The notes: generated from the letters alone by a model not told the origin. Numbered from the stretch's first letter, positions 1 through 64,000 are shown. The stretch is DNA of 64,000 nucleotides from Setoptus koraiensis (GCA_048013815.1 CM106585.1:19034001-19098000), one strand, 5' to 3'. Translations and numbers: made by a program.

Positions 1-1397
1 TGTTGTGACGTTCATTGCCTAGGTCAATAGTGGCATCTGTGTATCATCATCACTAATACAACATTCGAATGTACGCAAACTTCTTTGGGGCCCAGAAACA
101 AATATTGACTGCCATCGTTGTATTCGTGTGGCAGATTACATGACGTGGCCGTGAAACTATTGGGGAAAGAAACTATTTCCAATTATCGAATAGTGTCTGT
201 GGTAACTCGCAGCACGATGCATCGGACAACCATTCGGAGGTTGGCCTCAATTTTATTAGATCGGCCCTTTACACTCAGATACACTACCGGTAGTTGGTTC
301 CATCAGCCCCTTGCCAGATCGGTGGCTGCGAATCGCGTATCATATCTCATTCGAGCTCGCTGCTGCTGCTGCGAAGTATCGTTCGCTGTAGCCGGTCTAA
401 CCAGACACATTAGACAGCCAGCCATACAGGTGAGACATTAATTATTGCTACTATATTGATGTAAAAATATTGTTCCATCAATGCGATTCCGACAATATTT
501 TGCGTGTGCATTAAGGCACTCATTTCACTCAATTACGAACTGATTCACGACAACTCTCGGCAGCGCGCGCACACAATCTCTGGCAGGTTAACTAATCTAA
601 ACCAGTTTTTTCTTCTCAATTTAATACAAGCCCACTGTTTGCCTTCTTGTAAACATTCTGCCACCGACGCTATAACATACAGACCACGTTTGAGCTGGCA
701 GTTTTGTCGTCATTAGCGAGATCGAAGCGACTGTTGCTGTTATCGTTGTTGTTGTTGTTGGTGCTGTTGTTGTTGTTGTTGTTGTTGCCACTGTGGCGGA
801 ATATTTTCACTGATTAGTGAAATTCCAGTGAAATCAATATGCTCTGGCGTGAATATATCAAGCGGTGATGGCTCGAGAATGAAAACAAGTTTAAATTGTT
901 TCCATAGTCATGCGCACAGATTTATCATTTTCTACAACCTGCTACAACAATAACTAACCCCACCGACGATATTGAACTGGCGGCGACACCACGATCCCAA
1001 TCGTATACCCGTCTGAGCCACTTTGAGCTGGCGTAAATTGTGACTTGTCGATTGGCATGTTTAATTCGGTCGTCTTAACAACTTACCCGTGGCCCATGCT
1101 ACGACGATGTACACTAATTAAAGCTCTCCCAAATGAACCCTATTGAACATTGATCATGTGCAAAACGTTGCCGATTAGTCGGCGTCACTCCGTCTACTTC
1201 TGTCGACTGGCTTCTTCTTGGGGCTGTTGCGAAATTCTCGCACATCTTGTTGTTGGCAAGCCAGGCGCCGAGCTTGCCGAGTTTTTATTTCTCGGGCCGG
1301 CCAACTAACTTGTTGCTGGTGCTTGCAACTTGCAGTTGTTACTCTTTTTTTACTAGTTGACACTTACAGCCAGCAGCAAGCAACGTGCCGCCAACAA

Positions 1398-1466
1398 AAC
1401 ATTTCTGAAACATTTCCGCAACATTTCTGCAACATTTCTGAGACATTTCTGAGACATTTCTGAGAC
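1398..1466. repeat. 11-bp minisatellite (AACATTTCTGA-like, about 6 copies) upstream of the CRAL-TRIO gene
   Basis: aacatttctgaaacatttccgcaacatttctgcaacatttctgagacatttctgagacatttctgagac; it explains several spurious overlapping ORFs. Confidence 0.85.
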
Positions 1467-1571
1467 GCATCCGGACAGCGAAACATTGTTCGGAGAAAGA
1501 ATTTCGCCACGAAACTCCACTTGTGAGCTTGCTCATCGTCAGTGAAACTATTGATATCATCGGCGGCTAAC

Positions 1572-2577
1572 ATGGACAAAGATCACAGCAACGAGGAAGA
1601 ATATCGGCAACTCGTGAGAGAGTTGCGGGGCCTCTTCAAGGAGGAGTACAGCAACAACGAAGACATGTATCTCAGGCAAGACTACGATAAAATAATGGAC
1701 ACAGACAACGATTGGAATTGTGGCAGGTACCTCAATCATTTTTGCATGGACATGGACAGGGCTTTTGAGAAAATGAAAGAGACGCTGCGATGGCGCAAAG
1801 AAATTAAAATAAACGAGTTTAGCAGCAGTTGCTTTCCAAAAGAATTATGGTTATACAGTTCATTTTTCGCTTGCGGTCGCAGCAAGGACGATTGTGCGGT
1901 GATATATCTACTCAATTCTCAGTACAGAGTGATACCTGAACCACTGCGAACCATGTCCACAAATTTCTTTCTTTATTACGTGGAACAATTAGAGCGGGCC
2001 TATCCGTCCGGCGAGAAAATACACATTGTGTTCGACGAGAGCAACTCATCCCTTGCCCAGCTGGATCTGTCCACGGCCAAATGGCTGGTAAGTGCACATT
2101 AATTAATTAAATCGCAAATCAACCCTAATTAACATATTCATCATTATAATTAGCCCACTCAAAAATGATTAATTAATTGTTTAATCAATTACTCAGGTGA
2201 CAATCAGAGACTACTGGCCGGACAGGATCAAGTCGATCCTTGTGGTTGGCCTGCCATTTTTATTTCAGCCTGTCCTTCGCTTGATTATATCATGGCTGCC
2301 AAAGGAGTGGAGAAATATTCTCATTGTGGGCTCCATGAAACAATTGGTTCTGGACAAAATCGAGCGCGCAGAGTTGCCCTGGTTCCTGGGGGGCTCAATC
2401 GGGCCCGAGTGTAGACTGGCCCCGGCTGAGAGCAAATGGGCCTCGGAGATGGGCTTTTTCAAGGACAGTAAAAACATGGATTCTTTGTATGAGACTATTT
2501 GTTTCCATGCCAGCGAAGAAGACAAGGAACTCTTCAAGCAGTTGCAATCGGAACACGACTCAAAATCCATCAATTAA
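1572..2577 (+). CDS. CRAL-TRIO (Sec14-like) domain protein, MOSPD2-like but with no MSP domain; 2 exons (1572-2087, 2197-2577), 298 aa
   Basis: ATG at 1572. Phase-0 intron 2088-2196 (CTG|GTAAGT ... actcAG|GTG) joins ...LSTAKWL to VTIRDYWPDRIKSILVVGLPFLFQPVLRLIISWLP. Family-type motifs: W.CGRYLNHF..D.D.A...M..TL.WR, G..KD...VIY, IVFD.S.SSL...DL, YWP..I..ILV...P, LP.FLGG. Family assigned by motif recognition, not by search. Confidence 0.88.
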
Positions 2578-3422
2578 TTATTGAGTGTCTGGTGATGGAC
2601 AGAAATATACCCACAATACCGGGCCAGCTCATACAGCTTAATGCCCAACAAGTTCGCTAGTCAACGCTGTTTTTCAAGGTCAAGTTTTTCTCATACGAAT
2701 AGGCATCCAGTGATCACTAGAGATATTTCAAGATAACGGGGCGAGTTTTTCTAGCGTTCTATTGGTAGTTCAACTTGATTTATTACATTAAAAATAGATC
2801 TATAAACTATAGTCTCTAATACACGAAGTTCGCTCGTTTCTGTTGTCCGATTTGAATCTCCGAGCCTCCGAACTTTCGAATCTCCGAACTTTTGAATTTG
2901 CGAACTCTCGAATCTCCGAACCGACCCTTCCGAGCTGAATATATCATGATGCTATTAACTTGCTATCGCAACAGGTGTAGCAACATTTGAATACATTACA
3001 CGCGTCTAACTGTACCATACAATACAAGTGGCTTCGTTGTAGAAATGTTGCTGATGGTTGCGTGCCATCGTGATATATGGGCCAGCTGAAAGCAGCACCG
3101 GCAACAATATAACAGAATTACAGTTAACATGATATTTACATAAATACAATACATTATGAGACTCATGAGCTCATGAGTGATGCTTTATGGTTTATGTACA
3201 GTATGATTGACAAGAAATTTCTCGTATGATTAATGTAGTTGGTTGATAGTAGTCGGATATTCACATACAAAAACAAGAATATTCACTCGTTGAACAATTT
3301 TGACAAATTGTCTCGCAATTACAACAAGCCAGACAACGGCAGCCTGTCGATGGCTGACTAAGATGGACAGGGTAATGGTGGGCTTCGTGCGTGTCAGGCG
3401 TGTGTCCGGTGTCGACGAATGG

Positions 3423-6020
3423 CTAATTGGGCGACAGGGGATAATTGAGATAATCGGGCATAATTGGCAGCACGATCAGCGCTGACATGACGACAGACAT
3501 CAAGACCAATGTTGTGGCGCCCGCTTGTCCAGTTAGGTAATGAGACGACGCCGACGATGCCGGCGAAGAGGCCGACGGCGAGCTAGTGGGCACGGAGCTG
3601 CCCTCGTTGGCAGACTGGCGGTAATTCCATGATCTAGTGTGAGTTCTGGCCGTTTGTGACGCTTTTGAGCCTCTCGCTTGATTAGTGGTACTGAAAATTT
3701 CTGGTTCGGAGCCTGTCTGTGAGATGTCGCCACCGGTTATTTCTATTGGAGAAGTACCACGATGATTGGTGTAATCGTCGCCACTTGATATTTGTTGTTG
3801 TTGTTGATTTTTAATTGCGTCCGACTGGCTAATCTCATGCAATCGCACTATGTCAGATTGTATGCCCAATTGATTTTTTGCCATGCACCTATACAGGCCA
3901 TAATCGCTTTTTTGAATGTTGCGTATGGTCAATTTCATTTGTGACTTATTGTTTGGAAGCGTTTGCTTCATCATAATATTGTATTTATCACCATTAATCA
4001 ATTCTTCGTTTGTGTGCGCGCCAAACGAACCCAAATCCGCCGCCTGATGCTGATGATGCTGACTAGCTAAATTGAAATTGTTGTCACTGTTGCCTGTTGT
4101 TGTACCTGTGACCAACGGGCCGTCTAAAAATCTCGGATTGCTGGCGCCCTCGCCGCTGCCCGCCACATAGGTCCAATAATTTGTTGATTGCGGGTTCGAT
4201 TCTATGTTACAGGTGAGCGTGGCGTCGTGACCCAAGGCGGCGCCCACATCCGTTTGTGGCAATCCTATGACGGGCACAAATTGTACATCTAGCACTATTC
4301 GTCTGCTAGTGGACGGTGGCACTCCATTGGAAGCTATGCAAAGGTACGCGCCGGCGTGCAATCGCGTCACTCTGGCCAAATTGAGCGACGGGCCCTCGAT
4401 TTTGGCGGCTGCTCGGCGATTGCGGGCGTTGGAATTGACGTGAGCGATCACGATTCGCGAGTCATTCAGATCGTTCGAACCAGCGCCCAATTGCGAATCG
4501 CGGCGAACAACAGTCAGTTTGTCGGAAAATACACAAAATTGTGACATTTTGACCGGTTAGTGGCGTGTGCTTTACACGAAATTAGCATCGAGTGTTCGGC
4601 AATTTACGACATGCAGCGGCGATAAACTCACCTTCGGTGGCACCCTTGAAATTAGAGTCGTGCATTCCATTCAAGATGATCATTTCGTTGTCTTCCCTTC
4701 TCCAGGATATGCTCTGAGTATGCGTGCATTATGCACAAAATTGATCGGAATAGAACGGAGGATTTGTGAGAATTTGATGAACAATCGACGACCAACGTGC
4801 AGATACAGACGTGGACATACGCAGCAAATACAAGTTAGTACAAATGTAAGATTCGGGGCTCAATACGACGGACACATCGGCCCAATATTGAGGCCCGCGA
4901 ATCTACGCTCCATCGCACGCTACTTACGGGCGTCGGATATCCGTTGGCCTTGCAAGACAGCGTCACATTGGAACCCTCCGATTCGACAACGTCCGAATTG
5001 GACTGAGTCTCGTCGAAACTGGGCGCTGTCAGCACGTCCAGGTAACCAATCGAGTATTTCATAGGATTTGTGTTAATCTGACACATGTAGCCTGTGAGGT
5101 GTTTGGAATTTGCAATAGGAAATTTTCGTGTTAGATAACGCGCATATTGTTGGCAATATATGAGAGATTGTGATAACTGATGACAATTATTGCTACTCAC
5201 CTCCCTGAATTTGCGGCGACATAAACCAGTCATTTGTTGTTGCATTGTGTTTGCAATGCGCGATACGTGAAAGATGATTGAATAGAATGAGAGTGAGTTT
5301 TCGAGAGCACGACAGTGACAAACATGACAATTTTCCGCCACTGAAAGTCTTTCGATAATAGAGCCCGTTAACTCAATTACAGCTCGAGTCAGCTCAGCCG
5401 ATACCGATTGTCAGTCAACTGTCACGCACACTGGCCGCCATTAAACGGCCAATTGGCCCAAACAAACCAATCAACAATTGTTTGCTTACCCTATCAGATG
5501 GTTGGACATTCTTTATGTTCAGTATAAAGTTTTTATCATCATTGTTTACAAGGCTGATACGATAATTTCTGGTGATTACGTTGTTGTGTATTGTCAATAT
5601 TCCTTTATCTTCCACCCTCAGCCATGCAGTCTGCCGATGATCAGATAGTCCGATGGTCAGATGGTCAGATAGTTAATTAGATAGTCGGATAGTTAATTAG
5701 AAAGTCGGATAGTTAATTAGAGTGTCGGATAGTTAGATAGTCAGCCGGCATGGGTTCACGATTGCGAAAATCGCGTCACATCATCAACAATTAGCATGTT
5801 GTGCAACGAGTTGCGACGATCATCCGTTTACATGCGGATGGTCGCTCGTGATTACAACTGCACAATTGTCGTCGTTTACTCACTTTGTTTGTGCCAAGGT
5901 TGTTGATTTTGCAAGATAACTGAACATCACGACCAGCGGCAATTGTGTAATTTCCTATGGGCTCCGCGAAATCCGGTTGATTGTCCGGTTCCAATTTCAA
6001 ATCTAAACTTTTGATGGATC
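3423..6020 (-). CDS. Three-Ig-domain cell-surface protein of the Lachesin / Dpr-interacting protein (DIP, IgLON-like) family with a hydrophobic GPI/TM-type C-terminus; N-terminal signal exon unresolved
   Basis: Exons (minus): 6002 or 6020-5884 (EPDNQPDFAEPIGNYTIAAGRDVQLSCKINNLGTNK|GTGAGT); 5630-5490 (TAWLRVEDKGILTIHNNVITRNYRISL...NVQPSDR|GTAAGC); 5204-5201 micro-exon; 5091-4928 (YMCQINTNPM...VTLSCKANGYPTP|GTAAGT); 4713-4632 (SISWRREDN...GATE|GTGAGT); 4408-3423 (GAYLCIASNGVPPSTSRRIVLDVQFVPVI...LTCNIESNP...YGLYRCMAKNQLG, Ser/Thr linker, hydrophobic tail). All intron phases are consistent. Confidence 0.9.
5201..5204 (-). other. 4-nt coding micro-exon (GGAG) of the DIP/Lachesin-like gene
   Basis: Minus strand reads attcAG|GGAG|GTGAGT. 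It bridges a phase-0 donor (5489) and a phase-1 acceptor (5091), giving D-R-G-G-Y-M-C-Q. Confidence 0.8.
5645..5745. repeat. Intronic degenerate tandem repeat (GATAGTTAATTAGA.AGTCG units)
   Basis: gatagttaattagatagtcggatagttaattagaaagtcggatagttaattagagtgtcggatagttag. Confidence 0.7.
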
Positions 6021-7292
6021 CTGAGCATTGAGCGATTCGATTTGAGTGAGAGCACAGAGCGAGAATAAATGAATTATGATCTGGGCGTCACACAATAATA
6101 CATGGATACATATTGTCGTCCCGAGTGATTGCATATATTGTTTTCGGGCCAGGTCAAGAGAAGTTTTGGCTAGACAACAAAAAGACGTCAGCCGAAAAGC
6201 GGGGCATTTTCGAGAAAGTGCGAGAAGTTCCGCGCGAAAGTTCCGCGCGGATATCGTGTTGCTTGATATCGCGTTGCTCGCATATATCCAGCAGCGCGAT
6301 ACCTGGCTCGCCTCAATGCACACGAATGTGGCAGATAATTTAGATCTTTTTCTCTGTCTCTCGTCAGCGTCAGCCACCGATTCTAATGATCGAGTTCGGT
6401 GTGTCGTGTGTGCGCATTGTGTCGACGAAATGCGTATCGCAAAATGTTTGCGAGATGCATTTCAATTGCAACAATTTGCAGCGTTAGCATCATTTGTTGT
6501 TGAGAGCAATTGATATGGCCGAAGCGACTTTTTGCAGACAAACGCTTGCAGCGGCAACCTTGGACACGGCTCGAGAAAATCACTGACCACTTGAGTGTAG
6601 ACAAGTTTGCAATTTGAGTAATCACTTTGGAACACTTTCGTTCATTTTTGCTGTGGCTGCTGCTGCTGTTGCTGCAAGTGGCGCCTAAATAAAAACAAAT
6701 GTAAGTAAATACAAATGGCAAAAGGCAAAAGGCGATTCGCAATTTACAAATGGCATAAGAGAAGGAGAAAGTGGCTTGCATCATTATCATAATCAGCTTG
6801 ATGAATGATAACGATCATTAAGAGCAGTCATCAGGCAATAGAACAAGGAAAACAACGAGACGTTTGATGAGATGTGTTTGTTTCTCTCTGTGTGTTGCAG
6901 CAAATGCAAATTTGTGTTTGAACACCGGCAGACACAAATTTGTGTTCAGTTCACGGACACCGCTGGACGCTGGTCATGCGGCCGTGTGATGCGGCTGTAG
7001 AGGTGAGGTCAAATTAACTTTTCCCGATGGCACGATGAGCGAGAGTGTGAGCGTATGCGAAAGGAAAAGGAAAGGAAAAGTTGCGCTCACTCATGAGTTG
7101 ACCACTAGGTTTTACCCGGTGGACCTTGAACTTTCATTAGTGAGTGAGAGCTTGTTTTGGAGGCTTCGTCTCGTTTGTTGGTCGTCGGATTTGGCGTGGA
7201 TTGGCGGCGCGAGGGTCGCGCCAATGGCTGATTTTGCTGAAAAGTTTTTTCGTTTCATTTCGTTTCATTCTCCAGCCGGTCAGTTGGTTGGC

Positions 7293-7328
7293 CAGTGTGG
7301 CCAGTGTGGCCAGTGTGGCCAGTGTGGC
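7293..7328. repeat. 9-bp tandem repeat (GCCAGTGTG x4)
   Basis: Read directly from the sequence. Confidence 0.8.
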
Positions 7329-7665
7329 GCGGCTGCAGCCCAATTCGGCCAAGCTGAACTCGCACAGCCGAACAGGTCACATCATCATTTGGGTGGACAA
7401 ACGAATCAGCAGCAACAAGCGCTAATGGCATGCTAATAACGTATGTAGATCATGGTCGAATCGACAGCACGCTGCCCACTAACAAACAAGCAAGCAGCTC
7501 ACTTGTGCGTACCGCGGCCATCAATACTGACCGGCCGCCACCGGGCCGAGTTTTGTTGTTGAGTCAATCTATTAATAATACAACAGCAACAATTAATTGT
7601 ACAAATGTATAAATTCAGCAGCACACTGTGCGAGACAGGTGAGCGCCGCAGCGAGCAGGTGAGCA

Positions 7666-7733
7666 TACTGTACAGGTAAGCAGACTGTACAGGTAAGCAG
7701 ACTGTACAGGTGAGCAGACTGTACAGGTAAGCA
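7666..7733. repeat. 17-bp minisatellite (ACTGTACAGGT[A/G]AGCAG x4)
   Basis: Read directly; each unit contains CAG|GTRAGC. Confidence 0.85.
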
Positions 7734-10239
7734 CGCGCGTCGCGAGATTTGATCGCCGTCGATTGAGTTGTCCGGCAACTTGCGCAAATCTCTCACAAAT
7801 CTGTTTGTTTGTCATGCTGCACTTGTACACTTGCGCCGGTAACTGCTTCGGACGGCGACACAATCTGATCGAGATCAGATATCGGCCGGCTATCAGGCGA
7901 GCCCATCTGATGGTTGCGCCAAACGATGAGTTAACCTTAACTAGAGTTTGAGTATTAATGAGTGGCCGCGATAACCGCGAGCCTCTCATCAGTGCCTCAA
8001 GTGACACACTGATACCGTCGTGTATACACAGCCCAGGTAAATCATGGCGCTCATTGGCGGCGATCATTATCGCGGCGGCGCGACCGTCGCTCGAGTCAGT
8101 TGTTTGACTGTAATTAGTTTAAGTGTTTCGCAGCAGCAACAATTTTCGCCCGCTGCCCTCTGTCCGACTGACCACTGGCCGGCAAAAATTGAGCAGTCAG
8201 TCGGACGCTGTCAGACTGCTCAATTTTCCAATCGACAAGTCGCGTCGTCGGACAAGTCTTGCCACGACGAGGCTCGTCGTCGGACGAGACGAGTTTTTCT
8301 AATTCGCGCGTGATTGCGAAAACAAAATCGCTCCATTTCGGCCCGAATTCGCCCACAATCGCCGAAATTCGCCCACAATCTCCGAAATTCGCCGACAATC
8401 TCCGAAATTCGCAGTCCGAATGTGTCCTGCAATTCTGCCGCATGCAATGTGCGCCACCGAAATGCGGCCGACGCTGCATGTCGCAAGGCGCGACACGATG
8501 CAAAACAATATCTGTGCAACATTGTCCTTATTTATACTTTTTCTATTTTGGGGCGCAAATATTTTCCATCGTCGCTCGGTTTTGTTTTTCTTTTCGTGGC
8601 TTCGTTGTGGCAGGCACCGAACGGCGCCCGAAACAGATTGCAGCCAGCGATAGCGACACACAAAAACAGACAGATATCGTTTTTGCAACTGCAACGTTTT
8701 TGCAAATGCGAATCAACCTTCGATCGATCTAATAATAATTGTGTATCGTTGCCATATTGGAAAATATGTGTGTGTGCCGAAAAACAAACAATCAATTAGG
8801 TAATCGCGCCATCGAGGAAGGAAAAAACTCGCCCTCTCCTGTAACTCTTTTTACCGACAGCACTATTGCGAAATGTCGCTTAACAGCACTTTACAGCTGA
8901 CATGCATACACGTTTATAATGAAACTATCACAAATTTGTCGCCAATGTCCGCTGCTAGCGATAAAAAATTTCTCTACAAAACCTGTCCTGTCATATCTCA
9001 TGTAATTGTTACGCCAATGTTGTTGCAGTATTCATGGCCGCGCACCGCAACAGCTTTGCACGGCCGAGATAATTGTGAGTTGGCCTGTCCGTTTCTATAG
9101 TTCGTGTGTATATTTCGAGTGCATGTTTCGTGTGTATATTTCGAGTGCATGTTTCGTGTGTATTTCGGTACATTTCGTGTATTTCGGGCGAGCTAATTCT
9201 GTTCGAATGCGAAATTATTAGCCGCCAGTTTAAGCACATTGTGTGATAATTAGTGAGTGGTGCAAAAATCAATGACACGACAGCGTAGTGTCGATTGTTT
9301 TTTTCGTGTCTGCCTGCACATGTCACACTGGTTGTGCGATACTGGGCCAAATGTCAAAATTTCGAAGATGACGCGGATCTAAGCGGACAGAAAAAACCCA
9401 TTGCCACCGACAATGCGAACAACGCGCCAGCGACAATTATTCCAGTTGATAGTTATTTATGGCCACTTGATTGTCATCGGCAAGTGTGGGCACAAGCGGT
9501 CGTTACACAATCTCCGCATAGCCGGTGCCTTACCTGTGCCAGCCCGAAAGGCACCGGCTTTGCAGTGATTGTGTGGCGAGCTTTTGGTCACACGGCAACG
9601 ATGTTCTCAGTGTGTGTGTGTGTTCGAAAATCGAAGTAGACGTAGCAGCGTTTCGAGATAATGGAGGAAAAGAGCAAAAAAGTATCGGGCAACTTAATTT
9701 ATCAGCTCGCCGCAATCAGCGTCGACCAACGAAATGGACAGCGAGCGAGCGAGCGAAAGTGGCGCCGATTAAAACCTAGTTACTATTTATGTGGTTGCTG
9801 CTATTAGGCGCCGGCCAGCTAGTTGTGCCGGCTCGATGTTGGCCTTAGCAGCTTGCAGCAGGTCAGCTTACCAGGTAAACTGGCCAGCTAACCAACTCCA
9901 CATCCTCCCCCGCTTTCTGTGTGTGTGTGTGTGTGTTGGCGCTCAATGTAGCCTAGCTGTGATGAATTTGCATAAATGCATTCCCCTGGCTGTATGACTG
10001 TTTGTTTGTGCTTGCAAGTGCTAGTATTTATATTATATGCATATTATGTATCATTATGTGGCACCACTCCCTCCCACCTGTTCTGCTGCGGCGCTGCAGC
10101 GAGCTTGCTTGTGCCTATGTTTGTCTTGTGGTGTTCAAGTTCAACCACTCTCTCTCTCCCCTCATTATGAGCAACAAAAGTTGCCAAATGCCACTGTCCA
10201 GGCCACTGCCAGCTGAGAGCTGGTCAGTTTATTTCGAGA

Positions 10240-10247
10240 TATAAAAG
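10240..10247 (+). promoter_or_regulatory. TATA box of the Lys/Val/Pro-rich protein gene
   Basis: TATAAAAG about 240 nt upstream of ATG 10482, followed by a CAA/CAG-rich leader. Confidence 0.6.
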
Positions 10248-10481
10248 CTTGACGATCTTCTCAAATCTGCACCACTTCATTACTATCGACACAACCAACA
10301 GCAACAGCAACAGCAACAACAACAACAGCAACTGCAACTGCAACCAACAGCCACCCAACAACACACACAGTCGCGCACAGTCTCGCCAGCTCAACTCAAC
10401 CACAACTAACTAGCCAACTAATTAGCCAATTAGCTAACCAATTAACTGACCAATAGGCAAACAACACAGGCAACAGCAACC

Positions 10482-11378
10482 ATGAGGCCAACGGTAAATA
10501 TAAACGACGTTATGCGCAAGATGAGGCCAATTTGTCGGTGACAGCGCCGAGTGGCCAAGTGCACGCATGCAAGCCGCCGAACACTGCGACCAGCTGATTC
10601 GATGCCATCATTCATAATAACCCGATTTTCCCAATTTTCGATTTTCCCAATTTCCGATTTTGCGAATTTCCGATTTTCCGATTTTCCGATTTTCCGATTT
10701 TCCGAATTTCCGAATTTCCGAATTTCCGAATTTCCAATTTTCTCCCCCTCTCTTTGGGCAACATCAATTGTTGTTGTGTCACCGCCATGTGTCGCTCAAT
10801 GGTCTCAATCATCAGCTACAATCGCTCGTGCTTATATCCGGCGTGGCTGCATCACTAATCATTGTGATGGTCGTCAGCATGAATTCAGTCAGCGCCGGGG
10901 AACATTACCCCAAGAAGGTGCACATTGTTCATGTGCCAAAGCCGGTGTACATCAAGAAGCCAGTTCCATACAAAGTAATCAAGAAGGTGCCCGTCATCAA
11001 GACTGTTCCGGTCTATGTGCCCAAGCCTGTTTTCATAAAGAAAATCAAGAAGGTGCCCGTAATCAAGAAGGTGCACGTTGTGCACAAGGTGAAGGTTCCC
11101 GTAATAAAGAAAGTCAAGGTGCCCGTGCCCGTCATCAAGAAGAAGATCAAGGTGAGTACAATGTCCCACTGACATATTGCCCAATTGGCAGTTATTGCAA
11201 ATCTGCGCGCGATTGTTGATATTAATAATCGATTATCATTAATCATTTCGCTCTATGTCGTTTATCATCGCGTTTGCCCTGGCGCGATAAATGCCAACAA
11301 ATCGCACAACAATTCGCAAAACGACAGGTTGTCAAGGTGCCCGTTTTCATAAAGAAGGAAAAGAAGCATTATTACTAA
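10482..11378 (+). CDS. Secreted Lys/Val/Pro-repeat protein (VPVIKK repeats), 3 exons (10482-10493, 10816-11151, 11328-11378), 132 aa; probably a cuticular or extracellular structural protein
   Basis: MRPT|GTAAAT ... atcatcAG|LQSLVLISGVAASLIIVMVVSMNSVSA (signal-like), then GEHYPKKVHIVHVPKPVYIKKPVPYKVIKKVPV...KKKIK|GTGAGT ... gacAG|VVKVPVFIKKEKKHYY*. Both introns are phase 0 and the last exon continues the same repeat. Confidence 0.8.
10620..10740. repeat. Intronic 8-9-bp degenerate tandem array (CCGATTTT / CCGAATTT)
   Basis: ccgattttccgattttccgatttttccgattttccgaatttccgaatttccgaatttccgaatttcc. Confidence 0.8.
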
Positions 11379-13113
11379 ACACATTCCACGACAAAATAAA
11401 CAAAATATAACCAATTATCGTGCAATTATCGTCGTTGGACACCACACACACACACACTTATCTGTCAGTAGCAATTATTTGATCTGCTATTATTTGATTC
11501 CAAAGATGACTGCCAGGCCCAAATCAATTAACTCACAAACCATCGACGCTAAATGATGGTCGCTCGATTGATTGCACAGTGAGTGACGCGACACCAATCG
11601 TGCTGGTTCACCCGACTCGACATAAAAATTAAGAAATTCGAGTTTGAACAGCAACAGATATCACTGACCAGTTGAATTTACACTTCCATTTATCTGCCCC
11701 TGCAAGCCCCTAAAAGCAACCTGCAAGGAACACTCACACATATACGAATATATAAATATACATATATATTTTGAAAATATATCATGATTCCTCTGCCACT
11801 CTTGTATCGTGTGTAGTATATCCTTACTATATTTATGCTATCACTGAAAAATGACTAAAATAAACGACTACTAAACCAAACTAGACCATAACGACGAATT
11901 AGATACCATAATATGATAATCGTAATATGATTATCATATCAGCGAATATGATTAATGAATATCGACGAACATCGAAGAATTTCGAAGAATTGCGAAGAAT
12001 TTCGCGCCAAAAAGTGCAATTTTCAGTCAAACTGCGTGCGCTGCGCGAAGAGAATTTCTTTTCTCGGAGCGCCCTCCTCATGTGCTCAAAGGAACTGATG
12101 CGAAAACACTAAAATTCTTTCAACTGTAGAATGAATGCACTGTCAAAATGAATGACAAGCGCTTGATTGGGTTACAACAAATTTCTCACCATGCTCTAAT
12201 GATGCAAGTGAGAAGCAGTGTCAAAAGAAATCCGCCAGGCGAGTTGTCGAAACTATTAGACAGCTGTCTAATAGATCTAGTTTAGATTTAGTTGATCAAG
12301 TTAGTGCAGGTGAGTAGGCATGATTGGCGCGAACAAATGGCGAAAAAAGGCGCAAACAATGGCCAAAGGTGTGCAATAATCAGGTGATCGCTCTAGCGTC
12401 TACTCCAATTCGAGTGGGCCGTTGTTTCGCCGGATCTTGCCGCTCGAATATCTGGCTTCGAATTCGAACGCATCGGCTGCTTCGAACTCGAACGATCCGG
12501 CTGCTTCGAATCGGGACAATCTGGCCGATTCGAATATCGATCGTTCTCGACTGGTTGGCTCCGTGAGCCAGCTTGTCGCTGTCGAAACAAGCCCAGCCAG
12601 CCAATTAGCGCTTGCGACGTGCTGCCTGGTCGAGCGCGAGCTGGGATATCTCGACTGGTGTCATCTCGCATCATTGATTTCAGACAATGATCCAATCAAT
12701 TAGCGACACGAGCGAGCTGCTAATTGATTGGCGCACCCCACGGCGGACCACGCCATCTAATGGAGCATTCAGAGCGTCTCCTGTGCGACAACGGAAGTTG
12801 CAGCGTCGTAGTTATGCCGTCGTCGCTGATGCTGCCAGCCAGAAATAAATAGGTGTCGCCAATGAGCTAATTAGTTCATCGTTGCCGATACAGCGTGTTT
12901 TGCCAAAGATGCGAACTGATACACATTGGGCGCGCTAATCAACCAATTAGTAATCGGATCAGCCGTAATTCTCTGCTTTCACTAGGCACGGCTAATACGT
13001 GCAAAATAGCGTGTCAATCATGAGCGTGGCGACGGTATGGCGCGTAGTACTCGAGGACAGGTAAGTTTTAGAATTGCTTGTTTGGTGGTGTGTACATCAC
13101 TCTGCCACGATGA

Positions 13114-13121
13114 TATATAAG
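13114..13121 (+). promoter_or_regulatory. TATA box upstream of the His/Lys-rich protein gene
   Basis: TATATAAG about 165 nt upstream of ATG 13282. Confidence 0.55.
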
Positions 13122-13281
13122 GGCTCATGGGAAGCGAGTTTCTCAGGACATTCGTCATCATTGGAAACAGCAACAACAATAGCAAATACAGTGTGATATC
13201 GGATAATTAGAAGTTATTATTGATTGTGCCGAGTTTGCAACGCAAAAGAAACGACACAATCCACCTATCGGTCAGGTAGCG

Positions 13282-14127
13282 ATGCAAAGTAGGCAAAGAT
13301 CAAGCGGGCCAACATTGGCGATAATGTTATGTGGCACGATCGTAGTGTTGATATGTGGTTTTAGTACACTGGCCGAGGCCGCCGGTAGAAGACGACAACA
13401 AGCAGCAACAACAAGCAGCAGATCAACCACGGACACACAAGTGACATCGGTGACCATATCCGGCGATGGCGAACAGCAACAGAGACTAGTGAGGGCCAAT
13501 CAAGACCAAGCTGATGAGCTGATTGCGGTGGACGGCCGATCTAATCAAGATCAATCAATTCAAGAAGATAATGACAACAATGGTGATGATGACGACGATG
13601 ATGATGATGCAACAGTGGATGGTAGCAATGGAAATAACGTTGGAAAGAAAAAGAAGAAAAAGAAGAACAAGAAGGACAAAAAGAAGAAAAAGAAGCGAAC
13701 AACCACTACCAAGAAGCCAGAGAAACAACAAAAAAAGGAAATACATATACACATAAAGCACAAGCACAAGCATTATCATAAGAAGAAGCACGAGAATGAG
13801 AAAAAGAAGAGACCAAAGAAGAAACATCATGATAAACATCATCATCATCATCATAGCAAAGATTATGATTATGACGATTACGATGATCACCACTATGACC
13901 ACAAGCACTCGCCGCCATTATTATATCATCATCACGATTGGCATTATCCTCATTATGGCGGTTATGAGGGTCACAGCGACGAACATTACGACATGGGCGA
14001 TATGGGCGACAAGCACGACGACTACGACAAGCACGGCTCGTTCGAGTCTAAGCGACACACGAAATATGTCATCAAAAACCAGCCAATAGTTATCAATAGG
14101 CCCGTTTTAGTAGCCAAAAAAGTTTGA
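13282..14127 (+). CDS. Secreted low-complexity His/Lys/Asp-rich protein, 281 aa, single coding exon
   Basis: Hydrophobic N-terminus (LAIMLCGTIVVLICGFSTLAEA), then poly-D, poly-K, EIHIHIKHKHKH, poly-H and DYD/HYD blocks, ending YVIKNQPIVINRPVLVAKKV. Mixed codons within the runs and an upstream TATA support real coding. Confidence 0.78.
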   Translation: MQSRQRSSGPTLAIMLCGTIVVLICGFSTLAEAAGRRRQQAATTSSRSTTDTQVTSVTISGDGEQQQRLVRANQDQADELIAVDGRSNQDQSIQEDNDNNGDDDDDDDDATVDGSNGNNVGKKKKKKKNKKDKKKKKKRTTTTKKPEKQQKKEIHIHIKHKHKHYHKKKHENEKKKRPKKKHHDKHHHHHHSKDYDYDDYDDHHYDHKHSPPLLYHHHDWHYPHYGGYEGHSDEHYDMGDMGDKHDDYDKHGSFESKRHTKYVIKNQPIVINRPVLVAKKV

Positions 14128-17100
14128 TCGCAGGTACATTCGATGGAACGAATATATATATATGTTTCAATCACGAGCAAGTAGCATGAAAAAATCCGGC
14201 CACACTGACGCAAACATTGTGTAAATCACGCATAAAAAAGCCAGAGGAAAAAACCCTCCAACTAGCAAGTTGCAAGATAAATTTCGCGTAATTTATGGAT
14301 TCTTCGTGCAATTTTCACTCGATGGCATCCCCTTGTCTCTACCAACCGCCCAACCCCCATTCCTGCTCAACCTCAGCTAAATTATCCGCCACTTTATCAC
14401 TTCTCACAAAGGTGGCGCCCTCTTCGCCACGACTACCCTCACCTGTGTCATCTATTACACTATACTAATACCGTTGACTTGGGCCAGTTTATAGCACCCA
14501 TATATTCGCGTCATATAATATATTGTGATGATGGTTAATTTCCACTGCAGCGGACAACGAGACCGGACCAAAGGAAAGGATCGACCCCCATACAACAGTT
14601 GCCCCCATTTGAGGATACTCTGATCGAGTATCCGACGCGACAGCAGGGCAACAACGCGAAAGGGCAGCCGATCGAAAGGCAGCCAATCGAGAGATACAAT
14701 TAATTGGAAGATCGGATTTTTCACCGGACTGTGTGTGTGAGTTGTTGCCGAGAGAGCCATTAATGTCATTATTAACACCCCATTAGCTCCATCAGTTGGC
14801 CAGTTTCAACGGGCTGAAATCCAATTTGCAGCCCCTCGAGCAGTGCAGTTCCGGCGAGAAATATCAGCAACACATGGACATGGCATGATTGGACACTTCC
14901 TGCCGTCACTTCTCCGTGTTCGTTCGTCTCACGCTCGGTATAAATAACTGAGACTCATCACTTATTAGCACACATTTATAGCTGAACACATTTAATCTGT
15001 ATTTTGGCCACTGATTGCTGACACTAACTGACCAACACGACCAGCCAAAGCGTTGAGCTTACGCAACGAGTGTAGTAAAAGGAGAAAAAATAAAAAGAGT
15101 CGTCAATTTACGAGCTCTGTACTAATAAATAAACACACTTTCTTGTGGCTTCGTGACTTTCGATTCGATTCAATTCAATTCGAATCGATGACAGGTCCAC
15201 TTTTGCTTCTTTCGATCTTTTCTACAGGTGAAGAAAGGAGCGAGAACAAAATTTCGAGAGCGAAATTAGCCGCTAAATATTGTGTGAGAGTCATCATCAT
15301 TGACATGCCTGCACAGTCATGCTGGCCGGTCATGGGGCGAGATTATTATGATTATCACGAGACCGGGAACAAGTTTGAAAGCGTCCATTGTCTTCTCTTG
15401 TCTGTCTGCCGTATTTATTAGGATTTCTCTCGCTCTCTCCGTGGAATTTCTCCTTCTCTGAGGGTTCGTTTCTCTGGAGGGTTCGCTTCTCTGACAATTC
15501 GTTTCGTGGGCCGTTCATTGCGCTGTTCGCGTGCTCGCCATCATCGATCGGCTAACAAGTTGGGTGAAACGGTTGCGTATAACAATGCTAATTAATGCTG
15601 CTGCCGCTGCTGAAAATAGACAGTCACAAGTCAATCAGTGGCAATCGGCGGGCGACCAACCGCTGGCAGCTCAACAACAACAACAGATTTAGCTCGTCAC
15701 GCCACCACGATTTGCGCCGAATTTCACACATTACGTAACAGCAGCATTTCTTTGCTGCTGCAGTGTCTCCGCACATGAATAGAAATGTGAAAAAACTGTG
15801 AATATTTGAAAAGAAAAACTCCACACCGAGCTCAGCCCAACGAAAATCAGCATCGGGCCACTGGTGCCAAGATGGCGCTTAAAACCTCTCGCTAATGTCG
15901 CTGTTCGTGGCGAAAATGCCCGTTTAGCTGGCCGCCTTATTGTGTGGAATCGTTTCGAGAGAAAACGAGGCTCTACCGGCGCTAATTTGAGCCCATCTGG
16001 GGGCGTTGTCGAAAAAGGCAAGCACCAAAAAGGGAGATATCCCTGGAACGGGCGGACATGGAAAGAGTGCGAGCCGACCGGTTGTCGGCACCCATTTTAA
16101 TGCACTGACCCGGACGCGGGTCACAGTTTCGGTGGGGTCAAATGAGGCTCCGGCGAGGGTACAACAAAAAAGGAAAAGTGACACAACAAACACTGTTGTG
16201 AACCTTTATCGGTTTTTTTGTTGTATGTTGTGCAATTTTACTGTGGCCATTAAAGAGAAATGGTGACCAGGTGAAAGGGCCGTTATCGGTCGGTATCACA
16301 ATAATAATAATCGCGCCGCGTTTGGCCATTGTTTCAATGAGACAATTTGCTTGGTTTGTTTTATCTCTTTTTGCTTAATTGGATACCGTGGCAGTGTTGT
16401 GCTGGGCAGGCAACTGGCCTGCTCAGAAGTGGACACAAACAAAGGTAATTGCTATTCATTTCAGCAGTGGGTGCGCTCTCAGGGAGCGCGCCATGATTAT
16501 GTAATGTTTTCAATTATTGATGAGCACACAAACGAACAAACGAACAAACAAACAAACAAACGAACAAACGAAAAAACGAAGCCCAAAAGAACGCGCATAC
16601 TGTGAATAGTGACACAATGGTCAGGCGCGTACGACGAATTTAATTTACGATTCCCAAATGGAGCAAACGATGTAGTATTAAGTGTGTAGTTTTTTAATTA
16701 CCTACACTGGGCCGAGTCGAGAGTGAGCTCGTATCAGCAATCTGTTTGTTCGCGGAAATGTTGTAGCAAATTGCAAATTGCAAGTTGCAAATTTCAATTG
16801 ATACAAACAGACAAACTCGCATGATACGCGGACGCGGACGAGCCGAAAACAACAATTAGTGGCCGGCAATAACATTGTGATATGCTTATGTAAGTGGCCA
16901 GTTTTACAGCCTCAATCTGTGTTTGGCCGGGCCATTGTGGACATCGATTAGTTGACATGAGGTAAATGTCGCCTGTCCGCTCATAAAACTGGCGCCAAGC
17001 AAATGTTAATTGGTCGGCTCTTGTGGCGCAGTTTGGCCGCTTTAAGTTGATCTAATCGCCGGCGCAATCGCCGGCCACAATCTAATCAGCGGTCGTCGCA

Positions 17101-20100
17101 ATTTTTGATCGCATTGGTCGTCGCAATTTTCGATAGCATCGATAGCATCGGTCGTGTCGATTGGTCGATGCCGGCCGGCCGAGACTCGCATCATGCGAGT
17201 CGCAAGTGGAGCACCTAGACGCCGATACATGTTTCGAGTGAATATTTGAATCGCATACAACAGTGCGATGATTGATGCCGTGGTGTGTTGGCCGTGTGCG
17301 CGCAATTGATCACAATCAATTATGAGGGGACAGCTCAATCAAACTGGCCAATCTGGCCGACAATCGAGCGGCCATCTACGGTCTATCTAGGGTCTATCTA
17401 CGGCCGGCGCAGTTATGATAGATGGCCAGCCGAATGGCCGGATAGTCCATCTATCAGAGCGAGCGACAGAGCCAGCCTCTGTCGGTGCGATATTGGCGCC
17501 GATCGCAGCACACCCAGCAACGCTGGCCATGTCCGAAAGGCATTTCATTAGCCGCCATTTGGCCGCTTCGCTGCCGAGTGTCGCTTCGAGAATTTCGGAC
17601 CGAAATCCGCTGCCGAGTCTCGCTCCGAAATTCGCCGCCGAGTCTCGCTCCGAAATCCGCTGCGCGCCCAGTTTCGCCGCCAGTTCAGAGGTCAAAAGCT
17701 GGCGCAAGTTGGCTTTTCAACGTTTGCTACGTTTTCAATTTCAATTTCAATGAGTGGTGATTTATGTATATCAGCGACAGTGAGTTACATGAGCGAGTTG
17801 GCAGCCGTCGCACGCAACTTTTACTGCTTTTACGGCCAACGAAATGGCCCAGTTGTGGCGCATTTGATGAATTGCAATTGACGACGTGCAATTGAGCAAA
17901 TTGAAAAAATCAAATTGGTTCACGTTTTGCGCCCGCGACCGGCCGACAGCGAGCGCCGGTCGCAAGCGGGCCCGATCGTTCGCAAGCGGGCCCGAGCGGG
18001 CCCGAGCTGGGCCAGGCCGAGCCAAAAGTCGCCGTTGACTCTGGCGAGATCCGGCCCTCTTGAAGTCATTTGACGTAATTCGCATTTCGGCTGTTCGCGG
18101 CCGTAAACGCCGACTTGCGTTACAAGCCAGCCGAAACACTCACCTACTCAAATTTATATATGGATAGTCGGCCGACTATTCATATATGATGATATTCATG
18201 TATAAATAAACGTATATTGGGCCAATTTATCACTGGTGCAACATCGCGCAATATACCCGCTGCCGATACTGTAGCGCCGATACTGCATCGGGCGAGCGTT
18301 TATGGCGAAACAACGCGACCAAAGGCAATCATCATCGAAATATTCGCCCCACCGGCCCGCTCGTATATCTAACCGGCTTAGGGCCTTGCGGTTACGTCAC
18401 ATGCGGCGCATACGGCTCACACGGCGCATACGGCGCATACGGTGCGGATATACACAGAGGCAGATATAAACAGAGGCAGATATAGACGGAGGCAGTTATA
18501 AACGGAGGCAGATATGCGGTGGGCCCATATGCGACGGCAATTGAAAGGCGCGAAGAGAGGACGGCAAGCGGCTACGTGCAAAAGATGGGGCGAACATCGG
18601 GCCGGGATCCGGCGGGGATGCGGCGGCCGAGCAGGCCGCAAAGGCCGCGAAGGCCGCCAGAAGGGACGCTTTCTTTTCTTGGCCGACGAAAGGCTCCTCG
18701 GGCCGACCGACGCCGACCGACGAAAGAAAAAAGAGATTTCTCCCAGTTGCAAAGGAGAGAATCGCCTGCGCTGATTCGGAGCTGATACAATACGAACGCA
18801 ACCATATAAATGCAACTTCGGAGCGAATTCTTTGTGTGCGCCTCATCACCTAAATCTCTCGCCAGCCAGCACAATATGATCACGATTTCCAGCACGACAG
18901 CGAGAGAAAGACAAGAAAGAGATAAATCATGACAGCCCATGGCTCACTTACAGCCTGCAAGTTACGGGCCGGCCGACTCACCTTGGCGCAACCGCCGGCT
19001 GACTGTTCGGTCTGACTTGTCGGCAAGATTTATCTCTTGCGCGTGCTTCGGGCAGGTGGCTCGTTGCAGTTTATCCGCACCGAATGAAACCGAAGCCAGC
19101 CGAATTCCAGCTCAAACTGGCACTTTTAGCTGGCGACTGCCGTGAGTTAAAGTGAACTCAAACGAGTTCACTTTAACTGCCAGTTTGCATTCCAGTTGCA
19201 ATCTGCATTCCAGTTTAATTCTCGCCACTCGGTATGTCTAGTCAATTTACACAAACTCACTGCTGCTACTGCTGCGAGTAACAAGTTGGCGGATATATTA
19301 TTATTTGATGAATATGCAAATAACACCAACAAGCAGCAGTACGCCACCGCTCAAGCGCAATCATTGTGCCACAATGGCGTCGTGCCGGGGGGGGGGGGTC
19401 ATCTATTTCAACGCCAGAGGAGCCCCATCGTTTCTTTCTCGCCTGCTGTCAGTGGTCGCACGCAATTGCGCTCTCTGTCGCTGTCCCAGTGTCTTTGCCC
19501 GTAAGCCAACGTGCTCTCAAGGAATCGCTCATGCATGAAGATATATGAGACCGAAAGATTTGCTCGCTCTCGCCGGGCCCCTGTCCCGCTGCACCGCTCG
19601 GGCTACCCATTCTGGGCACTCGCCATTGGCGCATTCGTTGGGCTCGCCGGAGCGGGCAGACTCGTCTTCGGCGGCGCGATCAACGACGACCGTCCACGGA
19701 GCACGGACCCACTGAGAAATCAGTTGTTGTCGAACGGCCGACGCAAAACAAACCAATTGTTTTCTCTGCCAATAATGAGAAAACCAGTGAAAATCAGTGA
19801 AAATCAGTGAAAATCAGTGAAAATCAGGCCCCAATTCCGGCCCGCGCAGACATTCGATACCCAATTCCGATTGATGCCCAATTCCAATCAGTGCCCAATT
19901 CTAATTGATGCCCAATTCTAATTGATGCCCAATTAGAATGTCTGCGCGGAGCCAGAGATCAGTGCGATCATAAGATCAATGCGATAATCATATTAGCAGC
20001 CGAGCCGTGCCCGTTTGGTCATTTGTCGGTCGAGTCGGACAGGCGGATTGGTTGGCCCGCTGCGAGCCGCCCAACTGGCCGCCATCATTGTTGCAACGGC

Positions 20101-22719
20101 ACCGGGTTGCCCGTAAATCGCGATGCAGCACCCAAATATACGCCTAATGATGATACGCACCATCGGATCCGGCACGGGCCCGCCAGCGACGCACACAGCG
20201 GATTGAGATGGACGGATTGGGGCTCTCACATAAATAGAGATACAAATATAGATTGACAGACCAGCACCAGTATCTTTGGGGCCGTTCATTAGGTGGTGCT
20301 CCTATCGGCGGCAGCCAGCACTATACTCTAGCGACTAGAGACACAGTTGTCGGCGAGCAAACAAAATGGGGCGCCGACGCCCATGGTTGAGAGCGGCTCG
20401 GGCGCCTCATGATTCATGAGTCACGAATGAATCAGTATGAATAGGCGAGTGTGTGTTGGTTGATTCGTCGCCTCGCTGACATGTTTATCTGTTAGTCTGT
20501 TTATCTGGCCGACCGACTGACTGACTGGGTTAGTTAGAGACGTTTCGTTCCGACGTTTTTTGCTTACTCAAATTTAAAGAGGGCGCCCACTTGTGTCGCT
20601 CGTGGGCGCCGTCGGATGGGGCGCCGTCAAAGCGTCTGACTCAAACGAGAGCAAGACGCCAGAGTTTCAGTTAGTCCGCAGCCAGTCGTCGATGTTATTC
20701 TATGTAGTCTCGTCGTGATGATAATCAATACTAACCCACCGGGCCCACAAACAGAAGCGATGAAGCGCGCAAATAATTTTCTTGCAAGCATCGTAGTTTT
20801 TCTTCATTGAAAACACGCCCTATCTCGCCAAGTCCCGGCTTTCGGCTGTCGGCTGTCGGCTCCCGGCACGAGAGATACAATAACAACTAGTCCGTTTTTC
20901 CGGCTTTCGCCGGGCATCGCGGCGGCCCCTGGTTGGCGCTGTCGCGGGCCGGCTCGCGGCCTAACTAACCGACGCAACTCCCACGCACACACACACACAT
21001 ACACACACACCACGGGCTGATGAGTTTGTGCCTGGAGCCATGGGCAAATCACACTATTGCACTTCCTCGTTCTCGTTGTTATTGGCACAATTTAACTGGC
21101 AAAACTAACCAAATTTTCATGCATGCTATGCGCGCCCATAATTGTTAGGTAACCAACTCGCTGCACGCTGGCCAATCCGCTGTTTGCCTGGCAAGTGTCG
21201 GGGTTTTTTCGCCCAACCGTTGGCCGACCCAACGTATCAAATCAAATTTTGAGCAGCCCGCCAGCAGCCAACTGCCGAACGGGTTTTATTATTGGCATCT
21301 CTTTTCGAACAAGTTTGCAGCGGGCGGGCCCCAATTGCGAGACTAACCAGAGACTATCCACTAACCACTGACAGCGAACGTGGGCGCGTGCAGCACTCTA
21401 TCATTATTACGTAATAATCAACGGCAGCGATGTTTACTTTTTTACAAATAGACAGAAATTGATACTTCTGGTCCGTTGGCAGCATTGTGCGACAATGCGA
21501 TACAATGTCGGCCAATTGCATCGTGATGCAATGGGATAATGGGCGACAAAAAGAGCATGCAAACAGTCGATTTTGTTGCTGCGCTGCCCGGCCGAAATCG
21601 TCTCGCAGCGCCGTCTGATCGATCGGACGGATCGCCTATCCAAAGCTATCGACAGATCATGGCCAAAGCTATCGACAAATCATATCCGAAAAGATTCTCG
21701 CTGGCCCAATCATTATATGGGTCATTATATCCAGCTCGCACAGAATAATCCGGCAAATATTACTCGTGCTGCCGCAAATATTTTAAACAATAATAGCCCC
21801 ATCTGTCACTGTTGATGTCGTCGGTAACATGGTTGCCGATGGCATTTGATTGATGTTACGTCATGAATAAATCCACCAAGCGGACACGCCACATATGCAG
21901 CGTGCAACCATCAGATGGCGCCAGCGATCGCGTATCGGACAAACTTTTGCACATAAACGTATTATGTAATACATATATATATATATAATGCAACTTGTAT
22001 AGCTTGTGCCAGACGAAATGCCGTGCACTTATGCGATAGGTGTCGCCCTGCGAGCGGCTTCCATCACGGTCATTAATGTTGCCCATTACGTACCGTTACA
22101 ATGGCGCCTCGGCCATGGATATTTGGCCTCTAAGCGAGCAAAGTGAGTAAATACAACTTGCAATTTGCACGTTGCGTCGTCATAATTCATAAGTGGACAA
22201 GTGAGCCAGCCAGCCAGCAAGCAAGCAACAAAGTGGGGCCCAAACGACGACCGACAGATCGGCCATGATCACGTCACACGAGGCGCAACTGGCGAGCGGC
22301 ATGATTAGCGGCGGCGGCCTGGCTGCTCTATTTAATATATTGACGCGCTGGGAGACTAATAAAAATGGGGCCATTGGCGCCCCAAGAAAGTCGGCCGAGT
22401 TTGGCATTATGGCATTATAATGGCGACGGCGACGGCAGCAGCAGCAGGGGCAGCCAAGTGAATCCTCTCAAAGATTCGGCCATCATTTAGCTGGAGGTCA
22501 CACTTGGCCATGCTGCTGGGGTGCCAGTGGGGCGCCAGACTTGTCCACAGTGAAAAGTCGTTGGTCGGGCCGGACGGCTCGATGTCTGGCGCGGAGGCGG
22601 CAGATGGGTGCTGTGCGGCGGTGGAGCCGTTGATGAGCGAATGGCTCATTTGTAGTGCTCGTGTGTTGGCCGGTCGCGGGCCAAATGAAGATAAAGCTGC
22701 CCGGCGCGGCGGACAGCAG

Positions 22720-22830
22720 CGCCGACAGCAACGACGGCAACAGCAGCAACAACAACAGCAACAGCAGCAGCAACAACAGCGGCAGCGACAACAACAACAA
22801 CAACAACAACAGCAACAGCGACAACAGCGA
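22720..22830. repeat. CAA/CAG trinucleotide microsatellite
   Basis: About 35 CAA/CAG/CGR triplets; source of the poly-Q, poly-C and poly-L ORFs in the track. Confidence 0.85.
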
Positions 22831-23027
22831 GGCCAGAGTTTGGGGCCCACGCGACAACAGCGGCAAGACAACAGCAAGGGCGAGCTGAGACGGGGGCATC
22901 CATTACGTAAGGGCCTGACGGACGGCGCCACGTCTCGATGAAATGAAACTATTGAAATATGTGCCGCAGAGGGCGAGCGAGAGAGACTAATATCGATCCC
23001 GACAACCAATAACCAATGACCAATAAC

Positions 23028-23063
<36 letters not shown>
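23028..23063. repeat. (TAA)n microsatellite
   Basis: About 12 perfect units. Confidence 0.9.
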
Positions 23064-23064
<1 letters not shown>

Positions 23065-26000
23065 TGTACTGGCGCCAGTGCGCGGATCGCCCGCTGCCAG
23101 CGCTTACGTAACGCGAGTGCGCCTTACGTAAGCGCTGTAATCCAGTGTAAGTGCGCCCCCACTGCTAATAGCTCCAAGTCGCCGCGTTTGGCCCCAAATT
23201 TGGGGCCAAACGCGGCTAAAGTTGAGAGCGGCTGACACTGTGTTGTTGTGGGCGCCACCTAATGGTACGGTTTTGTGGTCGGAACGCGTTGTGCGACCTT
23301 GCACTGTGAGCCTCGGAGTGGCCAGAGTGTGGGGCCGGCAGTGTCGATGGGTAAATTAAATTGCATGCATCCAGCAACAATGAGCGCCGGCGAGGAGCCA
23401 CGAATTTGCCGGCCATCAAATCAGAGAATCGCCAGCGAATCGCCAGCGAATCGCCAGTGAAGTGAATGAGTCTCAGTTGATGCACCATTGATATCCAGTG
23501 GATGGTATCGTACCACTGGATATCAATAACAGCGACGGCGTCTAGTTAGTAAAATCTAAATCCTTGAATGATGATAGACACTGAAGGGCGCCCCCGACTT
23601 CGGCTCATTGACGGCAGCGGCGGCGCCGGCGACAATATCTCTCGATTTTCGTTTTGCAGCCAGCATTCCGGCGAGCATTGGAATGGCGATTGCGCGAACG
23701 CGAGCATTCGAATCGCCAACAAGCGGCTTGTTTGGCCCATTTGGCCCCTCCATAAATTCTGTTTTATTTCGCCTTTATTTTCGCTTTTATTATTCGGCTC
23801 AGTTTCGCCGTGGCGCCCCGAACTCGACTGCGCCGGCAATGGCACGCACCCAACGGCAATAATAATAATATTTTCAATTTAAAGCGCCCATCAGTGCACT
23901 CTATTCCGTAGGCTGCATGTTGTATTTTACAAGAAATTTAGTATAGTATGGTTTGCAGTGTACGGTGCATGCGGTTCAATAGGGCGGCGCGGCGCCGTGC
24001 GGTACGGAGCGGTGCGGTACGGAGCGGTGCGGTATGGTGCGGTATGGTGCATGTGCCGCTTTGCAACTGCTCTATTTATCCGCCAACTACTGATTGCACG
24101 CTACGAACTCGTGTTACGTCACATGCACACAACAATGTTGAATTTGATTGAAATTGATAAGTCGGCCATGTGCCGTCTGGCTCGGGCCGACTGGTCACTT
24201 CTGGCGCGTTCCGGCGCGCTTTAAATTGATGCCAGCACCTACGTCGAGCAACAACGTCAACTGCAAGTTACAATTGGGGCCCCGTTTCGAGCGGGCTCTA
24301 ATCTGGCGGGCGCCGCTGCCGCCGCCAGCAAACGGGCATCATCATTAGCGAGTTGCACAGCCGGCCAAGAACAATGAGCAGCGAGCAACTAAAATGAAAT
24401 GAAATGAAACGCCAAACTCGGCCCGCTTTCCAGCGGATCCATTCTCCCGTTGTCCCGGCCGAACAGTGCGACGCGGCGCTGTGGGCGCCCGCAATTTGTT
24501 TGACTGGCCGCTGTTGTTCAATGTTTGCCACTGCTGGCCACTAATAGCTTCGTTCGGACGGTGACAAAGTTAATCCATTTATGTATGTTTATATCCGCAC
24601 AGGGCGCGCGCGCGCGCGCGCACAGTGCGCACAGTATTCAATTTATTTCGGGTGCAATTTCCAGTGTCGGGCCCCGGCTCAAACTCATTTGAGCATACGC
24701 GCCCGGCCCAAATTAATCCATCGGCTGCTGGTCAATGCGACCCGATTGGCCGCAGCTTTGGGGGCCGGCTGGCGGGCCCCATCATTGCGGGCCTCATAAC
24801 TTGACTCGTGGCGCCATTTGTAAGAATTAGACGCTCGCATTCACTCATTTATTTATTGCTGGCTGCACAGCGTCGGCACTTGTCACATGAGCCTCTCACG
24901 CGCCTCACAAACAAACACAGGCCAGATAAACAAACGAGCAGATAAACAAATAAGCAGACGACAATCAGACGCTGCCGTCACTCGCTCGCCTGGCGCCAGT
25001 TAGCTCGAGGCCCGGGGATATTTGCATCTGACGATATTTACACCCAGTGTAACAACTGACACTCACACTCTGGCCAGACTTGCAACTGTTGTTGGGCGCA
25101 AGGTGGCGCACAGTGTGTGTGTAAGCCGGCCCCACCAACGATGTGTCGGGCCCAAATGACGACTGAACTGTCTTTCGGGAGCTTGTTTCGGATCGGATAT
25201 TCGCAGAATTGGGCCCGATCGCTATTACTCGCTGTCTATTATCACGATGCTGTGTCGGGCGCATCTGCTAGACTTGTGGCGCTCGCGATCGGCACATAGT
25301 CGGCCCGAGAGCGAACTGTGCCAACTGCGCCCACTGTCATAATTGTTGTTAGATTGTTGTTGCGCAACTCAACCACTACTACTACTGTATAACTGCACTA
25401 CTAATGATGTCGTGCCAATGATTTCGTGCCGCATCGCTCAAAATGTGCGCGCAACCTGCTGTGCCCTTAATACCATTTCAAGAGACATTTTACAAGGATT
25501 TGCAATTCGCAGTCGAATTGCCTTTTTGAAAGGGGATATTTGCTCTTTTTGTGGGCACTGCGTCAGCCTTGTGGACGACATTGGGTCTAGTCGATCGCTG
25601 TTGAGATCACTGAGTTGCAGCCCCGAAATCGGCGGCCCCGAACAATATAATATGGCGCAAAATGAGACTTTCATTTTTTTGCGAAATGGCATACGCCGGA
25701 CAGCGTGCTTCGAACCGCGGATATGCTGCCGATTCTGGATTTCTTGAAATACCAATTTCAATTATTTCAATCATTGAGCAACAACTTGCCGGTGCTCGAG
25801 TGCACTCTCACGCCGCGATATGCTGTAACGATGACGCAATTCTTTTAACTGTGTCAACTGATCGAAATTTCGAACGGTTTGTTAGCTCAGACGCACACTA
25901 TGAGACAAGTGTCTCTCTTTTGGGGCATTTAATTTATTCATTTGCCGCATCGAAGCCGCTCATCGTTTGGCCGACACAACGACCGTTGTCGCGGCCCTCG

Positions 26001-28424
26001 AGCCTCGAGTCTCGGCGAGCTTCGCAAAGACAAAGAAAACGGCGCACAATGGAGTCGTCGCCATTGTATTAATGAGCGGCGTTTGTTGCGAACGCGACTT
26101 GTTAAGACGCCTTCGAAGTGAATCAAGAGTCCGGCGAAACATCAATCAGATGGTCGTCTCATTAAGTAGTCCAGATGTGATACTCCAAGCGATTAAGCGG
26201 TCGCGAGACGCCGCTCCAATTTACATTAAGCTGTCGCTCTCACCACAAATAATCTTACATAATGACGATGATATAGACTTCATTTGAACCAATTTGATTG
26301 CGAGCGCCGGCAGTGCGCGCTGGACAGCGGCACTGCCGGCCGGCGCTCATTCAGACAGAGCTTATTCAGCCAGATCAACGAGCCGATTGAACGAATGGCT
26401 TCGAATGGCGAATTGTTTTGTCAAGTTTTTTTTTTCTATCTCTGTCGCTTCTTGCCGGTCTTGTCTGGGCATGAAATGATGCGCCTAAATGGTAAAATAA
26501 AATTAAAATAAATTAGCAAACAAACGCGACGCAACCAACGCACACAAGAGATTCGTTCGGTCCAACAAAAGATTCACTCAATGCAAATATTGACTCAATC
26601 GGTTGAGTTTATCTTGGATTTGAGCGGCTGGTGCGGCGCTCATCGGGCAAGTGTAGCGATAAATTGTCGTGTAGCGCGAGAAATCGGAGCCGTGCAGCAA
26701 TCGGAGCCGAGCCACTGAATATCCATGCGATGTTCGTCGCAGTGGCGACGCAACTAGCGACAAGAAGCGTCTCGCGCGAAGCTAGAAGAAGACGCTAATC
26801 AAATTAGCTGGTTGTGTTTGCGTTTGAAATATGACCAACGCGTCACACAAATCTGGCAACTCAATTGGCCGCCAGCGAACAATGAGCCGGCCCGACGGTG
26901 ACATGTTGATCGGCATGAGAACTGATCTCGATGTGTCATCTTTGCTGTGTGTCGCCGGCCCCGAGAAGCACTTGAGCGACACGCCAGCGACAGGGTTAAT
27001 TAACTGTCACACAATTATATCACTCGTCGGTTTGCTTGGCTCGGTTTCGGCGCCACTGGGCCCGGCATATGGCGCGTATCACTTACACATATATCAATGG
27101 TATATCTAATGGTATACAAATATATGTGCCGCTGTCAGCAAACTGCTGCAACCATTACGGCCACTTAGAGATGCAAATGTGACAACGGTGCCGACGGTCG
27201 CGACAGCGAAGCCAAACGATTCGCGAACGACGTCTTCATTTCGCTGACAGCGAGCTTGTTTGTTGCCGTCAGTGGCCACTATCGTGGCGACCGGCCGTGG
27301 GCTCGAACACGAACGACCAATCCGAGGCGAAGAGTCGGAAAAAAGTCGAGCTCGTCATGGCCGTTTTATTAATGTTTTGATATGTGCGCTCACTTGGGCC
27401 GCTCGCTAGAAGCCACTAAAAACTCGCAACAACCGATTGCGTTTCGCCAGAATCTCCATAAATCGGCATAAACCAATTCGGTTGCGCCAATTTGGTGCCG
27501 AATTTGTGCGCCGAATTTCGCCAAAGTCGTTTTGTGGTGGCCGGCGGACGCCGGACAGCGCCGCAGACGGCAGCGGCCGGCGTGCCGATAATAAAAATGG
27601 CAATTGCGCAAGGAATTTGCGCTCGTTATCGCACGCAAAGGTTTCGCGTCGCGGAGAGCGATTTCCGAAGCGACACGGGCTCGCGGCGGCACGATAATGA
27701 GAGCATGCATTTGCTGAACTCTGCCCGTCGGAGTCCATTCAACCGGCGGCGCGGCAATTTCGGGCAACCGCTCGCAAACGAGCTACCGCTCGCGAACGAG
27801 CTACCATTCTGTTGGTCGGCGCGACAACTGCGCCCGAACGACCGAACGAGCGCGCCGAATCGCGCAAATTCTTGCGGTCGCTCCGACGCTGAGCGCGGTC
27901 GTCCGACGGAACCAATGGACACATAAAATCCGCCGCTCGTCGCCAGTGGGACACAAACATAAAAGCGAATTTAGCATCGACGGGAGCTGCGGTGCGTGTG
28001 TTCGTCGCGGCGCAAACACCAACGAGCCCGTCAAACAACAAGGAAGCGCCCGAAGCCAGCCGCTCCGTGTCACCGGACGCTCACCGTCAGCGAGCGGGCG
28101 ACATTGGACATTTGACATTCGACAGGTAGCCCAGTGCGATCAGCTGTTCGGCTGGCTTTGACGTGGCTGTGGCGCACGATGACGGCCGATCTAATGTCAG
28201 ATCTACATATCAGAATGGAATGAGACATCATAAAACGGAGCCACTGTCACTGCGCACAGCTGATCATGCCACCAGGTGATTGATTTGACCGGCGGTCAAA
28301 TCAAACCGCACATCGGCGACGCTCGCATTCGCTGTCAGCTGTCATCCAGTCCCAAACTGGGCATCGGCACCCGGGTATCTGGGCACTCTGGCGCGGCTGC
28401 AACTCGCAGAGTCGGTGCAAAATC

Positions 28425-28515
28425 CCAATTCGAAGTCCGAAATTTCGAGTCCGGAGTCCGAAATTTCAAGCCCGAAGTCCGAAATCTCGAGTCCGAAGCT
28501 CGAATTCGGAATGGG
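28425..28515. repeat. Degenerate GTCCGAAATTTC-type tandem array
   Basis: gaagtccgaaatttcgagtccggagtccgaaatttcaagcccgaagtccgaaatctcgagtccgaagctcgaattcg. Confidence 0.7.
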
Positions 28516-31500
28516 ACTGAATCGTGTGCGAGATCGGAATGGTGCGTCGCGCCATGCTGAGCGCCGGCTCGCGCCGGCGTCTCGACAAGCTGCCATTGAT
28601 TAAGTCGATGTCAGCATGCGCCGCTGAATGACAATTATAAAAAGAACGATGGTTGTCGAACGCCGGCCAACAGAACGCAACAGCGACATTGCACAAACCA
28701 ACATGGCCGGCATAATGGATGGGCTGTTTGTGGTTTGTGGTGGCTGGACCCGATTGGTCGTAGATCAATCAAACTTACGACTACTGAATGGCTAATTAGA
28801 CATACAGGTGGCAGCGGTCGGGGTCAGTGGCTCGAGAGACTTGGATGATATTTGATCGTTGAGCGCAATGTCGCGCGCATTTTCATTGTGAGCCGCTCAC
28901 CATTTTGGTGAGCGACAAATTTGCGAATTGTCGGTTTGCGATCTTTCGGTTTCTCGTCGTGCGTTTCCGCACATTCGAGAAGCGAGAGAGTAAATTTCGC
29001 CAATGCCCACACCAATGGCCAGCGTCCACACCAATGGCCAGCGTCCACACCAGTGGCCAACGCTCGCACCAATGGCCGACGGTTGTCGGCCGGTTGGCAA
29101 TTGCTCACTGGACGGCGGGCGAGTCGGCCAGCAGCGAGCTTCTTTATTTGCTCATTAATTTAACACGTGCTTGACATAAATAATCGCCGGCGGGCCGAAC
29201 AGTCGGCGAGTTGTTAATTTATAGTTTTTGCCATTTGTGTGCATTCCGCTTGCTTGTCGAGAGCGAGATGTTCTCGTCGAGAGCGAGATGCTCTCGTCGA
29301 GAGAAGCAGATATTCGCGTCCAGAGAAGAGGAATTTCGACATGCGCTCAACAATCACAGTTTTGCCGAGAGCAGTGGCGCTCGCGACGCAACAAGCCGCC
29401 GAGAGCTTGGGCCGACATTCCTGTTTGCAGTGATGCTGCCATATTTAAAAGTCAAAAAGTAAAATTTACAAGTGCGCTCTCGTCGGTTCGAGTGGCGGCC
29501 ATATTGCTCAGGTTGAGCGGGCGATATGGCGGCCGCGCTGGCATCGCATGCCGACGACGACGACGAGCGCGATGACGAAAACGACGACGGCGACGACGAC
29601 GATGACGACGGAGACGACGATGATGAAAACGAGAATCGTAATGTCAACCGAACGCATGATGAATGGTCAGTTTATATTCGCGTCCAGCGACAAAAGTTGC
29701 CCGGTCGCCCGATTAAGTCAGGCGGCCGCTGTGGGCAAGTTTTCGGGCCGCGAGTTAGACGACAAACTTGTTGAAAAGTTTGCCAACTTGCGCCACACCG
29801 AACAACCGCCCCATGGCATCAACTGTCACCGGCCCGACTGTCACCGGCCCAGCCGACAACAGGTGCCATGGAATGATACGTGATGCCAGCGCATGATAGC
29901 ATGGCACAATGCACTTCCTGTTTGCTGCCCTCCGCTCACAATCGCTGTCAATTGGTCAGTTGGCAGAGCGATTGCGAGCGTCAGCTGACCGAACCGGCCA
30001 GCGACTTTTGCTCATGCCGATTGCGCAAGTTTTGATGGTCACTGGTATCAATTAAATCAATCATTATCTTAACATTATCCGCCACTAACAGGCACACATC
30101 AACAGGCCACTTAGCCACTATTTCGCGCCATTAATTAAGCTCTCACGCGGCGTGCTAATAGTAATAATGATAATAATAATATCATTATATAATGCACTTG
30201 TTACATGTATCCCAAGCTGGCAAGTGGCCAGCGTATCAGTGATACTGATTCAGTATCACAGCGTATGTATGCAACAACCTTCGCAATGCCACAGATGAGC
30301 CACCAGACTGACCACTGGCCACTCTACTGAGTGAAGTTTATTATTGAAACAATTCTTGGCGTGTGAGAGTCGGGCACGCAATTAGCGCTTTGGCCGGCGC
30401 TAATTTAGCAGCGTCATTAGTGGTCACTTCTCTCAACTTGAGAGTCTCAAGTGCTTGCGATATCGTGTGTGTGTGTGTGCTCGGCGATATATTACATACT
30501 ACATATTAATGGCCAATTGGGCATTCGCCCGATCGGCTAATTATTCACCTGTTGATATCGGCGAGTGTGAGCCGAGCATGACGAGCACACACGGTAGCAC
30601 ACCATAATCAACTTTCAAAGCCGATTGTTTGTGTGTCCGTGTGTGTGTGTGTGGCCTCCTTGAGACGATAATTAATTGATTATCGTGCGAAAGTGCTCTC
30701 AAAACAAGCCAGTTCGCGACCAATACGCACTCGCAACAACATTGTGCACTCGTTTTAATCGTTGCAGCGGCGCCATCCTGGGATATCTTTAAATAGCCCG
30801 CGAACAGCTCAAATTGGCCGTGTCCAACTGACCAGCGCCGGACACGCGCTAATTTGCATGCTCTCTTTTCGATTATTTCCACTATTTCAGCCTCTTCGAA
30901 CGGTCGCCGAACGGCAAGCGTGCCAAGCTCGACAAACGAATGTTCCATTGCGACGCGATCAATTGTGCAACCGTTTGTCCACTTACCTGTGGCGATAGGT
31001 CGTTGGCACGAATTGTTGTATTTGTGTCCAGGTGAGTGGCGGTGAGGCGATTCGCGGATCAGCGAGCGATTGTTGCGGTTGTTGTGGTTGTGGTTGTTGC
31101 GGTTGTTGTTGTTGTTGTTGCGGTTGTTGTGGTTGTCGGGATGAGAGAGAATAGGGTCAAATTAGTTTCGAGTGTTGAACTGTTCGAGTGTTTGCCAGTG
31201 AGAACAGTGATCGAGACTCTCGAGTTGAGAGTGCCGAGCCGACAGTAATTTCTCTCGTCCGTCGCGCATCCATCTCTCGCATTTATCTCTCGCTGGCCGT
31301 GATATTTCTCTCTCGCTCTCTCCCTCGCTCTTTTGCCCAATGTGCCGATGGTCAGTCGGTTGCGCCGGCAACAGCGCCGAGCGCCGTAACAAATTAGAGC
31401 AACAACAAGTGACCAACGACGCTCGCCCTCTCGCTCGCTCGCTCGCTTGCTTGTTTGTTTGTTTGTTTGTTTGTTTGTGTCCAGCTAACTAGACACAATT

Positions 31501-32419
31501 CACGCTATTTAGTAAATAGTAAATAGTATTTACCGCCGGGCGGCGCACAATGCACTGGAGCTCTGGCATTTGGCCCGGGCGATACGCCAAACGACAACAC
31601 TCTGTGTTACGTAAGCGCGCCAGCAGCTGCCGATTCAGCAATTTTGCACACACTATCCGCTTTGTTGGCCATTGCCGACCATTGTCGGCCATTGTCGGCT
31701 GTTGTCGGCTGTTGTCGTTGGTCGCCGGTTGTTGTCGGCTGTTGCTGGTCATTGTTGGCCGCCGTTGGCCGCCGCTGATCGGACACTCAATCAAGAGCGA
31801 TCCCGATTGAATGGCATCCCAAATGGACACACAATGCACGCAGACTGCGACCAACGGAGCTGTTTCTATTGAGCCAGGTGAGGGGGCTCAGAAGAGCGAC
31901 GATAAACAAGCAATTATCACTTGTGTTATTATTCATGCGCACACATTACGTAATACACACACACTGACAGGATTAGAGATAGTGCCGATAGAGATGGGCA
32001 AATCTTTTTTTATTGAGACTCATTTTTATTAAGACACACTCACTCGAGGCTAAATTCGCGAGTCAGGCAGTGGAAAAATTAGCACTATTACATAATAAAA
32101 GGGATACTTTTGTTTGCGATAAATGAAAATCAGAAATGGAATGGCGTTGGCCGACACGGCCCACGAGCCGCCTTTTGAAAGACACTTGCGTCTCTGACAA
32201 GAATAACTTGCATCTCTCGTAAGACTCTTACAGTGAGAGACACAAGTTTGGCCAACGCAACGCCAACCACAAAACGGCTCGCATTCGAGTGGCTATCTCA
32301 CACAAATGAGACAAACAACAAATTAGTCACAATTAACCATAAATTTCTTTCTTTGTGCGCCGTCGTCTCTATCAATTTTACACTCTCGTCGTCCAGTCAA
32401 ATATCTGCTGTCCCATCTA

Positions 32420-32519
32420 ATGGTCAGCACGGCAATCATTATCGTCGTCATCACAGTCATTATGGTGGTCGCCAGCATCACGCTTGCCAGTGCGCTGGCC
32501 GCGAGCACAAATATTACAG
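32420..32519 (+). CDS. Putative first coding exon (signal peptide) of a secreted or membrane protein; downstream exons not located
   Basis: ATG...MVSTAIIIVVITVIMVVASITLASALAASTNIT followed by ACAG|GTGAAT. The 100-nt exon ends in phase 1, as signal-peptide exons commonly do. Confidence 0.45.
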
Positions 32520-32933
32520 GTGAATATTTTTTTTATACTACAGGTGAGCGTCAGCTCACCTGTAGTATAAAAAAAATTCGAAATTGCAGAAATTGCCAAC
32601 ATTTCTATTTGCTCGAGCTGCCATATTAACTGGTCAACATTACACTGTTGTGCGCAGGGTGTCCCTGCTAGCACCTAATAATAAGCCGTCATTTTGTCCT
32701 TGCGCTCGCTGGCTACTTTTTGCAGCAACCTTACCTTGCCGCTCACTTACGATCGGCCGTCAGCATCACCATGACATGACCACATGAACCGTGCGCAATT
32801 ACGCCCCGGCCAAATCTAAATTGAATTCAATTGAAATTCATTAATCTCTCTATTTGTTTTTGGCGTTGTTGTCGCTGCCAGGTTGCTCACACGATAACAC
32901 GGCCGCGACAGCACACGAAATCGTCGCCAACAA

Positions 32934-32971
<38 letters not shown>

Positions 32972-33424
32972 CGTCAGCGAGACCATAAAAAGCAGCGAAA
33001 TGACACATAAATTTGGCGCACAACTCAACCCTTTGCCACTTTTGCGCCATTCCCAGCAACTGGCCGCTCGACGAGCACCCTCGCCAGCAACTTCGTCCAG
33101 ATGCTAATCGCAGTTCGTTGCTCGGGCGCAGGTATTGCCCGAGCAGCGAGCGTCGACGCTCACCTTTCGAGTGCCCGAACGAAGCTGCGAGCCGAAACAA
33201 GTGCACCGAAGAAAACGCTGGCTCGCATCATAACAGGCTGTTACGTAATCGCAGCCGCGTCTGCAGTCGGCCGGCGAGCCAGTCAGCGTGAAGATGCGCA
33301 CACAGTCTGCTGGCGCTGTGCTGGCTCTGGCTGTTCGCTGCTGAAATCGTTGCCGAAATTAGTCGCTCCGTGAGCGAATTTTCCATGCAAGCGAAAAAAA
33401 TAAGTGCCGAAAAAAGTTGATATT

Positions 33425-33510
33425 GAAAATTTCGAGCGAAAATTTCGGGCGAAAAATTCAAGCGAAAATTTCGAGCGAGAATTTCGAGCGAGAATTTCGA
33501 GCGAAAATTT
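33425..33510. repeat. 13-bp tandem array (CGAAAATTTCGAG-like, about 6 copies)
   Basis: Read directly from the sequence. Confidence 0.8.
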
Positions 33511-35294
33511 CAGTCCAGCGAGTTGCCGGGTGCAGCTCGAGCGCGACACTCGATTTCGTGTCAAGCCCGATAGGCGATCTGTGGCGCGATGGTGCCGATA
33601 CGGCGGCGACACGACGACTCGGCGAGCCAGCGACGGCTCCGGTTGGCCGAAAAGTGAGCCAATTAAAAATTAAACGAAATCTAATTGTGCGCATGCAGTG
33701 GTCATTTGCTGCCAGGCGCTGGCGGCGCCGTCGTCGCTTTCAGCCCTGAAAAAATTGGCACAGCCAGAGCGGGCTGATTTATCGCGCAAATTGGCCCGAT
33801 TATCGCCACTTTGATTAGCGGAATATCGCTCACAGTGACATGCTGCCATGCCATGCAGTCCGCAGTCCGGCTCGGCCGCTCGCCCGGCCATGGACGCGGA
33901 CAAATTGAGACGTCAAAAGGCATGTGTGTCGCTTCGAGCCTCCGCGCTCAGGTGAGATTATGTGAGATAAAATGAAAAGTTGCATTAGCGTGTGCGTCAC
34001 AAGTGTCCACTGACCACCTAGAGCGATCGCTTGCGCCGGCCGAGCGCTCGTCGAGCGCCAGTCGCTCGAACTTGGAGCTTCGAACGCCACTCACGCCGTT
34101 CGCAGCTCCAACGCCATTCATGCCGGCCGAAGCTCGAACGCCATTCGCGCCGGCCGAAGCTCGAACGCCAGTCGAGCCGCTGCCGCCGGACCGCTCCCCG
34201 AGCGCTCGGTGGCTCGTCAGCGGCGGTGCGGTTGACAGCGCCCACTTTTGACTTCTGGCTGCCACCACATACTTAGCGTCGGTCGGCATGTTGCCGCCAG
34301 TTTATCTTTCTCTTTCTTCGCCCAATTGGCTCAATTGGCTCAATTGGCTCAATTGGCTCGTCCGTCGTGGCGGTCGCAGTTTTGAAATTCGCCCTTGCCG
34401 TGGCTAGTGTGCAACTCCGTTCGGCCGGCCCTGAGTCCAGAAATAAAGTCGCCCGCTAATCCCGTTCCGTGCCGGCTCTTGTCGGCCGCTCTCTCAGCCG
34501 CTCCGTCGGCCGCTCCGTCGACCGCTCCGTCGGCTGCGCTGGCTGTAAGTGGCGGTCATTAGCGAGCGAGAGCTGGCCAACGCTCGCACTCAGCTATCAA
34601 ATATCCATTATCGCCATACCGTTATGTGTGTGCGTTACATTATATAACTTATATAATATAACTTATATAACACAACAATTTAAGCTCGTTAAACAGTGGC
34701 CAAATGAGCAGTGATCAATATGGCCATTTGCCGCTGGCCGTCGCTGGCGTCGCTGTGCAGACGGCCAGAGGATGTGACGGGCTCACAATGGGCCCATATC
34801 ACCGCCAGACACAATATACCGTTATACACGACAGACCGTCGGACTGGGCCTTCGCTACACCCGGCTCACGTTGTGTACAATACACGCTTCTCGAACACAC
34901 AAACGAACGGGTAAAAGAGTCGAGACAGGAAGTGGCAGCGGCGGACACCCACGCCTCACTCGGCTGCTCGGCTCGGTCGCCTACCGGCCGTTGTGCCGTA
35001 CTACGGCTCTGTTGCAACCGTTGTATTACAACGAGATCAGAGCGTCAGTGCGGCTATTATGGCACGGCCATTATAGATTATGATGATGATCCATTAGATC
35101 CATTAGATAATTGTCTCCTTGGCCAAGCAGTGATTGATAATCCGGCCGGGATTATCCGACTGGCGCCGCCGCCGCTAATAACAGCAACAACATAATGGGC
35201 GTCGCGACTCCCACTGGCCGTATCGTGCAACTACTGGCAAGTGAGTGGCCAGCGCCGCCGAGACCGATTGTCATAATCTGACCATGTGATCCCG

Positions 35295-35352
35295 ACTGTA
35301 ACTCGACTGTTACTCGACTGTAACTCGACTGTTACTCGACTGTTACTCGGCT
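35295..35352. repeat. 11-bp tandem repeat (ACTGT[A/T]ACTCG x5)
   Basis: Read directly from the sequence. Confidence 0.85.
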
Positions 35353-35530
35353 GCAAATCTCGTAATTGCTTTTAATTAGTCACACACGCTGGCTCGCTTT
35401 TTCGCTCGCTTTTTTGTGCGCCGTCAAAACAGCGCCACCGTCCCTTCGGCGTCGGCCGCTGCGCCGGAAGTGGCCCGAACTGGCTGTGCCGCTAGCCGAG
35501 CAGTCACAAAAGAGACGAAAAGGGTCGTTG

Positions 35531-35561
<31 letters not shown>

Positions 35562-38500
35562 CGGCCGAGCTGCTAATGAACCGGTTAATTAAGTTTGTGT
35601 CTGTGCCGAAGCGCGCTCGCACAATCGCGCCTCTCGTAACGAAAGTTTCGTTTGTTTGCGTGCCCGCGCGATTCGGCTCATTTGAGCCGGCCCGATTAAA
35701 GCTCGCACTTGTTGTCGGCGAGCCAGTGTCAGCTCGAGCGCAGTCCCGGCAACCGGTGCCGCCGTTGACGTCATCGTTGTCGGTCCGCCGATGACGACGC
35801 GGACGACGCGGACGATGCGGACGATGCGGACGATGCGGACGACGCGGATGATGCTGGCGGCGCCGATGACGCAACAAGCGCTTGGAACGATGCGAATCGC
35901 TCAAACGATCCCATGGTTAATGGCCAATAATGTGACGCAACAGCAACAATTGGTTGCGTCAACAATGCCAACAGTGCATACGTGAGCTGCTGTTGGCATA
36001 CGCACGTCGCCGGCTCAACAGTTGCCCAGATATCGGCTCTGATTAGCTACCGGCGGGCGTTGCGCAACAGCGAAACGGGCCCGCTTCGCTGTTGCGCAAT
36101 AGCTGCGCTCGCCGTAATCGCCGTAATCGCTGTAATCGCCGTAATGCCAAGTGCCAAGGCAAGCTCGCCAGGCAAACAAACGGTGCGCAAACCTGAAACA
36201 ATGGCGGCCTGCGAATCGGTTAGACAGGCACTGTCAGGCGAGCCGGCACCCTCATTAAATTGGCCGCTCATTGTTGTTTGTTTTTATCCGTTTAGCCGTT
36301 TGATGTGACGCATGAAACTGGCTGGCAGGCAGCATCAGATGGCAGCCCTTTTGTTTGCCCCGTTTGTTTGCGTATGTCGAACCGAAATTGGCGTCACAGT
36401 GATGACAACGCTCACTTTACATGTGCTCGTCGCTTCACACATTCGCACTATTTCCAGTCTCGCCGCCGAGCCATCGTCAACCGTTCTCGCCGACAACTTC
36501 TCCGCTGCTCGCGGCTGTTCCGACTCGGAATCTCTGAGCGGCCGGCTCGCCTTTTCGGCTGGCAGATTTCGGCGCGACAGCGGTGCTGCTGTGCCAAAAT
36601 TTCTGCTCGGTTCGAAATTTCTGCTCGGTTCGAAATTTCTGCTCGGCGTGTTCGGCGTGTTCGGCGAGCCGATTCGACAAGCGGCGCGCCGTCGGCGCAT
36701 GCAAATTGTAACTAGTTCGAGGCCGAATCGAGCCGAGGTAACGCATTGCGTAACGCTTGGCTTGGCCCGACAAACGAGCCGCATTTGGCGGCACAATTCC
36801 GCATGTCGCCGCAATCGGCGGGCAACTGTGGCAGCCCCAGCCAAACAGCGCGCATCATGCCGTATGTCATAATTGCGTAATGATGTATAATGTTGTTGTT
36901 TAATTGTTGCTGTCATACGATCGTGTCTAGCGGGCCTCGCCGAGCAGCCAGAGACAACGCAACGCGGTAACAGCGTTTTAATTAGTTGTGGCCATATTTT
37001 GATTTGTTGCCCATTGTGCTCGCCCGCTCGCTTATCAATATAATAGCACAGCGAATTGTATCAAGAAACGGGTGATTTTTAAAGCGAACGGGCCGCAATG
37101 AATACGCAACAACATGAAACGGCACAATGAAACAAGCCAGTGGAAATGAAACGAGCTCTCATCATCCGATTCGCCCTATTGATGATCCGGCCAGGGAGCA
37201 TCTTGTTTTGAGCGCTCCCCCATCACTCATCGTGATGCTTGCGATAGCTTGATTGTCGTCGTCTTCGTCTTCGTCGTCCATTTACAAGTCATTCATTCAG
37301 TTCATTCAGTGGGCAAGTTGACGGGCTTTTTAACTGGCGAGCTAACTCATGAGCGGGCGAGCTGTTTCAAATTATCTGGCACAAACAAGCGAGCTCAAAG
37401 TCTTCATTTTCGGTCGCAACTAATGACAGAAATATTAATGCAATGCAAATATGGCGCGACAGGCTCGCCCATGCTGTCTCCGGCTGACAAGCTCGTTATA
37501 CCCGAGCTCGTTGTTGTCTCTATCCAACAATTGCTGCTCCAGCTTTGATTGATGCAATCGACGCCATATTTGTTTGTTGTTTGATCACATTTTGTTCTTG
37601 TTTAATCATATCGTTCATCGTTGCGAAGCGCCTGGCTGCGATTGTTGGCCGCTTGGCACAACAATTGCCGCTTGGCCGGCCAGATTGTTGCGATTTCTTC
37701 GGGTTCCGACGGCCCTATTGTTGTCGTCTCTCATTCCTTTTGGGGAAAGTCTCCTCCTCGCTCGTTTCACTCAAAATTGGATCGCGCTGTCGCCCGAAAA
37801 AAAAACACACGCCGATTGCAATTTGAAAGCGAAAATTTGAAAGGCAAACAGAGACTCTCTGTCAGAGAATTTGTTTGTTTCCAATAGAGTCAAACAAATT
37901 TATCAAGATCAGCCAGTAGCCGGCGAGCCGAGCTGCCAGCGCTGGCACTTTCAGTCGCGTCGAGCGCGCTAATTTATGGCCACTCTCTCTCTTTGCGGCC
38001 TAGGCAGCTTGCGCTAATCTCTCGAACGGGGGCCCTGGCATCGCGCACTTGCAAGTGCGATATAATATCAGCGCCCATACGATATCATGCCAGTTGTGTG
38101 AGACAACTATCGAATGAACCACTTCGAATGCGAGCTCTCGAAATAATAATCGAAGTCGCCAGCGAAATAATAATGACAAAATGGCGCCATGCAAATTGAA
38201 GCCGATTTGCTGTGATAGTAATTAATCGCTTGCCATCTATTATCATTATTTACAATGGCCCGAATTGATACACTAGATAAAATGCTGTGCCCATAATGAT
38301 GCCTACAACTGATACATAAATTACGTTTCTGTGTTGCGTCATCAGCAGCATTTACTCATCGGCCATAGCGTCGGCTGCCGTGGCCGGTCTGTCAGATGCA
38401 ACTTGCAACAATTATACTCGTTTTGCAATGGCTGTTCGCCCTCACGACATCGAAATCCAATAAACGACGCTGTCAAACAGCTACAGCGCCTCGGGAAGAA

Positions 38501-38768
38501 AAAACATAAAAACAAATCTTTTGTCTATCTCACCGTATCAGCTAATTTTTGTTAATTGCGCAAATGATGCAAAGCATGGTCAGACGGGTAGATTGAATGG
38601 ATTCGTTTATCTGTTTATGTTCTTGCAGGCAATTATGTACTACTGCTTGTTACACAAGCTCGATAACAGGTATTGAGACTAATGAAGACATTGTTGCACA
38701 CTGAAACTGGTTTTTATTGCTTGGGTGATACAATCAACGAATGAACGGTGATTCTTGTTGCATCAACA

Positions 38769-39101
38769 TCACTGTTTACAGCAACATATTCCCAACAGGA
38801 AGCGGCCACTGTCGACGGGCGGCTCCGGATGACGACCGTCCGAGTAGCGGGCCTCGCGACAGATTTGCTGACACTGGCCAAAAGCCTCTATGGCAACAGT
38901 GAATTGTGAATCGGCAAATTCACTGCAATTCTCGCCAATTTTCATTCCATTATCCCCATCAATTCTATCTTTTTGGACACCCATATCCAACTCTAGTTCA
39001 TCGTTGTAAAAATCGGCTGTTTCCCCATCAAAGGCCATAACTAACTCAATAGTGCATTGAGCTATAACAAGTAGACAAATAATGCGTCTTATCGAAATCA
39101 T
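38769..39101 (-). CDS. Secreted cysteine-rich peptide, copy 1 (110 aa; divergent, with an acidic spacer or pro-segment)
   Basis: Signal MISIRRIICLLVIAQCTIELVMA, acidic segment, then C-x17-C-x3-C-x24-CCC-KQ; AATAAA about 50 nt after the stop. Confidence 0.75.
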   Translation of the reverse strand: MISIRRIICLLVIAQCTIELVMAFDGETADFYNDELELDMGVQKDRIDGDNGMKIGENCSEFADSQFTVAIEAFGQCQQICREARYSDGRHPEPPVDSGRFLLGICCCKQ

Positions 39102-39813
39102 TTTCTCGCTTTTTCCCTGAAAATAAATTGTCCGAAAATTTGTTTGCTATATGAAATTTGTTTGCTATATGAAATCTGATTGCTGGTGTTCGATGAATAG
39201 GCGTCGCACTTGGAGTGATTTGCTTCGAGTGACTCAGTTTCGACTAGAAACTTTCGAGTCACGCACTGTCAGCATGCAAAAAGGTGACACAGCCAGAAAA
39301 CACGCATTTTCATGCTGATCTACTTATAGATTTTTTCATTTATATCAATAACTTTTTGTGCAGATACAATTCGATATTTGCGAGTCGTCAGGCCTACTGG
39401 AGATGAACAATGCGCAATCGAACTCACGTTTGCAACAGATTGCTGGCCGACCAGAGATAAACAGATTGCTATTTATATGACATTGTCGTACCTTAAACTT
39501 CTGAATCAAACTTTTCACTGTATTCGTGATTCAATGTGCTATAAGCACGAGAAACAAGAAAAATAGGTGCCCAAACCGAGGTAGATCGACATCAAGGTAT
39601 TCGATCGTCATCGGCGATCGGCCTCTGAGCAGAGAGCAGATATTTTTATTGTATTCATTGCAAATGTTGATTAGTGACGTAGAAATCTGTTTATTAGAGT
39701 GCAAAATAAGTAACTATATTGACAAACTAGTAATTTTTATACTTATTCTGTGCTTTTAGCAGAATGACGGAATATAATTATTCTCAGTTGCCCAATCTAC
39801 TTAATGCTCGAAC

Positions 39814-40047
39814 TCATTCTTTACAGCAGCAGAATCCTATCGTCGGCGGATATTGTCCCGCCTGGATAACTGGGGATATGCCAGTCTGGTTGAATGCTTT
39901 CATGCAACCTGTATGGCAATTACCGATATGCTGTATTTGCTGTGGGAATCCCGGTATATCTTCGCAATAATCGAATCCGGCACCGACCAAGATCAAATTG
40001 GCGCATAGAATCACGGCCAAGATCAAAGTGATATGCTTGAATATCAT
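39814..40047 (-). CDS. Secreted cysteine-rich peptide, copy 2 (77 aa)
   Basis: MIFKHITLILAVILCANLILVGAG-FDYC...GNCHTGC...IGFCCCKE; TATA at 40159-40166. Confidence 0.9.
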   Translation of the reverse strand: MIFKHITLILAVILCANLILVGAGFDYCEDIPGFPQQIQHIGNCHTGCMKAFNQTGISPVIQAGQYPPTIGFCCCKE

Positions 40048-40128
40048 TTTCTTTTTGTCGTCGAGCTTTTTAGCAAAGAATATATTGGAGGATTGTTGCT
40101 TGTATTTCGATTGTTATCTGTCTATTTC

Positions 40129-40205
40129 GAATGATATCTTAACAGAGCTTTTGCCCACTATTTATACCATGAGCGTATATTGAACAATCTACTTTTAGGT
40201 TTCAT
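40129..40205 (-). promoter_or_regulatory. Core-promoter module repeated upstream of peptide copies 2-15 (copy 2 shown): AATCTA-n4-TAGATT palindrome, TATAAATA, TCATTC Inr
   Basis: TATAAATA (plus strand TATTTATA) at 40159, 41389, 42413, 43292, 44160, 45377, 46100, 47074, 48300, 50884, 51779, 52671. Inr-like TCATT about 34 nt downstream and palindrome about 20 nt upstream in most copies. Confidence 0.8.
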
Positions 40206-41049
40206 GAATTGACACGCTGGTGCCGCCAATCACGATGCAATGAGTGACTGTGGCGCTTGTCTCTCAACGAACTCACGTTTGCAACAGATTGTTGGCCGAC
40301 TGGAGATAAACAAATTGCTATTTATATGACATTAAATGTCATAACTTAAACATTGGAATCAAACGTTTCACCGCATTCTAGATTCACTGCAGTGCTATAA
40401 GCATGAGAAACAAGAAAAATGGGCGCCAAAACCAAAGTAGATCGACACCGAGGTATTCGATCGTTATTTGCAATTGGCCTCTGAAAAATGCTGGGTTACC
40501 CCGACCCCGGGGTGACCCACGATCACTATGTCTAGGTCGTGCAGGATTGCCCGATTACAAGATGGGCCCGGCAGTCACGTTGCAATGAGTGCAATTTAGA
40601 CATTTCGCCGCATGCTTCATTCGTGGTCTATGTTTTATGTGAGAATGGAAACAGAGGAATTGAGCTTTTGTCGGAATAGTCTGACCGACAGTGAAAGATT
40701 CGATCCCTTTTTTCCACAAGTCTCTGCAAAGAATTATGAGGAGCCGAAGCATCTCTTATCTGGTTATTTTTTCACCGTTCCCAACTATCGGACGAACTCT
40801 TTTGAATTGGGTTGATGAAGGTCAATTTTATTTCATTTAGGGTTTGTTCAGTTCAGTGCTCTATGTGTTACAATTGATGAATCTTTGAATCTAGTATTCT
40901 ATCCGTTGCGAATGCTGATTAGTGATTTGGAAATGTGTTTATTAGAGTGCGAATGACTGCTAATTAGATTGACCAATTGGCATTTTTTTTTTCACTTGTT
41001 CAATGTCTTTATCCGAACGTAGAAATCTGAATATCGCAAGTTGCTCAAT

Positions 41050-41286
41050 CTACACAACATATGCACAGCAGCAAACTCCTATCATTGAGCGACGTCCTTG
41101 GATAATAGGAGCCACCCCAGTAGTGTAACGTCTCCCTCTGCAACCCGTTTTGCAATTTCCATCAAACTGTATTGAAAAGGGATATCCTGGTGTATTGTCA
41201 CATTCGTTGGCTGTGGCATAATCAACCAAGACCAAATTGATGCATAGAGCCAAACCCAAGGTCAAAATGATGCGCTCGTAAATCAT
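41050..41286 (-). CDS. Secreted cysteine-rich peptide, copy 3 (78 aa)
   Basis: Signal + ANECDNTPGYP...GNCKTGC...IGVCCCAYVV. Confidence 0.9.
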   Translation of the reverse strand: MIYERIILTLGLALCINLVLVDYATANECDNTPGYPFSIQFDGNCKTGCRGRRYTTGVAPIIQGRRSMIGVCCCAYVV

Positions 41287-42042
41287 TTTATTTTCGTGTT
41301 TTCGCCAGGTTTTTTGTCTGATTCGATTGTTATCGGTCTGCTATAGAAGATGTGGTTTGAATGATATCTTCACAGAGCCGTCGCCCAGTATTTATACGAT
41401 GAGCGCACCGATTGAGCGATCTACTTTTAGATTTTCGCTAGCGACACGTAGTAAGTTTTTATAAAATTCCTTAAAATGTCACACAATGTCTGACAGACAT
41501 CGAATTCTTTTGTGGCGCATGAATGAAACTCATTTGAATCGAATCGCCAGCGGAGCATCTTCAGACGCGGTCTGCAATACGGTGACACAGCCAAAATGCA
41601 CGCATTTTGAGGTTTATCTACATAGAGATTTGTACATTCATCAACATGGATGCCTCTCAATGTTCGCAACAGATTGTTGGCCCACTGGAAATACACAGTA
41701 TGCTATTTGTGCGACATTGAACGTCACACTTTAAACTTCGCAAACAGACCCTGCAGGGGCCCGAAACTTTCAGGCTGAAAGCATCGCCTATCTAGTTCTA
41801 TTTGGGTCCTTTCGAGCAATCAGGAGAACTCTTTTCTTTACGTAGTTTACGTACGTACGATGAATGTTAATTTTATTTCATTTTCGAATTAAGCCAGTTC
41901 AGTACATTTTGTGTGTTACAATCGACGAATCTTTGGCACTGGTGTTAGCCTGATCTTTTTATTCTATCCGTCGCGTATGATGATTTCTCTTCGGAAATGT
42001 GTGTATGAGAGCGCAAAATAATGGTGCAAGCTCAATATCTCA

Positions 42043-42303
42043 TCATAACCAATTTCTCCACCCACTCGAGGGAAAAAAATGATAAGCACAGCAGCAGATT
42101 CCTCTTACCTGCAAGCCGCTTGGTAAGCGGCCTTTATCGTATCCCTTCTCTTTGCAACCTGTGTTGCAATCCGAACCAGAATAACGAATCTCATAGAGGT
42201 ATCCTGATGTTCTGGCGCACAGGTTGGCTGCGGCATAACCAACCAAGAACAAATTGATGCAAACAACCAGGGCCAAAGCCAAAGTGACACGCTTGAACAT
42301 CAT
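42043..42303 (-). CDS. Secreted cysteine-rich peptide, copy 4 (86 aa)
   Basis: Signal + ANLCARTSGY...DCNTGCKEKGYDKG...RGICCCAYHFFPSSGWRNWL. Confidence 0.9.
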   Translation of the reverse strand: MMFKRVTLALALVVCINLFLVGYAAANLCARTSGYLYEIRYSGSDCNTGCKEKGYDKGRLPSGLQVRGICCCAYHFFPSSGWRNWL

Positions 42304-42927
42304 TTTATTTTCGTTTTTTCGTCAGGTTTTTTGTCTGATTGTCTGATGGATTGTTATCGGTCTACTACGAAAGATCTGCTTCGAATGATATCTTCACAGA
42401 GCCGCTGCCCACTATTTATACGATGAGCGCTCCGATTGAGCGATCTACTTTTAGATTTTCGCTAGCGACACGTAGTAAGTTTTTATAAAATTCCTTAAAA
42501 TGTCACACAATGTCTGACAGGCATCGAATTCTTTTGTGGTGCATGAATGAAACTCACTTGAATCGAATCGCCAGCGGAGCATCTTCAGACGCGGTCTGCA
42601 GTACGGTGACACGGTGGCAGTTGGCCCCGGAGGAAATTCGTGAGGAGACCATGCAGGAGCCTGAAAGCATCCCCTATCTAGTTCTTTTCGTGTCTTTTCG
42701 AGCAATCAGGAGAACTCTTTTCTCTACTTGTTAATTTTATTTCGTTGTTGGTTCAGTCACATTAGTTACATTTTCATATGTTGCAATGGACGAATCTTTG
42801 GAACTAGTGATAGCCAGATCTTTTTATTCTATCCATCGCATATGATGATTTCTCTTCGGAAATCTATGTATGAGAGAGCAAAATAATGGTACAAGCTCAA
42901 TATCGCAAGTTGCACAATCCACTCATC

Positions 42928-43164
42928 TTATGACGCCGTGCAGCAACAGATTCCTTTTAGCGGACGGTTGTCGTTGACTGGGGCCGCTGGGCGCACGCCA
43001 TCTCGGTAGTCGTTCAATGAGCAACCTACATGACAGTCGCCACGATAATCTATCTCAACGGGGTATCCTATTGTACCATCACATCTGCTGGCTATGGCGT
43101 AATCAACCAAGACCAAATTGATGCAAAGAACCAATGCCAAGATCAATGTGATACCTTTGAACAT
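42928..43164 (-). CDS. Secreted cysteine-rich peptide, copy 5 (78 aa)
   Basis: Signal + ASRCDGTIGYP...GDCHVGC...KGICCCTAS. Confidence 0.9.
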   Translation of the reverse strand: MFKGITLILALVLCINLVLVDYAIASRCDGTIGYPVEIDYRGDCHVGCSLNDYRDGVRPAAPVNDNRPLKGICCCTAS

Positions 43165-43812
43165 TTTCTCTTCTTTTCTCCGTCGGGCTTTTCACCAAGA
43201 ATGTTGCCAACGACTGTCGTTTGTATTTTGATCGTTATCTTTCTACTCCGAGAGATTTGCCTCAAATGATACACTTCGACCCGTCGCCCACTATTTATAC
43301 GACGAGCGTATCGATTGAGCAATCTACTTTTAGATTTTGTATCAGCGAGTCGCTGGCAGCGACCGACATTCCGACACGTTGGTGTCTGATGCGTATTTTT
43401 ATGAAATTCTTTGTCTGTCACACAATGTATGAATCATACAGACTTGCAGACATTGAGATGACGTGCATTTTTTCGACAGTACCAATCATCGACGCGACAT
43501 GGGCGACAAATGTACGTCGAAATTTTGTCAGTCGAACAAATGACCCAGACCCCTTTTTTCGCGATCTTTTCGTGTTGTTTCGAACAATCAGAAGGACTCT
43601 CCTTTTTAAATTGATGAAGCTTAATTTTATTTCGTTGTGGTTTTAGTCACATTAGTTACAGTTTCATGTGTTGCAATGGACGAATCTTTGGAACTAGTGA
43701 TAGCCAGATCTTTTTATTCTATCCATCGCGTATGATGATTTCTCTTCGGAAATCTATGTATGAGAGAGCAAAATAATGGTACAAGCTCAATATGGCAAGT
43801 TGCACAATCCAC

Positions 43813-44052
43813 TCATCCCATTGGAAACCAAAAACAGCAACACACTCCTAACAGCGGACGCATGTCTCCTGGTGGACGGATTGGGGACCTGCCACCATGG
43901 TAGCCTTCTTCCAAGCAACCTACGTAGCAATTACCAAGATAATCCAACTCGTATGGAAATCCTGGTGTATGATCACAGTGGTTTGCGCTAACCAAAACCA
44001 AATTGACGCACACAAGCAAGGCGAAGATCAATATGATTCGCTTGAATATCAT
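43813..44052 (-). CDS. Secreted cysteine-rich peptide, copy 6 (79 aa; start reassigned to ATG 44052)
   Basis: MIFKRIILIFALLVCVNLVLVSA-NHCDHTPGFP...GNCYVGC...LGVCCCFWFPMG; the start aligns with the paralogues and the TATA at 44160. Confidence 0.9.
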   Translation of the reverse strand: MIFKRIILIFALLVCVNLVLVSANHCDHTPGFPYELDYLGNCYVGCLEEGYHGGRSPIRPPGDMRPLLGVCCCFWFPMG

Positions 44053-45021
44053 GTTCTTTTCTTCTCGTCGTCCGGAATCCGGATTTTTCTCTGATTGTTC
44101 GTGTCTGACTACTCTGAGAGATTTGCTTTGAATGACACCCTCACAGAGCTGTTGGCCACTATTTATACCATGAGCGTTCCCATTTAGCAACCTTATTTTA
44201 GATTCTAAATATCGACACGTTGGTGTTCGTTGCATACTTTTCTAGAATCGTTCGCCAGGCGGCCAGTTTCCGAATGAATCGAACATTGCGTTTGCTGAGA
44301 CGAAGTGGGAACGTGTACGATAGTGACACGATGGTGCCGCCAGTCACGTTGCAGTGACTGATCCCCAGCAATTGTCTCTCATGGAACTCACTAGAATAGA
44401 CATTTCCAGTAAATCATCTCTTTCGCTCATTCTGCAATGCGGGAACGCAACCAAAAGAACGATCTACATTAACAAGATTGCGTTTATGTGAAACTATATA
44501 CGTGGATACCTCTCAAGTTGAGAGTCTCAACAGATTGTTGACCTGCTAGAGACAAACAGTCTGCTATTCATGCCACAGTAAATGTCATATCTTAAACTTT
44601 GCAATAAGTCAGACATTTGGCCGCATTCTTGATTCAATGCGCATCATGCCTGACAAATGAGAAGAGGAGCGGCCCACAGAGAAGTAGATCGACACCCAGG
44701 CGCTAGATCGTTGTTCACAATCGGCCTCAGGCCAGTTTATGGCGGGCCCCTGTAAAGGGCCGAAAATCTCAGGGCCAAAAAAATTTCATCTAATTATTTT
44801 TTTATCGCCTCAAATTATCATAACAACTCTTTGCTTCAGATTGAGTTGACGAACGCTACTTTTATTTTATTTTGGGTCAAGTCAGCTGCATACAATTTTA
44901 TGTGTCACACTAGGCGAATCGCTAGATCTAGATCTAGCCAGTGCCTTTTGATTTTGTTCGTAGCGAATGTTGATTGATTCATCATCAGGGCTCAAAATAA
45001 TGGTGCAAGCTCAATATCCAC

Positions 45022-45267
45022 TCATCCACTCGTGGGAATGTAATGATGAGCACAGCAGCAGATTTTTGTTGTCGGCAGGCCTATTGGTGAGCGGCCTTTA
45101 TCGTATCCCTTCTCTTTGCAACCTGTTTTGCAATTAGAACCAGAATTACGAATCTCATAGGGGTGTCCTGGTGTGCTGGCGCACAGGTTGGCTGCGGCGT
45201 AACCAACCAAGAACAAATTGATGCAAACAACCAGGGCCAAAGCCAAAGTGACACGCTTGAACATCAT
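45022..45267 (-). CDS. Secreted cysteine-rich peptide, copy 7 (81 aa)
   Basis: Signal identical to copy 4; ...NCKTGCKEKGYDKG...KICCCAHHYIPTSG. Confidence 0.9.
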   Translation of the reverse strand: MMFKRVTLALALVVCINLFLVGYAAANLCASTPGHPYEIRNSGSNCKTGCKEKGYDKGRSPIGLPTTKICCCAHHYIPTSG

Positions 45268-45756
45268 TTTATTTTCGTTTTTTCGTCAGGTTTTTTGTCT
45301 GATTGTCTGATGGATTGTTATCGGCCTACTACGACAGATCTGCTTCGAATGATATCTTCACAGAGCCGCTGCCCACTATTTATACGATGGGCGCACCGAT
45401 TGAGCGATCTACTTTTGGATTTTCTCTAGCGACACGTTGTAAGTTTTTATAACAATTCCTTGTCTGTCACACAATGTCTGGCAGACAACATACATGTGCT
45501 GTATGCATGAAAAACAGAAAGAGAAATAGGCGCTCAAAGAGGAGTGAATTGACAGCAAGCTATTCGTTCATTGCTGCTAATTGTTCTCCGAGAAAATTCG
45601 TGAGAACAAATTACCGGAAGAACTCTGTTCGTTAAATTGGGTTGATGACGACTAATTTTATTTCAATTTGAGGTTCAATCATCTCAGTGCAGTCCGTCCA
45701 TAACAAATATTAATTGGTCTGTGTATTAGAGCGCAATATGATGGAGCAATCTAAAT

Positions 45757-45984
45757 TTAGCCCCCGGCATGCTTGCTACAGCAGCAGACTTTGCACGGGG
45801 CTGGGCCGCGTTTGCCATCATAGTAGTCGTTCTCTATGCAAGCGATTCGGCAATCACGGGCAAAAATGTGTAACACATATGGGTATCCTGGCATATTATC
45901 ACACGCGCTGGGATAAGCATAACCTACCAAGACCAAATTGAGGCTCAGAACTAAGGCCACGATCAAAGAGATATGCCTGGACAT
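45757..45984 (-). CDS. Secreted cysteine-rich peptide, copy 8 (75 aa, 7 mature Cys)
   Basis: MSRHISLIVALVLSLNLVLVGYA-YPSAC...DCRIAC...PAPCKVCCCSKHAGG. Confidence 0.85.
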   Translation of the reverse strand: MSRHISLIVALVLSLNLVLVGYAYPSACDNMPGYPYVLHIFARDCRIACIENDYYDGKRGPAPCKVCCCSKHAGG

Positions 45985-46695
45985 TATTTTCGTTTCTTTT
46001 TGTCGTTGCGCTTCTTCTCCGACTGTTTGTATCTCGATAGCTATTTGTCGACCTTGAGAGATTTAATTCGAATGATGTCCTCACACAACTGTTGCTCACT
46101 ATTTATACGACATAGATTTATTGACATTTATCGGGCAACCTACTTTTAGATTTTATATATCGACACGCTAGTGTAAGGCACACGATGGTGTCAGCAGTCA
46201 CGAGTGATTTCGGGCGATTGTCTCTCATAAAAGTCAATAGAATCGACATGGCATTCTGATCATTCTGTGATGCTGTGACGCAACTGAAAGAACGCGCAGC
46301 TTCGGGCTAGTCTACGATCTATAGATTTGTGCGTTCACATGGATGCCCCTCGATGCTTGCAACAGATTGTCAGCCAACTAGAGATGAACAATATGCTATC
46401 TGTGTGACAGTAGATGTCGTCGATATTCGATCATCATTGGCAATGTCCCCTGAAAAGATTGGTGCACTTGTAAAGGGCCGAAAGCATATCTCATCTAAAG
46501 TCAAGTTTTTATCGTTTCGAACTATCGAATGAACTCTCTTCGCTAAGTTGGGTTGATGAATGTTGATTTTATTTAGTCTAGGCTTTGTTCAGTTCAGTGC
46601 ATTTTTACGCGCCATAAATATTGATCGGGTCTGTGTATTATCTATCAATTATCAATGGCAAAATAATGGAGCCATCTCAATTTCGCCTAATTCCG

Positions 46696-46944
46696 TTATC
46701 CCATGGGATAACCACTACAGCAGCAAACTCCCAACAGCGGACGTCTCCAGTGATGTGGTGGGCGGACTGGGGCCCTGCCAGCAAGGTAGCCGCTCTCTTC
46801 GCAACCTGTATCGCAATTACCGAAATAATCTAACTCATACGGGAATCCTGGTGTGTGATCACACTCGTTGGCTATGACGTAACCAATCAAGATCAAATTG
46901 AAGAATGCAGCCAAGACCACGATCAAAGTGATACTCTTGAACAT
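46696..46944 (-). CDS. Secreted cysteine-rich peptide, copy 9 (82 aa)
   Basis: Signal + ANECDHTPGFP...GNCDTGC...LGVCCCSGYPMG. Confidence 0.9.
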   Translation of the reverse strand: MFKSITLIVVLAAFFNLILIGYVIANECDHTPGFPYELDYFGNCDTGCEESGYLAGRAPVRPPHHWRRPLLGVCCCSGYPMG

Positions 46945-47585
46945 TTTCTTTTCTTTTCGTCGTAGAGCTCTCTACCAGGAATATTCCCGATCACTTTTAT
47001 TTGTTTTCCGGTTGTTATTTGTCTACTCTGATGGATCTAGTTCGAATGATATCTCCACAAAACAGTTGCCTACTATTTATACGATGCGAGCATCTGTTGG
47101 CCAACCCTATTTTAGATTTCATATATTGACACGTTGGTGTTTTTTCCGCGTTTTTCTAGAATCATTCGCCAGGGGGCTAGATTACCGACAGATAATGAAC
47201 ACTGCGTTCTTTGGAACGCAGTATTCATTATTCGTCATATTTCTGCAAATAAAGGCGTGCAGGATTGTGGTAGTCACGTTGCAATGAGTGATTTTGGGCG
47301 GCATCGATTGTCTCCCATGAAAACCATAGAATCGAAATTGCCACGGGATCATCTTTCTAGTCATTCTGGAATGTGCATTCATTTGATGCTATCCGCGTGG
47401 ATAACCCTCGATGCTTGCAACAGATTGTTGGCCGGCAAGAAATGAACATCATGCTATTTGTGTGACATTGAATGTCATACTTTAAACATTGAAATCAGAC
47501 ATTTCGCCGCATCCTCAATTCAATTCGCTATATGCATGACAAACAAGAAGAATAGGGGCCCAAATCAAAATAGATCAACAGCGAG

Positions 47586-47675
47586 TATAGTTGTAGCAAA
47601 TTTGTAATTTGCACAGTGCAAATTGGCACAGGAATGAATTTGCACTCTGCAAATTACAAATTTGCTACAACTATA
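47586..47675. mobile_element. 90-bp fold-back MITE (non-autonomous DNA transposon) with 39-bp inverted arms and an 8-bp TSD
   Basis: Arms 47586-47624 and 47637-47675 are reverse complements with one mismatch. Direct repeat ACAGCGAG at 47578-47585 and 47676-47683. Paralogous spacers carry a single 8-mer at this site (ACACCGAG at 40445-40452). Confidence 0.85.
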
Positions 47676-47926
47676 ACAGCGAGTTATTCGATCGCTGTTA
47701 ACAATCGGCCCCAGTCAAGGGCCAAAAGGATATTTTATCTCCATCTTTTCGTGTCGTTTAGAAATTTGATTTTATTCGATTTTGGGTCTGATCAGTTGGC
47801 ACATTTTCACGTGATGCAACGAACGAACATTCGGATCCAGCGATAGCCAAATCTTTCTATTCTATCCATTGCAAATGTATCAATGTAACTATGGGCAATT
47901 TAACTATCGCAAGTTACCCGATCTAC

Positions 47927-48172
47927 TCATCCCATAAGAAAATCTCCACAGCAGCAGATCCTTCTTATCGGACGCCTATCATCTTCGTCAACGATCGGTG
48001 GTACGCCATCCATGTAGTCCCATAATTGGCAACCCCATCGGCAATTACCAGCATAATATATCTCAACGGGGTATCCTGGTGTATTATCACATCTGTTGGC
48101 TATGGCGTAATCAACCAAGACCAAATTGACGCAAAGAACTAGGGCCAAGATCAATGTGATACCTTTGAACAT
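47927..48172 (-). CDS. Secreted cysteine-rich peptide, copy 10 (81 aa)
   Basis: Signal + ANRCDNTPGYP...GNCRWGCQLWDYMDG...RRICCCGDFLMG. Confidence 0.9.
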   Translation of the reverse strand: MFKGITLILALVLCVNLVLVDYAIANRCDNTPGYPVEIYYAGNCRWGCQLWDYMDGVPPIVDEDDRRPIRRICCCGDFLMG

Positions 48173-48821
48173 TTTCGCTTCTTTTTTCCGTCGGGCTTTT
48201 CACCAAGAATGTTGCCAACGACTGTCGTTTGTATTTTGATCGTTATCTTTCTACTCCGAGAGATTTGCCTCAAATGATATACTTCAACCTGTCGCCCGCT
48301 ATTTATACGATGAGCGTACATTGAGCAATCTACTTTTAGATTTTATGTATCGACACGCTGGTGTTTGTTGCATATTTTCTTAAAGTTCATTTTCTGTCAC
48401 ACAGTGTCTGACTGACACCCAGCATTGTATTCGCTGCGAGGATTGTCAGGCGTGCACGTTCACATGAAAAGCAAGAAAAATACTGGCCTCAGGGAATTAT
48501 TCAATCATTTTAGGCAATCATCCCTGATAAAATTTGTGTTGTGCAAAGGGTTCAAAGCATTTTTTCTGGATCTTCTTGGAGAGTTTTTCTGATTGTTTAG
48601 AACAATCAGAAAAGAACTCTCGTATTTAAATTGGTTTTATTCAATTTTGGGTCTGGCCAGTCGATACATTTTCACTTGTTGAAATGGACGAATATTTGGA
48701 TCCAGCAATAGCCAGATCTTTTTATTCGATCCATGGCAAATGTTTATTGTTCTGCTAGAAATCTGTGTATCAGAGGACAGAAAGATTGGGCTATGTAACT
48801 ATCGCAAGTTATTCAATCTAC

Positions 48822-49067
48822 TCATCCCATAGGAAAATCTCCACAGCAGCAGAATCCTCTCAGCGCTCGCCTTTCCCCTTCTGCGCGGATTGGTTCTACG
48901 CCATCCATGTAGTCCCATAATTGGCAACCAAATCGGCAATTACCACGATAATATATCTCAACGGGGTATCCTGGTGTAGCATCACATCTATTGGCCATGG
49001 CATAATCAACCAGGATTAAATTGACGCAAAGAACCGAGACCAAGATCGAAGTGATACTCTTGAACAT
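48822..49067 (-). CDS. Secreted cysteine-rich peptide, copy 11 (81 aa)
   Basis: Signal + ANRCDATPGYP...GNCRFGC...RGFCCCGDFPMG; the TATA box is mutated. Confidence 0.88.
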   Translation of the reverse strand: MFKSITSILVSVLCVNLILVDYAMANRCDATPGYPVEIYYRGNCRFGCQLWDYMDGVEPIRAEGERRALRGFCCCGDFPMG

Positions 49068-49712
49068 TTTCTTTTCTTTTTGTTGTAGGGCTTTTTACTA
49101 AGAATATACCTAACGACTATTGCCTGTATTTCGATTGTTATCTGTCTTTTCTGAGAGATCTGCCTCGTATCACACACTCAGAGCTATTTCCAACTATTTT
49201 TACGATGAATCTACTTTTAGGTTTCATATATCACGTTTTTGTTTGATGTACATTTTTATAAATTTCGTGATTGTCACGAAGTATATGACTGACATCCAGC
49301 ATTGTATTCGCTGGTGGTATTGTAAGGCGCATACACGTATGAACGAAAAGCAAGAAAAATACGGGCCCCGGCGAAGTATTCAATCATTTTAGGCAATCTA
49401 CCACTGAAGAAAAAAATAGCGGGGTGCCTCTGTAGAGGGTCAAAAGAATCTTTTTTCTCGATATTTTCGTGTCGTTTCGAACGATCAAAAGAACTCTCGT
49501 TTTTGAATTAGGTTAATGAAATTTGATTCTATTCAATTTTGGATCTATCCAGTCGATACATTTTCACTTGTTGAAATGGATGAATCTTTGGATCCAGCAA
49601 TAGCCAGATCTTTTTATTCTATCCATTGCAAATATTGATTGGTCCGCTGGAAATATGTGTATTGGGGGTCAAAAAAATGGGCAATGTAACTATCACAAGT
49701 TACCTAATCTAC

Positions 49713-49964
49713 TCATCCCATGTGAAAATCGCCACAGCAGCAGATTCCTAACATCGCACGCCTGTCTCCGATTCCACGGACTGCGGGCACACCATCTTGG
49801 TAGTCCCATCTTTGGCAACCGTCTCGACAATTACCAACATAATATATCTCAACGTTGTATCCTGGTGTATTATTACATCTGTTGGCTGTGGCGTAACCAA
49901 CCAAGGCTAAATTGACGCATAGAACCAGAACCAAGATCGAAGTGATACCCTTGAACATCATCAT
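49713..49964 (-). CDS. Secreted cysteine-rich peptide, copy 12 (83 aa)
   Basis: Signal + ANRCNNTPGY...GNCRDGC...LGICCCGDFHMG; the TATA box is disrupted. Confidence 0.88.
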   Translation of the reverse strand: MMMFKGITSILVLVLCVNLALVGYATANRCNNTPGYNVEIYYVGNCRDGCQRWDYQDGVPAVRGIGDRRAMLGICCCGDFHMG

Positions 49965-50518
49965 TTCTTTTTATTGTAAGACGTTTTACTATGAATATTC
50001 CAAACAACTATTGCCTGTATTTCGATTGTTATCTGTCTCTTCTCTGAAAAATCCGCCTCGAATAATGCGCACAGAGCTGTTGTCCAGTATGATAATGGCA
50101 GTATCTGAACGATGAGTGCTCCAATCGAGCAATCTACTTTTAGATAGCATATATCGACACGTTGGTGTTTGTTGCCTATTTTTATAAAATACCTTGTTTG
50201 TCACGCAGTATATGACTGACATCCATCATTCCATTCGCAGGCAGCATTGTCAGGCGTGTACGTATGAATGAAAAGCAAGAAAAATACGGGCCCCCAGTGA
50301 AATCATTTTAGGCAATCTGCCTCTGACAAAAAAAATGCGGGGTGCCTCTGTAGAGGGTCAAAAGAATCTTTTTTCTCGATCTTTTCGAACAATCGGAGGA
50401 ACTATTCTATTCAAATTGGGTTGATGAAGGTTAATTTTATTTCATTTTGCGTTCTGTCAGTTCAGTACATTTTTATGTGCTGAGTTAGAGCAATCAGGGC
50501 TCAAAATAATGGCCCAAT

Positions 50519-50758
50519 CTAGATCAAGCTACAGCAACAGACTCCCAATCGCGGACGCATGTCTCCGGCTGGACGCACTGGATAATCTCCATCAGCGTAA
50601 TGATTCTCAAGGCAACCCTCTCGGCAATTACCAAGATAGTCTAGCACGTAGGGGTATCCTGGTGTGTGTTCGCAATCGTTGGCCATGGCGTAACCAATCA
50701 AGGCCAAGTTGACGCACAAAACCACGGCAAAGATCAGAGTGATATGCTTGAACATCAT
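50519..50758 (-). CDS. Secreted cysteine-rich peptide, copy 13 (79 aa)
   Basis: Signal + ANDCEHTPGYP...GNCREGC...LGVCCCSLI. Confidence 0.9.
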   Translation of the reverse strand: MMFKHITLIFAVVLCVNLALIGYAMANDCEHTPGYPYVLDYLGNCREGCLENHYADGDYPVRPAGDMRPRLGVCCCSLI

Positions 50759-51399
50759 TTTCTTTTTGTCGTCGGACTTTTTACCAAGAATATTCCTAAC
50801 GTGTGTTGTTTGTATTTCGAACAGTTATCGGTCTACTATGAAAGATCTACTTCGAATGATGTCTCCGCAGAACTTGCCCCCTCTATTTATACGATGAGCC
50901 TATCGATTGAGCAACCTACTTTTAGACTATGTACCCGCGCTCGACATGCCGACACGTAGGTGTCTGGTGTGTATTTTTATAAAATTCATTGCCTGTCTCA
51001 CGATGTATGAGTCAGACAGTCTGACAGATGCTGAGCAGCGCATCGGCCGGGAGGAAAGTCATGCGTGTACGTATAAACGGAGAGCAAGAAAAACAAGAGA
51101 ACTCAGCAAAGTATTCGAAAATTTTAAGCAATCAGCCTCCGAAAAAATTTGTGCGTTGCGAGGCCCTTTTTTCCAAATCTTTTCGAGTTGTTTCGAACAA
51201 TCAGAAAAACTCTCGTATCTAAATTGGGTCAATGAAATTTGATTTTATTCAATTTTGTGTCTAGTCAGTGGGTACATTTTCACGTGTTGCAACGAACGAA
51301 CATTTGGATCCAGCGATAGCCAGATGTTTCTATTCTATCCGTCGCAAATGTATCAATGTAACTATGGGCAATGTAACTATCGCAAGTTACCCGATCTAA

Positions 51400-51651
51400 T
51401 CATCCCATAAGAAAATCTCCGCAGCAGCAGATACCTCTTAACGGGCGCGGGTCATCTTCGTCAGGGATCGGTGGTACGCCATCCATGTAGTCCCATAATT
51501 GGCAACCCCATCGGCAACCCATATAACCAATATAATATATCTCAGCGGGGTATCCTGGTGTATTATCGCATCTGTTGGCAATGGCGTAATCAACCAAGAC
51601 CAAATTGACGCAAAGAACCAGTGCCAAGATCAATGTGATACCTTTGAACAT
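51400..51651 (-). CDS. Secreted cysteine-rich peptide, copy 14 (83 aa)
   Basis: Close paralogue of copy 10; ...GCRWGCQLWDYMDG...RGICCCGDFLMG. Confidence 0.9.
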   Translation of the reverse strand: MFKGITLILALVLCVNLVLVDYAIANRCDNTPGYPAEIYYIGYMGCRWGCQLWDYMDGVPPIPDEDDPRPLRGICCCGDFLMG

Positions 51652-52298
51652 TTTCGCTTCTTTTTTCCGTCGGGCTTTGCACCAAGAATGTTGCCAATGA
51701 CTATCGTTTGTATTTTGATTGTTTTCTGTCTACCCCGAGAGATCTGCCTCAAATGATACACTTCAACCTGTCGCCCGCTATTTATACGATGAGCGTACAT
51801 TGCGCAATCTACTTTTAGATTTTATGTATCGACACGCTGGTGTTTGTTGCATATTTTCTTAAAGTTCATTTTCTGTCACACAGTGTCTGACTGACACCCA
51901 GCATTGTATTCGCTGCGAGGATTGTCAAGCGTGTACGTATAAATGCAGAGCAAGAAAAACAAGAGAACTCAGCAAAGTATTCGAAAATTTTAAGCAATCA
52001 GCCTCTGAAAAAATTTGTGCGTTGCGAAGCACTTTTTTCTAAATCTTTTCGAGTTGTTTAGAACAACCAGAAGCACTCTCGTATTTGAATTGGTTTAATG
52101 AAATTTGATTTTATTCATTTTTGGGTCTAGCCAGTCGATACATTTTCACTTGTTGAAACGGACGAATCTTTGGATGCAGCGATAGCCAGATCTTTTCATT
52201 CTATCCATTGCAAATGTTGAATGATCTGCTTGAAATCTGTGTATCAGAGGACAAAAAGATCGGGCTATGTAACTATCGCAAGTTACCCAATTTACTTG

Positions 52299-52544
52299 TT
52301 AGCCCATGAAAAAATCTCCACAGCAGCAGATCCCTCTTATCGGACGCCTGTCATCTTCTAGACGGATTGGTTCTACGCCATGTTGGTAATCGGCTAATTG
52401 GCAACCTACACGACAGTCACCTAGCCAGTGTATCTCAACGCTGTATCCTGGTGTATCATCACATCTGTTGGCCATGGCGTAATCAACCAGGATTAAATTG
52501 ACGCAAAGAACCAGGGCCAAGATCAATGTGATACTTTTGAACAT
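52299..52544 (-). CDS. Secreted cysteine-rich peptide, copy 15 (81 aa; start reassigned to ATG 52544)
   Basis: MFKSITLILALVLCVNLILVDYAMA-NRCDDTPGY...GDCRVGC...RGICCCGDFFMG. Confidence 0.9.
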   Translation of the reverse strand: MFKSITLILALVLCVNLILVDYAMANRCDDTPGYSVEIHWLGDCRVGCQLADYQHGVEPIRLEDDRRPIRGICCCGDFFMG

Positions 52545-52854
52545 TTTCTCTTTTTTTTTTTCCTTTTTTTCGGGCTTTTTACCAAGAATGTTCCTAATGA
52601 CTATTGTGTGTATTTTGATTGTTTTCTGTCTACTCCGAGAGATTTGCCTCAAATGATACACTCAGACCACTATTTATACGATGAGCGTACATTGAGGAAT
52701 CTACTTTTAGATTTTATGTATCGACACGCTGGTGTTTGTTGCATATTTTCTCAAAATTCCTTTCCTGTCACATAGTGTCTGGCTGGCATCGAAGGTCCGA
52801 AAGCATCTTTTACCTGGATCCCTTATCGCTTCGTTACGAACAATCGTAGGAATC

Positions 52855-53005
52855 GTCGCAGAGCTGGCGCCCACTGTTTATACGCTGAACGTATATGGAG
52901 CAATCTACTTTTAGATCTATTTTGTGCCCGCAACAACAGACATGCCGACACGTTGGTGTGTGATGGATATTTTTGTAAAATTTCTTGTCTATCACGCTGT
53001 GCTCG
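52855..53005 (-). pseudogene. Orphan copy of the peptide-gene promoter module with no coding unit downstream
   Basis: TATAAACA (52875-52882), caatctacttttagat palindrome and cgacacgttggtg block are present. The sequence downstream is spacer-type, with no Inr, leader or ORF. Confidence 0.6.
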
Positions 53006-54509
53006 ACACGCTTTATGTGAGATATGTTCAGACATTGAGCGTCTGAATGAGTAATTTCGGGCGATTGTTTCCCATGAAACTCACTCGAATCGGTCTTGAT
53101 CGTGTGTATTATCGCGCTATTTCAGCAACAATATAGAGTGTTTGCAACTGTCTGACTGGATAAATTGTTGCGGATAAATACAAGAGAAATGTCGCTATTT
53201 ATATCACGACCATCATCATCAAAATTCATGCCGCGTTTATGGCCGCGGCCACAATGACACGGCAAACCGGGGGCCCGGGCCCGCGGACACAATTCTCGGA
53301 TGAATCATTGGACATTATTAGATTGTAGAGTGGATCATTGTGACGATTATTGCGTTAGTGGGGGCCAGTTTTCAGTGGCAGTGCCACCAGGGCGCTCAAA
53401 TCACTGGCCGCGTGATACAATTTGGCCATCGCATCAGCCGTATAACACAATTTGACCATCGCAGCGGCCGTATAACGCAATGGGCCCCGTTTGTGTCTGC
53501 GGGGGCGTTCCACTTGAGGCGACAAAATTGATGTCTTTATCGGAAAATGATCACACACACACACACACACACATAGTATATGTGTAATATCCAGGCAACG
53601 TGTCATTTTCCAATCATGGCCACGAGCATTTAGCGCCAGAAGCACGACGACCTGTCCAGCAATCCATCAACGAGATGAGGCCGCCGATGGGATAATTTGA
53701 GTGGGCCCGGCGATAAAATTTTCTCGCCGCTATTGCTGGCCGCTATTGCCCGCCACCGAACTGGCCGAATTGGCCGAACTGGCCGAAATGGCCCGGTTTG
53801 GGGCCGCTCGGGAGCCGGCGCCACTGGGCGACATTTGTCGGAATGGGCCCGGCGGGAGGCCCATTTCGGGTTGAGTTTAAAACGAATCAAGCACAACCGA
53901 GCGCCCACTTAAGCCCCATTTAATGCGCGCCTCGGCCGCGCTGCATTCCGACGGCACACTAATCAGGCCGGCCGAGGTGCGAGCTCATTGTTTTGCAGGG
54001 GCCCCGCGACCGCCCCATTGTGCCGCTGGCTGCCGTTTGGTGCCGCTCCGTCGCTCGGTCCGGTGTTCGGGGGCGCCGGTCGGCGCGCGACACCAAACAA
54101 AGGCTTTGCAACTCATCAAGTTTCATTCTGTGCCACGTACCATCGTCATCAATTGGCACGTGATGAGAATTTGCATGCGACAATTGAGTTGTTTGGCGCG
54201 TGCATCGTGCCTCGTTGCGAGCGATTTTGCGCCAACGAGGTTGCGGGCGATTTTGCGCCAGCGAGTTTGCTCGGGCCCAAATTCAATTGTCATTACGGCC
54301 ATATCACCGGACTATATCATTTTGGTGTAATTTTAGTTTCAAGTGGGCGGCTCGCATTGTTCGCACCCTCTGGTGGACGGTGCAGGCGCGATTTATGAAC
54401 TGCCAACGGAAGCAACAATGACCGGCGCGATATGAATATGATTATCCGTGATATATGTGACTGCTTATGGGGGCGCCAGGGTCGAGCCCGATCGACCGCG
54501 CCAGCACAT

Positions 54510-54590
54510 ACGGCCCCATATATCACACGATACATCACACGATACATCACACGATATATCGCACGATGTATCGCACGATATATCGCAGCG
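54510..54590. repeat. 12-bp tandem repeat (CACACGATACAT / CGCACGATATAT)
   Basis: Read directly; about 5-6 copies. Confidence 0.8.
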
Positions 54591-57500
54591 CGGACGGGCG
54601 AGCGCTCGGGTCGCCGCAACACGCAGCAATATACAGCAATACGCAGCAATATGCAGCAATATACGAGCGAGTGACAGTCTGCCAGACAGGGTCACATGTC
54701 GATATGCGGATATTTGTGCGACACGAACATGATATGTCGCCCTGGCGGCCGGCCGGCAGTTGCGAGACGCTGCGAGACAAGCGAGCCAGTAAGTGGCTCA
54801 TAATTAAGTGTCAGCTAATTTGGGCACCAATCACGGGCCGGCGACCGACGCGACTGCCGACATTTCGGCCAGCACCGACTCAGCTCGAGCGGCCGCCGAC
54901 TCGGCCGCTCGGGCCTAACTTGGCGCACGGGCTAATATAAGATGCGAGAGCCCGCTCGACTGGCAATTGTCCAGTCAGCCGCTCTTATTAGTGGGGCCCC
55001 GGACAACTCTTTCGCGCTGCTGACCAGCGCCCGGCCGGACAAACTGGCAAACAAACCGGCAAACAAACTGGCAAACAAACTGGCAAGCAAGCCGGCGGAA
55101 ACTGCTAACTGGCGCTCGACGCAAACGACTCAGCGCGGCCGTTATATTTTCGGCCGTGCCAACTCACTGCTCACGAGAGCGTTAAGTTACACGCCTCCCA
55201 CTCTCCCACTGGCCACTGGCGCTCGCTTCCACTGGCCACTGGCGCTCGCTCCCTCTGGCCACTGGCGGCCAAAGGACGGGCCCAGAATGGGAGCCCGGAA
55301 TTGAGCGCACGGCGCCCAGTTAATGGCAACATGGACAGCGGGATAATAAGCTGGCCCAAGAGATATGTGAGGGCGACTGATCTGGCTCGGTCCGGTGTCC
55401 GGTTCGCACTCGAGACACAAGCATGCAAACACAATAAAATGCAGTTAGTTAGCTCTGAGCGCTTGCCAACTGGCCGAGCTGAGCCGAGTGGCAGCCAGAA
55501 ACTGGTGGCAGGCGCCAGCGCGGACACTTGGCTCGCCGGCGGTCAGCGACGGCGGTCGCCCGCACGCATGAATGCCCAATCGGGCCGCCCATTGTTCGCA
55601 GCGCAATCTTGGCGGCTCGCCACTGGCGTCCACTGGTCAGCGACCTAGCCAGCGCCCTAGCCAGCGATACAACGGCGATATAACGGCAAAATAGCCGGAG
55701 AAATAGCAGGTTGTGGCAGGTTTGTGCTGTTGCGCTGGCCGCATGATAACAGTTGCACCACTAGCATTATTATTCATTCGCGGCCATCCATCAGGCGTCT
55801 GGCCCCATCGAGCGTCGCCGGTGCGGAGTGGTGCAGCTCGGTGCGGCCTGGTGCAGTTGGTGCGGCTTCGGGCGGCTCAGTGCGGCCACGTGCGAGCCGC
55901 CCGAGTTACGTTGGGTGCAAGCTACGGGCGCTACCTGGGCTCCGATGATAGCTTACGATTGTCGGTTAGCTATAGAGTCGCCATGATGATAGAGACGCAT
56001 AATAGAGACACGGATGTTTGCTGTGATACAATAGTGATAGCGGCGTCGGCCGATAGGCGATATCTGTTCGTCTGGCACAACAATCGTTTCGATCAGGCCC
56101 ATGGTCGTGGCTGCTCGTATCCACACATGAATAGTCTCACAATTGGGCCGCTGATTAACTCACCCGAGTCCCGAGTCTCGAGTCTCGATTGTCGAGCCAA
56201 GCGCCCAACTGTGGGCCAGACGCCACCGCCGGACTGGACGGCAGTCTGGCCAGGCCGACTGGCGATTAATGTGGCGAGCTTGCCGATGATTGCGCCAAAA
56301 CTGGCGAGTGGCGCCCGTTACATGACCGTTACATAAAGGCCGCTCGCTGCACGACGATGTTAATGGTTTTGCTGACGGGCCGGCCCGTCCGGCAACCGCA
56401 CGGCGCAACGGCGACGACAAGCGCGCGACGACAAACAATAAACAAACAAACAAACGATCGGGCAATATAAATAGGCATTTTTGCATGCCGTCACGGCATG
56501 CAAAAATGCCGCCGCGCCGCTCGCCAAGCACGTTCGCCGACACGAAGTGCAAAGTGGTTGCCCGGCGCGAATTACTCGCCTGTGTGCTGGCTAGGCAATT
56601 TGCGCCGCGTGAATATCAGCAGTGGGCGACGGGCCATCTGGCCATCGCATTCTTGGGCGCGCGTTATCACATTGTTAATAGAGTGTCGTGGGCCCATTGT
56701 CAATGGGGCCCATTTCGGCATTGTTGTCAGTGGGAAATGCGCGCCAGACGCGGAGCGTCTAGCCAAGACGTTGTCGCGCACAACGCACACACGCACGCGA
56801 CATTAACTTAATCAACTTGATTGTGGGGCGCGCGTGGGTGGAGATCATGCCAGCCACTTGCAAATGTGCGCAAATTGCGCCCGGCGCCTAGGTGACGGCG
56901 TATCGCTGCCGGCCCGGCGAGCCTATCGCTGTCGGTCGGCTCGCCAGCGTTGGGGCCGGCCGAGCCGACATTGGGGCCAGCCGAGGGAGCGCGACGCGCC
57001 CAGCGGAAACGGCCGCGTGCCACGAAAGACGGCACAATGCCCGGCAAGGCAACGGCCCGAGAAAACAGCGACGTGCCCGAGAAAACGCTGACAAAAGAGG
57101 GGCGCGGCCCCAAGTTGTTGGCAGCACTTGAGCGAGTCGCCGACAACAAATTGCCCATTGAGCGCGACAGCAGCGCCTTGTTTCTGCAGCCGGAACTGGG
57201 CGCTTATCTAATTTATGTCCCGTGGCCCGTGCTCGTCGAGCCGGCTGCTCGCTCGGCCGGCTCGGCCGGCTTGGCGAGCGGCGGCGGCCGAGCTATTAAT
57301 AACTGGCGACGACAAGCTCGCTCGTGTCCACTGTCACCCACGGCACGTTGTTAGGCCGTCACTAGGCGGCGCAAACACCGACGCCATGTCACAAACAACT
57401 ATCATGTTTCCTCGCATACACAATTATCCGCATCACGGTCGGACGGGACGGCGGGCATGGGCGGGGCCCGCGTGCAATTATCAATTCGATCGCCGCTTCA

Positions 57501-57684
57501 GGCTGCCGCAGTCTGCGGCCCACAGTCTGCGGCCCACAGTCTGCGACTCACAGGGCGCCCTCCAACGCCGTCCGTGCCTTCGCTCGCGGATCGAGGCGCC
57601 GGCCCAACGAACGTCCCGACTGCGGGCATCCACCGGGACATGCGGCTCGCTCGCGGCCGCGCCGACAACGTCTCCGCCTCCGAC

Positions 57685-57920
57685 GGAGTTCCGAATTCCG
57701 ACCCGAGGTTCGGAATTCGGAATTCCCAGCTCGGTATTCTCAATTCCGAACTCGGGCTTCGAAACTCGCGATCCGAAATTCGAAATTCAGACTTCAAATT
57801 TCGAACTTCAAACTTCAAGCCTCGAACTTCGGATTTCGAACCTCCGATTTCGAAACTCGAACTTAGAATTTCGGACTTCGAATTTCGGACTCCGAACTGC
57901 GGATTCGAAGTTCGAATGCG
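57685..57920. repeat. Degenerate 7-bp TTCGAA/TTCGGA-type tandem array
   Basis: ttcggaattcggaattccc...ttcgaaattcagacttcaaatttcgaacttcaaacttcaag...ttcgaagttcgaatg. Confidence 0.75.
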
Positions 57921-60900
57921 AGCCTCGGAAAACAATCATCGCGCAAACGAAAAGCGACGGCCAGACGTGCTCAGATGGCACAACAGGGCATAATGGGCAT
58001 TGTTTCGGCGCGTTGTCAATCATCGCGGCAACTCGAATGCGGCTTGCGATGCGGATAATGTACGAAATATCACACTGACACACAATGCAAATTAGAGCCT
58101 CGTTGCGCCAGTGTGTGTGTGTGTGTGTGTGTGTGCCATATGGCGCCCTGGCGGGCGCATGCGGACAAGCCGTCATTGGCCTGGCGTCGGGCATGGCCGC
58201 TAGCTTGGCAGCGGTGGCTTGGTGGTTGTTGTTGGCATCATTGTTGCGAGCGGTTGGTGTCGTGGCTGCTGTTGTGATTTGGGGCTGGTGTGATATTGGG
58301 CTGATGTGACGCCGCATACGCCGAGCGTTGCCTTGTTTGGTCGGCGCGCTCATTACGTCACAATGTGCGTGATGGCGGCGCAGAAATGATTATATTATCA
58401 CAATTGCGAGAGCGACACCCATGCATGCGCCAGCAGCCATTGGCGCTGCGGCATCTCGCAAATTAAAATTGAACGCTGTCCGCTGTGTGATTTTTGGTTG
58501 CGTCAGAATTGAGAATTTTGTTTTCGAAATGGAGAATTTTGTTTTCGAAATTGAGAATTTTGTTCGGTTCGAGCGTCGAGCACACACCGAGCCAGCGCAC
58601 AACAAGTTGGCCAAGATCAAGATTGTGTGACAAGCGAGCGGCAACGAATTCGAGCGAGCGAGCGCGCCCACGCTCGCAGCGTCCGCATTTGGCCGTGCCC
58701 GGCCGAGCGCTCGACGAGAGGCAATCGATTGAGCTGATTGCAGCGGCCGGCCGCGGCCATAAATCGATCTGATATACGTATCGCTCGCTTCGAATTCCCA
58801 GTTTTCAGTTCTCGATTCGAAGTTTCCCATTCGCGATTCTGCGCTCGCCGCTGGAACGCCGATGCGATATGCTGACGCAACACACACACACACATTAGCG
58901 ATGTTGCATTATGATTAATTTATTGACCTTACCAGTTCATTATTCATGGCCAGCCATGGTGAGTCAGTGGCCGGCTATCAGCGGCTGCCGATCTCAACTG
59001 GAGCGACTGTTGCCTCTGACGAGCGTCCAGTTTTCGTTGGTTGGGCGAGCAAAAATGAGCGTTCGGCCGGAGCGAGCGTTTGGCCAGATGGAGCGTTTAG
59101 TTGCAGTGAGCGGCCGCTCGGGCGGGCCAGCCGACGGGCCCGACGAGCGAGCCAACGGGCCAAATGAGAGCCGTTTAATGCGCCATTTGATGCTATCAAA
59201 TATCGCTCGTATCAGATCGGGTGATCGCCAGTGCGGCCAGCCGCTGTCAAAACAAACCGTCCCGCCGGTCAACAGGTAACAGGCGCTCGGTGTGTGGCGG
59301 CCGGCCGTCAGCTGAGCGTCGCCCGAGCGGCCAAACGTTCGTTGCAGTGTCCGGCCGCGGTGTGTCGCAGGCGCGATTGGTCCGGTCGCAACTGGCCAGT
59401 GGCGGGCGCTCGCATGTCAATGTTTGTTTGGCGTCTTGTTTTGCTTGTTTTAGCGAGTTCTCGCCCGTTCTCAGCTCGATTTCGCCCGCTCTGGGCTCGA
59501 TTTCGAGCGTTTAAGCTCGCCAGCGAACGCACAAACAGGCAGCCCACACACTCGAGAATTTCTCGCTCTCTCGCATCTCTCACAAGTGAGCGAGCAGAAA
59601 ACAATGGCGACCAAACGCCGATCGTTGAGCCGCCAAACTGCCCACTGCCCACTGACAGCGCACCTGGCGGCCGGACCGGCCGCACAGCTGACTGGACCGG
59701 GCGACCGGGCAGGCGGGCGGCCAGTGCAGCGGCATGCGATTTACATGATTAATTTCATTAGCGCATTAACACCCGGCCGCCGCACTGACGCCGCTACAAA
59801 TACAACTTGTCGCGGCAATATCAGTATCCCGCTCACATACGCCGCTGCATACTGATTGCGGGTCGCTTGTCGTAGCGGCGCCCACAATTGTAATTATGTC
59901 ATAGCTGTTATGCGACCGGCAACAGTTTCAACAATTTGATTATCGCCCAATATTTGCGCGCAAATTGAGCGTGTGACTGCGCCTTTTTGGCTCGGCCAGT
60001 GGCGCACAGTCAGGCCAATGGCCATTCCCTTGGTCTGACTGTGCGCCAGACGGGTGGCCTGTGCCAACTGTGCACTTGTGGCACAGTTGGCGCCGGCCGA
60101 GCTGATTTAATTAGCTCAACTGTCAACCGTAACTGTCAATTAATGGGGCACCATTTTGAGCAGCGTTCTGCCGAGCAATTGAGCGCAGTTCCAGGGCGCT
60201 CATGGGCGCCCCTTTGCGCACACGGGCCGCACAAGTGCGCAGCTCGGACACAATTGAGCCGCCAAGTGAAACCAATTGAGCGATGCGATCATGACTCATT
60301 GGCGGGCCGGCATCGGCGCACCGTCCCGACGCACTCACACGTTAACCGGGGCCCCGTGACGTAACACGGGCGAGCCATTTACATCACCACGATCAGTTCA
60401 TCTATTGGCGACGCATACCGCTAATAGATAAACTGACTAAATATACGGATATTTGGCCCTCGAGCGGCCGGTGCCGCTGCTTCGGCTTGAGGGTGGCCGC
60501 CAGTGGCAGCCACTCTCAATCAGGTGGACATTTGCTGGGCGCCCTTTGTCCCGCAACTAGCAACTCGCGGGCCAGTTGGTGGTGCAGCGGCCATTGCGCG
60601 CTAATTAATGTGCCCGCGCGTCCGATGGGAGGCGCATCGCGCGACACACAATTCAGGCGTTCGGCTGGACAACGGATAAATTACATTGTGAGTCGCCCGG
60701 CAGTGCAAGCAAGGGGGTGCTCGCATGTCGCGGGCAACAGTGCGCACCGATCGGGCCACTCGAATAAATAAATGGGCGCGTTTGCAGCGACTTGAGGCCC
60801 GCCAGTTGTCACATTGAGGGATTGCTAATCAAATTAATTACCTCTGCTTACCTGTTTGCGGCGCGACAGTGCGACATTGGCGTGACTTTGCGCTCCATTG

Positions 60901-62037
60901 GGCACTTGCGAGCGAGAGCCCGCTGGCCGGCGCGGCCCGTCGCCCGAGCGCGCACACAAGCAAACAACAATTGATGTCTTTTTGTCTGGCGCTGGCCCGC
61001 CGGCCGGGCCGCTCGCCCGTCGCCGTTGCCACGCGCTACGCGCCAGCCGACGAACGCACCTGAGCGAGTGGCCCGCCCAAACCGGGGCCCGAAGCGAGGA
61101 CGGCGCGGGCCGAATTGCTGTTGGCCGGCGACTTTGGGGCGCGCGATGGACGAACTTTTCGCTTGGATGACAATGCCGATCATGCGGCCGACGGGATCGG
61201 CCGCGTACGTGCCCTGTCTGGCGGCTCGGCTGGCTTGGCTGGCTGTATATGCACGATGGATGAATGTGCACGATGGACGAATGTGCACGAGCCCCGGCGG
61301 AGCCCGTTGCGAGCCAGTCTGGCCAGCGGCCGCTCATTACGTGTCATGCAATGCGTGCTACGTGCCAGTGTTACGTCACACAATCGCATATCCGAACGCA
61401 CACACACACACACACGCAGCGAAAGTGAGAAGAAAATTGATTTTGCTCAAAATCAATTTTCGCCCCATAATGGCTATTCATGGCCGCTGCAGCCGTGCCC
61501 ATCGGCCTGCAGCCGTCAACGGGCCGGTGGGGCCCTTTGGCCCCCTCGGCGCTCTCAGGGCCGGCAATTATTATCGCCGCGCGTACGTACGCGCTGGCTG
61601 GCGGCCCGACAAACTGGCCGCCGGCCGCCGGCCGACGCTGGCTCGACGTGGGCGCATTGTTGTCTCGCCACGGAGCAAACGCCCAAAAGTGGCGAGCCAG
61701 CCACGGCAAACAATCCGCTGTTGCGAACAAGTGTCTTTTTGTTTTATCTGTGTTTGTTGTGCGTGCCGGCTGGCTGGCCGTTGCGGGTCACGAGACGCCC
61801 GGCCGCTCACTTTGGCGCACTCGGGCAACGGGACCCGCAGTGCTGCCTGTGGCGGCCGGCGGCGCGCTCACCGATCGACGGGGCCGACGCCGCGGATGCC
61901 ATGCATGCAGCCAATGCGGTCGATACGGCCGATAGGGCCAATATGGCTCGCGATATGGATATTTGGCAAGGCCACATCGGCTGTTTGTTGGCGTACAGCG
62001 CGTTGGCAAGGCCGTGCCCTCGCACACCAGCAAACAG

Positions 62038-62145
62038 CAACGAACGGCAACGAACGGCAACGAACGGCAACGAACGGCAACGAACGGCAACGAACGGCAA
62101 CGAACGGCAACGAACGGCAACGAACGGCAACGAACGGCAACGAAC
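62038..62145. repeat. 10-bp minisatellite (CGAACGGCAA x10, perfect)
   Basis: Ten identical blocks at 62041-62140. Confidence 0.95.
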
Positions 62146-63759
62146 AGCGACCATCGACAACAAACAAGCGGCCAATTTGGCCAAATTCTGGCCAAATTAG
62201 TCGAGTTTCGACAGCAAATCTGTGGCTGGCTGCGCGAACAAGGCCGACGAAACGCGGGCACGTGTTACACGCGCACGCATCCACCGGCTGACCGCGGCGA
62301 GACATGCGACGCAGCGGTCAGTTGCGTCATGTCGTGTCGTCGTGCCAGTTGGGGCCAGTTGCGCCCACTAAAACATACTTATTCATATATATTTATATTT
62401 ATTTATACAAAGCCGGCAGCGGTGAATATCTGTGCGGCGCACAGTTAATTTGACCACTGGCCAGAGTGGCGTTGAATTGTTTTTGGCGACCGTGTCCATA
62501 TGTCACACTGTTGCTGGCTTTGCCGTTACTTATTATCGCTGTCACAGCGCTCGCCGGTGACAGTTATTATGTGACAGCGAGCGCTGTTTTTGTTGTGCCC
62601 ACTCGGTGTGCCGTAGTGTCCACGCTGCTCACACAGACAAACAATCATTAGCGGCGTTATTATTGGCGCCGTTGTTGTTGTGGTTGTTGTCACTGTAGTT
62701 GTTGTTGTTATTATTATTGATGATGATGACTGTTGCGGTCACTTCCATTATCCGCTGCATGTGAGCGCATGCGGTAGGTGAGGCGTCCGCTCGAGGTCCG
62801 GCGCTCGCACTCGCCCGCATGCGGCCCGTCGTTGCGCCCGAGCGGCGCCCCGTTCGGCGAGACCCGTTAGTTGGCTCGCCACTAGATGTTGTTGGCGCAT
62901 AGAAGACGCAATTGGCCAATTCAATAATTGCGACCGCTGGCCGCTCCCGTCCTCAGACGCGACCGCTCACTGGCCACTGGTCGCCCGTAACAACTGACCG
63001 CGACCAGCGACGTGACTTTGCTCGGCTTGCACCTTCCAAAATATAACTTTGACAATATAACTATTGTACAACTTTGTCGTATAATAAGCTAACAGCTGAT
63101 ACACAACAAACAGATGATACACAACTTGGCCACAAATGCACACAAACGAATGAGTGTCAATTGTTTGATTTGATTATGTTGCGTCACACTCGCAACAAAT
63201 CAATGGGCATCGGTGACAAAACAATGGCAAACATGACATATGCACTCAATATCCCGATCATGTGACAGCGCCGCATTGAGTTGATCGGTCCGGCCGGCCG
63301 GCACAATGCGACGCAACGGGACGCAAAGCGACACAACGCCACACAATGCAACGGAATGCGCCACAATGTAATTATGCGACGTTGCGCAACGCGAAGCTCG
63401 TCGGATCGATCATTGCGTGATCCGTATACGCATAAATATATCGACCGTGTATAATATACCGACACACCGGCCCGGCAGCAACAACGGACGGCCACTGAAA
63501 CGGATATCAATTAGAGCGGCCGTCGATTGAAATGTGGGCGCCGCAAGAGCGCCAATTGGCAGCGTCATCGGGCCGTCGTATGATCGCGTCATCGTTTCGC
63601 CCACGGTGACGTGTGCCCGACAGCGACAACGATACAAGTTACATAATGCAACCGTTGCGGTTGGCCGGCAGCAGCATTGTTGCGACGCCCGCTGCAACAA
63701 CAAATCGCTGCCGGCCCAATCATTAGGCAGCTCGCTTGGCGAATATCCGCGCCGCCCCA

Positions 63760-63872
63760 CGCTGCAGATATCCGAGCCGCACCACGCTGCAAATATCCGA
63801 GCCGCACCACGCTGCAAATACCCGCGCGGCGCCCGGCTGCAAATACCCGCGCGGCGCCCGGCTGCAAATACC
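63760..63872. repeat. 25-bp minisatellite (GCTGCAAATA...), about 5 copies of two variants
   Basis: gctgcaaatatccgagccgcaccac and gctgcaaatacccgcgcggcgcccg units. Confidence 0.8.
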
Positions 63873-64000
63873 CGCCACCGGCGCCCATTCGGCTCAACAA
63901 ACTGGCAACAAATTGGCCCGGCCGGCAATTTGTTGCCGGCGCTGTCAGTGATCGGTGACAGACGACACAGCTCGCAGGATTTGTCAGTATCTGACACTGG

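Follow-up and report, generated by a model that had tools for sequence, protein, structure and literature searches.

Fifteen small genes in the stretch of Setoptus koraiensis DNA that we analysed (64,000 nucleotides; hereafter the window) very probably constitute a lineage-restricted family of secreted peptides with a three-disulfide cis-defensin (CSαβ) fold, amplified in tandem into 15 mini-genes. Our leading guess for their role is host defence of the drosomycin and plant-defensin kind. We offer this role tentatively, at somewhat less than an even chance, and regard the combined account of the array, with the role included, as evenly balanced.

Organization of the array

The array consists of 15 intact open reading frames (ORFs) encoding 75–110 amino acids each, all head-to-tail on the minus strand between positions 38769 and 52544 (Table 1), with the starts of neighbouring ORFs 717–1239 bp apart. 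A tblastn search of the window with all 15 peptides matched exactly these 15 loci, and no additional, broken or fragmentary copies were found in it. The GC content is 0.40–0.43 in the array as compared with 0.52–0.57 and 0.59 in the flanks. The lower bound of the array was set at the AATAAA signal about 50 nt past the stop codon of copy 1 and the upper bound at the distal motif of an orphan promoter module. The reading frames of copies 6 and 15 remain open further upstream; their starts were placed at 44052 and 52544 because of the alignment of the conserved 5′ UTRs and the position of the initiator. A longer copy 6 ORF (to 44235) begins upstream of the predicted initiator and was therefore discarded. 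A lachesin-like gene neighbours the array and is matched slightly best by chelicerates, mites included, at about 36–39% identity.

Table 1. Transcription units and promoter elements of the array, in window coordinates.
Feature	Length (aa)	Coordinates	Strand	TATA block	Distal motif	Remarks
Whole array		38713..52915	-			15 transcription units and an orphan promoter module at the upstream end
Copy 1	110	38769..39101	-			signal peptide, ~33-residue acidic pro-region, six-Cys domain
Copy 2	77	39814..40047	-	40155-40168	40185-40199	
Copy 3	78	41050..41286	-	41385-41398	41417-41431	
Copy 4	86	42043..42303	-	42409-42422	42441-42455	
Copy 5	78	42928..43164	-	43288-43301	43320-43334	
Copy 6	79	43813..44052	-	44156-44169	44188-44202	C-terminal Gly
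Copy 7	81	45022..45267	-	45373-45386	45405-45419	C-terminal Gly
Copy 8	75	45757..45984	-	46096-46109	46136-46150	C-terminal Gly
Copy 9	82	46696..46944	-	47070-47083		C-terminal Gly
Copy 10	81	47927..48172	-	48296-48309	48326-48340	C-terminal Gly; model reference
Copy 11	81	48822..49067	-	49191-49204	49207-49221	C-terminal Gly
Copy 12	83	49713..49964	-		50130-50144	C-terminal Gly
Copy 13	79	50519..50758	-	50880-50893	50912-50926	
Copy 14	83	51400..51651	-	51775-51788	51805-51819	C-terminal Gly
Copy 15	81	52299..52544	-	52667-52680	52697-52711	C-terminal Gly
Orphan 16th promoter module		52871..52915	-			TATA-like block and distal motif; upstream edge of the array

Units 2–15 have a common upstream module in which a distal conserved motif is followed by a TATA box. 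The frequency of this module is far above chance: the distal 15-mer was matched 14 times against 0.14 expected, and the TATA block 15 times against 0.85 expected, with one of the latter matches (at 24069) lying outside the array. Within the array, all matches are on the minus strand. A canonical TATA box with an arthropod-type initiator about 32 nt downstream is present in 12 of the 15 copies, the count being 12 because these elements are degenerate or lost in copies 1, 11 and 12. Copy 1, the outlier of the family, lacks the shared TATA module and has a degenerate distal motif. The core promoter of copy 11 is weakened, with two mismatches in the TATA block and no initiator match at the expected site, and copy 12 has lost both the TATA block and the initiator, yet its ORF is intact. 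The distal motif of copy 9 has diverged by more than two mismatches. No kappaB-like motif was found in the conserved promoters of the array.

The predicted 5′ UTRs are 76–110 nt long and the start context is A-rich. An AATAAA signal lies 50–185 nt past the stop codon in every unit; in copy 10, for example, it lies 150 nt past the stop and the initiator 103 nt upstream of the ATG. The coding sequence of each unit is uninterrupted, and an intron within the 5′ UTR is unlikely because the TATA box and initiator sit so close to each ATG. From their sequence, the units look like autonomous mini-genes. No ORF lies behind the orphan promoter module, and tblastn with the 15 peptides detected no peptide remnant there.

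The first-pass annotation had described 15 intact head-to-tail minus-strand ORFs of 75–110 residues at about 1-kb spacing, each with a signal peptide and one exact cysteine framework, and all of this was reproduced here, the signal peptides by a rule-based assessment (see below). Its term intronless holds for the coding sequence. The upstream module that it assigned to 14 of the 15 genes is indeed found in units 2–15, but with diverged or lost elements in copies 9, 11 and 12.

Features of the predicted precursors

Signal peptides were assigned by rule, using a basic n-region, the hydropathy of the core and the residues at positions −3 and −1. All 15 N-termini are signal-peptide-like, with K or R near the start and a 12-residue hydrophobic core of mean Kyte-Doolittle hydropathy 2.7–3.1. 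In most copies, small residues at −3 and −1 (e.g. A-I-A or A-M-A) stand directly before the first framework cysteine. The product would enter the secretory pathway and shed a signal peptide of about 23–27 residues.

The framework C-x15-17-C-x3-C-x17-25-CCC is invariant in all 15 copies, and its C-x3-C and CCC elements are also kept in three relatives. Copy 8 has seven cysteines in its mature part and each of the other 14 copies has six. The scaffold residues (Cys, Gly, Tyr and Pro) are fixed across the peptides and the last strand is constant, while variability is concentrated in the loops and the tail. The net charge of the mature part ranges from −5 to +4, being negative in 10 copies, neutral in one, +3 in copy 3 and +4 in copies 4 and 7; copy 4 also has a long C-terminal tail. 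Nine of the 15 copies end in Gly, seven of them with the sequence aromatic-x-Met-Gly. As a C-terminal Gly is the usual amide donor for C-terminal amidation, these nine products would be fit for that modification.

Selection and divergence

The array genes are under selection: in 86 of the 91 paralogue pairs non-synonymous change falls below synonymous change, and an orthologue, the tandem arrangement and the core promoter are conserved in a second species. The pairwise dN/dS values among paralogues are mostly 0.2–0.5, and synonymous divergence reaches more than 1 per site with all 15 frames still intact. The second species (Logan run SRR33593474) retains two tandem members, together with the exact TATA block and the initiator; the orthologue of copy 1, P0002, is 71% identical with a dN/dS of 0.27. 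The initial proposal of a secreted disulfide-rich peptide gene family is upheld.

Signal peptides stay alike and mature parts diverge fast. Between copies 4 and 7, dN/dS rises from 0 for the signal part to 1.28 for the mature part, and copies 3 and 4 are 91% identical in the promoter and only 57% in the mature part. The closest paralogues are copies 10 and 14, with 91% amino acid identity. Identity between units is mosaic: copies 5 and 14 show 96% identity over the signal part and 64% over the mature part, and the 3′ flank of copy 5 is 91% identical to that of copy 6. We propose that the array evolved by birth and death and that its units also exchanged sequence by recombination or gene conversion, which would explain why promoters and signal peptides are alike when the mature parts diverge.

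Sequence searches and predicted fold

None of the 15 copies matched a defensin, thionin, scorpion-toxin or plant DEFL/SCR-like family of Pfam-A at the gathering cut-off. The sole Pfam match fell short of the threshold (PF24552 Defensin-like, copy 4, 12 bits where 27 are required), and the other copies matched no such family at E values up to 10. Neither the array profile nor single copies matched PDB sequences at E up to 10, and at the same limit nothing in Pfam or the PDB sequences linked the peptides to a plant family by sequence. Among about 15 billion predicted proteins, the only relatives were two from one sequencing run; the public protein collections that we searched did not contain the peptides of the window itself.

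The structures of copies 10 and 7, which are 43% identical, were predicted by AlphaFold from a shallow alignment of the 15 sequences, with pLDDT values of 84.4 and 76.7, respectively. Both models have the order strand-helix-strand-strand (residues 11–14, 19–25, 30–32 and 47–51 of mature copy 10); the helix carries the CxxxC and the last strand the CCC. When the models were compared with the PDB by Foldseek, nearly all of the top 40–45 matches for both were CSαβ proteins, among them the plant defensins NsD7 and NaD1, ARD1/heliomicin, drosomycin, scorpion K+ and Na+ toxins and a flea salivary channel antagonist, although no match reached significance for either model (best E 0.42–0.63, TM about 0.35–0.68). 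In cis-defensins, two parallel disulfides tie the helix to the sheet and sequences are very diverse (PMC11561630). The cysteine-stabilised helix (CSH) motif, defined by a helix CxxxC and final-strand cysteines at i and i+2 (PMC11561630), is present in both the sequences and the models.

We inferred the disulfide pairing from motif geometry alone. The helix C-x3-C would be bonded to the first and third cysteines of CCC, forming the classic CSH/CSαβ staple, and the N-terminal cysteine would pair with the middle one in a manner resembling the bridge that joins the N- and C-termini in drosomycin and plant defensins. Variability is found on the exposed face of the helix, in the long loop between strands 2 and 3 and in the C-terminal tail, and these may provide the target-binding surfaces.

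The family had been put forward as a candidate undescribed one, with a hint at plant defensin-like peptides. By sequence it has no named counterpart in Pfam, the PDB sequences or the roughly 15 billion proteins, but its fold class is well known; the hint holds for the predicted fold, through non-significant Foldseek neighbours, and not for the sequence.

Possible roles of the peptides

As host-defence peptides, the products would act outside the cell by binding components of microbial envelopes, mainly those of fungi. Antimicrobial defensins are mostly cationic, and the mostly acidic mature parts would count against this role, as would the missing kappaB-like motif in the promoters.

The same molecules could instead be exocrine gland effectors, delivered in saliva or venom into a plant, prey or host, where the variable loop and amidated tail would attach to a receptor, ion channel or defence component. 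We consider this unlikely, though a serious contender: the mostly acidic or neutral mature peptides, the conserved signal peptides ahead of fast-diverging mature parts, the confinement of the family to one lineage and the conserved promoters without a kappaB-like motif all agree with it, scorpion toxins and the flea salivary channel antagonist, both CSαβ, are among the Foldseek matches, and the conserved aromatic-x-Met-Gly ending of seven copies hints at a tail that is amidated and under functional constraint. However, pairwise dN/dS is not usually greater than 1 but lies mostly at 0.2–0.5, and no toxin family profile was matched.

Signalling or reproductive peptides, whether seminal-fluid, egg-surface, pheromone-like or symbiont-controlling, would have their targets within the species or among its resident microbes. 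Families of that kind are likewise clustered, fast-evolving and limited to single lineages, the C-terminal Gly of nine copies fits a regulated secretory pathway, and aphids have cysteine-rich peptides that control symbionts (PMC9604261). The sequence holds no specific pointer to such a function, and we regard it as distinctly improbable.

It is very unlikely that the family is of plant defensin-like kind, whether taken over from a host plant or imitating the peptides of one. The copy 10 model does match plant defensins best, and a plant-to-ecdysozoan origin has been discussed for drosomycin-type peptides (PMC9751787), but insect and scorpion peptides have the fold equally, the promoter, initiator and start context are of arthropod type, and six cysteines with a CCC replace the eight of plant defensins. 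Mimicry of plant peptides, as first suggested, is unsupported because the searches of Pfam and the PDB sequences at E up to 10 brought up no similar plant family. Finally, a decaying or non-coding tandem repeat with ORFs open by chance, to which the damaged core promoters of copies 11 and 12 and the absence from public collections might point, can be dismissed almost with certainty in view of the intact frames despite high synonymous divergence, the six invariant framework cysteines, the prevalence of dN below dS and the conserved orthologue in the other species.

Comparison with known CSαβ peptides

Host defence remains our leading guess, and the peptides may be compared with four groups of the CSαβ superfamily. 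With classical arthropod (insect and tick-type) defensins they have in common the superfamily, a signal-peptide precursor and three disulfides. Those defensins have no N-terminal strand and follow the pattern C...CxxxC...C...CxC, with a separate fourth cysteine in strand 2 and then CxC, whereas the array pattern is C...CxxxC...CCC with a strand predicted before the helix. Given this different framework, the predicted strand and the lack of a Pfam defensin match at the cut-off, assignment to this group was rejected.

Scorpion CSαβ toxins (agitoxin 2, kaliotoxin, BmKTX and the long-chain Na+ channel toxins) share the CSαβ core with the array models, to which they gave the highest target-normalised TM scores (0.58–0.68), and they too are multigene, fast-diverging and secreted. 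In contrast, the array peptides match no toxin profile, are longer than the K+ toxins, are mostly acidic and have other cysteine spacing.

Plant defensins (NaD1, NsD7, NoD173 and gamma-thionins) were the best Foldseek matches of the copy 10 model, with E values of 0.6–3, TM of only 0.34–0.49 and no sequence match. The order of secondary structure is the same, and the array peptides would, like plant defensins, have a disulfide between the N-terminus and the region of the C-terminal strand. They differ in that plant defensins contain eight cysteines, while the array peptides have six with CCC and are encoded in an arthropod genome behind arthropod-type core promoters.

From the drosomycin type of antifungal peptides the array peptides are set apart by the lack of significant sequence or profile similarity, a much longer loop of about 14 residues between strands 2 and 3, a Gly tail in many copies and acidity in most. 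Drosomycin-type peptides, like plant defensins, are characterized by eight cysteines in four disulfides, and the array has six, three of them contiguous, or seven in copy 8. Since three-disulfide members of the drosomycin type are known (PMC9751787), the six-cysteine count lowers the likelihood of membership without excluding it. Drosomycin-type peptides form multigene families, with seven members in Drosophila, where the genes are intronless, and 15 cremycins (PMC9751787). Drosomycin of Drosophila and the cremycins of Caenorhabditis remanei are, like the array products, small, secreted and encoded in clustered multigene families. Drosomycin and the insect antifungal defensins heliomicin and ARD1 (variants) were among the top Foldseek matches of the copy 7 model, at 27–35% identity over 31–45 columns. 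All of them have an N-terminal strand before the helix in a strand-helix-strand-strand order, with the CxxxC of the helix stapled to the last strand, as predicted for the peptides of the array.

Organization of the array and its transcription units

The first-pass annotation had described 15 head-to-tail minus-strand ORFs at about 1-kb spacing, each with an intact frame, a signal peptide and the framework C-x15-17-C-x3-C-x17-25-CCC, and the array agreed with this description on every point. The ORFs encode 75–110 amino acids, have start-to-start distances of 717–1239 bp and are numbered as copies 1–15 by rising coordinate. The in-frame ORFs of copies 6 and 15 continue further upstream, and their starts were set by aligning the 5′ UTRs and by the position of the predicted initiator. 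Signal peptides were judged by rule: all 15 N-termini are basic and then strongly hydrophobic, with small residues at −3 and −1 in most copies. The framework is present in 15 of 15 copies, and its six cysteines plus one glycine are the only invariant positions of the mature peptides. When all 15 peptides were used in a tblastn search of the 64-kb window, exactly these 15 loci were matched, with no fragments or broken copies. The GC content of the array is low (0.40–0.43) and its flanks are GC-richer.

Units 2–15 are homologous from end to end over about 0.9 kb each. Upstream of the ORFs, a distal motif occurs 14 times in the window versus 0.14 occurrences expected by chance. About 30 bp beyond it in gene orientation is a TATA block, with 15 occurrences in the window versus 0.85 expected; those inside the array are all minus-strand matches, and one of the 15 lies outside it. 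An arthropod-type initiator (TCATT-like) is found about 32 nt past the TATA, followed by a 5′ UTR of 76–110 nt that closes with an A-rich start context, an uninterrupted ORF, and an AATAAA 50–185 nt past the stop, the alignment position of which is conserved in most units. Because of this whole-unit homology, the promoter elements, the uninterrupted ORF and the AATAAA, the units are compact, self-contained transcription units. The genes had been called intronless, which is demonstrated for the coding sequence only.

It had also been claimed that 14 copies share an upstream promoter module. A homologous module is indeed present in units 2–15, but it is degraded in three of them: the distal motif has diverged in copy 9, the TATA is weakened and the initiator absent in copy 11, and both the TATA block and the initiator are lost in copy 12. 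The ORFs of copies 11 and 12 are intact, and these two copies may be silenced at the promoter level though apparently still under coding constraint. Copy 1, the outlier of the family, has an upstream region of its own with a degenerate distal motif. An orphan module, some 200 bp upstream of the module of copy 15, marks the upstream end of the array and probably remains from a 16th unit that was lost or never completed. The conserved promoter region contains no kappaB-like motif, and a GATA-like site within it is not universal among the units. The distal motif, which we take to be reminiscent of a MEF2-type site, did not match the pattern of such a site.

Features of the window and of the related contigs L001 and L002 from a second species
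Feature	Position	Strand	Remarks
Lachesin-like, GPI-type immunoglobulin adhesion gene	3426-6009	-	at least 5 exons, short introns, compact
281-aa ORF	13282-14127	+	signal-peptide-like start, then acidic, Lys-rich and His/Tyr/Asp-rich low-complexity runs
TATA-block match outside the array	24069
Non-coding blocks conserved between species	37155-38328		74-100% identical to L001 2115-3329
Exact conserved block	37888-37920		33 nt
Peptide gene array, copies 1-15	38769-52544	-
Start of copy 6	44052	-
Promoter region of copy 11	49068-49260	-
Promoter region of copy 12	49965-50200	-
Start of copy 15	52544	-
Orphan module	52871-52915	-	TATA-like block plus distal motif, no ORF behind
Upstream flank	53400-64000		sharp GC rise (about 0.42 to 0.55-0.61) at the array's upstream edge
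Short tandem repeats, several, upstream flank	53417-53481, 54214-54270, 54518-54664
Repeat-derived ORFs	near 57.7 kb and 62.1 kb
Short family member on L001	305-541
Short family member on L002	172-405

Selection and evolution of the array

All 15 frames have stayed open despite synonymous divergence between copies that reaches more than 1 per site. In the mature part, non-synonymous change is lower than synonymous change in 86 of 91 pairs, with a median uncorrected ratio of 0.71 and Jukes-Cantor-corrected dN/dS values that are mostly 0.2–0.5. The young pair of copies 4 and 7 has a dN/dS of 0 for the signal peptide and of 1.28 for the mature peptide. Variability peaks at exposed helix positions, the post-helix loop, the long loop between strands 2 and 3 and the C-terminal tail. 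Fixed elements are the last strand and a few Gly, Tyr and Pro positions.

The copies show a mosaic pattern of identity. Copy 5 shares 96% identity with copy 14 in the signal-peptide part and 64% in the mature part, and in the 3′ flank it shares 91% identity with copy 6. Copies 3 and 4 are 91% identical in the promoter and 57% in the mature part. Recombination or gene conversion between units, atop birth-and-death evolution, would be expected to produce such a pattern.

Relatives in a second species

An exhaustive search of 1.84 billion representative proteins with a HMMER profile of the 15 peptides returned two relatives only, P0001 and P0002. Word-indexed profile searches of 5.8 billion clusters gave the same two in the first instance and P0001 alone in the second. 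Both relatives come from a single public sequencing run, Logan SRR33593474. One contig of this run, L001, is genomic and carries a tandem pair of family members, co-oriented and separated by about 1 kb, of which the second is orthologous to copy 1 (71% protein identity, 75% DNA identity, dN/dS 0.27). The upstream member has a TATA block identical letter for letter and an unchanged initiator distance, and a TATA-like box and initiator are retained on the other contig, L002. In view of these relatives, we conclude from sequence comparison that the family is genuine, that at least two related species have conserved it and that it is not seen elsewhere. Public assemblies searched for an exact match to copy 10 had no record of it, and no family member was found in JGI metagenome contigs with the orthologue pair as query.

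The short members on L001 and L002 are closer to the mature domain of copy 1 than to copies 2–15, and share with it a ...SDG-basic-H-P-... stretch; different sub-lineages have therefore expanded in each species. The conserved blocks adjoin the array on its downstream side and likewise lie downstream of the copy 1 orthologue on L001. They are not coding, since their tblastx matches fall in several frames, many with stops. A hairpin RNA was rejected as an explanation of the 33-nt block, as the second species does not conserve the arm of the hairpin that was predicted in the window.

Genomic neighbourhood

The lachesin-like gene is the sole recognisable neighbour of the array, and a Pfam scan of 20 flanking ORFs matched only two of its exons. 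Its best relative is 53% identical (Logan run SRR18067306). Named matches are from chelicerates and insects at 30–39% identity, the best being from horseshoe crabs, spiders and acariform mites with 36–39% identity overall; one exon is 75% identical in two mites. On this evidence the host is an arthropod and probably a chelicerate of a thinly sampled lineage, the identities being too low to assign a narrower taxon. The signal-peptide exon of the gene was not located. Nesting of the array in an intron of this gene was ruled out because the gene is compact within its own interval.

The 281-aa ORF may encode a histidine-rich secreted protein or be open by chance, and its sole Pfam match, a weak one to Nop53, was caused by compositional bias. 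No Pfam domain was detected in the tested ORFs of the upstream flank, and tRNA and Rfam searches of the window gave no match.

Predicted fold of the peptides

No family in Pfam-A matched the full-length or mature peptides. A sub-threshold score, 12 bits versus a cut-off of 27, was that of one copy to PF24552 'Defensin-like'. PDB sequences gave no match at E up to 10, either to the profile or to single copies. Taken with the searches of representative proteins and clusters, these results agree with the earlier statement that the family was not recognised among named arthropod peptides; a strong match to a characterised family was looked for and not found in the collections searched.

The mature peptides of copies 7 and 10, which are 43% identical, were modelled with AlphaFold2 from a shallow alignment, with pLDDT values of 76.7 and 84.4, respectively. 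Both models run strand, helix, strand, long loop, strand, with CxxxC in the helix and CCC in the last strand. A Foldseek search of the PDB gave no significant match for either model (best E 0.42 and 0.63). Among the top 40–45 matches of both, which are individually non-significant, nearly all were proteins of the cysteine-stabilised alpha/beta (CSαβ) fold. These included the plant defensins NsD7, NaD1 and NoD173, gamma-thionins, ARD1/heliomicin, drosomycin, scorpion K+ and Na+ channel toxins and a scorpion defensin.

Alternate residues of a beta strand point to the same side, and so the first and third Cys of CCC would be expected to pair with the helix CxxxC in the classic staple. The N-terminal Cys would then be bonded to the middle Cys of CCC. 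In cis-defensins, which show extreme sequence diversity, a helix is tied to the sheet by two parallel disulfides (PMC11561630). Based on the models, we predict that the array family looks and works like a defensin-fold peptide family. We rejected membership in the protease-inhibitor, knottin and CHH-like hormone families, as no Pfam model of theirs matched and the predicted strand-helix-strand-strand order is not that of their folds.

Possible roles

The array supplies secretory-type precursors with a fixed scaffold and variable surfaces, under strong TATA-plus-initiator promoters repeated many times. The signal peptide would be cleaved and three disulfides formed. The C-terminus may be amidated, since nine copies end in Gly, seven of these in aromatic-x-Met-Gly. 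An extracellular target would presumably be bound through the variable loop, the helix face and the tail.

Arrays of cysteine-rich peptides are usually the sign of an arms-race interface, be it in immunity, feeding or reproduction. Host defence is the role we would tentatively propose, with a little less than even confidence, because the closest structural neighbours are peptides of antifungal or antimicrobial kind and because drosomycin-type peptides, too, are encoded by clustered multigene families, which in Drosophila lack introns (PMC9751787). That the peptides are gland effectors, in saliva or venom, is a doubtful alternative; it would suit their net charge, which ranges from −5 to +4 and is negative in 10 of 15 and zero in one, their constrained, putatively amidated tail and conserved promoters free of kappaB-like motifs. 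A signalling or reproductive role appears clearly unlikely. Very improbable is a structurally new defensin-fold sub-class that a mite-like arthropod delivers into a plant, a prey animal or a host and that acts there by engaging a receptor or by mimicking the recipient's defensin-like signalling peptides. It would combine three disulfides, a contiguous CCC serving helix staple and N-terminal bridge together, a long variable loop and a putative Met-amide tail; such mimicry of another organism's signals would, if true, heighten the importance of the array. Mimicry of plant peptides, raised in the first-pass annotation, or transfer from plants is hardly credible, as no plant family is linked to the peptides by sequence and their genes carry regulatory signals of an arthropod kind. 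That the array is a dead repeat can be all but ruled out.

Comparison with known families

Arthropods commonly have lineage-specific arrays of cysteine-rich secreted peptides, and for this reason we consider the array a useful addition and not a surprise. Because its ORFs are short, this 14-kb block of 15 selected genes is absent from the public protein collections searched, where none of the window's own peptides was found. If the array family does have the predicted fold, a C...CxxxC...CCC layout can hold a defensin fold together while undetected by curated profiles, and the array adds a case to the debate on the spread of CSαβ peptides among ecdysozoans. The putative bond between the N-terminal Cys and the middle Cys of CCC resembles the N-to-C bridge of plant defensins and drosomycin. 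However, the peptides fail every sequence-based test of membership in the drosomycin, plant-defensin, classical arthropod-defensin and scorpion-toxin families, and their cysteine layout, six Cys with three contiguous, is unusual. It is on these two grounds that we place the array family outside the named families.
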